The position numbers and the translations under genes were made by a program. Below, piece after piece: positions 1-64,000 of a stretch of DNA of 64,000 nt. The notes beneath the pieces were generated by a model that ran no database searches, was not told the DNA's origin, and saw only the letters and a program-made list of their open reading frames with translations. The DNA is taken from the NCBI GenBank assembly GCA_963847445.1, contig CAWJZV010000042.1, positions 1 through 64,000 of the forward strand, given 5' to 3'. The stretch's first letter is position 1. Every line of letters starts with the position of its first letter. Origin of the DNA: an uncultured delta proteobacterium. GTDB taxonomy: Bacteria; Desulfobacterota; Binatia; UBA9968.

Positions 1-41
1 GAGTAACATATGCCTATTAAGAGACTATCGTACGACGCGAA

Positions 42-2012
42 ATGAATGAAATTCCGGTGAGCATGTTTAGGAGACTCGCTATGAAGGTCGCGCTGGAAGC
101 ACAGACGGTTGTCGGTAATCCGATAGCTGCCGTCGAGAAATCGATCCCTGAGCGGTTCGAGCAAATGGCCCGACTCTACCCCGATCGAATCGCGATTAGA
201 ACCAAAGATCGTCTGATAACTTACGAGGTTCTTAACAACTCAGCGAATCAAATTGGTCGGGCAATTCTAGACCAGATTGGCCCGGGCAGCGAACCCATCG
301 CACTGTTATTTGGCAATGGCATCGACTTAATTTCCGCATTGCTGGGTGTCCTAAAGGCAGGGAAATTCTTTGTCGCGATTGATCCATCTTTTCCAACATC
401 TCGCATAAATTTCATAGTCAATGACACTGATACCAGACTCCTAGTGACTAACAGTGAAAACTCCGAGTTGTCGAAACGGTTCGGCGCTCCTGATGTTGCC
501 CGGATGAACATCGATGAACTCAAGACCCGACACGGAGATAATAACCTCGGAGCGGTAATCCGCCCCGACGATATCGCTACTATTGTCTACACCTCGGGAT
601 CAACCGGAGAGCCAAAAGGCGTTAGCAAGACTCATGATTATTGCTGGGAGCGGGCCAAATTTAACATCAAATTCCTCTCCGTGGGTGCCACTGATCAGCT
701 GAGCCTGCTGCACTCTATCAGTTTTGGCAGCGGCGAAATAAATCTATATGCCTCCTTGTTATGTGGTGCATCGCTTCAGCCCTTCGACGTCAAATCCGAA
801 GGCGTATATCGGTTGGCACAATGGCTCAGAGCCGAGAGCATCACGATTTTTCATTGTTCTCCGAGCGTGCTGCGCGAACTTGTTGAATTTATTCCTGAGG
901 GCGACCCGATACCGACTTTGCGGCTGATGCATCTATCCGGGTCGCCGATAACCCGTTCCGATTTTGACTTATATCACAGACATTTTTCTCCGCTCACTTC
1001 GCTGGCATTCCATATGGGTGCGACCGAAGCTGGATGCATCGCTTGCGCCGTAGTAAACCATGATTTTCCATTTCCCGCCAAAGGCACTCCAGCGGGTTTC
1101 CCCCCCGAGAACAAAAAAGTTTCGTTGCTGGACGAGGACGGCGGCGAAGTCAGCCCCGGTGGTATCGGTGAGATTGCTGTAAAGAGTAAATATCTCGCAC
1201 ACGCTTACTGGAAAAATCCTGAACTAACCCGGGCAAAGTTTTTACCCGATCCGAATGGTGGCCAAGAGCGCACCTATTTGACCGGCGATTTGGGTCAGAT
1301 TTTACCTGATGGACTTCTTGTCCATTTGGGTCGCAAGGATTTGATGGTCAAAATTCGTGGGTATCGTGTGGAGATAGCAGAGATCGAGAGGAGATTGACG
1401 CAGCACCCCGCAGTCAAGGATGCCGGGGTTACCGCATGGGAGCGGGACAACGGCGATAAGTGCTTGGCAGCTTATATCGTCTCGCGTGGTCCGAATCACG
1501 CAACGATCGATCAGCTTCGGAAGTTTCTCAGAGATATGCTACCAGGCTACATGGTTCCATCGACGTTTATGTTTTTGGACTCGCTACCGGTTACCAACGG
1601 CAAGCTCGATCGTAAGGCGCTACCTCAACCGAATGACAAGCGACCGGAGCTGAGTACAGCCTATGCTTGGCCGACCGATGAGATTGAAAAGAGTCTCGTG
1701 TCGATTTGGGAGAAAGTCCTCGATGTGCGTCCCGTAGGCATCCACGACAACTTCTTTGATCTCGGTGGCCACTCCCTAACTGCGACACAGGTGATCTCAC
1801 AAGTCATCAAGCAATTCCAATTAGAGCTGTCGCTTCAATCTTTATTTCAGTCGCCCACGGTCGCTAAGATGGCGGCGGTCATCACGCAGAACCAGGTGAA
1901 GCGATTGAGCCACGCAGAGCTAACGCAAATGCTGCGTGAGGTGGAGTCGATGACGGAGCAAGAAGCGCAGCGGCGCCTGGACGAAATTAGTTCGCCAATT
2001 GCCAAGGTGTAG
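42..2012 (+). CDS. Stand-alone NRPS-like adenylation + peptidyl carrier (A-T) protein
   Basis: YTSGSTGEPKG, TGDLG, GRKDLMVKIRGYRVE and NGKLDR adenylation motifs; DNFFDLGGHSL phosphopantetheine site; no C or TE domain; exact start uncertain. Confidence 0.92.
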   Translation: MNEIPVSMFRRLAMKVALEAQTVVGNPIAAVEKSIPERFEQMARLYPDRIAIRTKDRLITYEVLNNSANQIGRAILDQIGPGSEPIALLFGNGIDLISALLGVLKAGKFFVAIDPSFPTSRINFIVNDTDTRLLVTNSENSELSKRFGAPDVARMNIDELKTRHGDNNLGAVIRPDDIATIVYTSGSTGEPKGVSKTHDYCWERAKFNIKFLSVGATDQLSLLHSISFGSGEINLYASLLCGASLQPFDVKSEGVYRLAQWLRAESITIFHCSPSVLRELVEFIPEGDPIPTLRLMHLSGSPITRSDFDLYHRHFSPLTSLAFHMGATEAGCIACAVVNHDFPFPAKGTPAGFPPENKKVSLLDEDGGEVSPGGIGEIAVKSKYLAHAYWKNPELTRAKFLPDPNGGQERTYLTGDLGQILPDGLLVHLGRKDLMVKIRGYRVEIAEIERRLTQHPAVKDAGVTAWERDNGDKCLAAYIVSRGPNHATIDQLRKFLRDMLPGYMVPSTFMFLDSLPVTNGKLDRKALPQPNDKRPELSTAYAWPTDEIEKSLVSIWEKVLDVRPVGIHDNFFDLGGHSLTATQVISQVIKQFQLELSLQSLFQSPTVAKMAAVITQNQVKRLSHAELTQMLREVESMTEQEAQRRLDEISSPIAKV

Positions 2013-2155
2013 CTTGTCGTGGGTGTTGTGCCCGCAGCGATTGCGTGTTTGTTATAAATGACACTCTTTCGCTGGGATGCTCGTGCAAATTCACCAGCTA
2101 GTGGTGAAATCATCTGGTGAATAATCAAAGCCACACTTGCGCAGGCTAAGCGTAT

Positions 2156-3109
2156 TTATCTCGATTCCCGCTGCACTTCCTGAAGTAAACGATATTCGGC
2201 GAAGTCTTCCGGTTTGATTTCTCGGGTGAGTTTTGCCTGGGCTTTGCCTTGGTTGATGAGAAAATCGAGTTGCTGCGCGGTGGGCAAGCCGTCGGTTTCG
2301 AACCCGCCGCGGTGGGTTTTGTAGACCGACTCGGCGAAGGTCCGGTTGAGTTTGAACTGGCGCATGATGACGGCGATGGTTCGCTCCCGGTCGTTGAGCA
2401 CCAGGCGCAAGCCTTTCAGGGATGCGCGCAGCAGGCCTTTGACTTGTTCGGGTTGTTCGATGAGTTTTTTGACGGCGGCGCCGAAACAGGTCGGTGGCAT
2501 GGGGATGATGTCGCCGATCGTCAGAAGCGAGCGATAGCCCAACTGTTGCGCCTGGACATCGAAGGGCGGCGACAACAACGCCGCGGCTGCGCGGTCGGCT
2601 TGAAGAGTGAGCAGCGCGTTGCCGGTGGTCTCGGTGCTGATCAGCCGAACCTCGGCGTCGGCACCGAGTCCGAGGTGACGCAACACGAGCTGGGTGACGA
2701 CGCCGGTGGTCGACGCGACGCTGGTGACCGCGACGGTTTTTCCGCGCAGTTGCGCGGCGCTGTCAATTTTTGGACTGATGATAAATTGAAAGGCTTGATA
2801 GCGATTGATGCAGCCGATATGGCGCACGGCGACCCCGTTCATCGCCGCGAAGGCCGCCGAATCGCCGGCGAGCGTATAGTCAACGTCGCCGTTGAGCAGT
2901 CCGGCGATGGCAACATTGGGGCGAATCGTCGGCGTGATGATATCCAACCCTTCGTCGCGGAAGTAGCCTGCGTCTCGGGCAAGATGGAAAGCCGCCTGAT
3001 TGACACTGGTCGACGGCAGCGCGACCACGACCCGTGTCTGGCTGAACCCCGGGGGGATGCTCAGGGTGAACTGGATCGATAACGCGAGAAGAATCAGTCG
3101 CGCGTTCAT
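2156..3109 (-). CDS. ABC transporter substrate-binding protein, NMT1/SsuA family
   Basis: Signal peptide, GYFRDEGLD, LLNGDVDY, LRGKTVAVT, LSPPF motifs. Confidence 0.88.
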   Translation of the reverse strand: MNARLILLALSIQFTLSIPPGFSQTRVVVALPSTSVNQAAFHLARDAGYFRDEGLDIITPTIRPNVAIAGLLNGDVDYTLAGDSAAFAAMNGVAVRHIGCINRYQAFQFIISPKIDSAAQLRGKTVAVTSVASTTGVVTQLVLRHLGLGADAEVRLISTETTGNALLTLQADRAAAALLSPPFDVQAQQLGYRSLLTIGDIIPMPPTCFGAAVKKLIEQPEQVKGLLRASLKGLRLVLNDRERTIAVIMRQFKLNRTFAESVYKTHRGGFETDGLPTAQQLDFLINQGKAQAKLTREIKPEDFAEYRLLQEVQRESR

Positions 3110-3142
3110 GGCATTCTCCGTACGGCGTCTGACAATGCGGCT

Positions 3143-4189
3143 TTATCTTTTGCTCACCGCCACCGGTTTCTTCGGCACATTCTTTTCCACCCACGCCAAG
3201 ATCCAATCGGCGACCTGGAGATTGTTCAAATCCATCATCATCATGTGGCTGTTGCCGCGCACGCCTTGTTCGTAGGTGCCCATGAACGTCGATTTGCCGC
3301 CGCCGGTGTTGATGGCAGCGACGGTTTTGCGGCAGTGCTCTTCGCCGTTCCACTGGTGATCGCCGGCGACCACCAGCATCGGCACTTTGGCCATGCTTTT
3401 GATTTGTTTTGGATTCAGTTCGCAGCCGGTTTGGCCTTCGACGTTGACTAAACCTTTGACCAAGTCGGGGCGCGCGACTGCGGCGAGCGCACCGTAGACG
3501 CCCGACTGGGAGTGGACCATCAAGATCGACGGGCCGATTTTTTCCATTAGCACGATGAGCGCGTCAACGGTCTTGCGTGGCGGTTGCGGCAGCGTCGCTT
3601 CGGTGTTGGGCACGAGCTGGGCCATGTATTGGTCTAGATGGTCCTTGGGAAACTTCGAATCTGGCCACCATTCATCGGCCTTGGGGCCGAAGCGAAAGAT
3701 CGACCAGGCGCGCTCGTAGGTGAACTGCACGATGCCGCCTTTGGGTATCAACGTGGCATCGCCTTTGGTTTCGGCGTTGTTGATCGGCGCGGTGTTCCAA
3801 CCCGAGCGGGCGCGGCCGACCTGGTCGACGACATAGACTGAATAACCTTTGCGCAGGAAATGCTGCTTCCAGCCGTCGCGGCCGTCGGGCGTGGTGTCGT
3901 AGGTTTTGCCGGTGTGGCCGGAGCCATGCACCATGATCACCGGCCAAGCGCCGGCTTTTTGCTTCTGCGGGATGGCGTACTCGACGTACATTTGGTTGAC
4001 GACGATGTGCCCGCCGGGATTGCCGCCGCCGGGGTTGTCGGTCTCGAACACTTCGCCGTTGACGAAGAAGCTGCCGGCCTCTTTGAGCACCGGCGGCGCC
4101 GCCGCAGCGACGTTGGGCGAGTCGAACAAGGCCGACGCGGCTAAAAGTGCGCGGGAGGTTTTCTTACGCTTGGCGAGAGGCTTTTTCAT
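3143..4189 (-). CDS. Alpha/beta hydrolase (esterase-like), probably exported
   Basis: MVHGSG, TPDGRDGW, VDQVGRARS, nucleophile elbow HSQSG, GNSHMMM. Confidence 0.85.
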   Translation of the reverse strand: MKKPLAKRKKTSRALLAASALFDSPNVAAAAPPVLKEAGSFFVNGEVFETDNPGGGNPGGHIVVNQMYVEYAIPQKQKAGAWPVIMVHGSGHTGKTYDTTPDGRDGWKQHFLRKGYSVYVVDQVGRARSGWNTAPINNAETKGDATLIPKGGIVQFTYERAWSIFRFGPKADEWWPDSKFPKDHLDQYMAQLVPNTEATLPQPPRKTVDALIVLMEKIGPSILMVHSQSGVYGALAAVARPDLVKGLVNVEGQTGCELNPKQIKSMAKVPMLVVAGDHQWNGEEHCRKTVAAINTGGGKSTFMGTYEQGVRGNSHMMMMDLNNLQVADWILAWVEKNVPKKPVAVSKR

Positions 4190-4299
4190 GTTGCGTTCTC
4201 CGTTAATGCAAACATGGCAAAGCCATAGCGCATCGCCCGGCGGTGAACAAGGCGATTGTCAATGCAAGAATTGGCAGGATCGGATTCGGCAGGTTGGCC

Positions 4300-4545
4300 G
4301 CACCCTTCGGCGGTGCTGAGGGCGGTCGGGACGCACAGGACGCAAAGAAAGAACAGCGAAATGTCGGGGCGGGTTTGAAACCCGCCCTCAACCGATGCAC
4401 CGGTGGGGTTATAAGGGAAGATTTGCGCGGACCAGGCAAATCTTCAGGACAGTATTACGAAGCGCACGAAATTGACAGGGCAAGGCGCGCCTTGCCCTGC
4501 TGAAGGAACCTTTCGCGTCCGTCGCGATCTTCGCGCTACGGTCGT
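4300..4545. repeat. Composite intergenic repeat: REP-like palindromes plus right-end motif of the nested element
   Basis: GGGCGGGTTTGAAACCCGCCC (similar at ~10000 and ~13900), CAGGGCAAGGCGCGCCTTGCCCTG, ATTTGCGC..GCAAA..CAGTATTACGAAG. Confidence 0.7.
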
Positions 4546-4791
4546 TTACGCGTGGGCGTGAGCGTCGACTCGCCGGTGCGCCACGGCGTGTTCTTTTTCT
4601 TCCAACGCGAGCATGGCGAAGTTGGCTGCGATCAGTGCGCCGATGCACAGGCCGGCTGCCAAGCCGAATACCACTGAGACAAGTATCTCCGGAAAGCTGC
4701 CTGCGGCCAGAGCGTCCGAGGCGGCGATCCAGGTGACCGGTAACGCGAACAGCCCGCCGACGATGATGCCTTGAATAAGATGCCGGTTCAT
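4546..4791 (-). CDS. Small membrane protein (81 aa, two hydrophobic segments)
   Basis: GGAGG RBS upstream, hydrophobic helices, sigma-54-like promoter upstream. Confidence 0.7.
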   Translation of the reverse strand: MNRHLIQGIIVGGLFALPVTWIAASDALAAGSFPEILVSVVFGLAAGLCIGALIAANFAMLALEEKEHAVAHRRVDAHAHA

Positions 4792-4829
4792 AGCAAACCT
4801 CCGATTAAAGTTTCTTGCATCGGCTATTT

Positions 4830-4845
4830 TGCAACAGCGATGCCA
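4830..4845 (-). promoter_or_regulatory. Putative sigma-54 (-24/-12) promoter
   Basis: Minus strand TGGCATCGCTGTTGCA has exact GG-N10-GC spacing, ~40 nt upstream of the start at 4791. Confidence 0.6.
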
Positions 4846-5039
4846 AACTCCTCGGCGGTGAAGCTAACGAAATTGCACAAGATTGTGATGGATCGTTCTC
4901 ATTAGAAAGAATTATATTATGGCTATTTCTAAATTCTAAGAATGGGTGATATTTAATATAACCGCCGCGATGAAGTAGGCCGGTTACCATAATCGCCCGT
5001 CTAACATAAATCTGCGCCCAGTAGCGATCAGCGCCGTTC

Positions 5040-5213
5040 ATGAATAACTCGGAATCAATCGTCGGCGTGGAAGAATCGCGGCTAGCCAGCCTGCGGAAGA
5101 TCCTCCTAGCGATTTTGGCGTTGGGGATGATCGGCGCTGTGACGGAACTGATCTTGCTCAAGCATAGCGAGGATGTTTATCAGTGGATACCGTTTCGTGC
5201 CGATCAATCTTAA
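5040..5213 (+). pseudogene. N-terminal fragment of a membrane protein
   Basis: Not in ORF track; translates MNNSESIVGVEESRLASLRKILLAILALGMIGAVTELILLKHSEDVYQWIPFRADQS*; ends shortly after QWIP. Confidence 0.55.
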
Positions 5214-5385
5214 CAGCGCCAACGATGACGACATTCTGTCGGTTCCCGGCGCCGGTAGGCGCATGGTGCGCGAGTTCAAAGAATATCGCCCCTGGACTAC
5301 CTTCGAACAGTTCCGCAAAGAGATCGGCAAGTACGTCGACAAGAAAGAAGTGGCGCGGCTCGAGAAGTACGTCACGCTCAACTGA
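5194..5385 (+). pseudogene. C-terminal fragment of a helix-hairpin-helix (ComEA-like) protein
   Basis: FVPINLNSANDDDILSVPGAGRRMVREFKEYRPW...KEVARLEKYVTLN; no credible own N-terminus. Confidence 0.65.
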
Positions 5386-5602
5386 CACTTTCTACTTACT
5401 ACACAAACGAAGATGGATGCCGGTTTTCACCGGCATGACGGACAGTGATCGCGGCCCTGTGTACGATTTAGCCAAGGCGACACACACGGCCTTGGGTTAC
5501 CTCTCCCACTCATTCGGCTACCTCTCGAAGCTCGACCTCTGCTATTCTATGTCACGATTTGCCGGCTGATACGGCGGCGCATAGTCAGTTCAGCGGCAAC
5601 GG

Positions 5603-8378
5603 ATGTGGAGGTGGGTCATGTGGTTTTTCGGCTTGATCATCGGCGCAATCATTGGCGCGATCGGCGGTGTCGGCGGCGTTGTGCTGGGGGCGATGGCCGG
5701 TGCGGGCGCCGGTTGGGCGCTGTCGCAAAAGTTGCGCGGGCCAGGAATCGAGCGGGTGGAGATGCTCGAGTCGGCCGTACGCCTGCTCCAGCAGCGGGTT
5801 AGTTTTCTAGAGAGCGAACGGCGTACCACGGCCCATGGAGATTCTGCGCCGGCCGCGGCTGGCGAATCCGGCGAGCCGCGCGCGGGTACGCCGACTGGGA
5901 CGGCTCCAACAGCGCCGCCGATTATTCCCACGCCAGCTGCGGCGTTATCCGCTAGCCCGGTTGCAGCGCAACCGGAAGCCGCGGCGACGAGCGCAGTATA
6001 CGATCCGGTCGACTCGCCGCAGACCAGGGGAATTCCCTCGACGGCGCCGAGCGCGCCGGCCGAGCCGTCGGCACTGTGGAACTTTTTCTTCGGCGGCAAT
6101 ACGTTGGTGCGCTTCGGTGTCATCGTGCTGTTTTTCGGCGTGGCGTTCCTGCTCAAGTACGCCTCCGAACATATCGAGATCTCCATCGAGGCTCGGCTCA
6201 TCGGCGTGGCTCTGGGCGCGGCGGCGATGCTCGCCGTCGGTTGGCGTCTGCGCGCGCGCCGCCCTGGTTACGCGCTGATCGTTCAGGGCGGCGGCATCGG
6301 CGTTTTGTATCTGACCGTGTTTGCCGCTTTCCGGCCTTATCAATTGCTGCCGGGCGGCTTGGTCTTCCTTCTCCTCGCGGCGATGGCGGTGTTCTCGGCG
6401 ATGCTGGCGGTGCTGCAAGATTCCCGTTCCTTGGCGGCGCTCGGCGTCAGCGGCGGCTTTCTCGCGCCGCTGTTGGCGTCGACCGGCGGCGGCAGCCACG
6501 TCGGACTTTTTAGTTTCTACGCGCTGCTCAATCTCGCCATTCTCTTCATCGCCTGGTTCAAACCCTGGCGTTCGCTCAATCTGCTTGGCTTTCTTTTCAC
6601 TTTCGTCATCGGCGTAATCTGGGGCACCCGTTACTACCGGCCGGAATATTTCGCCAGCACCGAACCTTTCTGTGATTCTGTTTTTTCTGTTCTACGTCGC
6701 CATCACCGTGCTGTTCGCGCTGCGTCAGGACGCCAGCGTCAAAGATCCAGTGGATGGCACGCTGGTGTTCGGTGTGCCGATCGTTGGCTTCGGCCTGCAA
6801 TGCGCGCTGGTGCGCGATATCGAGTACGCCGCGGCGTTCAGCGCTTTGGCGCTGAGCGGGTTCTATTTATCGCTGGCGAAATACTTGTTCTCCCGCGCCG
6901 GCGCCAATCTGCGCCTGCTCGTCGAATCGTTTCTCGCCCTCGGCGTGGTCTTCGGCACCCTGGCGATTCCTCTCGCCCTCGACGGCCGCTGGACCGCGGC
7001 GGCTTGGGCTTTGGAAGGCGCCGCGATCGTCTGGGTCGGCGTGCGTCAGGAAAAAATTCCCGCCCGCGGCTTCGGCTATTTTCTGCTCTACGCCAGCGGC
7101 GCGGCGTTTTTCTTCGGAGCGCCGGGTTCCCATGGCGCCGTGCCGGCGTTCAATAGTTTTTATCTGGGCTGCGTCATCATCGCCGTGTCGGCGTTGTTTT
7201 CTGCATGGTTTGTCAAACAACGGCGCGCGCTGTTGAGCGAAGCGGACGCCATCGTCGCCGTCGCTTTGTTCTGTTGGGGCTGTGCGTGGTGGCTGGGCGG
7301 AACGTTGGCGGAAATTCACCAACAGGTGGCCCGTGCTTATCGTCTCCATGCCGCGCTGTTGTTCATCAGCGCGTCCGGCGCGCTGTTTAGCATGCTGCAC
7401 CGGCGCATCGATTGGTTGGCAGCGCGCTCTGCGGCGCTGGCGCTCTTGCCGCTCTTGTATATTGCCACCGTCGTGGAAATCGATCGGTCGGCCCATCCGT
7501 TTGAACATTTCGGTTCGGTTGTTTGGCCCTTGGCAATCGCGACCAATCTATGGATTCTGCGCCGCCATGAAGATTTCCGTTATATTGGCTGGTGGCATGC
7601 GGCGGCGCTGTGGCTCGGCGTCGGGGTCATTTCCTGGGAAGGTGCCTGGTGGCTTGGCGGTCTGGTGCGCGGTGGCGATGTCTGGCGTCTGATCGGTTGG
7701 CCGCTGGTGCCGATTGCGCTGTTGACCTGGTTGAGCGACCGCGGCGAGCGCATGACTTGGCCGGTGGCGCGCCATTTTGCAGCTTACTTATTTCACGGCG
7801 GTGTTGTTCTCGCCGGCTTCCTATGGCTGTGGATGTTGCACGGCAACTTCGACAGCCGCGGCGACCCGGCGCCGTTGCCGTACTTGCCGCTCTTCAATCC
7901 CCTCGATCTTGCCCAGGGCGCGGCGCTGCTGACGCTGGTTGCCTGGCTCCGGCGCATGCGCACCGCAACCTTCGCGCCGGCGATATTTCACACCGCAGAT
8001 CTCGCCTATGTCGCCCTTGGCAGTATCGGCTTTATCTGGCTCAATGGCGCGCTGCTGCGCACGCTGCATCATTGGGGCGACGTGCCGTTTAATCTGGATG
8101 CGATGACGCGCTCGATGCTGGTGCAGGCGTCGTTGTCGATTTTCTGGAGTCTGTTGGCGCTCTGCACCATGGTCACGGCGACAAAAATTCGACTGCGGCC
8201 GCTGTGGCTGGCCGGCGCCGGGCTGATGGCCATCGTCGTCGCTAAACTATTTTTCGTCGATCTGTCCAATGTCGGCGGCATCGAGCGCATCGTCTCGTTC
8301 ATCGGGGTCGGATTGCTGATGTTGGTGGTAGGTTATTTTTCACCGGTGCCGCCGGCGACTGCGAAGGAGACGCAATGA
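5603..8378 (+). CDS. DUF2339 family multi-pass membrane protein (one frameshift near 6670)
   Basis: GGNTLVRFGVIVLFFGVAFLLKY, QGGGIGVLYL, GGFLAPLL, KLFFVDLSNVGGIERIVSFIGVG; joins ORFs 5603-7156 and 6672-8378. Confidence 0.88.
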
Positions 8379-9748
8379 TCGGGCTGTTGTTTTTTCTACT
8401 CGTAATTCCCACTCTTGCCAAGGCCGCGGAGCGCGCCATGGACTTTGCCTATGGCATGGCGATCGCGGCCGACGGCACCCAGGCGCTCCATGAGATTGAG
8501 ATTCCCGCGGCGGTCTATCGCGCCGTGACCCGCGCCGATCTCGGCGATGTGCGGGTATTCAATGGCCAGGGTGAGGTGGTGCCGCACGCGCTTCGGCCGC
8601 GCGTCGCGGTCAAAGAACAAGCCGGCGGCCCGGTGAGTTTGCCGTCGTTCCCCTTATGGGGCGAAGGAACAAACAAGCTCGATGAGTTGAAGCTGCGCAT
8701 CGACAAACGCGGCGACGGCGCGATCGTCGAGGTGCACAGTGGCAGCAAGAGCAGCGCTGAGAAAAAACTGCGCGGCTACCTGCTCGACGCCTCGGCGTTG
8801 CCGCAGGCGCTGACGACGTTGGAATTTGCTTGGCAGAGCGCCGGTGGTTTTATCGGCACCGTGCGCATCGAGGGCAGCGACGATCTGGCACACTGGCGTG
8901 TCTTAGCCGACAACGCGGCGCTGGCCCGTCTCAGCTTTGCCGGCCACCAGGTGGCTCGCACCCGCGTCGAGTTGCGCGCGACGAGGGCCAAGTATTTGCG
9001 CATCTCGTGGCCGGAGAGCCAGCCGCCGTTGGTAGCGCTCACGGTGCTGGCCGAGCCTAGTCCCATCGTCGTCGCATCGCCGCGCCTGTGGCAGAGCTTC
9101 GCGGCAGCGCCATCGTCGGAAAAGAGCGGCGAATACGCCTACGATCTCGGCGGCACTTTCACGTTCGACCGGTTGCGGGTGCGGTTGCCGCAAGTCAATA
9201 CGCTGGTGCAGCTCCAAGTTCTCTCCCGAGCGAAGCGCAGCGATCAATGGCGCCCAGCGACCAGCGCGTTGGTTTACCGCTTGCGTGAGCGGGACGCCGA
9301 GGTGGCCAGCCCGGAAATCATCGTCACCAGCCACGGCGAGCGGTATTGGCTATTGCGTATTGACCAAAAAGGCGGCGGCGTCGGCAGCGGTGACTTGGGA
9401 ATCGAGATCGGTTGGGTGCCGCACAAGTTGGTCTTCGCCGCCCGCGGCAGTGGACCGTTTCAATTGGCCTACGGCAGCAGCGGGGTGAAGCCCGCAGCCT
9501 TGGCGATCGATGCACTGATCCCCGGCTACAAGACCAAGGCCGAGTTCAAAGTTGCGCTGGCAACGCTCGGCGCGCCGGTGACTCTCGCCGGCGTGTCACG
9601 ACTAAGCGCGAGCAGGGATTTTAAAACCTTGATGCTCTGGGGCAGCCTGATCCTCGGTGTGACCGTGTTGGGCTGGATGGCGCTGCGCTTATCGCGGCAG
9701 GTGTCCAACCCTCCGGCGGCATCGCAACCCACGAAGAATTCTCACTAA
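8375..9748 (+). CDS. DUF3999 family protein
   Basis: Signal peptide, DLGDVRVFNGQGEVVP, LVFAARGSGPFQLAYG, C-terminal TM; overlaps DUF2339 stop (ATGA). Confidence 0.85.
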   Translation: MIGLLFFLLVIPTLAKAAERAMDFAYGMAIAADGTQALHEIEIPAAVYRAVTRADLGDVRVFNGQGEVVPHALRPRVAVKEQAGGPVSLPSFPLWGEGTNKLDELKLRIDKRGDGAIVEVHSGSKSSAEKKLRGYLLDASALPQALTTLEFAWQSAGGFIGTVRIEGSDDLAHWRVLADNAALARLSFAGHQVARTRVELRATRAKYLRISWPESQPPLVALTVLAEPSPIVVASPRLWQSFAAAPSSEKSGEYAYDLGGTFTFDRLRVRLPQVNTLVQLQVLSRAKRSDQWRPATSALVYRLRERDAEVASPEIIVTSHGERYWLLRIDQKGGGVGSGDLGIEIGWVPHKLVFAARGSGPFQLAYGSSGVKPAALAIDALIPGYKTKAEFKVALATLGAPVTLAGVSRLSASRDFKTLMLWGSLILGVTVLGWMALRLSRQVSNPPAASQPTKNSH

Positions 9749-9759
9749 CGGGAAGAAGA

Positions 9760-10090
9760 AATTTAACCGCATGGGGCTTAGCGCGGCAAAGCCGCGAGCG
9801 AAATTCGGAATATCTCGCGCAAAGCACGCCAAGGTCGCAAAGGTGACGGGCCTATGCCCGTCATCCCGAGCGGACGCGAGGGATCTAAGAAAGATTTCTC
9901 CTGCGGTCGAAAAGACAACAACTCCGAACCTGGCGTGCTTTGCGTCCTTGGCGCAAGTCAATCCCCGCGTTCGAGAGTAGAAAGAACGAATTCCGAACTG
10001 TAGGGATGGGTTTGAAACCTGCCCTCTTGGCTGTCATATCGATTACAGCGAGAAATTTTTTCTGGCCTGCGCAACCCGCCGAGATCATAT
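9760..10090. repeat. Nested intergenic repeat element (left-end motif, GTCATCCCGAGC...GACA hairpin module, REP palindrome)
   Basis: 9820-9960 closely similar to 16575-16720 and, inverted, to 36783-36920. Confidence 0.8.
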
Positions 10091-10268
10091 CGAATCCTCA
10101 CCGACGTTTAGCTAGACCCTCTTTTGCCAGCATGTTATAGCCAAGAAGAGTTTTTTTCTCGGCGATCGCACTCTGACACGCTTTTGCTGCGTCGCCGACG
10201 CGAGATCCCCTCTGAATTTACCGAATGATAAAGATAGCGGCCCGTCACCTAAAAATAACGACGCGCTA

Positions 10269-11535
10269 GTGCCGGCACAGTCCCATGCCGCGCCTTTTCA
10301 AGCGCTGCTAAATTCTCGTGCCTTGGCGGCGTTGCGGCACCGCGAGTTCCGCCTGCTTTGGTACGGTCATGTCTTCACCTCGATGGCGACCTGGATGGAC
10401 TCCATCGCGCGCGGCTGGCTGATGTACGAGCTGACCCATTCGTCGTTTCAATTGGGTTTGGTGCGCGGCGTGCAGGCGATTCCGACCCTATTGCTGTCGC
10501 CCATCGCCGGCAGCGCCGCCGATCTTTACTCGCGCAAAACCCAGATCGTTATCGCCCAGATCATCGACGGCATCTTGTACGCTTGGGTGGCGACAATGAT
10601 TTTCACCGGCCATATTCAGCCGTGGATTATTTACCTTACTTCCATCGGTTTGGCGACCGTGCAGACCTTTCAGCAGCCGTCGCGAGCTTCGATGGTGTCG
10701 GACTCGGTGCCGCCGATCTATTTGACCAATGCGCTGGGACTCAACGCCGTGGTCTTCAACTCGGCGCGCAGTGCCGGGCCGGCGCTGGCCGGGATACTGA
10801 TCGCGACGTTCGGCACGGCGGCGTCCTATTCCGTTCAAGCGATTTTTTATCTACTGGCGACGGTCTGGACTTTTATGTTAGGCGCGGAGACGCCGGGCGG
10901 CGCCGAGTGCGAATGGCCATTCCGCCCATGGCGAATCCTTCGGCCATAACATTGTCGAGGGTTGGAAGTTCAGCTGGCGCAACGACGAAGTTCGGATCAG
11001 CCTGTTGATCGTGTCGATCTCGATGTTCTTGCTGATTCCGTTCACGACGCTGTTGCCGGTTTACGCCCGCGATATTCTGCATGTCGGCGCGTCGGGCCAA
11101 GGCGTGCTACTTACCTCGATGGGCATCGGCGCGCTGTTCAGCTCGGTTTTAGTGGCATCGCTGGGGGACCGCATGCCGCGCGGCTTGTTCATGCTCGGCG
11201 GCGTGGCGCTGTACGGCATTTTCGTCGTGATCTTTTCGGCGTCGACCTGGTATCCGCTGTCGATTGTGACTATGTTCTTCATTGGCCTTTGCCATGTCAC
11301 GTCTCACGCGCTGATCCAGACTGTGATTCAATCCTACTCGCCGCCGGAGTTTCGCGGCCGGACCATGGCGATTTTTCACATGACCCAGGTGATTCTCGTC
11401 ATCGGCGCCATGTTCATCGGCGGCTTGGCTGCGTTGATCGGCGCGCGCTGGGCGGCGACTTCGATGAGTCTCACCGGCACGGTGTTAATGGTGGCGATCT
11501 ATGCGCTGTTGCCCAAGGCGCGGCGGATTCAGTAG
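10269..11535 (+). CDS. MFS transporter, EntS/MFS_3-like (frameshift ~10890-10920)
   Basis: ALRHREFRLLW, QLGLVRGVQAIP, FQQPSRAS, FNSARSAGPALAG, PPEFRGRTMA. Confidence 0.85.
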
Positions 11536-11593
11536 TTAGAAGTCAGTTGCAGCTTTGCATGATTCTCCGGAGGGAGCTTTCGACGAATTTACC

Positions 11594-12830
11594 ATGTGGT
11601 TTAACTGGCTTGTCCAATTCAAAATCTTCGAAGCGCTGCGCCATCCGCAGTACCGTTTGTTGTGGATCAGCCATGTGTTCTCGGCGATGGGCACTTGGAT
11701 GGATCAGGTGTCGCGCGGCTGGCTGATCTACGAGCTGACCAATTCTTCGTTTCAGTTGGGGTTGGTGCGCGGCGTGCAAGCGCTGCCCATCTTGCTGCTA
11801 TCGCCGATTGCCGGCAGCACCGCCGACCGCTACTCGCGCAAGTCGCAGGTGATGGTGGCGTTGGTGGTGGACGCGTTTCTCTATGGCTTGTTGGCGCTGC
11901 TGATCTTTTCCGGCTCGGTGCGACCCTGGCATGTCTATGCGAGCGCGGTCTGCATGGCCTCGTGTAGACGTTTCAGCAGCCGTCGCGGGCGGCGATGGTT
12001 TCCGACTCCGTGCCGCCGGAATCCCTGACCAATGCTATCGGTCTCAACGCGATGATGTTCAACGTCGCGCGCATTACCGGTCCGGCGGTGGCGGGTAATC
12101 ATCGCCGGCTGGAGCAGCGGCGGCGCCTATACGGTACAGGCGCTGTTTTATATTTTGGCGGCGATCTGGAACGTCAAGTTGCGCGACGATGGCAATGGGT
12201 TGTCCAGCACCCATGGCCACCATGACGAGGGTTTTATTCAAAGCATCGTCGAAGGCTGGAAGTTCAGCTGGCAAAACGTCGAGGTTCGCACCGGATTGCT
12301 GGTGGTGATCTGGGCGTCCTTGTTTATCATTCCGTTCAATACGCTGTTGCCGGTGTTCGCGCGCGACGTGCTTGGCGTCGGCGCCAAAGGGCAAGGACTG
12401 CTGCTGACCTCCATGGGCGTCGGCGCGCTCGCCAGCTCGGTGCTGATCGCCGCTCTGGGCGACCGCATGCCGCGCGGCTGGCTGATGATCGGCGGTGTCG
12501 GCGTGTACGGGCTGTTGGTCGCGGTCTTCGCCATGTCGACCTGGTTTTCGTTGTCGATGGTGCTGATGGCGGTTATGGGTCTGTGTCATGTGGCATCCCA
12601 CGCGTTGGTGCAGACGGTCATTCAAGCCTATTCGCCGCGGGAGATTCGCGGCCGCACCATGGCGCTGTTTCACCAGACCCATGTGATTCTTGATGGTCGG
12701 CGGCTTGATCATCGGCGCCTTCGCGTCGGCGATTGGCGCCCAATGGGCCAGCGCGTTCATGAGCATCGCCGGCACGCTGTCCATGCTCGCGCTCTACTTG
12801 TTCAGCCCGAAGGCACGGCGCATTCGTTAG
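11594..12830 (+). CDS. MFS transporter paralog 2 (several frameshifts)
   Basis: Same motifs spread over ORFs 11555-12028, 11995-12225 and 12155-13042; ends ARRIR*. Confidence 0.82.
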
Positions 12831-13092
12831 CCTACCGGCTACCTCATTGCAGCCGAATTTCTAAAGTTGCAGCTGGGGCACAACCGCCGCGCCCTCATGG
12901 CTGCGCTGTTTGGCCGCGAAATGTGGCTTCACGGCTTTTCTCCGCGGTCAAAATGGCGCTGCCGTGCCGTCAACTTTTCGACGGTGGCGAAACTCCGGCG
13001 CTGGTGAACTTTATTGCCGAGATCGTATTACCGCGTGGTTAAAGTTATCGCCGTGCGCACCGATTGAGTTTGTCAGAGCGGGGAAGATAAAA

Positions 13093-13689
13093 ATGGAAAT
13101 GCAAAACAGTATAGTCAAGACACGGGTGAGCCAGGGTGATGTCGACGGCGGCACGGAGTTCGATTACTCACGGATTCTCCGCGTGGTTGGCCAGGAGCTC
13201 GAAGCCAAGGGGATCTCCACGTGTTGCTTGTGGATGGAAAAGAACCGCGTCGACGTCATCGGCCTGTGCACTAGCAGCGCCAACGGTGTTGTTGAGGCGG
13301 GGTTCTGGCAGCGTCTAAAGTCGAAGAACGGCGCTGCGGGCTATACAACCATAAAGTTGGGCTATTCCATCGCGGGGTTGATGCGGCTCGACGAGCTCAA
13401 CCGAGCGCAGCGTACCCTCGCCACGCCGCGAGCCGATTTCCTCAAGCTCTCCGAGCAACTGCGCACCGTCGGCGCCATCGTCGACCGGCGCGGCGGACGA
13501 TTGATCCGGCTCGACCGGACGGCTTACGAGGGCATGATTTCGTCTTTCACCGTGCAGTACAAAATGGCCACCGGCGAGTTGGTAACGGAAGAATTCAGCG
13601 CCCCGAGTCTTTACGATTTTTCAGTGCAGATCTTCATGATGGAAAAGCGCCGGTCGGGCAACAGTCCAGCGGTGTCGCAGGCCGCTTAG
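13093..13689 (+). CDS. Hypothetical protein with internal two-fold repeat
   Basis: SRILRVVGQELE and SEQLRTVGAIVD repeat units; start at MEMQ chosen within ORF 12910-13689. Confidence 0.7.
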   Translation: MEMQNSIVKTRVSQGDVDGGTEFDYSRILRVVGQELEAKGISTCCLWMEKNRVDVIGLCTSSANGVVEAGFWQRLKSKNGAAGYTTIKLGYSIAGLMRLDELNRAQRTLATPRADFLKLSEQLRTVGAIVDRRGGRLIRLDRTAYEGMISSFTVQYKMATGELVTEEFSAPSLYDFSVQIFMMEKRRSGNSPAVSQAA

Positions 13690-13779
13690 AGCGTTAGGCT
13701 TGCGGGTTCGCTAGCATACGCGCCATGCCAAGTTTCTCCAGTGTAGCGTCTCACACTGTTAGTCGATTATCCTGAGTAA

Positions 13780-13998
13780 CTCACCACGAAGGTCACGAAG
13801 GGCACGAAGGGTTCGGATAACCAAATCTCCGAACTTCGTACTACTATCCGTGATAGTTTGCGCGGCTTGCGCAAATTTCTCGATGCGCCAAATCTGAGAG
13901 GGCGGGTTTCAAACCCGCCCCTACGACTCCCGATATTTTTTGCGCCCTTTGCGTTCTTTTTGCGGCCATTCTTCTTTTTGGTTCGGCTGTGCCGGGAT
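13780..13998 (-). repeat. Nested intergenic repeat element (9-mer CACGAAG arm, right end, REP palindrome, left end)
   Basis: CACCACGAAGGTCACGAAGGGCACGAAG; TACTACTATCCGTGATAGTTTGCGCGGCTTGCGCAAATTT; GGGCGGGTTTCAAACCCGCCC. Confidence 0.78.
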
Positions 13999-14069
13999 CC
14001 TCAGCTCTTTCAATTCTCACTCGCCGCTGGACGCGCTCGATTTCGCTCGTGCTATAGGCAAAAGATCAT

Positions 14070-15426
14070 GTGTTTCCTTCAGTCATTCGGGAGTCGGTCC
14101 TGAGCTCCGTTCCGGGCGATAAGGAAAGCCAACGCGATTCACTCGATGCCGAGGCCACGGGTTCCGCGGCGCAACCCAAACGGGACCCGTTGGCTTGGTT
14201 ATACCGACATCGCGCCGCCCAAGTTCTGTGCTACCGTGATTTCCGCTTGCTCTGGTTCGGCCATGTGTTCGGCTCCATGTCGTTTTGGATGGATCAGGTG
14301 ACGCGCGGCTGGCTGATCTATGAACTGACCGATTCCACCGTGCAATTGGGCATGATTCGCGGCGTCCAGGCGATCCCGATTCTCTTTCTTTCGCCCATCG
14401 CCGGCAGCGTCGCCGACCGTTACTCGCGCAAGAAGCAAATTCTCGTCACTCAGATCGCCGATGGCGCATGCTGGCGGTGTTGGCGCGTTGATCTTTTACC
14501 GGCGCGGTTGCGCCCTGGCATGTCTATGTCAGCGCCTTCGGCATGGCGGTGGTGCAAACCTTTCATCAGCCGGCGCGGGCGGCGATCATGACCGACACGG
14601 TGCCGGCGAGCCATCTGACCAACGCCATCGGCCTCAACTCGATGATCTTCAATGTCGCGCGCAGCTTGGGGCCGGCCTTGGCCGGCGTGTTGATCTCGTG
14701 GAGCGGCACGGGCGGCGCCTACACCGTGCAGGCGATCTTTTATTTGCTCGCGACCTTTTGGACCTTGCGCTTGAGCGACTTCGAGCCCGGGCCGTCCCGC
14801 GGCAGCCATGGGGCGCAGCGGTTTTCGTTGCGCGGCAGCATCGTCGAAGGTTGGAAGTTCAGCTGGCAAAACGAAAACGTCCGCACGGCGCTGTTGATCG
14901 CCATGCTGGCGGCGCTGTTCATCGTGCCGTTTACGACGCTCTTGCCGGTGTTTGCCCGGGATATTCTTCAGGTCGGCGCCTCCGGCCAGGGCTTGTTGCT
15001 GACGGCTATGGGCGTCGGCGCGCTCGGGCAGCGCGGTGATGATCACCGGCTTCGGCGATCGCATGCCGCGCGGCAAGATCATGTTAGGCGGCGTGGCGGT
15101 CTATGGCCTTGGCGTCGCGGCCTTCGCGTTTTCGCCGTGGTTTCAGCTGTCGATGTTCTTGATGATCATTATCGGTTTTGCCAACGTCTGTACCCATGCG
15201 CTGGTGCAGACGGTGATTCAAACCTATTCGCCGCCGGAGTTTCGCGGCCGCACCATCGCGCTGTTTCACATGAGCCAGGTGGTCATGACCGTGGGCAGCA
15301 TGATTCATCGGCTCGCTGGCCGCGCTTTCCGGCACCCAGTGGGCGGTGGTGCTGATGGGCAGCGCGGGCGCGTTGGCGATGCTGGGTATTCAACTCCTGT
15401 TGCCGCGGGCCTGGCATATTCGCTAA
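14070..15426 (+). CDS. MFS transporter paralog 3 (several frameshifts)
   Basis: YRDFRLLW, QLGMIRGVQAIP, FHQPARAA, FNVARSLGPALAG, PPEFRGRTIA. Confidence 0.82.
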
Positions 15427-15448
15427 TCGGCAAATCGAGGATCGAGAT

Positions 15449-16455
15449 ATGGAAGATCGAGGATCGAACGATTCTGATTCGCTCCAGACGCGGAAGCGCC
15501 ATTGGAGCCCGAGCTGCCGATCTGTGACGCGCACCACCATCTCTGGGAGCGGCCGCCGCATGATTATTTGCTTGACGATTTGCTCATTGATCTGCGCAGC
15601 GGCCACAACCTGCGTTTCGACCGTCGCCATCGAGTGCCGCTACGGATATCGAGAAGATGGCGCCGAGGAATTGAAGCCCGTCGGTGAAGTTGAATTTCTC
15701 GAAGGCGTCTCCAGCCAGGTCGCCGCGAATCCGGCAATCACTACGCGCATCGCGGCAGCCATTGTCGGCCACGCAAACCTCACGCTTGGCGACGCGGTGG
15801 CGCCGGTGCTCGAAGCCCATTTGGCGGCGAGCCCGCAGCGCTTCCGCGGCATTCGCCACTCGACGACTTGGGACGCCAGCGACGCGCTGCGCAGCGAGGC
15901 GGCGCGAGGATTGCTCGCCGACGATGGTTTCCGCCGCGGCTTCGCCTGGCTGGAAAAACTTGGCTTGAGTTTCGATGCTTGGGTCTATCATCCGCAGTTG
16001 CCGGAAGTCGGCGCAGCTGGCGCAAGCGTTTTCCCGGCGTGACGATTATCCTCAATCACATCGGCGCGCCGCTGGGCGTCGGTCCCTACGCCGGCAAGCG
16101 CGACGACGTGTTTTCGCAGTGGAGCAAAGGGATCGCCATGATCGCCGCTTGTCCCAATGTCGCAGTTAAACTGGGCGGCGTCGGTTCGCTCAGGTCGGGC
16201 TACGATTGGCATGAGCGCGCGGTAAAGCCGTCGTCGCAAGAGTTGGCGCAAGTCTTAAAACCTTATTTCGACCACTGCATCGAGCGATTCGGCGTTGAGC
16301 GCTGCATGTTCGAGAGCAACTTTCCGGTGGAGAAGTCATCCAACGGTTACGTCAATCTTTGGAACGCTTTCAAGAAAATCACCCAGCACTACTCCATCAG
16401 CGAACGCGCCGCGTTGTTTCACGACACGGCGGCGCGGCTTTATCGCATCGGTTGA
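15449..16455 (+). CDS. Amidohydrolase family (Amidohydro_2) protein, frameshifted
   Basis: PICDAHHHLW, RFRGIRH, LSFDAWVYHPQL, IILNHIG, CMFESNFPVE. Confidence 0.85.
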
Positions 16456-16524
16456 GCTCAGGAGTGTCTTTATCTGGTGCATCAGGTTTCAGCGTCGGTT
16501 GTAAGCTATCATCTTGATTTCGTT

Positions 16525-16930
16525 CACCACGAAAATCCCAGCGCGGCATAGCCGCAAGCGAAACTCGGATAGTTTCCCGCGAAGACGCGAAGGTCGCAAA
16601 GGTGACGGGCTATGCCGTCATCCCGAACGGACGCGAGGGATCTAAGATAGATTTCTCCCTGCGGCCGGAATGACAACGACTCCGAACTTGGCGTGCATTG
16701 CGCCTTGGCGGGAATCAATTCCCAGTCCGAATATTCCAGATCAACGGAAAATTTGCTCGCGCTGCGCAAATTTCCCCGGGCAGAGTTCCTAAGTTGCTGT
16801 GCTCAATGAGAAAATACGACTTCACCAGAAGGCTCAGTGAACGGCGCGCAGCGGTCGGAAATCCGGTTCTACTTTGGACGGCTGACCTCGCGCTCTCGGG
16901 TCCTTCGTGGTGAACGCTTCTTCGCAGTTA
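16525..16930. repeat. Nested intergenic repeat element
   Basis: Left end CCCAGCGCGGCATAGCCGCAAGCGAAA (16537-16563), hairpin module 16575-16720, partial right end AAATTTGCTCGCGCTGCGCAAATTT. Confidence 0.78.
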
Positions 16931-16945
16931 ATTTGGCAGAGCCGC

Positions 16946-18041
16946 TTATTGAAGCGCGGGCAGGATTTCATTACCCCACAGGTCGATCGCTTCGGGAACA
17001 TCCGGGCCGAGCGGCACGCCGATGGCGATCTCGCTGAAGCCGTGGCGCGCTGCCAGGGAAAATAGTTCGCGAACTCGATCAATGCACTCGTCCGGCGTGC
17101 CGGCGATGATCAGACGATCGACCGCTTCGTCGGGCGTGAGCGCCGCGGCGTCGTCGACGCCGCGATTTTCCGCGTAGGCCTGGCGCACCGCCTGAATCGC
17201 CTTGGGATCGATGCCTTTCGCCGCCAGCGCGTCATCGGGCCATCCGGACACGATATGGGAGACGAAGCGTTTGGCATGTTGGCGGGCGGCTTGGCGGTCG
17301 CGCGATACCGAAGCGTTGAGCAGCATGGTTTTGCGCAGCGGCTCAGCGGCGCCGGATTGTAGCGCGCGCGTCGTTGAGCCGCGATAGCGAAGCTTCCATG
17401 TCGGCGATGCCGTAGAGCGTTTGCAAAATCACGCCGTCGAAGTGGCGCGCCACCAAATCGAGCACGGCAGGCTTGAGCAGGCTCGGACCGTAGTAGAGAT
17501 GGATCGGCGCCGGAGTTTTGAAACGCAGCGCGTAGTGTTCCGAGTTCAAATGAAAATAGTCGGCCAAGGTCGGAATGTCCCTGCGGTTAAGCGTGTCGCC
17601 GGCAAACAAGGTGCGCAGCGCGACCGCCAGTTCGGCCATGATCGTCAGCGGTTTGGTGCGGACGACATGACGCGTCAGGATTGAGCGCGAACCCGGACCC
17701 AGGCCGAGGGAAATTTCCTTGCCGTTGGCTAGCTCGGACATGGTGGCAAACGCCATCGCCACATCGATTGGGTTGCGAAAGTAGGGCACGGTCACGGCGG
17801 TGCCGAGCTTCACCGGTAAGCTTGCCAGGATGGCCGCGGAGCTGGCGAGGACGCTGCGATATTCCAAATTGTCGTTGGTCCAGACTCGGGTGAAGCCGAA
17901 TGGCCCCATGATTTTCAGCGCGCGCTCCGCCAGGCCGATGAGTTCCGGCAGGGTGTAGCGGTTGAGCACGTGGAGCGGATAATGAATGCCGATCTCGCCG
18001 GTGAAAGTACGGGTGGGTTGGCCATGGAGTCGAGGTAGCAT
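16946..18041 (-). CDS. LLM class (luciferase-like, Mer-like) flavin/deazaflavin oxidoreductase, frameshift ~17345
   Basis: VWTNDNLEYRS, KLGTAVTVPYFRNP, LGLGPG, ARHFDGVIL, IAGTPDECIDRV. Confidence 0.8.
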
Positions 18042-18149
18042 GGTCGCGCCGCGCAAGTCAAAGCAATTAGCGACGCCGGCGGCTTGCACCCGGGACGGAT
18101 TTCGATTACCGGCTTGGGGCGTAATTTCAATCCAATCGAGGAGTTGCTC

Positions 18150-19148
18150 ATGAGTACAAGCCGAATTACAAGGTGGCGTGGTGAACTGTCTCGGCGCGCC
18201 GTGGCCGGAGGATCTGTCGGCGTCGTTTATCGATCAACTGCTCGGCCAAGGCGTCGCGGTGGTCGGCTGCACGGCCAATCTCACTTGGGATGACACCCTG
18301 GAGAGCATCGAGAACTTTGAAATCGTCAAGATCGATCGTGCGCGAGCATCCGCAGGCGTACGTCCTGCGCAGCGCGGCGGATCTCGATCGTCCCGGAACA
18401 TCGCGGCAAAGTCGGCGTGCTGCTCGGCCTGCAAAATCCCAAAGCGTTGAGCGACAGCTTGGGATTTGCTCGATGCGTTCTTCGATCTCGGTTTGCGCTG
18501 TTTGTCCTTGGCCTTCAGCGAAAACAGCTACTACGGCTGCGGCCATGCCAGCGAGGTCGACAGCGGCCTCACGTCGCTCGGCCGCCAGGCGGTCAAGCGC
18601 ATGAATCGGCTCGGCATCGTCATCGATCTGTCTCATTCCGGCGACCGCACGGCGCTTGGAAGCGCTTGGAACTATCCGAGCAGCCGGTGATCTTCAGCCA
18701 TTCGACCAGCCGGACGTTGTTCAACCGGCCGCGCAGCGCCCCCGATCCGCTGATCGTCGCGGCGGCCAAGAAGGGCGGAGTGATCTGCCAGGACGTGCGC
18801 GCCAACACCAGCGTCGCGGAATATGTCGACTGGGTCGACTACTGCGTCAAGCTCGTCGGTATCGATCACATCGGCGTGGCGGCGCAGGACGATTTTCACC
18901 GTTCGTACAAAGACACCAAGCGTATCGCGCCCTATCTGCCGTCCTACGCGGCGGAACTCAAAAAGCGCGATTGGAGCGACGACCGCGTGGTGCGGCGCGG
19001 CGGCATCGGCGCCAAACTGCTCGATCAAGAAAATTTGCCGGCGGAATTCAAGCGGCGCAATTATTCCGACGAAGCGGTCGGAAAGATTCTCGGCGGCAAT
19101 TTGATGCGGGTGATGCGCGCGGTGTTGCCGAAAATTGATGGTTCATAG
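18150..19148 (+). CDS. Membrane dipeptidase (peptidase M19)-like protein, several frameshifts
   Basis: GAGGAG RBS; LLGLQN, DSGLTSLGRQAVKRMNRLGIVIDLSHSG, PVIFSHS, GIDHIG, KILGGNLMRV. Confidence 0.8.
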
Positions 19149-19234
19149 GTAGTCCCACGGCTTTGGCCGAATTGTTCCCATCAATTGCGCCCGAAGGGAC
19201 TCACGGTAGCTTTGGCTCCAGACGTGGCAGGCTT

Positions 19235-19382
19235 GCGTACCCCCTCTTTGGCAAAGAGTGGCCAGGGAAGATTTTTTCTTCCATGAGGCTCCATCGTCGT
19301 AGAAAACACCGATCTGCTGCGGGAACAACCTCCCCTCACCACAACCAAATCCCCCTTTATCCCCCTTTTCCAAAGGGGATAC
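19235..19382. repeat. REP-like inverted pair
   Basis: CCCCTCTTTGGCAAAGAGTGG..GAAGATTT and AAATCCCCCTTTATCCCCCTTTTCCAAAGGGGA. Confidence 0.55.
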
Positions 19383-19418
19383 AAAATATGGCGACATTGG
19401 GTACCGTCGACCGCAAAA

Positions 19419-19820
19419 ATGGAGCGCCCAAGAATACGAGAACCAGAGGCCCTTTGTACTAGTTTTTGTTGTCACGCGTTTCCCTTTGATCTAGATTCCA
19501 CGCTCGAATATCCAGAGATTGTTTTGGTGTTTGATCGCGGAGAACCATTCTTAAATACCGTCTACAGAGGGTGGCTTAAATATAAGAAGCGTCCCGATGC
19601 CGGTTGGCCTAAACAAATCAAGGAAATGGTCCCTTTGAGTGCGAAAAATTTATGTCCGTTGCAGGCAGCGGACCTCGTTGCATGGACGATAAATAAACAC
19701 CATGGAATGGTCGAAGGATATCCCGGTGCCTTGGGAGCTATGGTAATGATATCCCACCAAACAAAGACCTTAGACTACGAGACTTTAATGAATGCGCCGG
19801 AGGAGCTTGTTTGTGCCTAG
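19419..19820 (+). pseudogene. C-terminal part of a DUF3800-like protein
   Basis: LVFDRGEPF and PLQAADLVAW motifs; N-terminal xDES motif absent; A/T-richer DNA. Confidence 0.55.
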
Positions 19821-20056
19821 TGCTTTGACTCGAACGGTTAAGTCTTTTTGCCGCGACTGCGCAGAGCATTCGTTAAACTCTTGAAGCTCTCGAAGGGGGA
19901 TTGTGATTTATTAGTCTTTTCTGGTTTCGTCATACTGTGAAAAATCGGCAGTCGAGGTTTTTAATGCGCCAGGACGCAAATCTAAACGTAGTGGAGATTT
20001 GCGTTCATGTTAACTTTTACATTTCATGCCCACGCCAGGTTTGATAATGTCGCCGC

Positions 20057-20749
20057 ATGCTTACACTGGAAGAGTTCGCGGCACTATTGAGCGCCATTGG
20101 GAGTACGTCCGTGAGCGCGCTAACTGGCGTAGTCGGGCTTGTGCTTACCGCAGTAGGGCTTTGGTGGCCCAATCTGCCACAGAGACGCATTTTTGTAGGG
20201 GTTGGGATCGTCGTGCTAATGATTAGCCCGGTATATGTTTGGCGTGATGAATATCGAGAACATAAAACGACAAAAACCAATTTGGACGCCGCGAATGGTC
20301 AGCTGATAAAAGAACGAGAAAAAATAGCGAACCGCGATGGACAGATAACATCTTTGAATACTCAGAATCAAAGACAACAAAGCACGATAAATGAGACGTT
20401 GATACAGTTAGGCAAGGCGCAGCAGCAAGAGCCGTTAAAGATCAGCAATTACCCATTAGCATCAAAAGAGACCCGTCGCCAACCAGGGAACGAGCCTCAC
20501 GATTTTCTAATTATAACAAATAAACCAGTGACGCCTGTTCGGTTAATTGCTAGTTGCGACGGCGATATAATTGATGCTAGCTGGAGAATGCTTGGAACCT
20601 TGGCTTTAACGACTGGTGGCACGGCCAAGAGCGACAAAAGACGCTACTCGATTGAAATCTCTTCGCCGCCAGTGTCGCCGACGAACCCAGTACTCGTAAC
20701 TCTCTACGCTACTCAGAAAGAAGTGAAGTGTTCTTTTTCGCAAAGCTAG
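20057..20749 (+). CDS. Hypothetical protein: N-terminal TM helices, coiled coil, beta-rich C-terminus
   Basis: Uninterrupted 230-aa ORF in A/T-richer DNA; no recognised family. Confidence 0.7.
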   Translation: MLTLEEFAALLSAIGSTSVSALTGVVGLVLTAVGLWWPNLPQRRIFVGVGIVVLMISPVYVWRDEYREHKTTKTNLDAANGQLIKEREKIANRDGQITSLNTQNQRQQSTINETLIQLGKAQQQEPLKISNYPLASKETRRQPGNEPHDFLIITNKPVTPVRLIASCDGDIIDASWRMLGTLALTTGGTAKSDKRRYSIEISSPPVSPTNPVLVTLYATQKEVKCSFSQS

Positions 20750-20779
20750 TTTATTTGCCATCGCCGTTGCCCTCTATGC

Positions 20780-20804
20780 TGGCACCCCCAAGGGGGAATC
20801 GAAC
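20780..20804 (-). other. tRNA 3'-end remnant (T-loop to CCA), tRNA-Glu-like; possible att site
   Basis: Minus strand GTTCGATTCCCCCTTGGGGGTGCCA; upstream part of a tRNA absent. Confidence 0.55.
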
Positions 20805-20881
20805 ATCGCGGGGCGATGGCTGCTTGAGCTCCATGTTCTCTGTGACGTATGACGCATGCTAGGGTTCCCAAGATATCCGAC

Positions 20882-22164
20882 TCATTCTCTCCGCAGATTC
20901 GCCCAGGGTTTGATCAATAACGCCGTCATGGCGGAAGAGAGCAGCAACGATCCGGCCATCGCCCAGAACACCAAGGCATAGCTCTGCGTGCGGTCGTAGA
21001 CGTAGCCGGCGAGGACCGGGCCGAGCACGGCGCCCCAGGTGTAGAAAAGATTCATGTTGCCGCGGATGGCGCCGAAGGATTTCCGGCCGAAGAAGTCGCC
21101 CACCGAAGCCCAAAAAACCGGGATCGAAGCGTCGAGCACCGAGTAGAGCGCGGTGAAAAACCACAGCGCCCAGAGCGAGTCGCTCCACAGCATCGGCAAG
21201 ACCGCGACGAATCCCAAGAGCAAACAAATAGTCACCAGCTTCGGCTTGTTGACGAAGTCGGCGATCCAGCCGAGCAGGAAATGAATCGGCAGGTTGACGA
21301 TGCGCGAAGCCGGCCAGCAGCACCGACGCTTCGGTCTGACTCATGCCCTTCCACACCATCATCGGAATGAAATGGGTCGTGACGGTGGTGAACGCGACCG
21401 AGCGCGCGGTCATGGAGAGGATCAGATTCCAGAAGATCGGCGAGCGAAAGGCTTGGCGCGCGCTGACCTCCGGTTCGTTGCCAGCGCTGTTTGTGGGCTG
21501 TGCCGCGTGCTTATCGCTCTGAGAGTTTTCCAGCGGTCCGCCGTCGGGGGCCATGCCGATACTTTCCGGCGAGCGGCGAATCGCCAGCGATAACGGAATC
21601 CCACCGGCGATGAACAAGCACGCCGGCAACCAGCGCGGCCCAGCGCCAGCCGAGATTTTGCACGGCGATGGCGAGCAGCGGCGTGATCAGCGCGCCGCCG
21701 ACCGGCACCGCCGCGCTGACCACGGTCATGGCGCGGGCGCGCAGCTTGATGAACCAACTGTTGGCAACCACCGTCGGCGCGTGGACAAAGCCGGCGTTAA
21801 ACGCCAGCGAGATGACGCCAAGATAAACGATCAAGAAAGTCGTGTAGCTGTGCACGAAGGCGAAGAGAATATAGCCGATGCCGGCGAACAGCGCGGCGGC
21901 GAGCATGAGCGGCTTCGGACCATAACGGTCGAGCAGGTAGCCGACGATGGGCGCGGTCAGCGAGCCTTCGGCGCGTGCCAGAGAGAACGCCAGCGATGTC
22001 GATGCGCGGGTCAGGCCGAGGTCTTGGGTGACCGGCAGGAAGAAAACCGTGAAGCCATATTGATGCAGCCCGCCGCCGAGTATGCGCAGCGCCGAGACCA
22101 CGCCGATCATGCGCCAGCCGTAGTAGAGACCGGAGATGCGTTTACTGATGTCGGAGATGCTCAC
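20882..22164 (-). CDS. MFS transporter (OFA/MCT-like), two frameshifts
   Basis: LYYGWRMI, GYLLDRYGPK, NSWFIKLRARA, GDFFGRKSFGAIRG; start uncertain (22164-22227). Confidence 0.85.
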
Positions 22165-22280
22165 GGTCGCGCCAATGCTCGAAGCCTTCGAGTATCTGTG
22201 ATACAGCGATTCTATCGACGCTGCCAATGGTGCACGGCTAACGGGCCTTCGGCTAGTTCGAAAACCGGCCGGATACGGCT

Positions 22281-22676
22281 TTACTTGCTGGCGCCGACCC
22301 AGCCGGCGTTGGAAACATCGATGACTTGGTCATCGATCACGACGCACTTGACTTCGAAATAGGACTGCGGCTTGGACGGATCGCCGTGATTGACTTCATT
22401 GCGTTGGTTGAGCGGTTTGCCGCCGAGGGCGCGAATTTTTTCCACGGCGGCGTCGACGTCGTCCACTTGAAAGCCGACATGATCGACGCCCAACTTCATG
22501 GTCTCGCCCTCGACCACGCCGCGCATGTTGAGGATCGCGATGTTGAGATAGCCGTCGGTGAGATAGATGCCGCTCTGGCCGACGCCGACCTGTTCGAGGC
22601 CGAAAGCCTCTTTGTAGAAGGCGGCGGTCTTTTCGATGTCGTGGGTTCTGATCGCGATATGTTTGATCCTTGCCAT
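22281..22676 (-). CDS. VOC/glyoxalase family protein
   Basis: IKHIAI, AAFYKEAFGL, YLTDGYLNIAIL, GVDHVGFQVDD. Confidence 0.88.
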   Translation of the reverse strand: MARIKHIAIRTHDIEKTAAFYKEAFGLEQVGVGQSGIYLTDGYLNIAILNMRGVVEGETMKLGVDHVGFQVDDVDAAVEKIRALGGKPLNQRNEVNHGDPSKPQSYFEVKCVVIDDQVIDVSNAGWVGASK

Positions 22677-22705
22677 GTGTCGATCCTCCACTGGTCGGCG
22701 AGAGC

Positions 22706-23653
22706 CTATTTTTGCGCCAAAACTTCCTTGAGAAAGCGCCAGTCCATGATTTTGTCTTCAGATATATCTTCGGTGAGCTTGAGCTGTTCCCTGGCCAGAC
22801 GGATCTCCGTATCCATGGTGTTCTTGGCGACGAGGCCGTCGGGGTTGAGGGAGCGCATGGCGAAGTCGTGGACTTTCACCGCGGCGTCGGCGCTGACGTG
22901 CAAATAGTCGCGCATGATCGCCAGGGTCTCCGGCTTATGGTCGCGGATGAAGCGCACGCCTTTGAGCGAGGCGCGGATCATGCGGGTGATTTGCGCCGGG
23001 TTCTTGCGAATCTTGTCCATGGAAACGCCGAAGCCGCCGAGCCGCGTGTGCACGACGTCGCCGAAGTAGATTACTGAAACGAGGCCGAGCTTTTCCGCTT
23101 TCTCGACATAGGCGACATCGAGGGGCGTTGCATCTACCGTGCCGGCGACCAATGCCGCCAACCGGTCGCCCGAGCCGCCGACCGCGAGGGTCGTGACGTC
23201 GCGATCGGGATTCATGCCGGCTTGGGCGAGGGCTTCGCGCAAGATGATATGCGGCGCCGAACCCAAACCGCTGACGCCGATTTTTTTCCCTTTGAAGTCG
23301 GTGAGCCGTTTGAAGTTCGGTTTGGCGATCAAGATATGCAGAGGCCGGTCGAACCAGCCCATGACACCTTTGACCGGGAGGTTCTGAATCGAAGCGCGGG
23401 CAATCAGGCCGCTGACCGTGGAGTAATCGAGTTCGCCGGCAAGCAAGGCCGCGACCTGAAGATTGGTCCGAATCACCACCTTGCGCGCATCGAGGTTTTC
23501 TTCCCGATAGAAACCTTTGCGTTGGGCGATCTCGGTGGGAAGTTCATACAAGCCAGGCGTCGATATGCCGATGTGAACGACTTCGGCGCGGCTTGCGAAG
23601 GGCTGACTGACTAGAAGCGCGACTAACGTGAGGAGCTGTTTATACCAAGACAT
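22706..23653 (-). CDS. ABC substrate-binding protein, NMT1/SsuA family
   Basis: KGFYREENLD, LLAGELDY, FKGKKIGVS. Confidence 0.88.
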   Translation of the reverse strand: MSWYKQLLTLVALLVSQPFASRAEVVHIGISTPGLYELPTEIAQRKGFYREENLDARKVVIRTNLQVAALLAGELDYSTVSGLIARASIQNLPVKGVMGWFDRPLHILIAKPNFKRLTDFKGKKIGVSGLGSAPHIILREALAQAGMNPDRDVTTLAVGGSGDRLAALVAGTVDATPLDVAYVEKAEKLGLVSVIYFGDVVHTRLGGFGVSMDKIRKNPAQITRMIRASLKGVRFIRDHKPETLAIMRDYLHVSADAAVKVHDFAMRSLNPDGLVAKNTMDTEIRLAREQLKLTEDISEDKIMDWRFLKEVLAQK

Positions 23654-23729
23654 TGCTCCAGCCCTGCGTCGTCAGTTATCACATTGCACTCGGCGAAAGC
23701 GTGGTTGCTAACCTTGGGAGGAGGATCCC

Positions 23730-23997
23730 TTCACCACGAAGGCACAGACGAAGTTCGGAAATATTATTCCGAAGCTTCGCGCTGCCGAAGTCCTTAGAAA
23801 ATACAGTGTAGGATGATCTGCACAACGATGACGATCTCTGGTCCGTCCTCCGGCGCAGGCCAGTATCCAATCCGAGGCAGTTTCCGCTTCCGGATGCGCG
23901 ACGCCGCGCCAAGCATGCACGGGTAGTGACACGAAGGCTTTCGGAATAATCATTCATCTCCGAACTTCGTGCTCTTCGATGTCTTCGTGGTTAATAT
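23730..23997. repeat. 9-mer-arm hairpin repeat interrupted by a degenerate insert
   Basis: CACCACGAAGGCACAGACGAAG ... CTTCGTGCTCTTCGATGTCTTCGTGGT. Confidence 0.65.
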
Positions 23998-24010
23998 CGA
24001 CCGATCGATT

Positions 24011-24583
24011 TTACGTCGCGGCTTTGGCGGTCTTGGCAATGAACTTCAGGGCCACGCCGTTGTTGCACCAGCGTTGGCCGGTCGGTTTGGGGCCGTCGTC
24101 GAAGACATGGCCGTGATGGCCGCCGCAGCGGATGCAGTGGTATTCGGTGCGCGGCAGGATCAACTTATAGTCGGTGGTCTTGCCGAAGGCGCCGGGGATG
24201 GTGGTGAAAAAGCTTGGCCAGCCGGTGCCGCTTTCGAATTTCATCTCCGAGGTGAACAGCGGCAGGCCGCAGCCGGCGCAGGCGAAGATGCCGGGCCGTT
24301 TTTCGTTATTGAGCGGGCTCGATCCTGGCTGTTCCGTGCCTTCTTCGCGCAGGATGTGAAACTGCTCAGGAGTCAATCGCTTGCGCCATTCGTCTTTGGA
24401 AAGTTTTAATGGCTCGGTGGGCAGCGGCACTTTAACGCCGTCGGCGAGCAGCGTCTGCCAATTTTTTTGCAGCGCGTCGAGGCTTTTTACCGGCGCAGCT
24501 GTCGCGGCGGTGGCCGCGCGGTTTTTCCAAAGCGTCGACAGTCCCGCGGCCAGCATCCCCAAGAACAGATTACGTCTCGTCAT
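24011..24583 (-). CDS. msrB: Peptide-methionine (R)-S-oxide reductase with Tat-like signal
   Basis: ILREEGTE, CAGC, KFESGTGWPSF, CIRCGGHHGHVFDDGP, RWCNNG; N-terminal TRRNLF. Confidence 0.95.
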   Translation of the reverse strand: MTRRNLFLGMLAAGLSTLWKNRAATAATAAPVKSLDALQKNWQTLLADGVKVPLPTEPLKLSKDEWRKRLTPEQFHILREEGTEQPGSSPLNNEKRPGIFACAGCGLPLFTSEMKFESGTGWPSFFTTIPGAFGKTTDYKLILPRTEYHCIRCGGHHGHVFDDGPKPTGQRWCNNGVALKFIAKTAKAAT

Positions 24584-24808
24584 AGCTTGGTCTCCTCCAT
24601 CGGCTAGCGCGATAACGCCGTTGGGCGGCGATTGGTTCCCAGGGCGGCACCACATCTGGGATCGAGTTGCTTGGTATTAAAACAGTAAGGTCTCAATGAC
24701 AAGGATAAAACGACTCGGATCGCGCCGCTCAGCGGGACAACGTAGGGGGCGTGGATCGCGGAAGGTTGGCAGCGTTCGCGCTCGACAGTACCACCGTCGG
24801 TCAAAACG

Positions 24809-25210
24809 TTAAAGCAAATTGTCACACTTCTGAAGTGTTTGAAGCTTGCTGATAATCTCCCCGGTGAGCTCCATGACCTCGGGCAGGCGCGCGGGATCGC
24901 AAGCGCATCCGGCGACCTTGGCTGAACCCAGGGCTAACGACCTGATCAGCTCAGTATCTGGCGGCAGCACTTTCGATCGGCCATGGTTGAAGCGAAGCCT
25001 TGTCGCCTTCATCAATTCCAGGTTGGCTTCGATGTTCGATCGTGCCGCGCGATAAAAGTCTTGGCAGGCCGGATCTTCTGCGTTGTTTTCCCGTGCCAGC
25101 AGTTTCTCGCGGCAAAGCGCCAGGGCGTTGGACACGATAAAATGCGCCACCGAGTAATTGATGATCTCATCGCTGGAAAGGTCGCTTTTAGTTCTTGCTT
25201 GAGTGCTCAC
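24809..25210 (-). CDS. Hypothetical helical protein (133 aa)
   Basis: GAGG RBS, GTG start, sigma-54-like promoter upstream. Confidence 0.55.
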   Translation of the reverse strand: MSTQARTKSDLSSDEIINYSVAHFIVSNALALCREKLLARENNAEDPACQDFYRAARSNIEANLELMKATRLRFNHGRSKVLPPDTELIRSLALGSAKVAGCACDPARLPEVMELTGEIISKLQTLQKCDNLL

Positions 25211-25291
25211 GTTGGATCCTCGATAGCCAATCTACACGTCAGGGCCCACTTGCGGGTTGCCACGTGATAGTCAGCGTTTTCGATTGTCCTA

Positions 25292-25307
25292 CGCAAGCCC
25301 TCTGCCA
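25292..25307 (-). promoter_or_regulatory. Putative sigma-54 promoter
   Basis: Minus strand TGGCAGAGGGCTTGCG (GG-N10-GC); IHF-like TTTCAGCAACTTA ~40 nt further upstream. Confidence 0.5.
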
Positions 25308-25535
25308 GTCATGCTGAGTCACAGAAGATTTGCTGCTGTGACCGGTAAGTTGCTGAAACTCAAAGGTTTTAGGCCGCGTGCTTGAGCGTATCTGGAGGGC
25401 TCCATTGGAGCGCTAGGGAGGGGCGGATTAGCAACCGCGGTTACCAACTGTAAACTTAGTTATTCACTTACTGGATGTTAGAACAGCAGGTGGTGTCCAG
25501 GGCTTTGACCATTTCGACCGTGAAATTCGCCGGCC

Positions 25536-26576
25536 TTACCAGCGCTTTCCCGGCACTTCGCCAGCCCAGAGATCCTTGAGAAAACCGCTCTTTTCCAAAT
25601 TTTCGGCGAAGCTATTGTCGTAGGTTTCACTCGGTTTGCGGCGCACCTGGGCACCGGCCTGACGGGCGGATTCGATGGTATCGGCGACCCGGGATGCGGG
25701 AATGGTGACGCGGCGGTTTACCAACTGCTTGGCATAGGCATCGTAGGCGGCTTGCAAGGATTCGGCGTCCTTGATCGCCAGGACTTTGCCCACCGATGCA
25801 TTGGCGCGGTCCGGGTTTTTTTCGACAAAATGAACCGCTTCGGCCATGGCGGCGACGAATTTCTGCACGACCTCGGGCCGTTCTTTAAGGAGCCGATTGC
25901 TGGTGAACAGGCTGCTGTAAATCGCCGGCAAATTGAGATCGTCGAGTTGATAGATGACGTTGAGACCATCGCGCCGGGCGCGCGCGTCAAGCGGCGGCGT
26001 GACCATGGTCGCATGTCCCAAGTCTTGCAGCAGTGCGTTGTAAACCTCGGTCTGGCCGGCGCCGCCGATATGGCGAATGCTCAATTCGTTGGGACCGAAG
26101 TTGAGCCGCTTCATCAAGACGCGAATCAGCGTGTCGGGCGTGCCGCCGGGGCGGGTGGCGATAAAAATCTTGCCCTTGAGATCTTCGACACGGCGGATAT
26201 CTTTGCGCGCGATCATCACCCAGGGCAGGCCGACCAAGGGCGAGGCGATCATCTTGGCTTCAGCGCCGGCGGCGAGGCTCGGGATGATCGCATCGGCGGT
26301 ACAGTAGAGAAAGTGGAGTTCATTGGAGGACAGCGCCGCCACTGAAACACCGGCACCACGGATCAACAGGAACTCGACTTTGAGACCGTACTTTTCGAAT
26401 AGCCGGTTGTCGACGGCGGTGTAAAGATGCATGAAGCCGCCGCTGATCGCACAGGTGGCGACGCGAATCGATGTCGGAGTTTCACCGGGCTTGGCCAGGT
26501 AAGGATTGGCCGCGTGCAGCACAGAGGATGAGCAGAGCAGGAACGCGAGAGCGATTAATTTGCCGGTGTTTTTCAT
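25536..26576 (-). CDS. ABC substrate-binding protein, NMT1/SsuA family
   Basis: LFEKYGLKVE, VEDLKGK, VTPP; signal peptide. Confidence 0.88.
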   Translation of the reverse strand: MKNTGKLIALAFLLCSSSVLHAANPYLAKPGETPTSIRVATCAISGGFMHLYTAVDNRLFEKYGLKVEFLLIRGAGVSVAALSSNELHFLYCTADAIIPSLAAGAEAKMIASPLVGLPWVMIARKDIRRVEDLKGKIFIATRPGGTPDTLIRVLMKRLNFGPNELSIRHIGGAGQTEVYNALLQDLGHATMVTPPLDARARRDGLNVIYQLDDLNLPAIYSSLFTSNRLLKERPEVVQKFVAAMAEAVHFVEKNPDRANASVGKVLAIKDAESLQAAYDAYAKQLVNRRVTIPASRVADTIESARQAGAQVRRKPSETYDNSFAENLEKSGFLKDLWAGEVPGKRW

Positions 26577-26954
26577 GTGGAATCTCCCAAATGGTAGCCA
26601 GGCTCGCAACGTCGAACACGCTTGATCTCAACAACCTAGCATGAACTACGAAAGGACCGCACCGTTGCGGCAAACTTAGACTGGGGCCTGGTTGTGCTGT
26701 CGATTCGGCGCGTTAACGCGGAATCATTTTTCACAAGCGGTCGAGGTGATTTTCGCGGATATCTTTTCTGGCTTCGCTAAGCTGTGATCGTTAGATAAGC
26801 AACGACGGTACATACGCATTTTCCAGGCGCACACCGACATATCGTTGTGGTAGAGGGCGATCACAATTATGACTGTTCAAGGTTCAATCTCTCAACGTTC
26901 AAGGTTTCCGCACTGGGAACAAGACTCAGATGGTTCAGTCTAGGGAGGCCGCAG

Positions 26955-27939
26955 TTACTTGCCGAGTGATGCTAGGGCTTTGTTGTAAAAGCGTTCGTCG
27001 ACATATTTTTCGGCTTTGAATTCGCCCGGTTTCATCAGGCCGGCGACTTCGCGCAGTTCGATGACCGTGCGGATGCCCGCCATGTCGATGCGGCTGCGCG
27101 CTGTCAGGCCCATGGTTGGGCTGAGCGTGCTGGCGTACATGGCCTCGGCGCGCGCCTTGTTGCCCTTGGTTTCGCCGAGCAGCATTTGCACGGCGTCGTC
27201 TTTGTTCTTCTTGTCCTGCAACCAATCGGTGGCGCGGATCATGGCGCGGTTGAAGCGCACGATCAGCTCTTCGTTGGCGTTAGCCCAGACCCGCCGGGTG
27301 GCGCCGAGGCCGCGGGCGTAATTTTTGACGTAATCTTCCGAGCGCGCCGAGGATCTTGAAGCCGCGTTTGGCGATGTCAGCGTCGGGCATGCTCATCATC
27401 GCGCCGGAGGCGTCGCCCCGGCTCATGGCGTCGGCGCGGGCGCCGGTGTTGCCGAAGGACTTTATCTGGTAGTCCTTCTTCCACTCTAGGCCGTGCTTTT
27501 TGAGGATCGCGATAGCGACCACCGCATAGCCCGTGGTGACGGCGTCGGCGGCCAGCAGTTTGCCCTTGAGATCGGCAAAATCGTTGATGCCCGGCGCAAC
27601 CACGAGTTTTTGATCGACGCCCTGGCTGCCGCCGAGGAAGATCACGAAGTCGTTTTTTTGCGGGTCTTCGCCCTGGCCTTCGGCCCAAGCGATGACGTTG
27701 TCGGCGTTGTTCAAGATCAAGTCATAGTTGCCCTTGATCAAGTTGCGCAGCAAGGTCGGCGAGTCGGTGACCGTGCTGATCTCGACGGCGATATTTTCCT
27801 GCTTGAGAAAGCCCTTTTCGACCGCCGTGATGATCGCGGCGTCGCGGTTGAATAAACCGATTTTGATCGAGTCTTGCGCCATAAGTTCGATCGGCAGCAG
27901 CGCCAACGCGGCCGCCAACACTCCCTTCAATAGTTTCAT
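26955..27939 (-). CDS. ABC substrate-binding protein, NMT1 family (frameshift ~27345)
   Basis: EKGFLKQENI, NNADNVIAW, DLKGKLLAADAVTTGYA; C-terminal part in ORF 26955-27260. Confidence 0.82.
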
Positions 27940-28044
27940 TCGAAGATCCTCCGCAGCCATTTATCCGATTCCCGTCCGTGCTTGTCAATATGTACATGCC
28001 AATCCGTGAATCGTCCAGGCGCTCGCGGCGTCGGGAAAGCCGCC

Positions 28045-28181
28045 GCGAGTAAGCCTTTGTCGCGGATCGCGATGACATGTTCTTTGTCGATGTCGACGAA
28101 GGTGATGTCCGCGCCGGCGCGCGCCAGCCGGCCGCCGATGATGCCGCCGATGGGACCGCTGCCGATGACGATCATGCGCAT
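28045..28181 (-). pseudogene. N-terminal ~45 aa of a ketopantoate reductase (ApbA/PanE) family gene, truncated
   Basis: MRMIVIGSGPIGGIIGGRLARAGADITFVDIDKEHVIAIRDKGL with GGAGG RBS; rest of domain missing. Confidence 0.75.
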
Positions 28182-28444
28182 ATGAAAATACCTCCGCTGC
28201 GGATTTTAGCTGTCGTACAAATATTCAATGGCCGCCTCGCCGTCAATAGGGAGATTCGATAGCTTAGAAGTGTTCCAGAACAAAAGGCCTCAGTCGCCGA
28301 CGCCTGAATGCCAATAGCTATATCTGTTAATTCATGGGTACGGAGTCCGGGCAAAGCGAATGGGCAGGCCGCGCTTTTGACTTGCTAAGATCGAGTAAAT
28401 AAAGGACCATCGGTGCTCTTGGGCAGTAGGTTTAATTCCCTGGC

Positions 28445-29935
28445 GTGAGTCATCGGAGGCGCCAATTGCAAGATCCGCAAGTCACTTTAATTGTTGTGCT
28501 ACGAGAGCGTTTTAGTTTGACGGAGCGATCCCTCTCGAGCATTTACGAAAACACTCAGTTCCCGTTTCACCTCGTTTATGTTGCCGGTAAAGCTCCCTCC
28601 CGTGTTCAACGCTACCTTCAACAGGAGTCGAGCGAAAAGGGATTTCTGCTGATCACTACGGAACATCACATATCGCCCAATCAAGCACGTAACCTCGGCT
28701 TGAAAGAGGTCAAGACGAAATACGTAGTGTTCATCGATAACGACGCGCTGGTTACTCCGGGATGGCTGGAGGCTCTGGTTCGTTGCGCCGAGGAGACCGG
28801 CGCCTGGGTCGTCGGCCCGCTCTGCTTGATTGGCGAGATCGGCGCCGGGGTTGTCCACGTTGCTGGTGGAAATGTTCACTTTACGGACGAGTCGGGGGGA
28901 AAGGTTTTGTACGACGAGCAAAATCTTTTCAATAAGCCGATTCGAGAATTAAAAGAGCGGCTGGTAAGAAGACGCTTTGACTATGTTGAGTTTCACTGCA
29001 TGTTGGTGCGAACCGAGGCATTCCAATCTGTTGGGACTTTGGACGAGCAACTATTGAGCGTCCACGAGCATATCGATTTTTGTTTGGCCGTAAACCAAGC
29101 GGGCGGCTCGGTTTATGTCGAACCAAAATCTGTCGTTACTTATATTCCTTCACCTCCCTACGACTGGACCGACCTGCCGTACTTCATGCTTCGGTGGAGC
29201 GAGCAGTGGAATATCGCTACCACCGACCGATTCTGTGAAAAGTGGGGCGTCACTGCCATGGGATGGCGTGGCAACAACCAATCGACTCCGGTATCAAGGG
29301 ACTTATTGGTCAAGTTTGGCCGAGGGCACCGCCGCATCATGACCGGGGTTACGTATGTCGCGGACGAAGAGGAGGGTGTCTCTCCTGTTGAACAAGCCGA
29401 GTTGATGATTGCGCTTTTCCAGTCCATCGACCGGGATTATTTCGAACTGAGGGTAAGCGCAAAAAATGGCGAAGTATTGGAGTCGCTACCAAATTTGGGA
29501 CCTGACGACCTTCGACGCCGATTGCCCGAGCTCTTGAGAGAGGCCGAGCATAAACATCTTAGTGTGGCTATTCGTCCCGGGGATCATGGCCGGCAAGGCG
29601 GGCTGAGTTTGCTGCGCTTAGACGACTTAGATGCCCTAGCGCTGGACCTGGTACAACGTAGCGCTTTCATGATCTTGGAGACCGATCAGGGTATCTACCA
29701 ATGCTGGTTCGCGGTGGATAGTAGGCAGATGCCAAACCTGGCGAACAGGATGGCGACGGACAAATTGGCAGCGACGCAGGACCCTTTCGCGCCGTTGGCT
29801 GGAAGCAGACGAACAGCGACGGTGGAGTTGCCGCGTGTCCGAATCGCCCGTGGGAGCGCGGGTCTTCTGATGCCGCCAAACCAGCTAGCCAATCAATCGA
29901 TTCAGCTTCTGCTCGAAAAATGCATGATTCAGTAG
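28445..29935 (+). CDS. GT2 glycosyltransferase fused to a C-terminal RepB-primase-like domain
   Basis: GT2: SPNQARNLGL, YVVFIDND, VEFHCMLVR, EHIDFC. C-terminal ~180 aa: VAIRP, LRLDDLD, FMILETDQGIYQCW, PLAGS. GT2 call is firm; primase call is by-eye motif matching. Confidence 0.8.
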   Translation: MSHRRRQLQDPQVTLIVVLRERFSLTERSLSSIYENTQFPFHLVYVAGKAPSRVQRYLQQESSEKGFLLITTEHHISPNQARNLGLKEVKTKYVVFIDNDALVTPGWLEALVRCAEETGAWVVGPLCLIGEIGAGVVHVAGGNVHFTDESGGKVLYDEQNLFNKPIRELKERLVRRRFDYVEFHCMLVRTEAFQSVGTLDEQLLSVHEHIDFCLAVNQAGGSVYVEPKSVVTYIPSPPYDWTDLPYFMLRWSEQWNIATTDRFCEKWGVTAMGWRGNNQSTPVSRDLLVKFGRGHRRIMTGVTYVADEEEGVSPVEQAELMIALFQSIDRDYFELRVSAKNGEVLESLPNLGPDDLRRRLPELLREAEHKHLSVAIRPGDHGRQGGLSLLRLDDLDALALDLVQRSAFMILETDQGIYQCWFAVDSRQMPNLANRMATDKLAATQDPFAPLAGSRRTATVELPRVRIARGSAGLLMPPNQLANQSIQLLLEKCMIQ

Positions 29936-29948
29936 ACGAGGGAAATTC

Positions 29949-32189
29949 ATGAATTCAGTGGACGACAATTCGATCGAGGCCGCGGGCCATCTCGGACTGC
30001 GCGTGGCGATCTGCGCCACGTTTGTCGCCGAGCCGGTGGAAGAGCCGCTGCAATGCTGGCTGCGTGAGATGGGCGTCACTGCTTCAATTTCTTTCGCGCC
30101 GTACAACCAGGTGTTTCAGCAATTACTCGACCCGTCGAGCTTGCAAGCAAAGAACCAAGATGGAGTGAATGTTGCGTTGGTACGCCTTGAAGATTGGTAT
30201 GGAAAACCTGTTGTTGCCCCAGCCGATGATTCCCCAATGGCGGATCCGCATGAAGCATTGAAGCGCAACGTAGGCGATTTCCTCGCCGGGGTTGTCGAGC
30301 TCAGGAAGCGGAATGCCGCTCCGTTAATCGTGATACTATGCCCGCCTAGTCCGTCGATTGCAGATTCAATTCGGAAATCCAACACCTTGGCTGAAATGGA
30401 AGAGAGGCTTGCATCGGAACTCTCACGAATGAGCGCCGTTGAGATCGTCACTAGCGGTACTCTCTTATCCCTCTATCCATTGGCCGACTATCATGATCCT
30501 CACGGCAGTCTATTGGCTGACATACCCTACTTGCCCCCTTTCTATACATGCTTGTCGATGATGATTGCCCGTAAGCTGCACAAGTTAAAGCTCCCTCAGC
30601 GCAAGGTCATCGTGCTCGATTGCGATAATACTTTGTGGAGCGGTATCGTCGGTGAGGATGGCTGTGAAGGGCTACGTTTCGAACCCTGCCGAAAAATTCT
30701 TCAGGAATGCGTGCTAGCCCAGCAGCGCCGGGGCATGCTGGTCGCGCTCTGCAGCAAGAACGATGAACAAGAAGTGTTGCAGGTTTTCGATGCGCGCAGC
30801 GAAATGCTGTTGAAGAAACCGGATCTCGTCGCCTGGCGAATCAATTGGCAATCGAAGTCGGAGAACCTGGTTTCGCTGTCGCAAGAACTAGGGCTTTCCC
30901 TGGATAGTTTTATATTTCTCGATGACGACCCTATGGTCTGTGCCGAGATCCGCGCGAGTTTGCCGGAAGTTCTGACTCTTTTGTTGCCACCGGTGCCGAG
31001 CGAAATTCCCGCCTTCTTGCGCCATGTTTGGGTCTTCGATCATGATTCGTTGACCAACGAGGACCGGCAACGCACGAAACTCTATCAAGAGCATTTCATG
31101 CGCGAACAGGTTCGGCGTGACTCAACATCGCTCGAGGTTTTTCTCGCCAATCTTGAGTTGGCAGTGACCATTTCAAAAATGGCCGATGCCGAGGTCGAAC
31201 GGGTGGCCGAACTGACAATGAGAACCAACCAATTTAATACGACGACCCAGCGGCGCACACCTCCGGAAATGAAGCAGCTCCAGGGGGCCGCAGCTACAGA
31301 TTGTCTGGTCGTGCATGTAAAGGACCGGTTTGGAGATTATGGCCTTGTTGGGGCGATCCTATGCCAGACCGAGAACGACGGCTTAATCGTCGATTCGTTT
31401 CTGCTCAGTTGCCGAGCGTTGGGCCGCGGGGTGGAGCACCGAGTGATCGCGCACCTCGGCTTGCTTGCACAACAGCGCGGATTGAAGTCCGTCAATATCA
31501 TGTGCAAACCGTCGCCGAAAAATATTCCTGCCGTGGTGTTTCTGAAAAGCCTGCCGGGCGTAGTTTGTACGTCATTCCCCGATCGCCAGATGTTTCAGCT
31601 TGTCGCGGCGGCCGCGGCTTCAGTCACTTACTCTCCGACCGAGCATTCCAACAATGGCAATGGCCGAGTCGAAGAAAGTGACGATGCCGGTTCCAGGCGG
31701 AATGACCAGGCCGAGATGGCCGCCCTAAATACGTTTTTGGCTACCATCGCCGAGAGCCTGCGCGATGTCCCGTCGATGCACGACCGGTTTGCTCACATCC
31801 GTTTGCGACACGCCGCAGTTCCGATCGCTATCCCTCCTCGCACTCCGGTGGAAAGCGCGGTTGCTGCGATCTTCTGCGACTTGTTGGGCCTTGACGAAAT
31901 CAGTGTCGACGATAGTTTTTTCAATTTGGGTGGTCACTCGCTTATCGCGATGCAAGTACTCTCCCGATTGAACGCCGAGTTTGATGCCGAGCTCACGCCA
32001 ACGTTGCTTTTCACCAGCAGCTTCACGGTGGCGGAACTAGCGGACACGTTAGTGCAGCATCAACTTAAGAAAATGAACTCCGGTGATATGGAGCAGATTT
32101 TTCAGAAACTGTCGGAACTCACCGATGAGCAGGCCGAGAACCTCACTCTCAGCGGCTTATCTGAGACCCTCCCATCGGCGCGCAAGTAG
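29949..32189 (+). CDS. FkbH-like HAD-IIIC glyceryl transferase with C-terminal acyl carrier domain
   Basis: ATFVAEPV/FAPYNQVFQQLL N-terminus, VLDCDNTLW, SKND, FLDDDP, RTNQFN, DRFGDYGLVG, LLSCRALGRGVE, DSFFNLGGHSL. Confidence 0.93.
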   Translation: MNSVDDNSIEAAGHLGLRVAICATFVAEPVEEPLQCWLREMGVTASISFAPYNQVFQQLLDPSSLQAKNQDGVNVALVRLEDWYGKPVVAPADDSPMADPHEALKRNVGDFLAGVVELRKRNAAPLIVILCPPSPSIADSIRKSNTLAEMEERLASELSRMSAVEIVTSGTLLSLYPLADYHDPHGSLLADIPYLPPFYTCLSMMIARKLHKLKLPQRKVIVLDCDNTLWSGIVGEDGCEGLRFEPCRKILQECVLAQQRRGMLVALCSKNDEQEVLQVFDARSEMLLKKPDLVAWRINWQSKSENLVSLSQELGLSLDSFIFLDDDPMVCAEIRASLPEVLTLLLPPVPSEIPAFLRHVWVFDHDSLTNEDRQRTKLYQEHFMREQVRRDSTSLEVFLANLELAVTISKMADAEVERVAELTMRTNQFNTTTQRRTPPEMKQLQGAAATDCLVVHVKDRFGDYGLVGAILCQTENDGLIVDSFLLSCRALGRGVEHRVIAHLGLLAQQRGLKSVNIMCKPSPKNIPAVVFLKSLPGVVCTSFPDRQMFQLVAAAAASVTYSPTEHSNNGNGRVEESDDAGSRRNDQAEMAALNTFLATIAESLRDVPSMHDRFAHIRLRHAAVPIAIPPRTPVESAVAAIFCDLLGLDEISVDDSFFNLGGHSLIAMQVLSRLNAEFDAELTPTLLFTSSFTVAELADTLVQHQLKKMNSGDMEQIFQKLSELTDEQAENLTLSGLSETLPSARK

Positions 32190-32209
32190 GGACGCGCGGC
32201 AGAACTTAC

Positions 32210-33397
32210 GTGATCCTCCCGTTAAATGTGGTTCTTTTTTCTGTTGGATCGAGGGGTGATGTCTCGCCGTTCATTGAGATTGGACGCCGGCTCAAAGCGC
32301 GAGGTCATGAGGTCAATCTCATAACTCATTTTGGTTACGAAGAAATAGCCAAACGAGCCTCTTTAGAGTTCATCCCCGTCGACACTCCTGAAGAGTACCG
32401 GGAATTCATCGCCGATCAGCATCTCTTGAATCATCCGCGTGGAGTATCAGAATTCATTCGAAGACATTCGTTAGCTAAGATTGTCAAACATTACGAGTTG
32501 ATCGCACAGGCGTGCCAATCACGCAACACCGTTCTCGTAACCCGCGATCTTTTCGACACCGCGATGCGCGTGGCTGCCGAAAAGAGCCACTTGCCGCTGC
32601 GCTGGGTTTTCGGATTTCCAAGTCAAGCTGCGACCTGGAAGCTCCGACAACAATTGTTCACCGATCTGTTACGATCTGACATCGATCGAGCTCGGGCAGC
32701 GCTGGGCCTGGAAAAAGTCGTGCAAGGAGATGCCCGGCTTGAGTATCCATCGGGCGCAATCGGGTTGTGGCCCGAATGGTTTGCCAAGGTTGAATTTGAC
32801 TTGCCGTTCACCGTGACCCCGGTGGGTTTTTTTCGCGATGACGACGGCAATGAGGGCGAGATTCCAGAGATGATCCAAAACGCCGTGAATAAATCTGCCA
32901 CGCCGATTCTGATCACGGCGGGCACGGGCATGTATTTAGATGGGGAATTTTATGCCGCCAGCGCTGCAGCCTGCCGATCGTTAAATGTTCTAGGGATTCT
33001 AATGGCACAGCACAAGGAGCAGCTACCGGGTGATTATCCTGGTTGTGTTAGTTGGCTCGGCTATGTTCCATTCGGGAAGCTGATGCCCCAAGTAAAACTG
33101 GTGATTCACCATGGGGGTATGGGAACCCTGGGATGCGCAATGGCTGCCGGAGTTCCACAGCTTGTTCTGCCCAAAGGGGCGGATCGTCCGGACAACGCGT
33201 CCCATTTGAAGAAGCTGCGGATCGCGGAGTTCTTACCCCCGCCAAAATGGCAGCCGGCAATTATAGCGGATGCCATGCTTCGATTGCTGCGCTCGCCAGA
33301 GATTGGCGAGAACTGCCGGACGCTCGCCGGCCGATTGAAAAACACCGACGGCGCCGCCACGGCCTGTGAGCTGATCGAGCGACATGTACAGGCGTGA
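32210..33397 (+). CDS. GT1 (GT-B fold) glycosyltransferase, RhlB/sterol-GT-like
   Basis: GSRGDVSPF, LKARGHEV, GLWPEWFA, IHHGGMGT, AGVPQLVLP, DRPDNA. Confidence 0.92.
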   Translation: MILPLNVVLFSVGSRGDVSPFIEIGRRLKARGHEVNLITHFGYEEIAKRASLEFIPVDTPEEYREFIADQHLLNHPRGVSEFIRRHSLAKIVKHYELIAQACQSRNTVLVTRDLFDTAMRVAAEKSHLPLRWVFGFPSQAATWKLRQQLFTDLLRSDIDRARAALGLEKVVQGDARLEYPSGAIGLWPEWFAKVEFDLPFTVTPVGFFRDDDGNEGEIPEMIQNAVNKSATPILITAGTGMYLDGEFYAASAAACRSLNVLGILMAQHKEQLPGDYPGCVSWLGYVPFGKLMPQVKLVIHHGGMGTLGCAMAAGVPQLVLPKGADRPDNASHLKKLRIAEFLPPPKWQPAIIADAMLRLLRSPEIGENCRTLAGRLKNTDGAATACELIERHVQA

Positions 33398-33608
33398 TTG
33401 GTGTGTCGCTCTATCTTTGGCGAACTCCATGTGATCTATCATTGACCGGACTAGAGTATACTCGCTTTCGCGTTGCACTGGTTTCGTATAATACCTCACA
33501 TGTAAATCTCGGCTGGTAAATTAGCGAAGTGACCGTTGAAGAATTGTACGATTAATGAAGTATGTACCGCCAGCAGTCAAAGCGAACATTTCCCTGAAAG
33601 GACAGCAA

Positions 33609-34586
33609 ATGAAGCGAATTATGTTTGCAATTGTCGTCGCCACGATGTGCCTCAGCGGGGTCCATGCGGCCGACCGCATTCGCATCGGCTACAGCTCGAT
33701 CAGCGGCGCCTACACGCCGATCTGGGTCGCCCATGATGCCGGCTTCTTTGCCAAGGAAGGACTGCAAGACGACATCATCCTGATCCCCAGCGGCACGCAG
33801 CTGGCGCAAGTGACGGTGGCGGGTGAAATCGACATCGGCTCGCTTAACGGCAGCTCGGCGATCGCCGCGGCGTTTTCCGGCGCCGATCTGAAAATCATCG
33901 GCAACTCCGGCAACAAGATGGTTTTTTCACTTTACGTCCGGCCGGAGATCAAAAACGTCGACGGCATGCGCGGTAAAAAGATCGGCATCACCCGCTTCGG
34001 CTCGGCGCCGGATATTTCGGTGCGCTACGCGCTGCGTAAACACAATATCAACCCCGACAAAGACCTGACGTTGATCCAGCTCGGCTTCATGGCGACGGTG
34101 GCCGCTGGACTACAAGGCGGCTCCATCGAGGGCGGCGTGGTGTCGCCGCCGACGCAATTCGCCATCGACAAGGCCGGCTTCAAGGAATTAATCAGCATCA
34201 CCGACATGGATTACGCTTTCCCCAATCCGGCGCTGGTGGCGGTGGGCTCGATCATTCGCAGCAAGCCCGACGTGATCAACCGTTTCATGCGCGCCTACAC
34301 GCGCGGCGTGCATAAGGCGCGCACCGACCGAGAGTTCACCTATAAATCGCTGGCCAAGTACACCAAGATCAACGATCAAGTGGTGCTGCAGAAGGCCTAC
34401 GATTTCTACATGACCAAAGTTTTGGAGAAGACGCCGGCGGTGAATATGGCCGGTGTCGTCAACGTGCTCGACGACCTGGCCAAGACCGTGCCCGCCGCCA
34501 AGACCGCCAAGCCGGAGCAGTTCGTCGACATGCGCTTTCTCGATACGCTGGAGAAGAGCGGCTTGTTGAAAGAGCTTTATCCGTAG
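33609..34586 (+). CDS. ABC substrate-binding protein, NMT1/SsuA family
   Basis: RIGYSSISG, AGFFAKEGL, GKKIGITRFGS, VSPP. Confidence 0.9.
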   Translation: MKRIMFAIVVATMCLSGVHAADRIRIGYSSISGAYTPIWVAHDAGFFAKEGLQDDIILIPSGTQLAQVTVAGEIDIGSLNGSSAIAAAFSGADLKIIGNSGNKMVFSLYVRPEIKNVDGMRGKKIGITRFGSAPDISVRYALRKHNINPDKDLTLIQLGFMATVAAGLQGGSIEGGVVSPPTQFAIDKAGFKELISITDMDYAFPNPALVAVGSIIRSKPDVINRFMRAYTRGVHKARTDREFTYKSLAKYTKINDQVVLQKAYDFYMTKVLEKTPAVNMAGVVNVLDDLAKTVPAAKTAKPEQFVDMRFLDTLEKSGLLKELYP

Positions 34587-34598
34587 ATCGCAGAAGAC

Positions 34599-34682
34599 GT
34601 GAGGGGTGAAGGGTGAAGGGGTAAGGCGTAAACCGGATTTCATTCCGAATCGCCTCACGCCTCACCCTTTACCCCTTACCTT
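34599..34682. repeat. Hairpin with tandem 7-mer arms
   Basis: GTGAGGG GTGAAGG GTGAAGGG GTAAGGC ... CGCCTCA CGCCTCA CCCTTTA CCCCTTA; related copies at ~46145-46182 and ~61950-62030. Confidence 0.75.
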
Positions 34683-34688
34683 CTCAAC

Positions 34689-35735
34689 ATGGCGGATTCC
34701 TCACGCATCGACGCAAGCCCCGCCGCGCAAGCTGAATCGCCACCCGCCAGTTGGTTTCAGCGTCACAAGGACAAGCTCTGGTGGCTGCATAGCGCTTACG
34801 CATTGCTCTTGGGCGTCGGCATCATGTGGCTCGGGGCGCGTAACTACAATTTTTTGCGCGTGACGGTTTTTCACGTCGGTTTTATCTGGCTATCCAGTCT
34901 CTATTTGCCACGGCTGCTCAATCAACCTCGGCTCTCCGCGCGATGGGCCGAGCGGCTGCGCCTGCTGGTCAACTTTTTCAACAAGAATCTTTATCAGCAG
35001 GTGCTGTTCTTCATCTTGCCGATCTACTTCGGCAGCGCGACCCTGTCGTCGGGAAATGTTCTTTTCGTCGTGCTTCTGGCGATTTCGGCAGTGCTGTCGA
35101 CGCTCGACGTCGTCTATGACCGCCATCTGTCGGTGCGGCGCGGCCTGACGGCGCTATTTTTCGCGTTCAATTTATTTGCCCTGATCAATGTCATGCTGCC
35201 GGTGTTGTGGAGTATCGGTAACAACTGGGCGACCCGTGTCAGCGCGCTGCTGGCGGCGCTCGGGTTTGCGACGATTCTCAGACCGTTCGCTCAGGTGCAG
35301 CGCTGGCAGAGAGCCGTCGCCGGCAGCTCGGCGCTCTTGCTGGTGGTGCTGGTCGAGTTCGCACGGCCATTTATTCCGCCGGCGCCGTTGCGTCTGGTCG
35401 CCGCGCAGTTCGGCAGCGATTATCAAGCCGAGTCGAAGTCTGTCGAGCCGGAGCTGACAGAAGCGGAGGCCGGCCAGGGACGCCGGTTGCATGTCATCAC
35501 GCCGATCAAGGCGCCGCTGGGACTGAAAGAAGCCGTGCAGCACCGCTGGTACAAAAACGGCAAGTTGGTTTGGGCGTCGCCGTTCATTCAAGTGACCGGC
35601 GGCCGTGAACAAGGATTCCGGCTGTGGACGAACTATCTGTTCGACGTGGTCGAGCCCGGTGCGGTGGTGCGCGTCGATGCCGTAACCGAAGGCGGTCAAT
35701 TGATCGGCCGTGCCAGGTTAAATGCCGCGCGCTAA
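34689..35735 (+). CDS. Membrane protein with C-terminal DUF2914-like domain
   Basis: LWWLHS, QQVLFFILPIYFGS, IKAPLGL, HRWY, VTGGREQGFRLWT, TEGGQLIGR. Confidence 0.8.
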   Translation: MADSSRIDASPAAQAESPPASWFQRHKDKLWWLHSAYALLLGVGIMWLGARNYNFLRVTVFHVGFIWLSSLYLPRLLNQPRLSARWAERLRLLVNFFNKNLYQQVLFFILPIYFGSATLSSGNVLFVVLLAISAVLSTLDVVYDRHLSVRRGLTALFFAFNLFALINVMLPVLWSIGNNWATRVSALLAALGFATILRPFAQVQRWQRAVAGSSALLLVVLVEFARPFIPPAPLRLVAAQFGSDYQAESKSVEPELTEAEAGQGRRLHVITPIKAPLGLKEAVQHRWYKNGKLVWASPFIQVTGGREQGFRLWTNYLFDVVEPGAVVRVDAVTEGGQLIGRARLNAAR

Positions 35736-35982
35736 GCGCAGGCCGTGCTTGTCCTGCTTCCTCCGGCCGGGAAAATTTGACTTATATCCATCCCTGTGAA
35801 TAAGTTGAGCGCTCAAGTAGGTACCCACTCATGATGCAATCGTTACTTGCTTTTCTTTGTCATTACCCTGCGGTGCTCGGGATGACAATGAGGGATTTCG
35901 CAGTGCGACACAGTCCGTCGAGGGCGAAAACAAAGAACGTCAACAACGCGAATCGTTCGGTTTAGAATCATGGAGAACTAGA

Positions 35983-36768
35983 ATGTCGAACACCAACGAA
36001 ACCTATGACATGTTGCTCAGGCTGGTGAAGACGCGGCATAGCGTGCGCAAGTTCAAGGCCGATCCGATTCCGGAAGACACCATCGAAAAGATTCTCGAAG
36101 TGGCGCGCTGGGCGATGTCGGGCGCGAACTCGCAGCCTTGGGAGTTTATCGTCGTCACCGATCCGAAGACCAAGAAAGAGTTGCGCGACGCTTACTCGGA
36201 GTACAACACGGATCTGATTTTCTGGATGGAGCAGCAGCGCGAGTACAATCTGCGCCATCCGTCCTATCAAGTGAAAAACGATCCGCACGAGTCGCTGCGC
36301 TTCAACAAAGCCAAGGCCAACTGGCACCAGGCGCCGGCGGTGATCGTTGTCTTGGGCGACGGACGGCGCCAGTGGGGCACGGTGATGGGCGCGCATACCT
36401 TCGGCCGCGATCAGTCGCACTTGACCGACGGCCTGGCCAACGCCAGCTTCCTGCTCCATCTCGCCATCGCTTCGCTCGGTCTCACTTCGGAGTGGGTGTC
36501 GATCCATATCGAAGAGCCGCACAAGCGGATTCTCAATGTGCCCGATCTGTTGAAGCTTTATCTGATCATCCCCATCGGTTATCCCGATGTCTCCACCCGC
36601 GGCGAAGGCGTGCGCCGGCCGCTGCAAGACATGGTGCACCGCGAGCGCTACGACATGAGCAAGTACATGTCCAATGAAGATGTCATCAAGTATCTCTACT
36701 CGCTGCGCGAGGCGACGGTGCCGGTGCATTCCGCGTCGCGCGCGGTGGTGGCGGACGAGAAGAAATAA
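35983..36768 (+). CDS. Nitroreductase family protein
   Basis: TRHSVRKF, ARWAMSGANSQPWEFIVV, SLGLTSEWV, IPIGYP. Confidence 0.9.
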   Translation: MSNTNETYDMLLRLVKTRHSVRKFKADPIPEDTIEKILEVARWAMSGANSQPWEFIVVTDPKTKKELRDAYSEYNTDLIFWMEQQREYNLRHPSYQVKNDPHESLRFNKAKANWHQAPAVIVVLGDGRRQWGTVMGAHTFGRDQSHLTDGLANASFLLHLAIASLGLTSEWVSIHIEEPHKRILNVPDLLKLYLIIPIGYPDVSTRGEGVRRPLQDMVHRERYDMSKYMSNEDVIKYLYSLREATVPVHSASRAVVADEKK

Positions 36769-36782
36769 TCGGATGAAGAATG

Positions 36783-36922
36783 TCTCCCGCAAAGGCGCAA
36801 AGACGCCAAGTTCGAGACTGTTGTCATTTCGACCGAAGGGAGAGATCTCGGTAGATCCCTCGCATTCGCTCGGGATGACGGGCAACGGCCGTCACTTTGC
36901 GCCTTAGCGTCTTTGCGAGACA
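36783..36922 (-). repeat. Hairpin repeat module, inverted relative to the copies at 9820 and 16575
   Basis: TGTCATTTCGACCGAAGGGAGAGATCT..AGATCCCTCGCATTCGCTCGGGATGACG flanked by 9-mer arms. Confidence 0.8.
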
Positions 36923-36965
36923 AATGAATCTTGCAGCGTTTCATCGGGTAGATTGAAGACAAAGA

Positions 36966-38638
36966 TGACCCAGTGCAGTCCCCGATCAATCCCGATCACC
37001 GTCGAGGTCGTGCGCAACGCCTCGTCGCCTATGCCGACGAGATGGCGACGGTGCTGTCGCAAGACCGCCTACAACATGATGATCTACGAGGTGCGCGACT
37101 ACTGCTGCGGGCTCGATCGATCACGCAGACGGCGCATGATCTCGCAGAACCGCGGCGGGCTGCCGATCTTCCTCGCCGACCTCGGCGTCGCGGTCGTCGA
37201 CGGCATGCGCATGCTATGGGCTGCGACGGCTTCGCGCCCGGCGACGTGATGATCATGAATCAGGCCGACGTCTGCGGCCAGCATCTCAACAACGTCGTGG
37301 TCTACACGCCGTGCTTCCACGACGGCGAGCTGGTGGCGTTTCGTCGCCAACCGCGCGCACTGGGTCGATATCGGCGGCGTGCGCATGGGCTTCGGCTCCT
37401 ACGGCACGAGCGAAGTCTACGCCGAAGGCCTGCAGATGCGCTCGCTGAAGATCTACGAGGCGGGCAAGCGCAACGAGACGCTGTGGCAGATCATCCGCGA
37501 CAACATGCGCTATCCCCGAATCGGCGCTCGGCGACCTGCGCGCGCAGATCGCCTCCTGCCAGCTCGGCGACCGCGGCGCTACGGCGAGCTGATCGCGCGC
37601 TACGGGCTGGCAGACGGTCGAGGCGCTGCATCGCACGATCTGGGACCAGGCCGAGGCTAGGCGCGCGCGCGGTGGTCGCGAAATTCGCCGGGCACTACAC
37701 GGCCGAGAGCTTCTTCGACAACGACGGCGCACGCTCGACAAGCCGGTGCGCGTCAAGGTCAAGGTGGAAGTCGCCGGCCGCGACATGACCATCGACTTCA
37801 CCGAGATGAACCCGCAGGTGCCGGGCCCGCTCAACTCCGGCGAGTCCGGCGGCATCGCCGGCGGCGCGCGTCGCGTTCAAGGCGCTGACCTCGCCCGATC
37901 TCGACGTCGACGAAGGCTGCTTTCGCCCGCTCGAAGGTGGTTATGCCCGAAGGCACGATGCTCAACGCCAAGCCGCCGTCGGCGGTGGGCTGTGGAGCAT
38001 CGCGCTGCCGACGGTGATCGACACGATCCTGAAGGCGCTCGCGCCCGCGCTGCCCGATCTCGTTCCCGCCGCGCACAAGGGCGACATGGGCGGCTGCTCG
38101 TTCTTCGGCTATCCGCGCCGACGGCTCGCGCTTCCTGCTGATGAACATCTTCGGCGGCGGCTGGGGCGGCCGGCCGGACGAGGACGGCGAGGACGCCACG
38201 GTGTCGGTGTGCCAGGGCGACGTGCGCAACACGCCGGTCGAGCTGCAGGAGATCCACTATCCGGTGCTCATCGAGCGCCAGCAGCTGCGCGAGGGCAGCG
38301 GCGGCGCGGGCAAGTTTCGCGGCGGCCTCGGCGTCGAAGTCACGGTGCGCGTGCTGTGCGATGCGTCCACCAATATCAACGTCGAGCGCCAGCGCACCGC
38401 GCCGTGGGGATTGTTCGACGGCGAATGCGGCGCGAAGGCCCAGGCGCTGGTCAAACAATCGCCCGACGATCCCGGCGTCTGGCTGACCAAGAAGCCTAAC
38501 TATCCACTTAAAGCCGGCGGCAGTGTGACTTTCTTTACCGCAGGCGGCGGTGGTTATGGCGCCGCCCATGAGCGCGCGTAGGAATTGATGGAGCGGGATG
38601 AGCGAATGGGGTATGTAACAAGCCAGCGCACATACTAA
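36966..38638 (+). CDS. Hydantoinase B/oxoprolinase family protein, heavily frameshifted, in-frame TAG at 38579
   Basis: PITVEV, KTAYNMMIYEVRDY, GQHLNN, AAHKGDMGG, GGGWGGRP, GGAGKFRGG, TAGGGGYG; collinear with intact paralog at 47422. Confidence 0.8.
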
Positions 38639-38648
38639 GCTCTCCGAG

Positions 38649-38926
38649 CCCCCTCGCCCATTCCGATGGGAGAGGGCGGGGGTGAGGGCTTGATCGAGGG
38701 TAGATTGACCTTCAGCAACATGTCCTGCCGATCCATCGACGTCAAAGACTACCGGCGCTTAGGCTATAGTGACGAATCTGAAGCGGGGTGGAGTGGTTGT
38801 ATGAACCGAGCGCTCGGGCGATTTGTTTGAGCAGCACTGCGTTGGGATATGCGTCGAACAGAATGATCGTTGCGTATGCGCGGCTCGCTGGCCCTCATCC
38901 TAACCTTCTCCCAGAGGGAGAAGGGA
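38649..38926. repeat. REP-like inverted pair
   Basis: CCCCTCGCCC..GGGAGAGGGCGGGGGTGAGGG and CCCTCATCCTAACCTTCTCCCAGAGGGAGAAGGG; related pair at 45168-45273. Confidence 0.7.
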
Positions 38927-38969
38927 TAAGCGAGGTAGATGCGATCACAGACAAGTGGCGGAGGTACGT

Positions 38970-40080
38970 ATGGACGAACAAGCAGTATTTCAAATCGCCT
39001 GACACAAGTGCGCCAAGCGATGCGCGAGCAAGGGCTGCAAACTCTGCTCGTGCATGACGCCGGGCGGCATAATTTTTTGCGCATGAACTACGTCGCCTAT
39101 CTCACCGACTTTATCAGCGTCGGTCCGGACACGATGCTGGTGATCCCGCTGGACGATGCGCCGGTGCTTTATCTCGCGCCGGTTTGGGACATCGCGCGCG
39201 CTCAAGAAGAGTCGCAGGTGAAAGATGTGCGGCCATTCAATGAGATTTCCCGACCTTGGCGCAAGTAAGGCCGGCAAGGTTGGGCTCATCGGCCGGGAGG
39301 CGATGCATGTCGGACTGCATGACGAGATCGTCAAGGCGCTGGGTCAAACGCCGGTCAACGCCAAAGACATCATCGAGACCATGGCGCGCTGCAAAGGACC
39401 GTTTGAGCTGGAGCGCATGCGTCGCGCGGCGGCGATCGCCGATGCCGGCGTCAGCGCCTTGCACGAAGACGCCCGGCCCGGCCTGAAAGAATACGAGCTC
39501 GCCGCCATCGTCGAGTATCCGCATGCGTTCGCTCGGCGCCGAGGATAATTTCGGCATGGTGGTCGCCAACCATCACAACCAAGCGCTCCATCCGCCCACC
39601 GATCGCGTGGTCCAGCCGGGGGATATTATCATCGGCGAGATCACGCCGTGCATCGGCGGTCTGTTCGTGCAGATCTGCCGCACCGTCGTGTTGGGCGAGC
39701 CGGCGCCGGTGGTGCGCGAGAAGTACGCGATCCTGCACAAAGCGATGGGCTTGGGCATGGCGGCGGCGCAGACCGGCGCGCCGGCGAGCGAGGTGGCCAA
39801 GGCGATCAACGGGACGTTTATTGAATATGGCTACGAGCAGTACTGCCGGCCGCCGTTCATGCGCGTGCGCGGCCATGGTCTCGGCTGCGGCTCGTCGGCG
39901 CCGGGCAGTTTGGAAGATGACAACAAGACCAAGTTGGAAGAGGGGATGACGTTCATCATTCATCCCAACCAATATGTGCCGGAGACCGGTTATCTTACGC
40001 TCGGCGATACCGTGGTGATGGGAAAGAACCAGGCGGAGTCGTTGATGAAATCTTCGTGGGATCTCTATATTAAAGAGTAA
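38970..40080 (+). CDS. M24/creatinase-fold protein 1 (frameshifts)
   Basis: Creatinase_N-like start, KGPFELERMRRAAAIAD, QICRTVVLG, RGHGLG, IIHPNQY. Confidence 0.85.
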
Positions 40081-40099
40081 CGGACCGATATTTACACGA

Positions 40100-40187
40100 C
40101 CTGGAACTATTGGAACTGCTGGAACGGCTTGGAACCTTCTCGTTCAAATCGTTCCAGTCGTTCAAAACGTTCCAAGTCGTTCCAGGA
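40100..40187. repeat. Hairpin with tandem 9-mer TGGAAC/GTTCCA arms
   Basis: CTGGAACTA TTGGAACTG CTGGAACGG ... GTTCCAGTC GTTCAAAAC GTTCCAAGTC; related array at 53555-53598. Confidence 0.75.
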
Positions 40188-40214
40188 TGGTTTAAGATCG
40201 ATGTAGGTGACAAT

Positions 40215-41372
40215 ATGATATTCGGCCGACATTCAGTATTGAAACGCGGTTGTTCCACTTGGGATCCGGCGCAGGTGCCGCAGGCGGAGTTTCAGGCGCG
40301 GCTCGATGCCGTGCGCAGGGAGATGGCGCGGCGCGATCTCGACGCTCTGGTGATTTACGGCGATAACTATTCCTTCGCCGATCTTTGCTACCTGACCAAC
40401 TACTTTCCCAAAGTGCGCGGCGGCATCGCGGTGGTGCCGCGCGATGGCGCGATTTCCATGTTGCTCAATATCGGCAGCCGCGATGTGCCGTTCGCCAAGA
40501 CGTTCACTTGGGTCGAAGACGTGCGCGCGTCCAATCAGGTCGGTAGCGATGGCGCCAAGATGATCAAAGAAAAAGGCTTCGAGAAAGCTAAGGTCGGTTT
40601 GGCCGATTCCGGTCATGGATTTCCGCTGCCGCAGTTGGAGGATATGAAAACCGCGCTGCCCAACGTCAGTTGGCAAGATTGCGATGACATCGTCGCGCCG
40701 CTGCGTTTGGCGAAGACGGCGCGCGAGCTCGGCGCCATGTCTGAAGCCGGGCGCCTGCTCAGCGAGGTCTGTGCCGGTGCCGCACGGTTTATTAAGTCTG
40801 GGCGCAAGGAGTATGAAATCGTCGCCGATATCGATCGCTTGGCGCGCGACAAGGGCGCCGAAGATATTCGCATCCTCGCCGGCGAGAATCGGTTCAATCC
40901 GCCGAGCTTCAAACAGGCGGCGAGCATCGGTTCCCATTGGGCGCTTTATCTCGCCGTGCAGCATGAGCGCTACTGGGCCGAGGCGGGGCGGACTTTTATT
41001 CTAACAGCGATGGCAAGATTCAGGCGGCCTATGAGCGAGCGCAAGAAATCGTTGCGGCGATGGCCAAGCAGCTTCGGCCCAATGGCGCCGTTGCTGCCAT
41101 TGACGAAACCGCGCGCAAAGAGCTGGGCGAGTTCTACGCCAAAGCCGCCGTCTATGGTCTCGCCAACGGCATCGGCCTCAATCAATGGGAAGCGCCATTC
41201 TTGAATCAAAGCGATGCCGATGAAGTCGGCGCCGCGACGGTGGGTGCGACGACGTTCAATGAGAATATGACGGTGGCGCTGCGCGTGACCATCGAGTCGT
41301 GACGTAGGCGTGGTGCTTTACGGCGATAGTTTTCAGGTGACGGCGAGCGGGGCGAAGTCGTTGGTGGGTTGA
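40215..41372 (+). CDS. M24/creatinase-fold protein 2, catalytic motifs degenerate (frameshifts)
   Basis: EFQARLDAVRREM, DALVIYGD, YLTNY, RLAKTAREL, YWAEAGRT, NGIGL. Confidence 0.8.
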
Positions 41373-41585
41373 TTCAGCGAATGGAAGGACGAGATCCCTA
41401 CGTTCCTTCCCCCTTATGGGGGAAGCCCAAATCGGGGTGCTCGATGGATTGCTAGTGACAGGACCCCCACTCTGTCCTCGCCCTCAGGAAGGGCAGCATG
41501 GGGGATGCGGCTACGGATTACGAAGTTCGGACGAGGGTGGATAGGGACGACCGGTCGATAGCTCTTCAGAAAATCGAAAGGCTCC

Positions 41586-43622
41586 ATGAGAATCGCAGTT
41601 GATATAGGTGGGACGTTTACCGATTTGGTTGCCGTCGACGACGACGGCCGGGTGTCGCGCAGTAAGGCGCTGACCACGCCGGACGATTTGGCGCGCGGCA
41701 TCGACGATTGTTTGAAAGGCGCCAACGTCGACGTCGCCGGCGCGAACTTTTTTGTCCACGGTTCGACGGTGACCATCAACGCCGTGCTCGAGCGCAAGGG
41801 CGCGCGCACCGGTCTCATCACCACCAAAGGTTTTCGCGACGTTTACGAGATCGGCCGGGGCAACCGGCCGGAAGGTTACAATTTGTTTTTCAAACGGCCG
41901 GTGCCGCTGGTGCCGCGCGACTTGCGCTTGGAAGTCGACGAACGGCTTTATGCCACCGGCGAAGTGCTGACCCCACTCGACGAAACTTCGGCGGCGGCGG
42001 CGATTGACGCGTTAAAAAAAGCCGGCGTCGAAAGCGTCGCGGTGTGTTTGCTCCATTCCTACGCCAATGCGGCTCATGAGCAGCGGCTCGGCGAGCTGTT
42101 GCGCCAACAGTTTCCCGAAGCCTACGTGTCGCTGTCGCACGAGATTCTGCGCGAGTTCCGCGAGTACGAGCGCACTTCGACGACGGCGCTGAATTCCTAC
42201 GTCGGGCCGCTGGTGCGCCGTTATTTGGTCTCGCTGGAAAAAATGCTCGGCGCCGCCGGCTTTCACGGCACCTTTCGCGTCATGCAGTCCAACGGCGGCG
42301 TGATGTCGGCGGAGACGGCGAAGAAAATGCCGGTGACGATGATGGAGTCGGGGCCGGTGGCCGGCGTCATCGCGGCGGCGCGGCTCGGCGAAGCGCTCGG
42401 CTGCCGCCATATCATTTCCTTCGACATGGGCGGCACGACGGCGAAGTCGAGCTTGATCAAAGACTTTCATCCCGAGGTGACCAGCAGCTATTACGTCGGC
42501 GGTTATGTCACCGGCCATCCGATGATGCTGCCGGTGGTCGACATCGTCGAGGTCGGCAACGGCGGCGGCAGCATCGCCTGGATCGATCCCGCCGGCGGTT
42601 TGAAAGTCGGGCCGCAGAGCGCCGGCGCGGCGCCGGGGCCGGCTTGCTACGGCAAAGGCGGCGTCGAACCGACCGTTACCGATGCTAATTTGATCGCGGG
42701 CAGAATAGACCCGGAATATTTTCTCGGCAGCGGCATTCGCTTGCAGCGCGATCAAGCGGCGGCGGCGATCATGGAAAAGGTCGGCAAGCCGCTGGGACTT
42801 TCTTTGGAAGAGGCGGCATTGGGAATTCTCACCATCGCCAATTTCAACATGTCGCTGTCGGTGCGCGCGGTTTCCGTCGAGAAGGGTTACGATCCGCGCG
42901 ATTGCGTGCTGGTGCCGAGCGGCGGCGGCGGCGCGCTGCACGCCATCGCCATTGCGCGGGAGCTGTCGGTGCCGCGGGTGATCATCCCGCCGATGCCGGC
43001 GCATTTCTCCGCTCTCGGCATGCTGATGGCCGATTTGAAGCATGACTACGTGCAGACTTTCGTGCGCGAGTTGGCCGACACCAGCGGCGCACAGATCGCC
43101 GACGCGTTCGCGGTGCTGGAAAAATCCGCCACAGATACGCTGCGCGAAGAGGGTTGCAAGCCGGAGCAGATGGTCTTGCGGCGCTTTCTCGACATGCGCT
43201 ACCGCGGCCAGGAGTACACGTTGCCGGTGCCGGTGACTGAAGATCTGCGCACGCTCACCGACTTCAGCGCGATCCGCGCGCGTTTCGACCAAATGCATCA
43301 AGATCACTATGGCCACTCGGCGCCGAAAGAGCCGGTGATGATGGTCAATCTGCGTCTATCCGCGCTAGGAAAATTCGACAACAAATTGCCCCTGGCGACG
43401 GCGTCCCGCGCCGAAGACCGCGGCGAGCGGGGCCGGCGGCCGGTGATCTTCGACACCGAGCCGGTGGACTGTCCGATTTATTTGCGCAGCGGTTTCAAAG
43501 CCGGCGACCAATTAGCAGGTCCCGCGGTGATCGAAGAGTTGGGCGCGACGATCCTCGTTTATCCCGGCGACACCATGCAGGTGAACGAGCTCGGCCAGCT
43601 GGTGATCGAAGTGGGGAGCTGA
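41586..43622 (+). CDS. Hydantoinase A/oxoprolinase family protein (ATP-binding subunit)
   Basis: VDIGGTFTD, HGSTVTINA, EFREYERTSTT, ESGPVAG, DMGGTT, GPQSAGAAPGPACYG. Confidence 0.95.
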   Translation: MRIAVDIGGTFTDLVAVDDDGRVSRSKALTTPDDLARGIDDCLKGANVDVAGANFFVHGSTVTINAVLERKGARTGLITTKGFRDVYEIGRGNRPEGYNLFFKRPVPLVPRDLRLEVDERLYATGEVLTPLDETSAAAAIDALKKAGVESVAVCLLHSYANAAHEQRLGELLRQQFPEAYVSLSHEILREFREYERTSTTALNSYVGPLVRRYLVSLEKMLGAAGFHGTFRVMQSNGGVMSAETAKKMPVTMMESGPVAGVIAAARLGEALGCRHIISFDMGGTTAKSSLIKDFHPEVTSSYYVGGYVTGHPMMLPVVDIVEVGNGGGSIAWIDPAGGLKVGPQSAGAAPGPACYGKGGVEPTVTDANLIAGRIDPEYFLGSGIRLQRDQAAAAIMEKVGKPLGLSLEEAALGILTIANFNMSLSVRAVSVEKGYDPRDCVLVPSGGGGALHAIAIARELSVPRVIIPPMPAHFSALGMLMADLKHDYVQTFVRELADTSGAQIADAFAVLEKSATDTLREEGCKPEQMVLRRFLDMRYRGQEYTLPVPVTEDLRTLTDFSAIRARFDQMHQDHYGHSAPKEPVMMVNLRLSALGKFDNKLPLATASRAEDRGERGRRPVIFDTEPVDCPIYLRSGFKAGDQLAGPAVIEELGATILVYPGDTMQVNELGQLVIEVGS

Positions 43623-43682
43623 GGAGCAAGCGGGGTTGGTAATTTTGGCCTCGATGCTTTTATGCCTTGTTTTGTCTTCCCT

Positions 43683-43741
43683 GTAGGGGCAGGCCCCCGT
43701 GCCTGCCCGGCGGAGGGCAACCACGGGGGGTTGCCCCTACA
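43683..43741. repeat. GTAG-type REP doublet
   Basis: GTAGGGGCAGGCCCCCGTGCCTGCCC..GGGCAACCACGGGGGGTTGCCCCTAC. Confidence 0.7.
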
Positions 43742-43775
43742 ATAAATCGAGAACACCGAACGGTTAACTCCGATC

Positions 43776-45152
43776 ATGCTGGAACAAACCCTAAGCGAAC
43801 AGCTTTCACGCGAGATCGCTCAACTCCAATTCGATCGAATTCCCGCCGCACGTCATCGACGCCGCCAAGCTTCACATCCTCGATTCCCTCGGTTGTATTC
43901 TTGCCGGTTCGCGCCTGGAGCCGGGACGGCTGGCGTACAATCTGGCGGTGGAGGCGAGCGTTGGCAATGCCGATTCGACGCTCTTTGGAACGGCTCGACG
44001 CGCCAGCGTATCTCGACGCCGTGCAGGCGATGGCGACTGCGGCGCACTGCGGCGAGCTCGACGACATTCACGGCGGCGCGGCGACTTGCATCGGCGCTAT
44101 GATCGTTCCCGCGCTCCTGGCGCTGGCGGAAAAACATGGCGCCAGCGGCCGGCGCTTTCTCGAAGCGGCGATCGCCGGCTACGAAACTACCGCTCGTATC
44201 GGTTTGAGCATCGATGCGCCGAAGCTCTTCGACCGCGGCTGGTGGCCGAGTACGGTTTGCGGCGCCTTCGGTGTGGCAGCGGCTGGAGCGAAGTTCTTGG
44301 GCTGGCCGGTCGACAAGACGACCAACGCCCTCGGCATCGCTTCTCTCCACACCGGCGGCATGCTCACCGGCGGACAGGAAGGCGCGACGGCGCGTCATCT
44401 CGCATTCGGTTCCGCGGCGCGAAATGGCCTGCTCGCATTGCTCGCCACCGAGCAAGGGCTCACGGGGCCGAAGCGCGCGCTGGAAGATCCGCGCGGCTTT
44501 TGTTTCACGCTTTGTGCCGAACCGAAGTTCGAGTTTCTCCAAGACTTCAAACAGTTTCATTTGCTCGATGTCGCGTTCAAGCCTTACCCCTGCGCGCGCC
44601 AGTTGCATGCCGGGGTTGAAGCGCTGCTGAAACTGATAAGCGAATATTCGATTGGCGCGGAAGCGATTCGCGCGATCGAACTGGCGGTGCCGACGCAAAA
44701 CGCCGGCATGATCGATCGCCCGGCGACGCCGACGCTGCGGGCGGCGACGTTGGGGAGTGGCCAATATGTGATGGCGGTAACGGCGCTCAGAGGAAAAATC
44801 GATTTGGCGTCATTCGAAGACGAGTTTTTACAGAGCGTACCGGTTCGCCAATTAATGACTAAAGTGACTGTCAGCGCGAGCACGGAGCTCGATCGGCATT
44901 TCCCGAAATATTGGGCGGGACGAGTGACGGTGACGCTTGCGGACGGTCAGGTGCATACGCGAAGAGATTATCGCGCCCAAGGGCGAGATCGAGAATCCGC
45001 TGACGCGGCAAGATGTCGAAGCGAAGTTTCTCGGCTTGGCTGGGCCGGTACTGGGCGAGGAGAAAGCGCGGGCGGTGATTGATGAAGTTAGCTTGTTGGA
45101 TACGCGGGATTCGATGGCTCCGCTGCTGGCGGCGCTCAAGTTATCAGAGTAG
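43776..45152 (+). CDS. MmgE/PrpD family protein (frameshifts)
   Basis: ILDSLG, ELDDIH, AIAGYET, RGWWPS, FKPYPCARQLH, PKGEIENPL. Confidence 0.88.
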
Positions 45153-45365
45153 CGTTGCGGATCAGGTTCCTTCGCCCTCAGGGAGAAGGCTAGGATGAGG
45201 GCTCCGATGGACGACCGGCTTGGACTGCGCCCTTGAAAGAGCCCTCACCCTTCCCTCTCCCAAAGGGCGAGGGTATAAGATGTCGGCGATTGAAGCCGCT
45301 TGCGGCCATGAGCTATAACTGGCGAGCTTGAATCTAATCGCGCGAAAATTATTGGAGGTTCCGAT

Positions 45366-46148
45366 ATGAGTGCAGATACAACCGCAGGTTACGATCTACT
45401 CTATGACATCATCCGGCGCCGCTCGAGCGTGCGCAAGTTGAAACCCGATCCGATTCCCGACGAATATATCGGCAAGATACTCGAAGCCGGGCGCTGGGCG
45501 ATGTCGGGAGCCAACTCGCAGCCCTGGGAATATATCGTCGTCAAAGATGCCAAAGTGAAAAAAGATCTGTTTCGCTGCTACTCGGAGGACAACACCGACT
45601 TTATTTACTGGATGGAGCAGCAGCGGGTTTTCGAGCTGCGCCATCCGGCCTATCAAATGACCGCCGACGCCGCCGTTGAGCGGCAGCGGCGCGGCGCCGG
45701 TTGGTCGGAAGCGCCGGCGTTGATCGTCGTGGTCGGCGACGGCCGGCGCCAGTGGGGCACGGTGCAAGGGGCGCATACCTTCGGCCGTGATCAATCCCAT
45801 CTCACCGACGGCTTGGCGAATACCTGCACGTTCATGCATCTCGCTGCCGTTTCCCTCGGCCTCGCGACCCAGTGGGTGTCGATTCATCTCCAGGAACCGT
45901 TCAAGAAAGTTCTCGGTGTGCCCGATCTGATGATGCTCTACCTGATCATCCCAATCGGCTACCCTGCGGTGGAGCCGTCCGAAGGCGTGCGCCGGCCGCT
46001 GGACGAGATCGTCCATCACGATCATTACGAGCAGGAAAAGTTCATGAGCAATGAGCGGGTGATTCAGTTTCTCTACGAGCTGCGCGGTAAGACACTGCAA
46101 ACCTATCGGCAGTCGTATGTCGGGAAGGATGAGCCGGAGAAGAAGTGA
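45366..46148 (+). CDS. Nitroreductase family protein, paralog of 35983
   Basis: RRSSVRKL, WAMSGANSQPWE, shared GDGRRQWGTVxGAHTFGRDQSHLTDGLAN. Confidence 0.9.
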   Translation: MSADTTAGYDLLYDIIRRRSSVRKLKPDPIPDEYIGKILEAGRWAMSGANSQPWEYIVVKDAKVKKDLFRCYSEDNTDFIYWMEQQRVFELRHPAYQMTADAAVERQRRGAGWSEAPALIVVVGDGRRQWGTVQGAHTFGRDQSHLTDGLANTCTFMHLAAVSLGLATQWVSIHLQEPFKKVLGVPDLMMLYLIIPIGYPAVEPSEGVRRPLDEIVHHDHYEQEKFMSNERVIQFLYELRGKTLQTYRQSYVGKDEPEKK

Positions 46149-46181
46149 CGGAAGTAAGGGGTGAAGGGTAAGGGGTTAGGC

Positions 46182-47185
46182 GTGTTCGGAAAATTTATTG
46201 CAACACTGTTTGGGTTATTTATCGCGCTGCACGGAGTTGCCTTTGGGGCGCAAGTGGTAAGATCACGGCGGGCTATGGCGGCGAGTTGGGTTATCAGGCG
46301 CCGATTTGGCTGGCTCATGAACTGAAGTTGTTCGCCAAGCATGGCATGACTTCGGAGCTGGTGCGCATCGCCGGCGGGGCGCGCAGCACGGCGGCGTTGT
46401 TGGCTAACGCGCTGCAAGTGTCGCAGAGCGCCGGCGTGGCGCCGGTGCAGGCGAACTTGGCCGGCGGCGATCTGGTCATCATCGCGACTTCGACCAATCG
46501 GCCGACGGTGAGCATCGTCGGCCAGCCGAAGACGGTAAAGAAACCCCAGGACCTGGTTGGCAAGACCGTCGGCCTCGTCGGCCCGGGCGAAATGAATACC
46601 TTCTTTTTTCTCAACGCGCTGGAACGCTGGGGCATCGATCCGAAGTCGGTCACGGTCCTCGCTATTCCCGGAACCCAGCCGCGGCTCGCCGCCGTGGTCG
46701 CGGGCACCATCGATGCAACGGTGTTGGCGCCGCCGTTCAGCTTCGAAGCGGAAAAGTACAATCTGACGCCGTTGGCGGACTTCGCCACCGGATCGGATCC
46801 GTTTCCCCAATCTGGATTGGTGGTGCGCAAGGAACTGCTGCGCAGCAACCGCGATCTGGTCAAGCGCATGTTGATCGCCTACGTCGAAGCGATCCACGTT
46901 CTCAAGACCGATGTCGAGACCAGCCTGCCGATCATGAAAAAGTATATGCGCATTACCGACGAGGTCATCGCCAAGCGCAGTTACGAATATTACTCCAAGC
47001 TGTTTTCCTTGCCGCCGTTGACCGACGAGAAGGGCATCGGCGTGGTGCTCAAGTTCCTCGCCACCCAGCCGGGCGGGGCCGGCGCGAAGAACGCCAAAGC
47101 GGAAGAGTTTTTCGACAATAGTCTGTTGCAAGAGTTGCGCAAGGAAGGATTCTTCACCCGGCTGCAGGGCGGCAAGGGGCTGTAA
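46182..47185 (+). CDS. ABC substrate-binding protein, NMT1/SsuA family (frameshift near N-terminus)
   Basis: APIWLAHELKLFAKHG, DLVGKTVG, LAPPF; signal peptide in adjacent frame from GTG 46182. Confidence 0.85.
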
Positions 47186-47421
47186 TTTCAGGGGAACAGG
47201 AAATTTAACCGCAAAGTACGCAAAGAACGCAAAGAAGTCGTAGCGTGCGCTGCACACATGGCATGAGTTTGTCGGGTCGTGGAGCGCACACTACGGGAAT
47301 CTACAAGTCTTAGTCTTATTGTGGTGTGTTGCAAACAAGGGCAACCAGCCCGTCGCCCCATAATTTGGAGATCCTTTTTGCGTACTTTGCGTTCTTTGCG
47401 GTTAATAGATCTGAGGTATTT

Positions 47422-49104
47422 ATGTCTGTCGATCCCATCACTGTAGAAATTATTCGCTGCGCTTTGAAGGCGGCCGCCAACGAGATGTCGGCTGTGCTGA
47501 AGAAGACCGCTTACAACATGATGATCTACGAGGTGCAGGATTACTGCGTCGCGGTGCTCGATCATGAGGGGCGGACGATGTCGCAGAACGAGGGGGCGTT
47601 GCCGATCTTTCTCGCCGACCTGGGCGTGGCGGTGCAGGACGGCATCGAAGTTTACGGCAAGGAGGACATTCATCCCGGCGATGTGTTCCTGGTCAATCAC
47701 CCGGAGATCTGCGGCCAGCATTTGAACAACATGGCGGTGTACACGCCGTTTTTCTGGGAAGGCGAGCTGGTTAGCTTTCTCGCCGTGCGCGCCCATTGGA
47801 TCGATGTCGGCGGCGGCAGCACCGGTTTCGGATCGAGCAATACCCGCGATGTCTACGAGGAGGGGCTGCAAGTACGCTCGGTGAAAATTTACAAGCGAGG
47901 CAAGCCAAATACGGAAGTGCTGCGCTTGATCGAAGATAATATTCGCTTCCCCGAGTCCTCGCTCGGCGACTTGCGGGCGCAGATCGCCTGCTGCCGCACT
48001 GGCGAGGAACGATTGGAACAAATTTGCCGCAAATACGGCGGCGCGCGCTTTCAAGAGGCGGTGCAAGCGATCTGGGCCCAGACCGATAAGCTGGTGCGCG
48101 AGTCGGTGCGGGCGATTCCCGACGGCGTCTACGAAGCGGCGTCGTTTCTCGACGACGACGGCCGGGTGATGAACAAGACGATCCCGCTCAAGATCAAAGT
48201 CGTCGTGCGCGGCGATGAGCTGACCATCGATTATTCTGAAGTCGCCGATCAAGTGCCGGGCTTTATCAATTGCGGCGAATCCGGCGGCATGGCCGCGGCG
48301 CGGGTCGCTTTCAAGGCGCTGACGTCGCCGCAACGTGAAGTGAACGAAGGATCGTTTCTCGCGTTGAAAGTGATCCTGCCGCCGGGAAAATTGCTCAGTG
48401 CGCGCCGGCCGGCGCCCATCGGCGGCTGGAGCCTATCGTTGCCGACGGTGCTCGACACGATCTTTTGCGCTCTGGCGCCGGCGCTGCCGGAACGCGTGCC
48501 GGCGGCGCACAAAGGCGACATGGGCGGCTATGCGATTTTCGGCATGAACTCCAAAACCGGCCGCCGTTACGTCTGCCAGAATATTATCGGCGGCGGTTGG
48601 GGCGGACGGCCCTTCGAAGACGGCGTTTCCTCGGCGGTGTCGATGTGCCAGGGCGATGTCAAAAACACGCCTATCGAATTACAGGAACTTTACTATCCGC
48701 TGCTCTACGAGTGCCACGCCTTTCGCGCCGACAGCGGCGGCGCCGGCAAGTTTCGCGGCGGCAACGGCGTCGAAGTGCGGGTCAAGCCGCTGGAGAATTG
48801 TTTCCTGAGCCGCAACACCGACCGCATCAAGTGCCCGCCATGGGGACTGCTCGGCGGCGCTGCGGCGATGGTCAACGAGACGCGCATCGAGCGCGGCGGC
48901 AAAGACGAACAGTTGCCCGGCAAGTTTAGCCAGATGCAAATTCATCCTGGCGAGACGGTAACCTTTTTCACCGCCGGCGGCGGCGGCTATGGCGCGCCTG
49001 GTGAGCGCCAGGCAGCCGCGGTGGCGCGGGACGTCGAACTCGGTTATTTGTCGCAAGAGAACGCCCGTAAAAATTATCCCCAGGCATATTTGGCTAAGGT
49101 GTAA
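47422..49104 (+). CDS. Hydantoinase B/oxoprolinase family protein
   Basis: DPITVEI, GQHLNN, RAHWIDVGG, GDLRAQIA, NTPIE, GGAGKFRGG, TAGGGGYG. Confidence 0.95.
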   Translation: MSVDPITVEIIRCALKAAANEMSAVLKKTAYNMMIYEVQDYCVAVLDHEGRTMSQNEGALPIFLADLGVAVQDGIEVYGKEDIHPGDVFLVNHPEICGQHLNNMAVYTPFFWEGELVSFLAVRAHWIDVGGGSTGFGSSNTRDVYEEGLQVRSVKIYKRGKPNTEVLRLIEDNIRFPESSLGDLRAQIACCRTGEERLEQICRKYGGARFQEAVQAIWAQTDKLVRESVRAIPDGVYEAASFLDDDGRVMNKTIPLKIKVVVRGDELTIDYSEVADQVPGFINCGESGGMAAARVAFKALTSPQREVNEGSFLALKVILPPGKLLSARRPAPIGGWSLSLPTVLDTIFCALAPALPERVPAAHKGDMGGYAIFGMNSKTGRRYVCQNIIGGGWGGRPFEDGVSSAVSMCQGDVKNTPIELQELYYPLLYECHAFRADSGGAGKFRGGNGVEVRVKPLENCFLSRNTDRIKCPPWGLLGGAAAMVNETRIERGGKDEQLPGKFSQMQIHPGETVTFFTAGGGGYGAPGERQAAAVARDVELGYLSQENARKNYPQAYLAKV

Positions 49105-49139
49105 ACGAAACGATCAATCGTAGGCAGTCGGAGGCAAAG

Positions 49140-49602
49140 ATGAACAAAGTTTTTTGATATTCGATGGCGGCGATTGCGGCTCTGTTATTTTGCGCCGATT
49201 GTTGGGCGCAGGCGAAGAAAACCATGTCTGCTCGCCGGCAGCTAGTACCGATGACCTGCTTGGCCTGCGCCTCGGCCGTGAACTTGGTCATGATATCGGT
49301 ATTGGTGGCGCGGTACGGTTCGATCTTGATGCCGTACTTGGTCTCGAAGCCTTTGGCGAACTCTTTCGGCGTGGTGATTGTCGCTCAGGCGCCCCATTCC
49401 CATGCGGCAGTTTTGCTCACCGACTATCTGCTCGGGCCGGAAGCGGCGAAAATCCTCGGCGACCTGGAATACGGCAGCGTGTTCAAGCCGGTCACATATA
49501 AACTATGGTATCCCGAGGCGGGAATGTCGACGATGCAGTACGACAAGGCCGCCGAGCGTTGGGAGAAATTGCTGCGGGAGACTTGGCAAGAAGCAGTCCT
49601 GA
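49140..49602 (+). pseudogene. Remnant of an Fe3+/thiamine-type extracellular solute-binding protein with an inverted internal segment
   Basis: Signal peptide on +, KEFAKGFETKYGIKIEPYRA..AEAQAKQVIG on - (49245-49366), APHSHAAVLLTDYLLG C-terminus on +. Confidence 0.75.
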
Positions 49603-49618
49603 TAGGTGCCGGATTAAA

Positions 49619-50647
49619 TCAACTTCCTAACAATTTTTTCATGCGTTCGACGATCTCCGGCGGCTGAGAAATAACTTCTTTTGCCAGCGCCGCCATCTCC
49701 TCGCCGCCGATGGCGTCGACGACCCAGCGGCGCTTTTTCAGTTCCTCGAGCAGTCCAGGGTCTTTCAGCGATCGATGATAGGCGTCGCGCAGGATTTTTA
49801 CTCTCGCCGGCGGCACGCCGGGGGCGGCTACCATGGGCCGGCCGAAGACGGCGGGTGCGAGCAGGACCGTGGCGAGACGGCGACCCGCTTCGGAGACTTT
49901 ATATTGATCCATGACTTCGTGAATGGTCTGAACATCGGGAATGCGCCCGTCGCGCTTTTTTGGGGTTTGCATGAGCGGCCGGACAAATCCGTTTTTGTGC
50001 CAGGTGAGATAGGGCTCCCGGGCAAAGTAGGTGCTGATCGTCATGGTACGGCAGTGCAACTCGCCGCGTTCGATGCCGAGGTCCACCTCGTTGCCGCCGG
50101 GATAGCCGGTGACGATGTTAAACTTCGCGCCGATGTTTTCCTCCAAAAACTTGGGGACGTAGTAACTGGTCGTGCTGGTTCCCGGCGCGCCGCACTTGGG
50201 CGGCTCGGCGGCTTTGCGGATAGCTTCGATAGATTTGTATGGACTATCCATTCTCATGACCAGGATCGAGTCGGTTTGTTCCGGCGTGCCGATCCAGGTG
50301 AACTTTGACCAATCGAATTGAACTTCTTTGCGCCCCGCGAGTTGATCGAAATAGATCCACGGACCGAGGGCGCCAAGCGTCAGGCCGTCGGCTTTGGCAA
50401 CGCCATAAACATAGTTGGCGGCGATCAAGCCGCCGCCGCCGGTCATGTTCTGAACGATGAAGCTGGGATTGCCCGGCATGTACTTGCCCATGTATTGCGC
50501 GAAGATTCTCGCCCAAAGATCGTAGGCATCGCCGGCCAGATAGCCGACGATAATGCGCACCGTCTGGCCCTGATAGAATGGCGCTTGGGCGTGAAGATTC
50601 GTATTCGATGAAAGAAGTAACAAAAGCGCAAATGCAGCTCGCTTCAT
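49619..50647 (-). CDS. TctC/Bug family tripartite tricarboxylate transporter substrate-binding protein
   Basis: FYQGQTVRIIVG, MPGNPSFIVQNMTGGGG, KADGLT, VTGYPGG, ERGE. Confidence 0.9.
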   Translation of the reverse strand: MKRAAFALLLLLSSNTNLHAQAPFYQGQTVRIIVGYLAGDAYDLWARIFAQYMGKYMPGNPSFIVQNMTGGGGLIAANYVYGVAKADGLTLGALGPWIYFDQLAGRKEVQFDWSKFTWIGTPEQTDSILVMRMDSPYKSIEAIRKAAEPPKCGAPGTSTTSYYVPKFLEENIGAKFNIVTGYPGGNEVDLGIERGELHCRTMTISTYFAREPYLTWHKNGFVRPLMQTPKKRDGRIPDVQTIHEVMDQYKVSEAGRRLATVLLAPAVFGRPMVAAPGVPPARVKILRDAYHRSLKDPGLLEELKKRRWVVDAIGGEEMAALAKEVISQPPEIVERMKKLLGS

Positions 50648-51137
50648 AACATCCTCCGGTTTGGCTAATCGGGACATGATTCGTTTCGGTCGAGAGCCAT
50701 CTCCTCGTTCGTCATGACACTTGCTCTCTACCTGTCATTTCGAGCAGGGCGAGAAATCTTTCTCAATCGCCGCAACCAGGATGAAATTAAATTGAAGCAC
50801 TATCGCAACTCGAATCAGTTTACACTTTGACATGCTCGCTTGTCCTAACGATATAGTCCGTCGATGTAGCCGCTGCGGTCTAACTCGGTTTTCAACATCG
50901 CTGGCCTCCTTCGATGTGCCGGATCATATTTCCGTGCGTGCGGAGCTGTCAAGGCGGGGTGGTGACTTAAGGATGAAGGCGGAGGGATGAAGGGTGATCT
51001 CACGAAGGGTGTGAAGCATTTCCTCGGAACAGCGCTTTCTACGGCGCCGTCTCTAGATTATTTCGCGGCGCGATGATGAAAAAATTGATGCGATCGATTG
51101 TTTTATACGATGGGAAACTTCAGAGAGATAGTTTTGA

Positions 51138-51184
51138 GCTCAACGTTTGGCGTCAACCGCGGCCGAGCGCAGCGCAGGTTAGGC
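51138..51184 (-). other. Degenerate (internally deleted) integron attC-like site
   Basis: Minus strand GCCTAAC (RYYYAAC) ...GCGCTGCGCTCGGCCGCGGTTGACGCCAAAC GTTGAGC (GTTRRRY), 5 nt after the GNAT stop. Confidence 0.55.
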
Positions 51185-51189
51185 AGTCG

Positions 51190-51675
51190 TCAAATATGCT
51201 TCTCCAACACGATTGAGTTTAGTTTTGTGCCTGCGAGATCATCAATTTTGACACGGACCTCGTTAAATCCGAGTTTTCGATAAAAAGCTCTCCCCTTAGG
51301 ATTCTCTTCTTCAACGTCCAGTTGCACTCGCCGTGTCTGAGGGAATGCGCGGAAGCTTTCGTCCATCAGCCTTTCCCCAATACCCTGTCGTTGATACTCG
51401 GGAAGTACATACAATCGACTTATGAGTAACAGCTCGCCCTGTGAATGTGCCGTTATCATGCCGACAATTTCGCTTGAAACGCTTTTGGCTACGCCAGTGA
51501 AGGTTGAAGGCCGGTCGATTTCAGCTGCAAGCACGCTCGGCGAATGCCATTCAGCCGTCACTCTGGCGATGGATGACTCCGAAAGCAATGATGCATAGGT
51601 ATCGGCCCAAGTTGCCGCCAGGACAGCTTTGATTCCCTGGATGTCGTCGATTTGCGCGCGACAAATCGTTATCAC
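51190..51675 (-). CDS. GNAT family N-acetyltransferase
   Basis: ATWADTY, SRLYVLPEYQRQGIGERL, LDVEEENPKGRAFYRKLGF; GGAGG RBS before GTG 51675. Confidence 0.9.
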   Translation of the reverse strand: MITICRAQIDDIQGIKAVLAATWADTYASLLSESSIARVTAEWHSPSVLAAEIDRPSTFTGVAKSVSSEIVGMITAHSQGELLLISRLYVLPEYQRQGIGERLMDESFRAFPQTRRVQLDVEEENPKGRAFYRKLGFNEVRVKIDDLAGTKLNSIVLEKHI

Positions 51676-52154
51676 GATTACCCTCCGGAGGCCGCTAGCG
51701 GTGCATGCTGCCCGATCGGATCTCTGTTTGCCGATACAAATATCTGCAATGGCCGCCCGCAAAAGCGAGAGCGATCCAATTGAGGGGTCACATTAACTAC
51801 GCACCCGAATCGCTTGCCTCGCTTTACCGGTTCGCGCCAGAATAATCTTACCAACGCTCCCTATTGGCTCGTTGCCGTCTTGCTACCCATTCTCACCCGC
51901 TGTCCTACCGCTCGCATGGCTCATTGCTTAGGAATCAGGCCGAGTCTATGGAAGCGCAAAATTTCTGTCAATTGCAATTGTTTTGCGGAACGAAAATTTC
52001 AGTGGTTGTGTTGACAAGTCGGAGGTCAACTCATTAAAGACATGACGTGGGAGCCGAACCGGAACGATGACGTTGTGTTTCTCACCGGCCGGCGTTCGGT
52101 GCAGCGTAGACTGAGTTTCCGGCGCAGCTCAAATATGCCGCGGAGGATTCATCG

Positions 52155-53207
52155 ATGCGGATTAAATTCAGCTATAGGGTGGTTTCATTCCTATGGATTC
52201 TTTTATTTTTTGAGACGAATCTTTTGTCCGCCCAGGAGGGCTATTTCAAGGGCAAGACCATTCGCATCATCGCCGGTTTTCCCGGCGGCGGCGGAGTCGA
52301 TGCCGAGGCGCGCATGATGGCGCGCTTCTTGGGGCGTTATATCCCGGGCCATCCGACGATGCTGGTGCAAAATATGCCGGGGGCGGGAGGAACGGTAGCG
52401 AGCAATTGGTTCGAGCAATTCGCCAAGCCCGACGGCTTGACGCTGCACTACACCAGCACGACGTCAATCAATCAGCAGGCCATGAGCGTGAAAGAGGCCA
52501 AGCATGATCTGACCCGCTGGCCGGCGCTCGGCAGCGTGCGGCGCGGCACATCGGTGGCGCTGATCCGAAAAAAAAGCCTTGAGCGTCTGACCGGCGGCGG
52601 CGAGCCGCTCAAAGTCGGCGTCCGCTCGGGCGACGAAAGTTGGAACGCGATCTTTCTCTGGGGCGCGGAGTTTCTCAAATGGAATGTCCGGTGGGTGCAA
52701 GGTTATCCCGGCGGCGGAGAGATTCAGCTCGCCTTTGAACGCAACGAAACCGATATTTATCCAACCGCGACATTGCCAACGCTGCAGAAGTTTATCGGCC
52801 AGGGTTTCTATCCGTTTGTGCAGCAGGGCATGCTGAACGCCAGCGGCGCCTTTCAAAGGCGCAGTGAGTTTGCCGATGTGCCGGTGTTCGAAGATGTGGC
52901 CAAGGAGCAACGGCCGAGCGGTGTGCCGTGGCAGGCCTATACCATATTTGCCGGCACTGACAGCGTCGGCCGGCCGCTGCATGCGGCGCCAAAGACGCCG
53001 GCGCACTTGTTGCACCAACTGCGCGACGGCTTTGCGCGCATGAAGGATGACGCCGAGTTTAAACCGGAGCTGAGACGGGTGAGCGGCGAAGATGCGCAAA
53101 TGCTATCAGCCGGCGAAACTGAGCAACTGCTGCGCCATCTCCTGGTCGTGTCGCCGTCGATCCAAGGTTACATCAACGGGCTGATGAAAAAATATTTGAA
53201 TCGGTAG
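52155..53207 (+). CDS. TctC/Bug family substrate-binding protein
   Basis: YFKGKTIRII, IPGHPTMLVQNMPGAGG, KPDGLT, GYPGGGEI, ERNE. Confidence 0.88.
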   Translation: MRIKFSYRVVSFLWILLFFETNLLSAQEGYFKGKTIRIIAGFPGGGGVDAEARMMARFLGRYIPGHPTMLVQNMPGAGGTVASNWFEQFAKPDGLTLHYTSTTSINQQAMSVKEAKHDLTRWPALGSVRRGTSVALIRKKSLERLTGGGEPLKVGVRSGDESWNAIFLWGAEFLKWNVRWVQGYPGGGEIQLAFERNETDIYPTATLPTLQKFIGQGFYPFVQQGMLNASGAFQRRSEFADVPVFEDVAKEQRPSGVPWQAYTIFAGTDSVGRPLHAAPKTPAHLLHQLRDGFARMKDDAEFKPELRRVSGEDAQMLSAGETEQLLRHLLVVSPSIQGYINGLMKKYLNR

Positions 53208-53235
53208 AATTTCGGATCGGCGGGACGAGCGGAAT

Positions 53236-53520
53236 TGGCCGCAAAGAACCTAGCGGCAAGCCGCAACCAAAGAAGAAACCGGGAATTCACGCAGAGGCGG
53301 AGTTCACAGAGTTCGGAATGTATCTTTATCAAGAAATTCTTGACTCTGCGTCTCGGCGTCTCGGCGGTGAGTCTCCCGAAAGTTTGCGCAGACGACGCAA
53401 TTCTCATGGATAGCAGTGCAAAGAATACAAAGTTTCGTCGGGTGCGCTCCGCGCCGGTCAGTCTCGGATTGTTTTCCTCACAATGCAAATTCGCATTTCC
53501 GTTCTTTGCGCCCTCTGCCT
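53236..53520 (+). repeat. Nested repeat element inserted inside a 9-mer arm
   Basis: GCCGCAAAGAA|CCTAGCGGCAAGCCGCAACCAAA ... GTTTGCGCAGACGACGCAATTCTCATGGATAGCAGT|GCAAAGAATACAAAG. Confidence 0.75.
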
Positions 53521-53621
53521 CCAGTTTGTCGGTTCCCAATGTTATCCGGCAACGTTTTGAACGGCTGGAACGATTGGAACGACTGGAACGCGTTCCAGTG
53601 CGGCAACCATTATCGACGCCG

Positions 53622-53651
53622 TTGACAGAAACAAATACTCTCGACTACTGT
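53622..53651 (+). promoter_or_regulatory. Possible sigma-70 promoter
   Basis: TTGACA-N18-TACTGT ~55 nt upstream of ATG 53705. Confidence 0.35.
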
Positions 53652-53704
53652 CCGAAAAGTCACGCATGGGCGCAAGAACTGTCGTAGCGAAAGGAGAGAG
53701 AGCC

Positions 53705-54718
53705 ATGCTTAACTCTCGAGCGGTGTTGCTGATTCTCTTAGCGATTCCGAGCGGCGCAGTGGCGGCCTATGCGGCGGTGGCGCCCAACAAGATGACGATC
53801 GCGTATGCTTCCATCGGGCCGCGCTCGGCGCCGCTCTGGGCCGCCGAGGAGTATGGCATCTTTCGCAAACATGGCATCGAGCCGCAAGTGATCTTCGTGC
53901 GCGGCGCGCCGACGTTGGTGGCCGCCCTGACTTCCGGCGATATGGACATCGGCTACACTGGCGGCACGGCGGTGCTCGGCGCTTCGACGGCGGGCATCGA
54001 TCTAAAAATTCTCGCGGTACTGACCAACCGTGTGACTTACGACTTGGTGGCGCGTCCGGGCATTAAAAGCGCTGAAGATTTGCGCGGCAAACGCTTCGGC
54101 GTGACCAGCATCGGCGGCACGTTGTGGATGGGCGGCGTGCTCGGCTTGGAAAAGTTGGGAATCGACAGCAGCCGCGACGATATCCGCTTTCTCGTTCTCG
54201 GCGACCAGGTGGTCCTCAGTCAAGCGCTGGAAGATAACCGCATCGACGCCACGGTGCTCGATATGGTGTTTAGCAAGCGGCTCGCCCAAAAGGGATTTCC
54301 GATTCTGGCCGAGCTGCACAAGACCAACCTGCCGATCACCAGCACGAGCATCGTCGCGCGCCAGGCTTACATCCAGAAGAATCCCCAGCTCATGGAGAAT
54401 TTTATGAAGGCGGTGATGGAGGGGATCGCCTTCGTGCTTGGCCCGCCAAACAAAGCTGCGACGATCAAGTTGCTGCAGCGGCGTCTGCACGTGAGCGAAC
54501 GGGAGGCGGAAGAGGGCTTCGTCGACATGCTCATCGGCATGGACAAGAAGCCGTTTCCGTCCATGGAAGGCTTGCGCAATATTCAGCGCTTGATGAAACA
54601 GCGCAATCCGAAAATGGCCAACATCAAAGTGGACGACTTAGTCGACGACCAGATCCTGCGCCGCCTCGACGAGAGCGGCTATATCGACAAGTTGTTTGCC
54701 GCGCATGGGGTGAAATAG
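53705..54718 (+). CDS. ABC substrate-binding protein, NMT1/SsuA family
   Basis: APLWAAEEYGIFRKHGI, LTSGDMD, DLRGKRFGVTSIGG. Confidence 0.9.
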   Translation: MLNSRAVLLILLAIPSGAVAAYAAVAPNKMTIAYASIGPRSAPLWAAEEYGIFRKHGIEPQVIFVRGAPTLVAALTSGDMDIGYTGGTAVLGASTAGIDLKILAVLTNRVTYDLVARPGIKSAEDLRGKRFGVTSIGGTLWMGGVLGLEKLGIDSSRDDIRFLVLGDQVVLSQALEDNRIDATVLDMVFSKRLAQKGFPILAELHKTNLPITSTSIVARQAYIQKNPQLMENFMKAVMEGIAFVLGPPNKAATIKLLQRRLHVSEREAEEGFVDMLIGMDKKPFPSMEGLRNIQRLMKQRNPKMANIKVDDLVDDQILRRLDESGYIDKLFAAHGVK

Positions 54719-54817
54719 CGGTTGCCGCAACCCGTGACATTGACAAGGCAAAAGACGCTATGAAATATTCGGCCGGAACGACAAATGCGCTAGATGGGAG
54801 ACAGGAGGGTATTTAGA

Positions 54818-55426
54818 ATGATCGAATTGAACCCCGAATCGACTGGTTTGGTGATCGTCGACATGCAAGTGGAAGGCTGCGAACGGCATGGCCCCGGGAT
54901 GAAGCCGGTCATCGCCAACATTCGCGCCTTGCTCGACCGCTGCCGCGCCGTCAACGGCAAGATCATTCATGTGCAATCGGTGCGGACCAAGGATCATCCG
55001 GAGTTCACCGTGTTCGGCCGGCCCTATGGTTTGATCTTGGGCAGCCCCGGCGCCGATTTCGTCGAGGAATTAAGACCGCTGCCGGGCGAGACGGTGGTGC
55101 AGAAGACTTCGCACGACTGTTTCTACAAGACGAGCATGGAGACGGTGCTCGACAAGTTCGACCTGCGCTCCTGCCGTGACACGGTGATCGTCACCGGCAT
55201 CGGTTCGAGCAACTGCGTCTATCACGCGGTGATCGGATTTCACATCCGCAATTATTACACGATCGTGCCGGAAGACTGCATCCACGGCGTCGCGGCGCAC
55301 TCGCAGCCTTTCGCGTTGGCGCAGTTCCGTTCCAACGCCTACAACTTCAACGTGACGGTGTCGCGCTCGGATGAGCTGCAGTTCGTCGATGCCAAAGTCA
55401 TGCAGCGAAAGGCTGCCGGCGCTTGA
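54818..55426 (+). CDS. Isochorismatase-like cysteine hydrolase
   Basis: Asp-Lys-Cys triad motifs IVDMQ, QKTSHDCF, TGIGSSNCV. Confidence 0.9.
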   Translation: MIELNPESTGLVIVDMQVEGCERHGPGMKPVIANIRALLDRCRAVNGKIIHVQSVRTKDHPEFTVFGRPYGLILGSPGADFVEELRPLPGETVVQKTSHDCFYKTSMETVLDKFDLRSCRDTVIVTGIGSSNCVYHAVIGFHIRNYYTIVPEDCIHGVAAHSQPFALAQFRSNAYNFNVTVSRSDELQFVDAKVMQRKAAGA

Positions 55427-56439
55427 AAGCTGCATCGATCCAGCGGCGGCGCAGGAAGATCGCTTTCGTCTCCGTTCTCGTCTCGTATCTTTTTATCGCC
55501 GCGCTGCCGTCCGCGTATGCCGAAAGCTTGAAAGTGCCCTACGCGGCGCTGTCGCCGACCTACGCGCCGCTGTGGATCGCCGAGCAGGCTGGCTACTTCA
55601 AAAAATACGGCCTGGATATCCAGCCTGTTTATATCTCCGCGGGGTCGATCATTGTGCCGGCGCTGTTATCAGGGCAAGTGGAGATCGCCAATATGAGTTC
55701 GGCGCCGGCGCTGACTGCCTGGGCGCGCGGCGCCGAGCTGGTGGCGGTGGGTGTGACTTCCAATCGGTTGCTCCATGTCGTCATGAGCCGCGGCGCGATC
55801 AAGAAACCGGAGGATCTGAAAGGCAAACGGGTGGGTAGCGACCGCTATGGATCGCTCTCCGATCTTGTGCTGCGGGATGCGTTGCGACACTTCAACTTAA
55901 CTCCCGACCGCGATGTCGCGATCATGCAGACCGGCGGTCTTCCCGAAAGACTCGGCGCGTTAAAAGCGGGCGCCGTGGACGGCGCGATCCTTACCGGCGA
56001 CACGGCGTTTCACGCAGAAAAATTGGGCTACCATTCGGTGATCGATCTTAGCCAGCTGCCGATTCAATACCCTGGCAGCACCATCGTCGTGAGCAAAGCG
56101 TTGGTTCAGTCGAAGCGCGAAATGCTGAAAAGATTTTTGCGCGGTTGGATCGAAGGCATCAAGACGGCGCGCACCGACAAAGAATTCACCATCAAAGTGC
56201 TGCAAAAATTTCTCAAGACGGCCGACCGCGATATCCTCGACCGCACCTTTGAGGTTTACAAAGACGTGCAGGAAAAGATTCCCGTCCCGGACGCAAAGGT
56301 AATGGCGGTGGCGTTGAAACAACTCGCTGCTACGGTCCCGCAGGCCGGCCAACTGAAGGCGGATGATTTCATCGACCGCAGTCTGATCGGCGAGCTGGAA
56401 AGCGAGGGGTTTATAGCCAAGTTGTACGGCGGAAGATAG
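55423..56439 (+). CDS. ABC substrate-binding protein, NMT1/SsuA family
   Basis: APLWIAEQAGYFKKYGL, LLSGQVE, DLKGKRVG. Confidence 0.9.
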   Translation: MKAASIQRRRRKIAFVSVLVSYLFIAALPSAYAESLKVPYAALSPTYAPLWIAEQAGYFKKYGLDIQPVYISAGSIIVPALLSGQVEIANMSSAPALTAWARGAELVAVGVTSNRLLHVVMSRGAIKKPEDLKGKRVGSDRYGSLSDLVLRDALRHFNLTPDRDVAIMQTGGLPERLGALKAGAVDGAILTGDTAFHAEKLGYHSVIDLSQLPIQYPGSTIVVSKALVQSKREMLKRFLRGWIEGIKTARTDKEFTIKVLQKFLKTADRDILDRTFEVYKDVQEKIPVPDAKVMAVALKQLAATVPQAGQLKADDFIDRSLIGELESEGFIAKLYGGR

Positions 56440-56542
56440 TTGAACCCATCGTATCGATCATTCCACCGGAGCGATTGGCTTTGTCCCGTGCGGCTGGTTG
56501 ACCAGCGATGATTCGGATAATTCTTGAATCCCGGAGGTGCGC

Positions 56543-57604
56543 ATGAGAACGAAAAAAATGTTTCCGACATGCTTTTTCGGCATCTTGTATCTGCTTGCGG
56601 TGGCTCCGCCATCGGTTCATTCCCAGGCGCCATTTTTTCAGGGCAAGACGATCAAGATCATCAATAACGATCCCGGCGGCACCGCAGGGCTGCGGGTCAA
56701 GGTCGTGATGACCTACCTGCGCAAATATATTCCTGGTAATCCAACGTTGCTTATCGAGTTCGTCGAAGGCGGCGGCGGACGTCGGGCCGCCAACCAGGTT
56801 TTTCAGAACGCCAAGCCGGACGGTCTGACCGTCGGCGCGCTCAGCAGCGCGATCATCGGCCTTCAGGTCATGAAAGAGACCGGTGTCATGTATGACATCG
56901 ATAAGTTCATCTATCTCGGCACGCCGGTGAGCGAGAACCACAACGTCATCTACACGCGGCGCGAGTTGGGACTCAATTCCCTGGACAAACTGCGCGCGGC
57001 GAGCGGGCTTCGCCTTGGCGCCCAGGAAGTTGGCGCGGTGGCGTATATCTCGGCGCGGCTGTTCGGGTACTTTCTCGATATTAAGGCGCCGAAGTTCGTC
57101 ACCGGCTACACATCGCTGGAAGCCGACGTGGCGTTGCGCAACGGCGAGATCGATTCGCGCTCGAATAACGTGACTTCGGTTCTGAGCCGCAATCGCGACT
57201 GGATCGACAAGGGCATTATGGATTTTCACGCGATCATCGCCGTGCCGAAAGACGACAAGCCATCGCACCCGCGCCTGGCGCAACTGCCGGAGATCGAGAG
57301 CTTCGCCAAAACCGATAGAGAGCGAAAGCTACTGACCATGTGGCGCAGTTTCCGAACCGCCACTTCGCCGTTCGTGTTGCCGCCGGGGACGCCGAAGGAT
57401 CGCGTGGAGATCCTGCAAGAGGCGATGCGCAAGGTGTTCAATGATCCCGAGTTCCGCGCTGAGTTTAAGAAGCTCGCCAACGACGATGCTTCACCGCTGA
57501 TGGCCGAAGAGCTTGCCAAAGTGATTCAGGAAATGCCTCGCGATCCCGAGGTCGTCGATTTGTTGAAGAAGTTCTCCGGTGTCGAGCCGCTGCCTATGCG
57601 ATAA
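56543..57604 (+). CDS. TctC/Bug family substrate-binding protein
   Basis: FFQGKTIKII, IPGNPT, KPDGLT, VTGY, LPPGTPKDRV. Confidence 0.88.
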   Translation: MRTKKMFPTCFFGILYLLAVAPPSVHSQAPFFQGKTIKIINNDPGGTAGLRVKVVMTYLRKYIPGNPTLLIEFVEGGGGRRAANQVFQNAKPDGLTVGALSSAIIGLQVMKETGVMYDIDKFIYLGTPVSENHNVIYTRRELGLNSLDKLRAASGLRLGAQEVGAVAYISARLFGYFLDIKAPKFVTGYTSLEADVALRNGEIDSRSNNVTSVLSRNRDWIDKGIMDFHAIIAVPKDDKPSHPRLAQLPEIESFAKTDRERKLLTMWRSFRTATSPFVLPPGTPKDRVEILQEAMRKVFNDPEFRAEFKKLANDDASPLMAEELAKVIQEMPRDPEVVDLLKKFSGVEPLPMR

Positions 57605-57647
57605 ACTGCGAGCTGCGGGGACTGCGACCCGTAAAAAGGAGTAGGGA

Positions 57648-58735
57648 ATGAAGCATCATTCATTACGTCTTGGCTTGTTGCGTTATCGGCGTTTACGTTG
57701 TGTCGGATTGCGCAAAGTTATGCCGCCGAGAAACCGTTCTACGACGGCAAGACGCTCACGGTTTTGATCAATTATGCCGCCGGCGGCCCCACCGATGTCG
57801 AGGGCCGGCTTTTGGCGCGCCATCTGGGCAGGCATGTGGCGGGACAACCGAACGTCATCGTGCAAAATATTTCCGGCGCGGGCGGCATCATCGGCACCAA
57901 CTTCTTGGGACAAGTCGCTAAAGCCGACGGGCTGACCATGGGCTACTTCACCGGCGCGCTGTTTCATCAGCAGGTGCGAAACCCCGCGCTGCGCACCGAT
58001 CTGTCGAAATATGCTTTCATCTCGGGCATCCAGGGCGTCACCGTGTCTTACATTCGCTCGGATGTCGCTCCCGGCATCAAGAAGCCCGGCGATCTGCTAA
58101 AAGCGCAGCGGTTCAAAGCCGGCGGTCTGAGCAACGATAGTTTCAAGGACGTTGCGTTTCGACTGTCGTTCGATCTTCTCGGATTGCAGTACGACTATGT
58201 GACCGGTTACAACTCCAGCGCCGACGCCAGATTGGCGGTGCAGCGCAATGAAGTGCAGTATCATGATGAAACCCTGCCGGCGTACCGATCGCAGGTCGAG
58301 CCCAACATGGTAAAACCCGGCCATGTGACAGCGCTGTACCACGCGGACTTGATCGATGCTGACGGCGGTGTCGCCGATAGTCCGGATGTTCCAGAGCTGT
58401 CGTCGTTCACGAAATTTTACACCCAAGTGTTGGGCAAGCCTCCTTCCGGCATCAAGTACGAAGCTTTGAAAGCAGCCAACATCGCCGGCACCAACATGAC
58501 CCGGGCGATATTACTGCCGCCCGGCGCGCCCAAGGAGGCGGTAGCCGCGCTCAAGCAAGCCGCTGCGTCGCTATCGAAGGACGAAGAATATCTCGCCGAT
58601 GCGGTGAAGGTGATGCGCTTTCGCCCGAGGTTTGAAATGGGCGCGAGCGGCGAACGGCTTTATCAACGAGCCACGGGAATTTCTCCTGACTTAGCCAAAT
58701 TCATCAGGCAATTTATCGAGCAGGAGAGAAAGTAA
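57648..58735 (+). CDS. TctC/Bug family substrate-binding protein (frameshift in signal peptide)
   Basis: FYDGKTLTVLINYAAGGPTDVEGR, VQNISGAGG, KADGLT, VTGY. Confidence 0.87.
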
Positions 58736-58789
58736 GCCTGCGTCGATCGGTTTCATGGTTCAGACTGAGTTCCAGCCGATTGCAGACAG

Positions 58790-58950
58790 TAGGAAAGATT
58801 TCTCGCTCGCTCGAAATGACAGATTGCGAGTTGCCGTCATCCCGAGCGCAGGCCGGAATCCAACTCTAGGAGTCCTGCGACGGCGCTCAGGACGAACGGA
58901 AGGGTTTGATGTCATTGTGGATTTCCGTTCATGCTGAGGCTCGGATGCAT
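58790..58950. repeat. Cluster of REP-like fragments
   Basis: AGATTTCTCGCTCGCTCGAAATGACA, GTCATCCCGAGC, CTCAGGACGAACGG..CCGTTCATGCTGAG. Confidence 0.6.
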
Positions 58951-58976
58951 TCCAACTTTTTCAGCATCGACTCGGC

Positions 58977-59409
58977 TCATTTCACCGGCTGAAACTTCGG
59001 CAGCGTATAGTCCGGCAGATCCTCGAAGATCACTTCGACGTTCATGCCGATTTTGACTTCTTCCGGCGCGCAGCCGACCACGTTGGTCACCAGCCGTCCG
59101 CCTTCGTCGAGGTCGACCAGCGACACGTTGTAAGGAACTTTGTCCTGGTACGCCGGATGCCAAGCGCGGTGGTAGGCGATATGGGAGTAGATTGTTCCCT
59201 TGCCGCTCAGCTCCACCCACTGAAATTCCTTTGCTAAACAATGCGGACAGTGCGACTGTGGCGGGAAAGCCAAATATTTTCTGGCATGACGAGCAGCGTT
59301 GGGCGGTTAGTTTGTGTTCCCGCAAATTGGCCCAAAACGGTTTGGCGTCAGGCTCTTCGAGATAGGGTTGTCCTCGGCGCGCGGCGCGCCCGCGTTCGTC
59401 TTTGCTCAT
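58977..59409 (-). CDS. Zn-ribbon/OB-fold (DUF35) protein, frameshift ~59275
   Basis: KPFW, QRCSSC, FPPQSHCPHC, ELSGKGTIYS, VPYNVSLVDLDEG. Confidence 0.88.
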
Positions 59410-60560
59410 AATGCCCCCAATATCATCGTTGCATGCATCGAAAGGCTGCCGCCATGGCCGCTGACGATGCCGACTTTGGCGTTTGGCACCTGCCGTTCCG
59501 GCTCGACTTCGTTGCCGCGCAGTTGTTTGACCGCCTCGGTGATGTGCAGCTGGCCTTCAAGATGGGCTTGCGATAACAAGCCGCCGTGGGTGTTGAGCGG
59601 CAGTTGGCCGCCGAGAGTAATTCGCCCGTCCTTGACGAAGTCCTTGCCTTCGCCTTTTTTACAGAAGCCGTAATCTTCCAGCGTGATCATCGCCGTGATC
59701 GTGAAACAATCGTAGATCTGCGCGAACTGCATATCTTTAGGTTTCATCCCCGCCATGCGGTAGGCCGTCTCGGAAGATTTCTTGCCGCCGAGCGTCGTCA
59801 GCGTCGGCGCATCGAGCAGGCTGAAGTGCGGATGATGCTGCCCCATGCCCAAGATCGCCACCGCTTTCTTGGGGAAATCCCGCGCCCGCTCGGCGCTGGT
59901 CACCAACACGGCGCCGCCGCCATCGGATTCCAGCGAGCAATCGAACAGGCGCAGCGGCGCGACGATCATGCGCGACTGCTGGTGCTCCTCGATGGTCATG
60001 GGTTTGCGCAGCGTGGCGTTCTTATTGAGGCTGGCGTGGTAGCGCGTCGACACGGCGACATGGGCGAGGTCTTCGCTGGTGGTGCCGAACTCATACATGT
60101 GGCGCTGCGCCGCAAAGGCGTGGCCGCCGGCGGCGGCGAAGTGGCCCCAGGGCTCCTCCCAATGCTCGTCGCCGCGCCGGATCGGATGACCGGGCGTCGG
60201 ATCGGCGGTGGAGCGCTTGCGCGCATGGACGCAGACGACGGTGGTTGCCATGCCGGCTTCGATCGCCATCACCGCATGCTGGACCATGGCGATGGGCGTC
60301 GCGCCGCCGAGCGCCAGATCGGTGGCGAACAGCGGATCGATGCCGGCCATATGCGAGAGCTTGGTGGCGTAACTGCGATGCGCGTCGTTGAGCGGTTGGT
60401 TGGTTAATAGGCCGTCGACCTGCGACGCTTTGATGCCAGCGTCGTCGAGGCAGGCCTTGATCGCTTCAAGATGGAGCGAGTTGGTGGTCGCGTCGGGACG
60501 CTTCCCCACCACGGTCTCGCCCATTCCTACGATGGCGCATTTGCCACTGAGGTTCGTCAT
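59406..60560 (-). CDS. SCP2-type thiolase-like protein (lipid-transfer/aldolase subgroup)
   Basis: AIVGMGET, PLRLFDCSLESDGGGA, QIYDCFT, PLNTHGGLLS, EAVKQLRG. Confidence 0.9.
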   Translation of the reverse strand: MTNLSGKCAIVGMGETVVGKRPDATTNSLHLEAIKACLDDAGIKASQVDGLLTNQPLNDAHRSYATKLSHMAGIDPLFATDLALGGATPIAMVQHAVMAIEAGMATTVVCVHARKRSTADPTPGHPIRRGDEHWEEPWGHFAAAGGHAFAAQRHMYEFGTTSEDLAHVAVSTRYHASLNKNATLRKPMTIEEHQQSRMIVAPLRLFDCSLESDGGGAVLVTSAERARDFPKKAVAILGMGQHHPHFSLLDAPTLTTLGGKKSSETAYRMAGMKPKDMQFAQIYDCFTITAMITLEDYGFCKKGEGKDFVKDGRITLGGQLPLNTHGGLLSQAHLEGQLHITEAVKQLRGNEVEPERQVPNAKVGIVSGHGGSLSMHATMILGAL

Positions 60561-60869
60561 GATTTCCCTTTCGTCGACTCTTTAATAGCCATAAATGGCA
60601 ATGCACCGATCAGAGTATTTTCAGTGCGATGCCAATTTTCTTGTTGGCGCGATCTTATACGGGAGGTTTTTCCACTGTCAAGGCGATGCGTGGAATTCAT
60701 TACCAGAGTTGCTCAGTTGCTTCACTGGCCCCGCGCAGATTTAGTTTGCAGTTATGTCAGGCCGTTTGCTAAATGAGTGGAGCCGAGGCGGGCGGATTGC
60801 AGAGTCGTCATACCGGTCCTTCGACGTCGCTGAGGATAAACTTTAGCCGGCATCGCGGTGACGGATAGC

Positions 60870-60945
60870 GTCCGTCATGCCGTTGACGAACGGCATCCAG
60901 GTTTAGGGGATGGGGATGGACCCCGGTCTTCACCGGGGTGACGAT
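60870..60945. repeat. GTCA-type REP pair
   Basis: CGTCATGCCGTTGACGAACGGCATCCA..TGGACCCCGGTCTTCACCGGGGTGACG; related half at 5413-5440. Confidence 0.6.
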
Positions 60946-60997
60946 AACGAAGAAGACAGTTTCCTAGTTACTGGAGGTGCCATGCTGTCGTTACTCA

Positions 60998-61963
60998 ATG
61001 AAAACTTTTGTAATCCTTATCTTGTTGCTCGGGCTTTCCCATGACACGCAGGCGCGCGACGCGGTGATCGGCTACTCCGGACGGACCATCGCCGAGATGC
61101 CGTTCGCCTGGGCGAGCCGCAAGGGATTTTTCAAGGAAGCCAACTTGGACGTGAAGATGATTTATATGTCGACCAGCATCGCCGCCAAGGGGTTGATGAG
61201 CGGCGACGTCGATTACTCCGCGGCCATGGGCGGCACGCTGCGCGCCGCCATCGCCGGCGCGCCGCTGATCGGCATTTACTCGATGTTCAAGGCGCAGATG
61301 TATTTAGTCTCTCAGGCCAAGTACAAACAGGTTGCCGATCTCAAGGGCAAGACTGTGGGTATCAGCGTGTTCGGCGGCGCCTACGATCTGGCGGCTCGAT
61401 TGATACTCAAGCACCACGGACTCGATGCCGAAAAGCAGGTGACGCTGCTGCAGATCGGCGATAGCCGGACACTTTATTCCGCGCTCGCCGCCGGCACCAT
61501 CGACAGCGCGATCTTGGGGCCGCCCTACGACATCAAGGCCGAGCTGGAGGGCGCCAACCGCCTGTTCGATTCGTCGGAGATTTTCGACATGCCGTTCTCC
61601 GGCCTGGCGACGAGCAAGAAAAAATTGTCGCAGGACCGCGCCGAGGTGAAAGCGATCGTGCGCGGCCTGGAACGCATCCGCCGCTACATCGCTGCCAACC
61701 GCGGCGAGGCCGAGGCGTTTGCCAAGCAGTTTCTCAATTTAACTGACAAGGAAGCGCGCCTTTCGATCACGCAGATGGTGAAATCCTTCCGCGACACCGG
61801 CAGAACCACCGACGAAGCGGTGGTGGATTTCATCGAGACCACGTTGCGCAGCACGAAACAAAAGGCCGGGACTATCAAGCCCAGCGATATCGTCGACTGG
61901 AGCGTGACGACGGAAGTGGTGCGGGAACTGGATCAATTAAGAAGTGAAACGGTAGAGGGGTGA
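60998..61963 (+). CDS. ABC substrate-binding protein, NMT1/SsuA family
   Basis: KGFFKEANLD, LMSGDVDY, DLKGKTVGIS, LGPPY. Confidence 0.9.
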   Translation: MKTFVILILLLGLSHDTQARDAVIGYSGRTIAEMPFAWASRKGFFKEANLDVKMIYMSTSIAAKGLMSGDVDYSAAMGGTLRAAIAGAPLIGIYSMFKAQMYLVSQAKYKQVADLKGKTVGISVFGGAYDLAARLILKHHGLDAEKQVTLLQIGDSRTLYSALAAGTIDSAILGPPYDIKAELEGANRLFDSSEIFDMPFSGLATSKKKLSQDRAEVKAIVRGLERIRRYIAANRGEAEAFAKQFLNLTDKEARLSITQMVKSFRDTGRTTDEAVVDFIETTLRSTKQKAGTIKPSDIVDWSVTTEVVRELDQLRSETVEG

Positions 61964-62054
61964 AGGGTAAGGCGTAAGGCGTTTTCCGAAACTCTTCTCG
62001 CCTCACTCCTTTACGCTTTACCCCTTACGATTTCGCGGCCGAAGGGAGCGAAGA

Positions 62055-63170
62055 ATGATTATCGATGCCGATGGCCATACGCATGTTTCCAATGTCGTGT
62101 TCGACGAATATCTCGATCCGGCGTTTCGCGCCAAGCGGCCGCGTTATGTCGAACTGGACGACGGGCGCGGGGTTTACATCATCGAAGGACGGGTGATCAT
62201 CAAACCGTCGGGCTGGGGACCGGGGACGCCGCTGAGCATCGGCAGCCGCCGGCTCGAGGGTTGCCAGTCCTTCGGCATGGAAAATATCGCCGGGCGCTTG
62301 GCCGATCTCGACAGGGAAGGCATCGACGTTCAGGTGATCTATCCCAACGTCTTGATGTCGATCAATAGTTTCGACGATGCCGCTCTCGCGTCAGCGGTGG
62401 CGCATGCTTACAACCGGTGGATGTCGGACCGCTGCGCCGAGTCGAAAGGCCGGTTGCGCTACGCGGCGGTGGTCGCGCTGCAAGATCCGCTCGCCGCGGC
62501 CGACGAAGTCGCATACGCCGCGACGAAACTAGGCGCCGTCGGCGTCATGGTGCCGGGCACTGTCGGCACCCGCACCCTCGATCATCCCGATCTCTACCCG
62601 TTTTGGGAAAGAGTTGAGAAATGCGACGTCGGCGTCGGTATCCACACGGTCACCGGCATGTATCCGACGGTGGGCGCGGACTTGTTCGATCACTTCTTCG
62701 GCTCCAAGGCCGTCGCCATGCCGCTGACACTGACGGTGGCGTTGGTGTCGCTCATCGCCGGCGGCATCGCCGACTTGTTTCCCAAGTTGCGCTTCGGTTT
62801 GTTGGAAACCGGCTGCGGCTGGCTGCCCTATTGGCTCGAACGGCTCGACGACCTGCACGAACGCGGCGAGCATGAGCCGGCGATTTACGACGGCGTACTG
62901 CGGCGGAAGCCATCGGGAAAGAGAACCAAGCCCAGCGATCTTTTCACCTCCGGCCGGATGATCGTCTCCTGCGAGCCCGGTGAAAAAACCTTGCCCTACG
63001 TCGTCAGCACCGTCGGCGACCAATGCATCATGTACGCCTCCGACTACCCCCATCCCGACAGCAAGTGGCCCAACACCGTCGCGCCGATTCAGAAGGCGGA
63101 GATGGCTGCCGTGGCGAAGCAGCGGATACTTGGGGAGAATGCGGCGCGGTTGTATAAGTTGGGGGAGTAA
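62055..63170 (+). CDS. Amidohydrolase family (Amidohydro_2) protein
   Basis: IIDADGH, DLDREGIDVQVIYP, AYNRW, LETGCGWLPYW, YASDYPHPD, ILGENAARLY. Confidence 0.92.
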   Translation: MIIDADGHTHVSNVVFDEYLDPAFRAKRPRYVELDDGRGVYIIEGRVIIKPSGWGPGTPLSIGSRRLEGCQSFGMENIAGRLADLDREGIDVQVIYPNVLMSINSFDDAALASAVAHAYNRWMSDRCAESKGRLRYAAVVALQDPLAAADEVAYAATKLGAVGVMVPGTVGTRTLDHPDLYPFWERVEKCDVGVGIHTVTGMYPTVGADLFDHFFGSKAVAMPLTLTVALVSLIAGGIADLFPKLRFGLLETGCGWLPYWLERLDDLHERGEHEPAIYDGVLRRKPSGKRTKPSDLFTSGRMIVSCEPGEKTLPYVVSTVGDQCIMYASDYPHPDSKWPNTVAPIQKAEMAAVAKQRILGENAARLYKLGE

Positions 63171-63339
63171 GGGAGAAAAGATACGCTGCCGACCATGGAT
63201 GAGTTGGCGAAAGACGAGAGCAAATAGCCAACGCCTGACATGGCGTACCTGCTAAAAATGGCAAAGGCCGCTTACGAGGGTCCTCCGTCCCGTTGCTCCA
63301 TGGGTATCGGATCAGGGAGATTTTTCTTTAGCGATGGAG

Positions 63340-63348
63340 TGGTATAAT
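63340..63348 (+). promoter_or_regulatory. Extended -10 element
   Basis: TGGTATAAT (TGn-TATAAT) 7 nt before GTG 63356. Confidence 0.5.
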
Positions 63349-63355
63349 TTCGTCT

Positions 63356-64000
63356 GTGCTTGCGCCGAATAAACTCTTGCCTGTCAGTGTCCTCGTCGTT
63401 CTGAGTCTTTCTCTTTCGGCTTTGCTTTCCGCCTGTTCGCCCGTCTACGTTCTACGCGCCGCCTATGAGGAGGGAAAAATTCTCTGGCGGCGCCAACCGA
63501 TCGCCGAGTATCTCCAGAAGCCCGATGTCACGGCCGAGACCCAGGAGAAGCTGAGAACCGTTCTAGCGGCGCGCGACTATGCGCGCGATGTCCTCAAGCT
63601 CAACGTCGGCGGCAGTTATTCCAGTTACTCCTACGTCGACCGTCCCGATCTGACTTATATCGTCGTTGCCGCGCATAAGACCGAGCTGCGGCCTTACACT
63701 TGGTGGTTTCTGATCGTCGGCAGCGTGCCGTACAAAGGTTACTTCTCGAAAGCCGACGCAGAAGCAGAAATCGAACACTTAAAAGCCGACGGCTACGACA
63801 CCAACCTGCGCACCTCGGCGGCGTTCAGCACCTTGGGCTGGTTCGACGATCCGCTGCTATCGCATCTGCTCAAGTACGATAAAGTCGGTCTCACCGAGAT
63901 TGTTTTTCACGAGCTATTTCACAACACGCTTTACGTCGGCGGGGCAGAGCGCTTTCAACGAAAGCGTTGCCAACTTCATCGGCCATCGCGCCGCGGTGGA
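63356..64000 (+). CDS. Putative zinc aminopeptidase lipoprotein (DUF2265-like), runs off the window end
   Basis: Not in ORF track; manual translation gives lipobox LSAC, YTWWFLIVGSVPYKGYF, AFSTLGWFDDPL, HELFH (HEXXH). Confidence 0.88.
   Translation, partial: MLAPNKLLPVSVLVVLSLSLSALLSACSPVYVLRAAYEEGKILWRRQPIAEYLQKPDVTAETQEKLRTVLAARDYARDVLKLNVGGSYSSYSYVDRPDLTYIVVAAHKTELRPYTWWFLIVGSVPYKGYFSKADAEAEIEHLKADGYDTNLRTSAAFSTLGWFDDPLLSHLLKYDKVGLTEIVFHELFHNTLYVGGAERFQRKRCQLHRPSRRGG

Follow-up and report, generated by a model that had tools for sequence, protein, structure and literature searches.

Three co-oriented genes lie at positions 28445–33397 of the window, the whole 64,000-nucleotide stretch that was analysed from a contig of an uncultured delta proteobacterium. 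They encode a GT2–primase-fold fusion, an FkbH_N-FkbH-PCP protein and a natural-product-type GT1 (Table 1). The gaps between them are exactly 13 and 20 bp. The trio has a GC content of 0.541, compared with 0.581 for the whole window, and only 2.4% of 591 windows of the same size have a GC content as low. GC3 is 0.57–0.63 in the trio genes and 0.69–0.80 in most neighbouring genes. A first-pass annotation had described three closely spaced, co-oriented genes that are A/T-richer than their flanks; the ORF coordinates confirm the former and the base composition bears out the latter. It had also placed the trio among transporter genes. NMT1/SsuA-type solute-binding-protein genes do occur in the flanks, along with genes for a DUF5924 membrane protein and a nitroreductase, but complete transporters are not present.

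Table 1. Positions, strands and supporting evidence of the features at the locus and elsewhere in the window.
Feature	Position	Strand	Evidence
Gene 1: GT2 fused to RepB'-type primase-fold (AEP) domain, 496 aa	28445..29935	+	ORF, Pfam, homologues
GT-A (GT2) catalytic domain, residues ~11-265	28475..29239	+	PF00535, PF13641, Foldseek
Degenerate RepB'-type primase (AEP) fold, residues ~300-496	29342..29932	+	Foldseek, hmmsearch, motif counts
Gene 2: FkbH_N-FkbH(HAD-IIIC)-PCP, 746 aa	29949..32189	+	TIGR01686, PP-binding, alignment of 13 orthologues
FkbH N-terminal domain, residues 1-216	29949..30596	+	Atlas feature search, PDB 3slr
FkbH core, residues 217-534	30597..31550	+	TIGR01686, TIGR01681, alignment
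PCP-type carrier domain, residues 637-701	31857..32051	+	PF00550
Acidic tail after PCP, L-S-x-L-[ST]-D-[DE]...	32052..32186	+	Alignment of 13 orthologues
Gene 3: GT1 (GT-B) glycosyltransferase, natural-product type, 395 aa	32210..33397	+	PF06722, PF03033
Stand-alone NRPS A-PCP, 656 aa; candidate trans partner	42..2012	+	AMP-binding + PP-binding
Left boundary: truncated, frameshifted ApbA/PanE-type reductase remnant	28050..28354	-	tblastn/blastn vs L001-L003; Pfam on intact orthologues

No tRNA or mobile-element boundary was found that would mark the trio as an island. Synteny of the window with two related loci, L001 and L003, starts at 28051, and placement of the trio beside the ApbA gene is common to three other genomes. 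Replication, mobility and nuclease genes are absent among the trio neighbours, and a GpgS-like gene was not found in the window either. C, KS and FabH-type Pfam domains were not found in the 56 window ORFs scanned, nor did tblastn with three NRPS queries find NRPS genes in the window. One SCP2-type thiolase lies 26 kb from the trio. For the window, the absence of a condensing enzyme reported earlier is thus upheld.

Gene 1 probably starts at the TTG codon at 28466, giving a protein of 489 aa, because GGAGG is present at 28455–28459 and the closest homologues are 489 aa long. More than 1,200 homologues of about 490–500 aa are present in the protein collection. The N-terminal domain scores above the cut-off with Glycos_transf_2 (PF00535, residues 16–133; 45.4 bits, cut-off 23.3) and PF13641 (38, cut-off 27). 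It possesses the motifs D98-N99-D100, E182-F-H184-C and H207-E-H-I-D211, in which N99, D100, E182, H184 and D211 are invariant in 24 sequences and D98 is at least 90% conserved. Foldseek matched the domain to GT-A enzymes, with polypeptide GalNAc-transferases as the best matches (E 5e-14). The Pfam scores and the DxD-type motif classify it, at the level of sequence, as a GT2 enzyme. An AlphaFold model of the full-length protein has a pLDDT of 87.2 and a pTM of 0.89, the latter suggesting that the two domains are held in a fixed arrangement.

The C-terminal ~200 aa of gene 1 alone have no Pfam match. An AlphaFold model of this domain resembles 3h20, a RepB' primase (Foldseek E 9.4e-9, prob 1.00, 22% identity), and 3h25 and the PrimPol 6zp9 are also among the Foldseek matches. 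A sequence profile of the domain found 3h25/3h20 in an hmmsearch of the PDB (E 5e-7) and retrieves true RepB primases, and PF16793 is precomputed on several gene 1 homologues. Because structure and profile agree, the domain had been correctly called primase-like.

Catalytic motifs were compared between 24 fusion proteins and 10 RepB-type primases, 3 of which were checked with Pfam. The catalytic residues of RepB' are presumably D77, D78, D134 and R145, a numbering that agrees with the profile alignment. All 10 RepB-type primases possess DD in motif I, Gln in motif II, Asp in motif III, Arg in motif IV, and Asn and Lys after LAGS. Among the fusion proteins, the motif I acidic pair is found in 19/24 and 17/24 (D393-D394 in the window copy) and the motif II Gln in 23/24, including the window copy. 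Motif III Asp is present in 6/24; D439 of the window copy aligns to this column, beside a loop (440–443) with pLDDT <50. Motif IV Arg is found in 10/24 and is replaced by Pro450 in the window copy. After LAG[ST], Asn is found in 4/24 and Lys in 0/24, and the window copy has Arg456 and Ala458. The fusion proteins share a new motif, S-[VI]-D329-R330, with D329 and R330 fixed in 23/24 and 21/24, and end about 40 aa past LAGS. The 16 scanned profile hits include 3 GT2 fusions; the C-terminal helical domain (RepB_primase_C/PriCT-1) was found in 6 of the 16, but in no GT2 fusion. PADLOC gave no match at E <=0.01 for the three trio proteins or the A-PCP.

Two activities of the trio proposed earlier, nucleotidylation of glycerate and modification of nucleic acid, are unlikely: the window copy has lost the Arg of motif IV and both residues of the Asn/Lys pair, motif III Asp is sparse across the family, the helical domain is missing and PADLOC gave no match. 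Residual nucleotide binding by the window domain is possible, as the motif I DD, motif II Gln and D439 are present.

Gene 2 matches the FkbH model TIGR01686 (293.5 bits, cut-off 146.65) and TIGR01681 (51.5, cut-off 35.75). In an atlas feature search, taken as a lead only, the best clusters for the N-terminal 216 aa carry PF21211 FkbH_N (scores 0.94–0.95), and PDB 3slr has an equally long N-terminal region ahead of the matched HAD part. In FkbH enzymes a conserved Cys carries the glyceryl-S-enzyme intermediate, the glyceryl unit being derived from 1,3-bisphosphoglycerate. The HAD motif DxDxT (D224, D226 and T228 within LDCDNTLW), S487, C488 and R489 (within LLSCRALGRG) and the carrier motif G661-G-H-S664-L are invariant in 13/13 orthologues. 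The carrier domain matches PP-binding (PF00550) with E 2.1e-15, and its closest solved relatives are NRPS PCPs. Membership of this family suggests that gene 2 loads a glyceryl unit onto itself. The acidic tail following the PCP may be a docking element; D726 within it is at least 90% conserved across the 13 orthologues, with or without a nearby NRPS gene.

Gene 3 scores above the cut-off with EryCIII-like_C (PF06722; 61.4 bits, cut-off 31.7) and Glyco_transf_28 (PF03033; 42.2 bits, cut-off 26.2), and its closest solved relatives are GtfD, GtfB, a sterol glucosyltransferase, CalG1 and OleD. Since it scores below the cut-offs of TIGR01426 (70.6, cut-off 260) and TIGR04516 (71.8, cut-off 440), it was assigned to no named subfamily. 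The original domain calls for all three genes are right.

To examine conservation, 384 relatives of the GT2 protein were reduced to 80 loci, of which 15 carry the full-length GT2–primase fusion. FkbH-PCP lies immediately downstream of the fusion in 15/15, with stop and start codons that often overlap or nearly touch, and FkbH was not found in the 65 GT2-only loci. A GT-B gene follows FkbH-PCP in 13/14 evaluable loci, belonging to GT1 in 7 and GT4 in 6; L004 was left out because it ends at a contig edge, and the exception, L010, has only a GT1 remnant. That two GT-B families occupy one slot speaks for a role in glycosylation and against linkage by chance. Judged from this gene order the trio is a conserved module and not a chance grouping, as the first-pass annotation had supposed in treating it as a unit. 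All 15 full-length loci come from uncultured organisms. The MAGs are labelled 'delta proteobacterium', Chloroflexota, Acidobacteriota, Thermoanaerobaculia, and Gamma- and Betaproteobacteria, and individual MAGs hold the module in two or three paralogous copies.

Genes that could release a carrier-bound product vary among these loci. A C domain is present in 4/15 (L002, L006, L009 and L011), as orthologous C modules with 42–53% mutual identity. In L002, which is 79–84% identical across the trio, a C-A-T-TE gene lies directly upstream on the same strand. The modules of L006, L009 and L011 include a GT4-C-A-PCP fusion, and TE domains occur in three of the four loci. An alpha/beta hydrolase is found in L015 and L024. 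Neither the window nor 9/15 loci have a thioesterase, hydrolase or C domain, and 11/15 have no C domain within 8 kb. KS and FabH were found in none of the 15. Had KS, C or FabH genes always accompanied the trio, it could have been taken for a fragment of a known cluster type; with C in 4/15 and KS/FabH in 0/15 they do not. The description 'minimal island' overstates independence, given the C modules of four relatives. No NRPS remnant was found in the window, L001 or L003, where the intergenic region is 62–90 bp. L001 and L003 share the NRPS-less arrangement at 80–96% protein identity. The stand-alone A-PCP at the beginning of the window is 43–44% identical to stand-alone A-PCPs flanking the core in L004 and L006, and 32% identical to the A domains of the C-A-T-TE proteins. 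Its GC3, 0.56, is atypical like that of the trio.

In the reading we favour, with a little less than even confidence, the trio builds a glycosylated glycerate on the carrier, the primase fold serves as an adaptor, and variable partners carry out release. FkbH-PCP would take a glyceryl unit from 1,3-bisphosphoglycerate using its HAD site and Cys488, a step for which family membership argues strongly, and would keep that unit bound by a thioester to the PCP of the same protein. Sugars derived from nucleotide sugars may next be added to the hydroxyls that remain free on the glycerate, first by the GT2 and afterwards by the GT1 enzyme. Fused to GT2, the RepB'-type fold would no longer polymerise; its role would be that of a non-catalytic adaptor, which most plausibly recognises either the PCP or the conserved acidic tail behind it. 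The product would then be released by whichever partner each genome offers. In some relatives a C-A-T-TE NRPS module would give a glycosyl-glyceroyl-amino acid, and in others an alpha/beta hydrolase would give free glycosyl-glycerate. In the window the partner would act in trans, and the A-PCP is the only candidate in view. Of the earlier phrase 'glycosylated and/or nucleotidylated' only the first half is retained; glycosylation of carrier-bound glycerate is the most economical reading of the trio.

A possible but doubtful form of this pathway has PCP-tethered glycerate as a primer on which the GT-A and GT-B enzymes build a di- or oligosaccharide. The primase-fold adaptor with its S-[VI]-D-R motif would couple the GT-A enzyme to the carrier, and the thioester would be resolved in interchangeable ways, with a single NRPS module forming an amide, through hydrolysis or by another route. 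If this is true, a family of glycosyl-glycerate metabolites would be made by uncultured bacteria whose labels are Acidobacteriota, Chloroflexota, Rokubacteria and Proteobacteria.

Because the C modules of L006, L009 and L011 are orthologous and the closely related L002 has its C-A-T-TE gene adjoining the trio, we wondered whether the trio is a satellite that supplies a glyceroyl starter to an NRPS encoded elsewhere in the genome, with the glycosyltransferases tailoring the released product. The carrier is of the PCP type (GGHSL, with NRPS PCP relatives), which fits hand-over to a C domain in this as in the favoured reading. FkbH-derived glycerate starters reportedly occur in NRPS products such as aeruginosin-type peptides. 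The A-PCP, with its atypical GC3 and with relatives on the flanks of the L004 and L006 cores, points the same way, and the paralogous modules within single MAGs suggest that partners may be shared. We nevertheless consider this rather unlikely. The glycosyltransferase slots are filled in 15/15 and 13/14 loci versus 4/15 for the NRPS, 11/15 loci lack a nearby C domain, and the NRPS is cleanly absent, without remnant, from the window, L001 and L003.

The nearest GT2 relatives, at ~50% identity, are proteins of 340–390 aa without the primase domain, and their genes belong to clusters of the polysaccharide type that also hold GT4, GT28-C, ABC or Wzx exporters and sugar epimerases. From this context a glycan-building role would also fit. 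DUF6817 accompanies the GT2 clade in 8/65 GT2-only loci and 6/15 FkbH loci, and ABC exporters adjoin the module in L012. These observations are consistent with FkbH-PCP being an acyl donor that places a glyceroyl ester or amide on a glycan built by the glycosyltransferases, as decoration of a surface polysaccharide or oligosaccharide, so that glycerate is not the aglycone. This is distinctly unlikely: no acyltransferase is conserved in the module, gene 3 is a small-molecule-type GT1, and neither the window nor most of the 15 loci have a flippase, polymerase or priming phosphotransferase.

Improbable, too, is that the window trio is a decaying remnant that makes nothing after loss of its NRPS partner. 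The adjoining ApbA gene is truncated at the synteny break, many other window genes are in pieces, FkbH-PCP is frameshifted in L001 and L010 retains only part of its GT1 gene. However, the three window ORFs are intact and full-length with every catalytic motif examined present, the NRPS-less arrangement is kept in L001 and L003, and the broken window genes may be assembly indel errors. Least credible, and very improbable, is an active primase-like domain that nucleotidylates carrier-bound glycerate or modifies nucleic acid, for instance in defence or plasmid function: its homology to RepB' in fold and sequence and its retained motif I and II residues are outweighed by the substitutions in motif IV and after LAGS, the scarcity of motif III Asp and absence of Lys family-wide, the missing helical domain, the lack of PADLOC matches or of replication, mobility or nuclease neighbours, and the near-universal conservation of motif I and III acids in active AEP families, as described in a survey of these proteins (PMC5862659).

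No published description of a GT2-primase/FkbH-PCP/GT module was found. Polyketide, tetronate and peptide assembly lines receive glycerate-derived units from FkbH enzymes. In the module described here a condensing enzyme need not be present, and the partners that stay constant are two glycosyltransferases. If the favoured pathway is true, sugars can be assembled on a thioester-tethered hydroxy acid; to our knowledge, sugar assembly on a tethered acid is documented for few pathways only, mitomycin being one. The fusion would be a clear example of secondary metabolism taking over the fold of a replication enzyme, and it offers a handle on the recognition of carrier proteins by glycosyltransferases. 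Judging from the number of fusion homologues and the several phyla among the MAG labels, the module occurs widely. Its product class is probably unsampled chemistry, because all full-length loci come from uncultured organisms. The three genes total <5 kb and should be easy to express.

The primase-fold domain shares with RepB' primase of plasmid RSF1010 (3h20/3h25; PF16793) the catalytic-domain fold and the motifs IRP, [LV]DD[LI], ETxPxxYQxW and LAG[ST]. Unlike RepB', it sits behind a GT2 domain without the helical DNA-binding domain, its motifs III, IV and Asn/Lys are degenerate, and S-[VI]-D-R has been added. The AEP survey describes three RepB' architectures and contains no word beginning 'glycosyl' (PMC5862659). 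Gene 2 resembles FkbH/OzmB-type loaders in its TIGR01686 score, DxDxT motif, conserved Cys and cognate carrier Ser, and an FkbH_N-like N-terminal domain is suggested. It differs in that it has a fused carrier resembling the PCPs of NRPSs, the partners are two glycosyltransferases rather than FkbG/I/J/K, a FabH-like enzyme or a PKS, and a condensing enzyme is absent from the window and 11/15 relatives.

With aeruginosin/dysinosin-type FkbH-NRPS pathways the module shares an FkbH carrier beside a C-domain module in L002, L006, L009 and L011, the arrangement that a glyceroyl starter unit would call for. Those pathways are multimodular assembly lines, whereas the trio relatives have at most one C-A-T-TE module, the window has none, and glycosyltransferases are constant partners. 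Glucosylglycerate-type glycosides are compatible solutes and the primer of mycobacterial methylglucose lipopolysaccharide. The proposed product would belong to the same class, with one or more sugars on glycerate, but the known pathways start from free 3-phosphoglycerate, rely on GT81-type synthases and involve no carrier protein. A precedent for glycosylation on a carrier comes from mitomycin biosynthesis, where MitB transfers GlcNAc to AHBA-S-MmcB (PMC8621148). As in the step proposed for the trio, the glycosyltransferase there modifies a small acid that is bound to a carrier protein as a thioester; unlike the trio, the substrate is AHBA and not glycerate, loading is by a CoA ligase and not FkbH, and no primase-fold domain takes part.

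Three co-oriented ORFs with intergenic spacings of 13 and 20 bp make up the trio. Gene 1 contains a GT2 domain of the GT-A type (PF00535, 45.4 bits against a Pfam cut-off of 23.3). Its probable start is the TTG at 28466, giving 489 aa, since the closest homologues are also 489 aa and GGAGG precedes this codon. Gene 2 matches the FkbH model TIGR01686 at residues 217-534 (293.5 bits against 146.65) and has a fused carrier domain, PCP (PF00550, E 2.1e-15). Its N-terminal 216 residues resemble FkbH_N, which is a lead only, and Pfam gave no useful match to this domain in isolation. Gene 3 matched PF06722 and PF03033 in Pfam, and the solved structures nearest to it are those of GtfD/GtfB, CalG1, OleD and a sterol glucosyltransferase. 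GC content is 0.541 in the trio and 0.581 in the whole window; only 2.4% of 591 windows of the same size are equally low. GC3 is 0.57-0.63 in the trio and 0.69-0.80 in the majority of its neighbours. These results confirm the trio as described in the first-pass annotation. The transporter surroundings reported there are partly borne out: the trio is flanked by genes for solute-binding proteins, for a membrane protein and for a nitroreductase, but not by whole transporters. A scan of 27900-33700 yielded one promoter-like site (3.4 expected) and 12 terminator-like sites (6.5 expected), with neither kind placed between the three genes. Judged from sequence, the complete FkbH-PCP and the two glycosyltransferases apparently form one operon; the scan fits this arrangement but is little informative. 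Across the window, scans with Rfam and for tRNAs gave no match, and so no riboswitch or tRNA-flanked island.

Coordinates of the trio and of other features in the window and related loci
Feature	Location	Strand	Remarks
Gene 1	window, within 28445-33397		496-aa ORF, GT2 (GT-A) + AEP; first of three co-oriented ORFs
Gene 2	window, within 28445-33397		746-aa ORF, FkbH with fused carrier; second of three
Gene 3	window, within 28445-33397		395-aa ORF, GT1/GT-B; third of three
Stand-alone NRPS A-PCP	window 42-2012	+	656 aa
ApbA/PanE-type reductase remnant	window 28050-28354	-	truncated, frameshifted; first ~102 codons
NMT1/SsuA-type paralogues	window 2156-3109, 22706-23653, 25536-26609, 27280-27960, 33555-34586, 53666-54718, 55423-56439, 60977-61963		
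DUF2339/DUF3999 membrane-protein pair	window 6672-9748	+	
Broken genes	window 10269-15355, 16946-18089, 18417-19148, 36973-37788, 39523-41204		four MFS_3 fragments, luciferase-like monooxygenase in two parts, partial M19 dipeptidase, Hydantoinase_B fragment, split M24/creatinase peptidase
GT4-C-A-PCP fusion	L011 11764-16311	+	1,515 aa; directly after FkbH-PCP
DUF2339 gene	L007 5024-7687	-	directly upstream of module

More than 1,200 gene 1 homologues of about 490-500 aa were found, and the few that bear a name carry the labels Chloroflexota and Rokubacteria. When one genome per species was scanned, 384 gene 1 relatives emerged, and 80 of the 384 loci (numbered from L001) were analysed. For tblastn against all 80, eleven genes from the neighbourhoods served as queries: DUF6817, GT4, ApbA, a PPTase, three NRPS proteins, two alpha/beta hydrolases and two unknowns. 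The full-length fusion occurs in 15/80 loci (L001-L012, L015, L017 and L024), all from MAGs; Pfam covered 85/197 ORFs of these loci. An FkbH-PCP homologue lies directly downstream of the fusion in 15/15 (35-92% identity over the whole length). The gene after it belongs to GT1 in 7 loci and to GT4 in 6; in L010 no more than a remnant of a GT1 is left, and L004 is cut by the edge of its contig. Thirteen aligned FkbH-PCP orthologues are invariant at D224/D226/T228, S487-C488-R489 and G-G-H-S664-L (residue numbers of gene 2), and all share an acidic tail behind the carrier, with or without a nearby NRPS gene. Because the FkbH-PCP neighbour, the GT-B follower and the invariant orthologue residues recur, sequence comparison indicates a core of GT2-AEP, FkbH-PCP and a GT-B enzyme, conserved far beyond chance in MAGs labelled with several phyla.

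L003, L005 and L010 come from one MAG and L001 and L012 from another. Within one genome there are two or three paralogous copies of the GT2-AEP/FkbH-PCP module, which have diverged to 45-50% identity and differ in the third gene, GT1 or GT4, and in accessory genes.

No Pfam model matched the last ~200 residues of gene 1 alone, and phmmer of the whole protein against the PDB gave only weak GT2 matches. A model of the AEP domain (residues 271-496) was built from 14 sequences (pLDDT 78.3, pTM 0.79). Its top PDB match was the RSF1010 RepB' primase 3h20 (E 9.4e-9, prob 1.00, 22% identity); further matches were 3h25, also RepB', and the AEP domain of the cyanophage S-2L PrimPol. The AEP-domain profile reaches RepB' by sequence (E 5e-7). 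Searched against 1.84 billion representative proteins, it recovered 659 at E <= 0.001, and the ~20 strongest are members of the GT2-fusion family. Sixteen of 150 listed matches were scanned with Pfam; 13 contain RepB_primase, 6 of them with RepB_primase_C too, and 3 contain GT2. The structure match, the profile match and the Pfam content of the matched proteins indicate that the AEP domain descends from RepB-type primases, yet is degenerate.

Motif residues were tabulated for 10 RepB-type primases (3 Pfam-verified) and 24 full-length fusion proteins. Each residue scored is present in 10/10 primases. Among the fusions, the first and second Asp of motif I are present in 19/24 and 17/24, the motif II Gln in 23/24, the motif III Asp in 6/24 (3/12 in a smaller set; counted by script) and the motif IV Arg in 10/24. 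The Asn and Lys that follow LAG[ST] are present in 4/24 and 0/24. The C-terminal helical domain is missing from all fusion proteins. A motif not in the primases, S-[VI]-D329-R330, has D329 in 23/24 and R330 in 21/24 fusions. According to a published AEP survey, active families conserve the motif I and III acids nearly universally and RepB'-like enzymes have Gln in motif II; the survey lists three RepB' architectures and contains no word starting 'glycosyl' (PMC5862659). We conclude that the AEP domain has been repurposed. Nucleotidylation or nucleic-acid modification, proposed in the first-pass annotation, is unlikely given the degenerate motifs, the missing helical domain and a PADLOC search that returned no match. 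The full-length gene 1 model (pLDDT 87.2, pTM 0.89) suggests that the GT2 and AEP halves have a fixed two-domain arrangement. The GT-A half is closest to polypeptide GalNAc-transferases (E 5e-14), a lead only. No longer protein joining an AEP-like domain to FkbH or NRPS parts was found, in a search that is itself weak evidence.

A four-step mechanism is proposed, tentatively and with a nearly even chance of being correct as a whole. Glycerate would be loaded onto the PCP by gene 2 through the chemistry of the FkbH family. The GT2 and GT1 would glycosylate the PCP-tethered glycerate, by analogy with MitB. The degenerate AEP domain may be an adaptor to the carrier, and variable partners would release the product.

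A rather unlikely alternative, though one with some weight, is that the trio does no more than provide the glyceroyl starter for an NRPS whose genes lie elsewhere, with the glycosyltransferases tailoring the released product. Pfam detected no C, KS or FabH domain in 56 window ORFs, and the only thiolase-fold gene in the scanned ORFs is 26 kb off and of ordinary composition. With three NRPS proteins as queries, tblastn on the window found the A-PCP, the FkbH carrier and nothing else. A C domain is present in 4/15 fusion loci, as C-A-T-TE in L002, as C-A-T-TE with a PPTase and an A-PCP in L006, as C-T-TE in L009 and within the L011 fusion. The C modules show 42-53% pairwise identity and are thus orthologous. 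The closest solved relatives of the L002 C domain are the elongation-type Txo1/Txo2 (E 1e-94); starter-C RzmA reaches only E 1e-13. L002 is the most informative locus: its trio is 79-84% identical to that of the window and has the same position beside the ApbA/PanE gene. In L002 an inserted C-A-T-TE gene parts the trio from the ApbA/PanE gene; the same interval is merely 62-90 bp in the window, L001 and L003. One NRPS module can clearly serve as partner of the trio module. With 4/15, a KS, C or FabH gene is no constant companion in these homologous loci, contrary to what would have refuted the first-pass reading. Two A-PCP genes occur in L004, and an alpha/beta hydrolase gene lies just upstream in both L015 and L024; an HMG-CoA-synthase-like gene, 2.5 kb upstream in L024, is absent from the sister locus L015. 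The L011 fusion physically links a glycosylation step to a condensation step.

The window A-PCP shares 43-44% identity with stand-alone A-PCPs flanking the core in L004 and L006, and 32% with the A domains of C-A-T-TE proteins. With a GC3 of 0.56 it is the sole other large window gene as low as the trio, and among solved structures the LgrA initiation module matches it best (E 5e-164). Because it lies 26 kb from the trio at the window edge, where the region upstream is cut off, it is a candidate partner as a lead and no more.

Less probable still, the glyceroyl group may decorate a glycan, as the GT2-only relatives and DUF6817 sit in polysaccharide-type clusters. The remaining 65/80 loci, mostly cyanobacterial, encode the GT2 part alone (340-390 aa, ~50% identity) and no FkbH. 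A DUF6817 (HD-like) gene occurs in 6/15 fusion loci (L004, L005, L007, L008, L009 and L017). DUF6817 was also observed in 8/65 GT2-only polysaccharide-type loci (L013, L014, L036, L046, L052, L057, L058 and L071). It is fused to GT4 in L017 and to GT2 in L013, is absent from the window, and travels with the gene 1 GT2 clade. In cyanobacterial loci (L016, L054, L069 and others) the GT2-only relatives, ~50% identical to gene 1, belong to conserved clusters that also encode an ABC exporter, an OprB porin, a sugar epimerase, one GT4 and two GT28-C proteins. Adonisia and Leptolyngbya have three GT2 copies in tandem.

It is improbable that the trio is a decaying remnant. The fragmented window genes may have become pseudogenes or may reflect indel errors in long reads, and the broken genes in the window and L001, where FkbH-PCP has a frameshift near residue 588, may be assembly errors. 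L001, L002 and L003 have an intact copy of the ApbA/PanE-type gene, and synteny of the window with these loci begins exactly at 28051, which places a rearrangement breakpoint there. Eight paralogous solute-binding proteins of the NMT1/SsuA type are encoded in the 64 kb, with no permease or ATPase gene adjoining them, and the window also carries MmgE/PrpD, hydantoinase A/B and a receptor of the TctC family. That the primase domain is still active is very hard to credit. In the window copy Pro, Arg and Ala stand in place of Arg, Asn and Lys; the DD pair and the Gln are retained, and D439, next to a loop modelled with low confidence, aligns with the motif III Asp.

In the literature searched, neither a GT2-primase fusion nor an FkbH/glycosyltransferase module was described, and nothing came up on glyceryl-ACP with a glycosyltransferase or FkbH with a glycolipid. 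FkbH, glycosyltransferase and glycerate together led only to aeruginosin-type and other assembly lines, and DUF6817 only to unrelated content. RepB' primases are homologous to the C-terminal domain of gene 1, but this domain falls short of the catalytic and architectural traits that define them. The trio module, with gene 2 as an FkbH family member, would work like FkbH-primed carrier-dependent natural-product pathways. MitB acts on AHBA-S-MmcB (PMC8621148). MitB/MmcB, a glycosyltransferase acting on a carrier-bound substrate, is thus an analogue of the proposed GT2/GT1 step.
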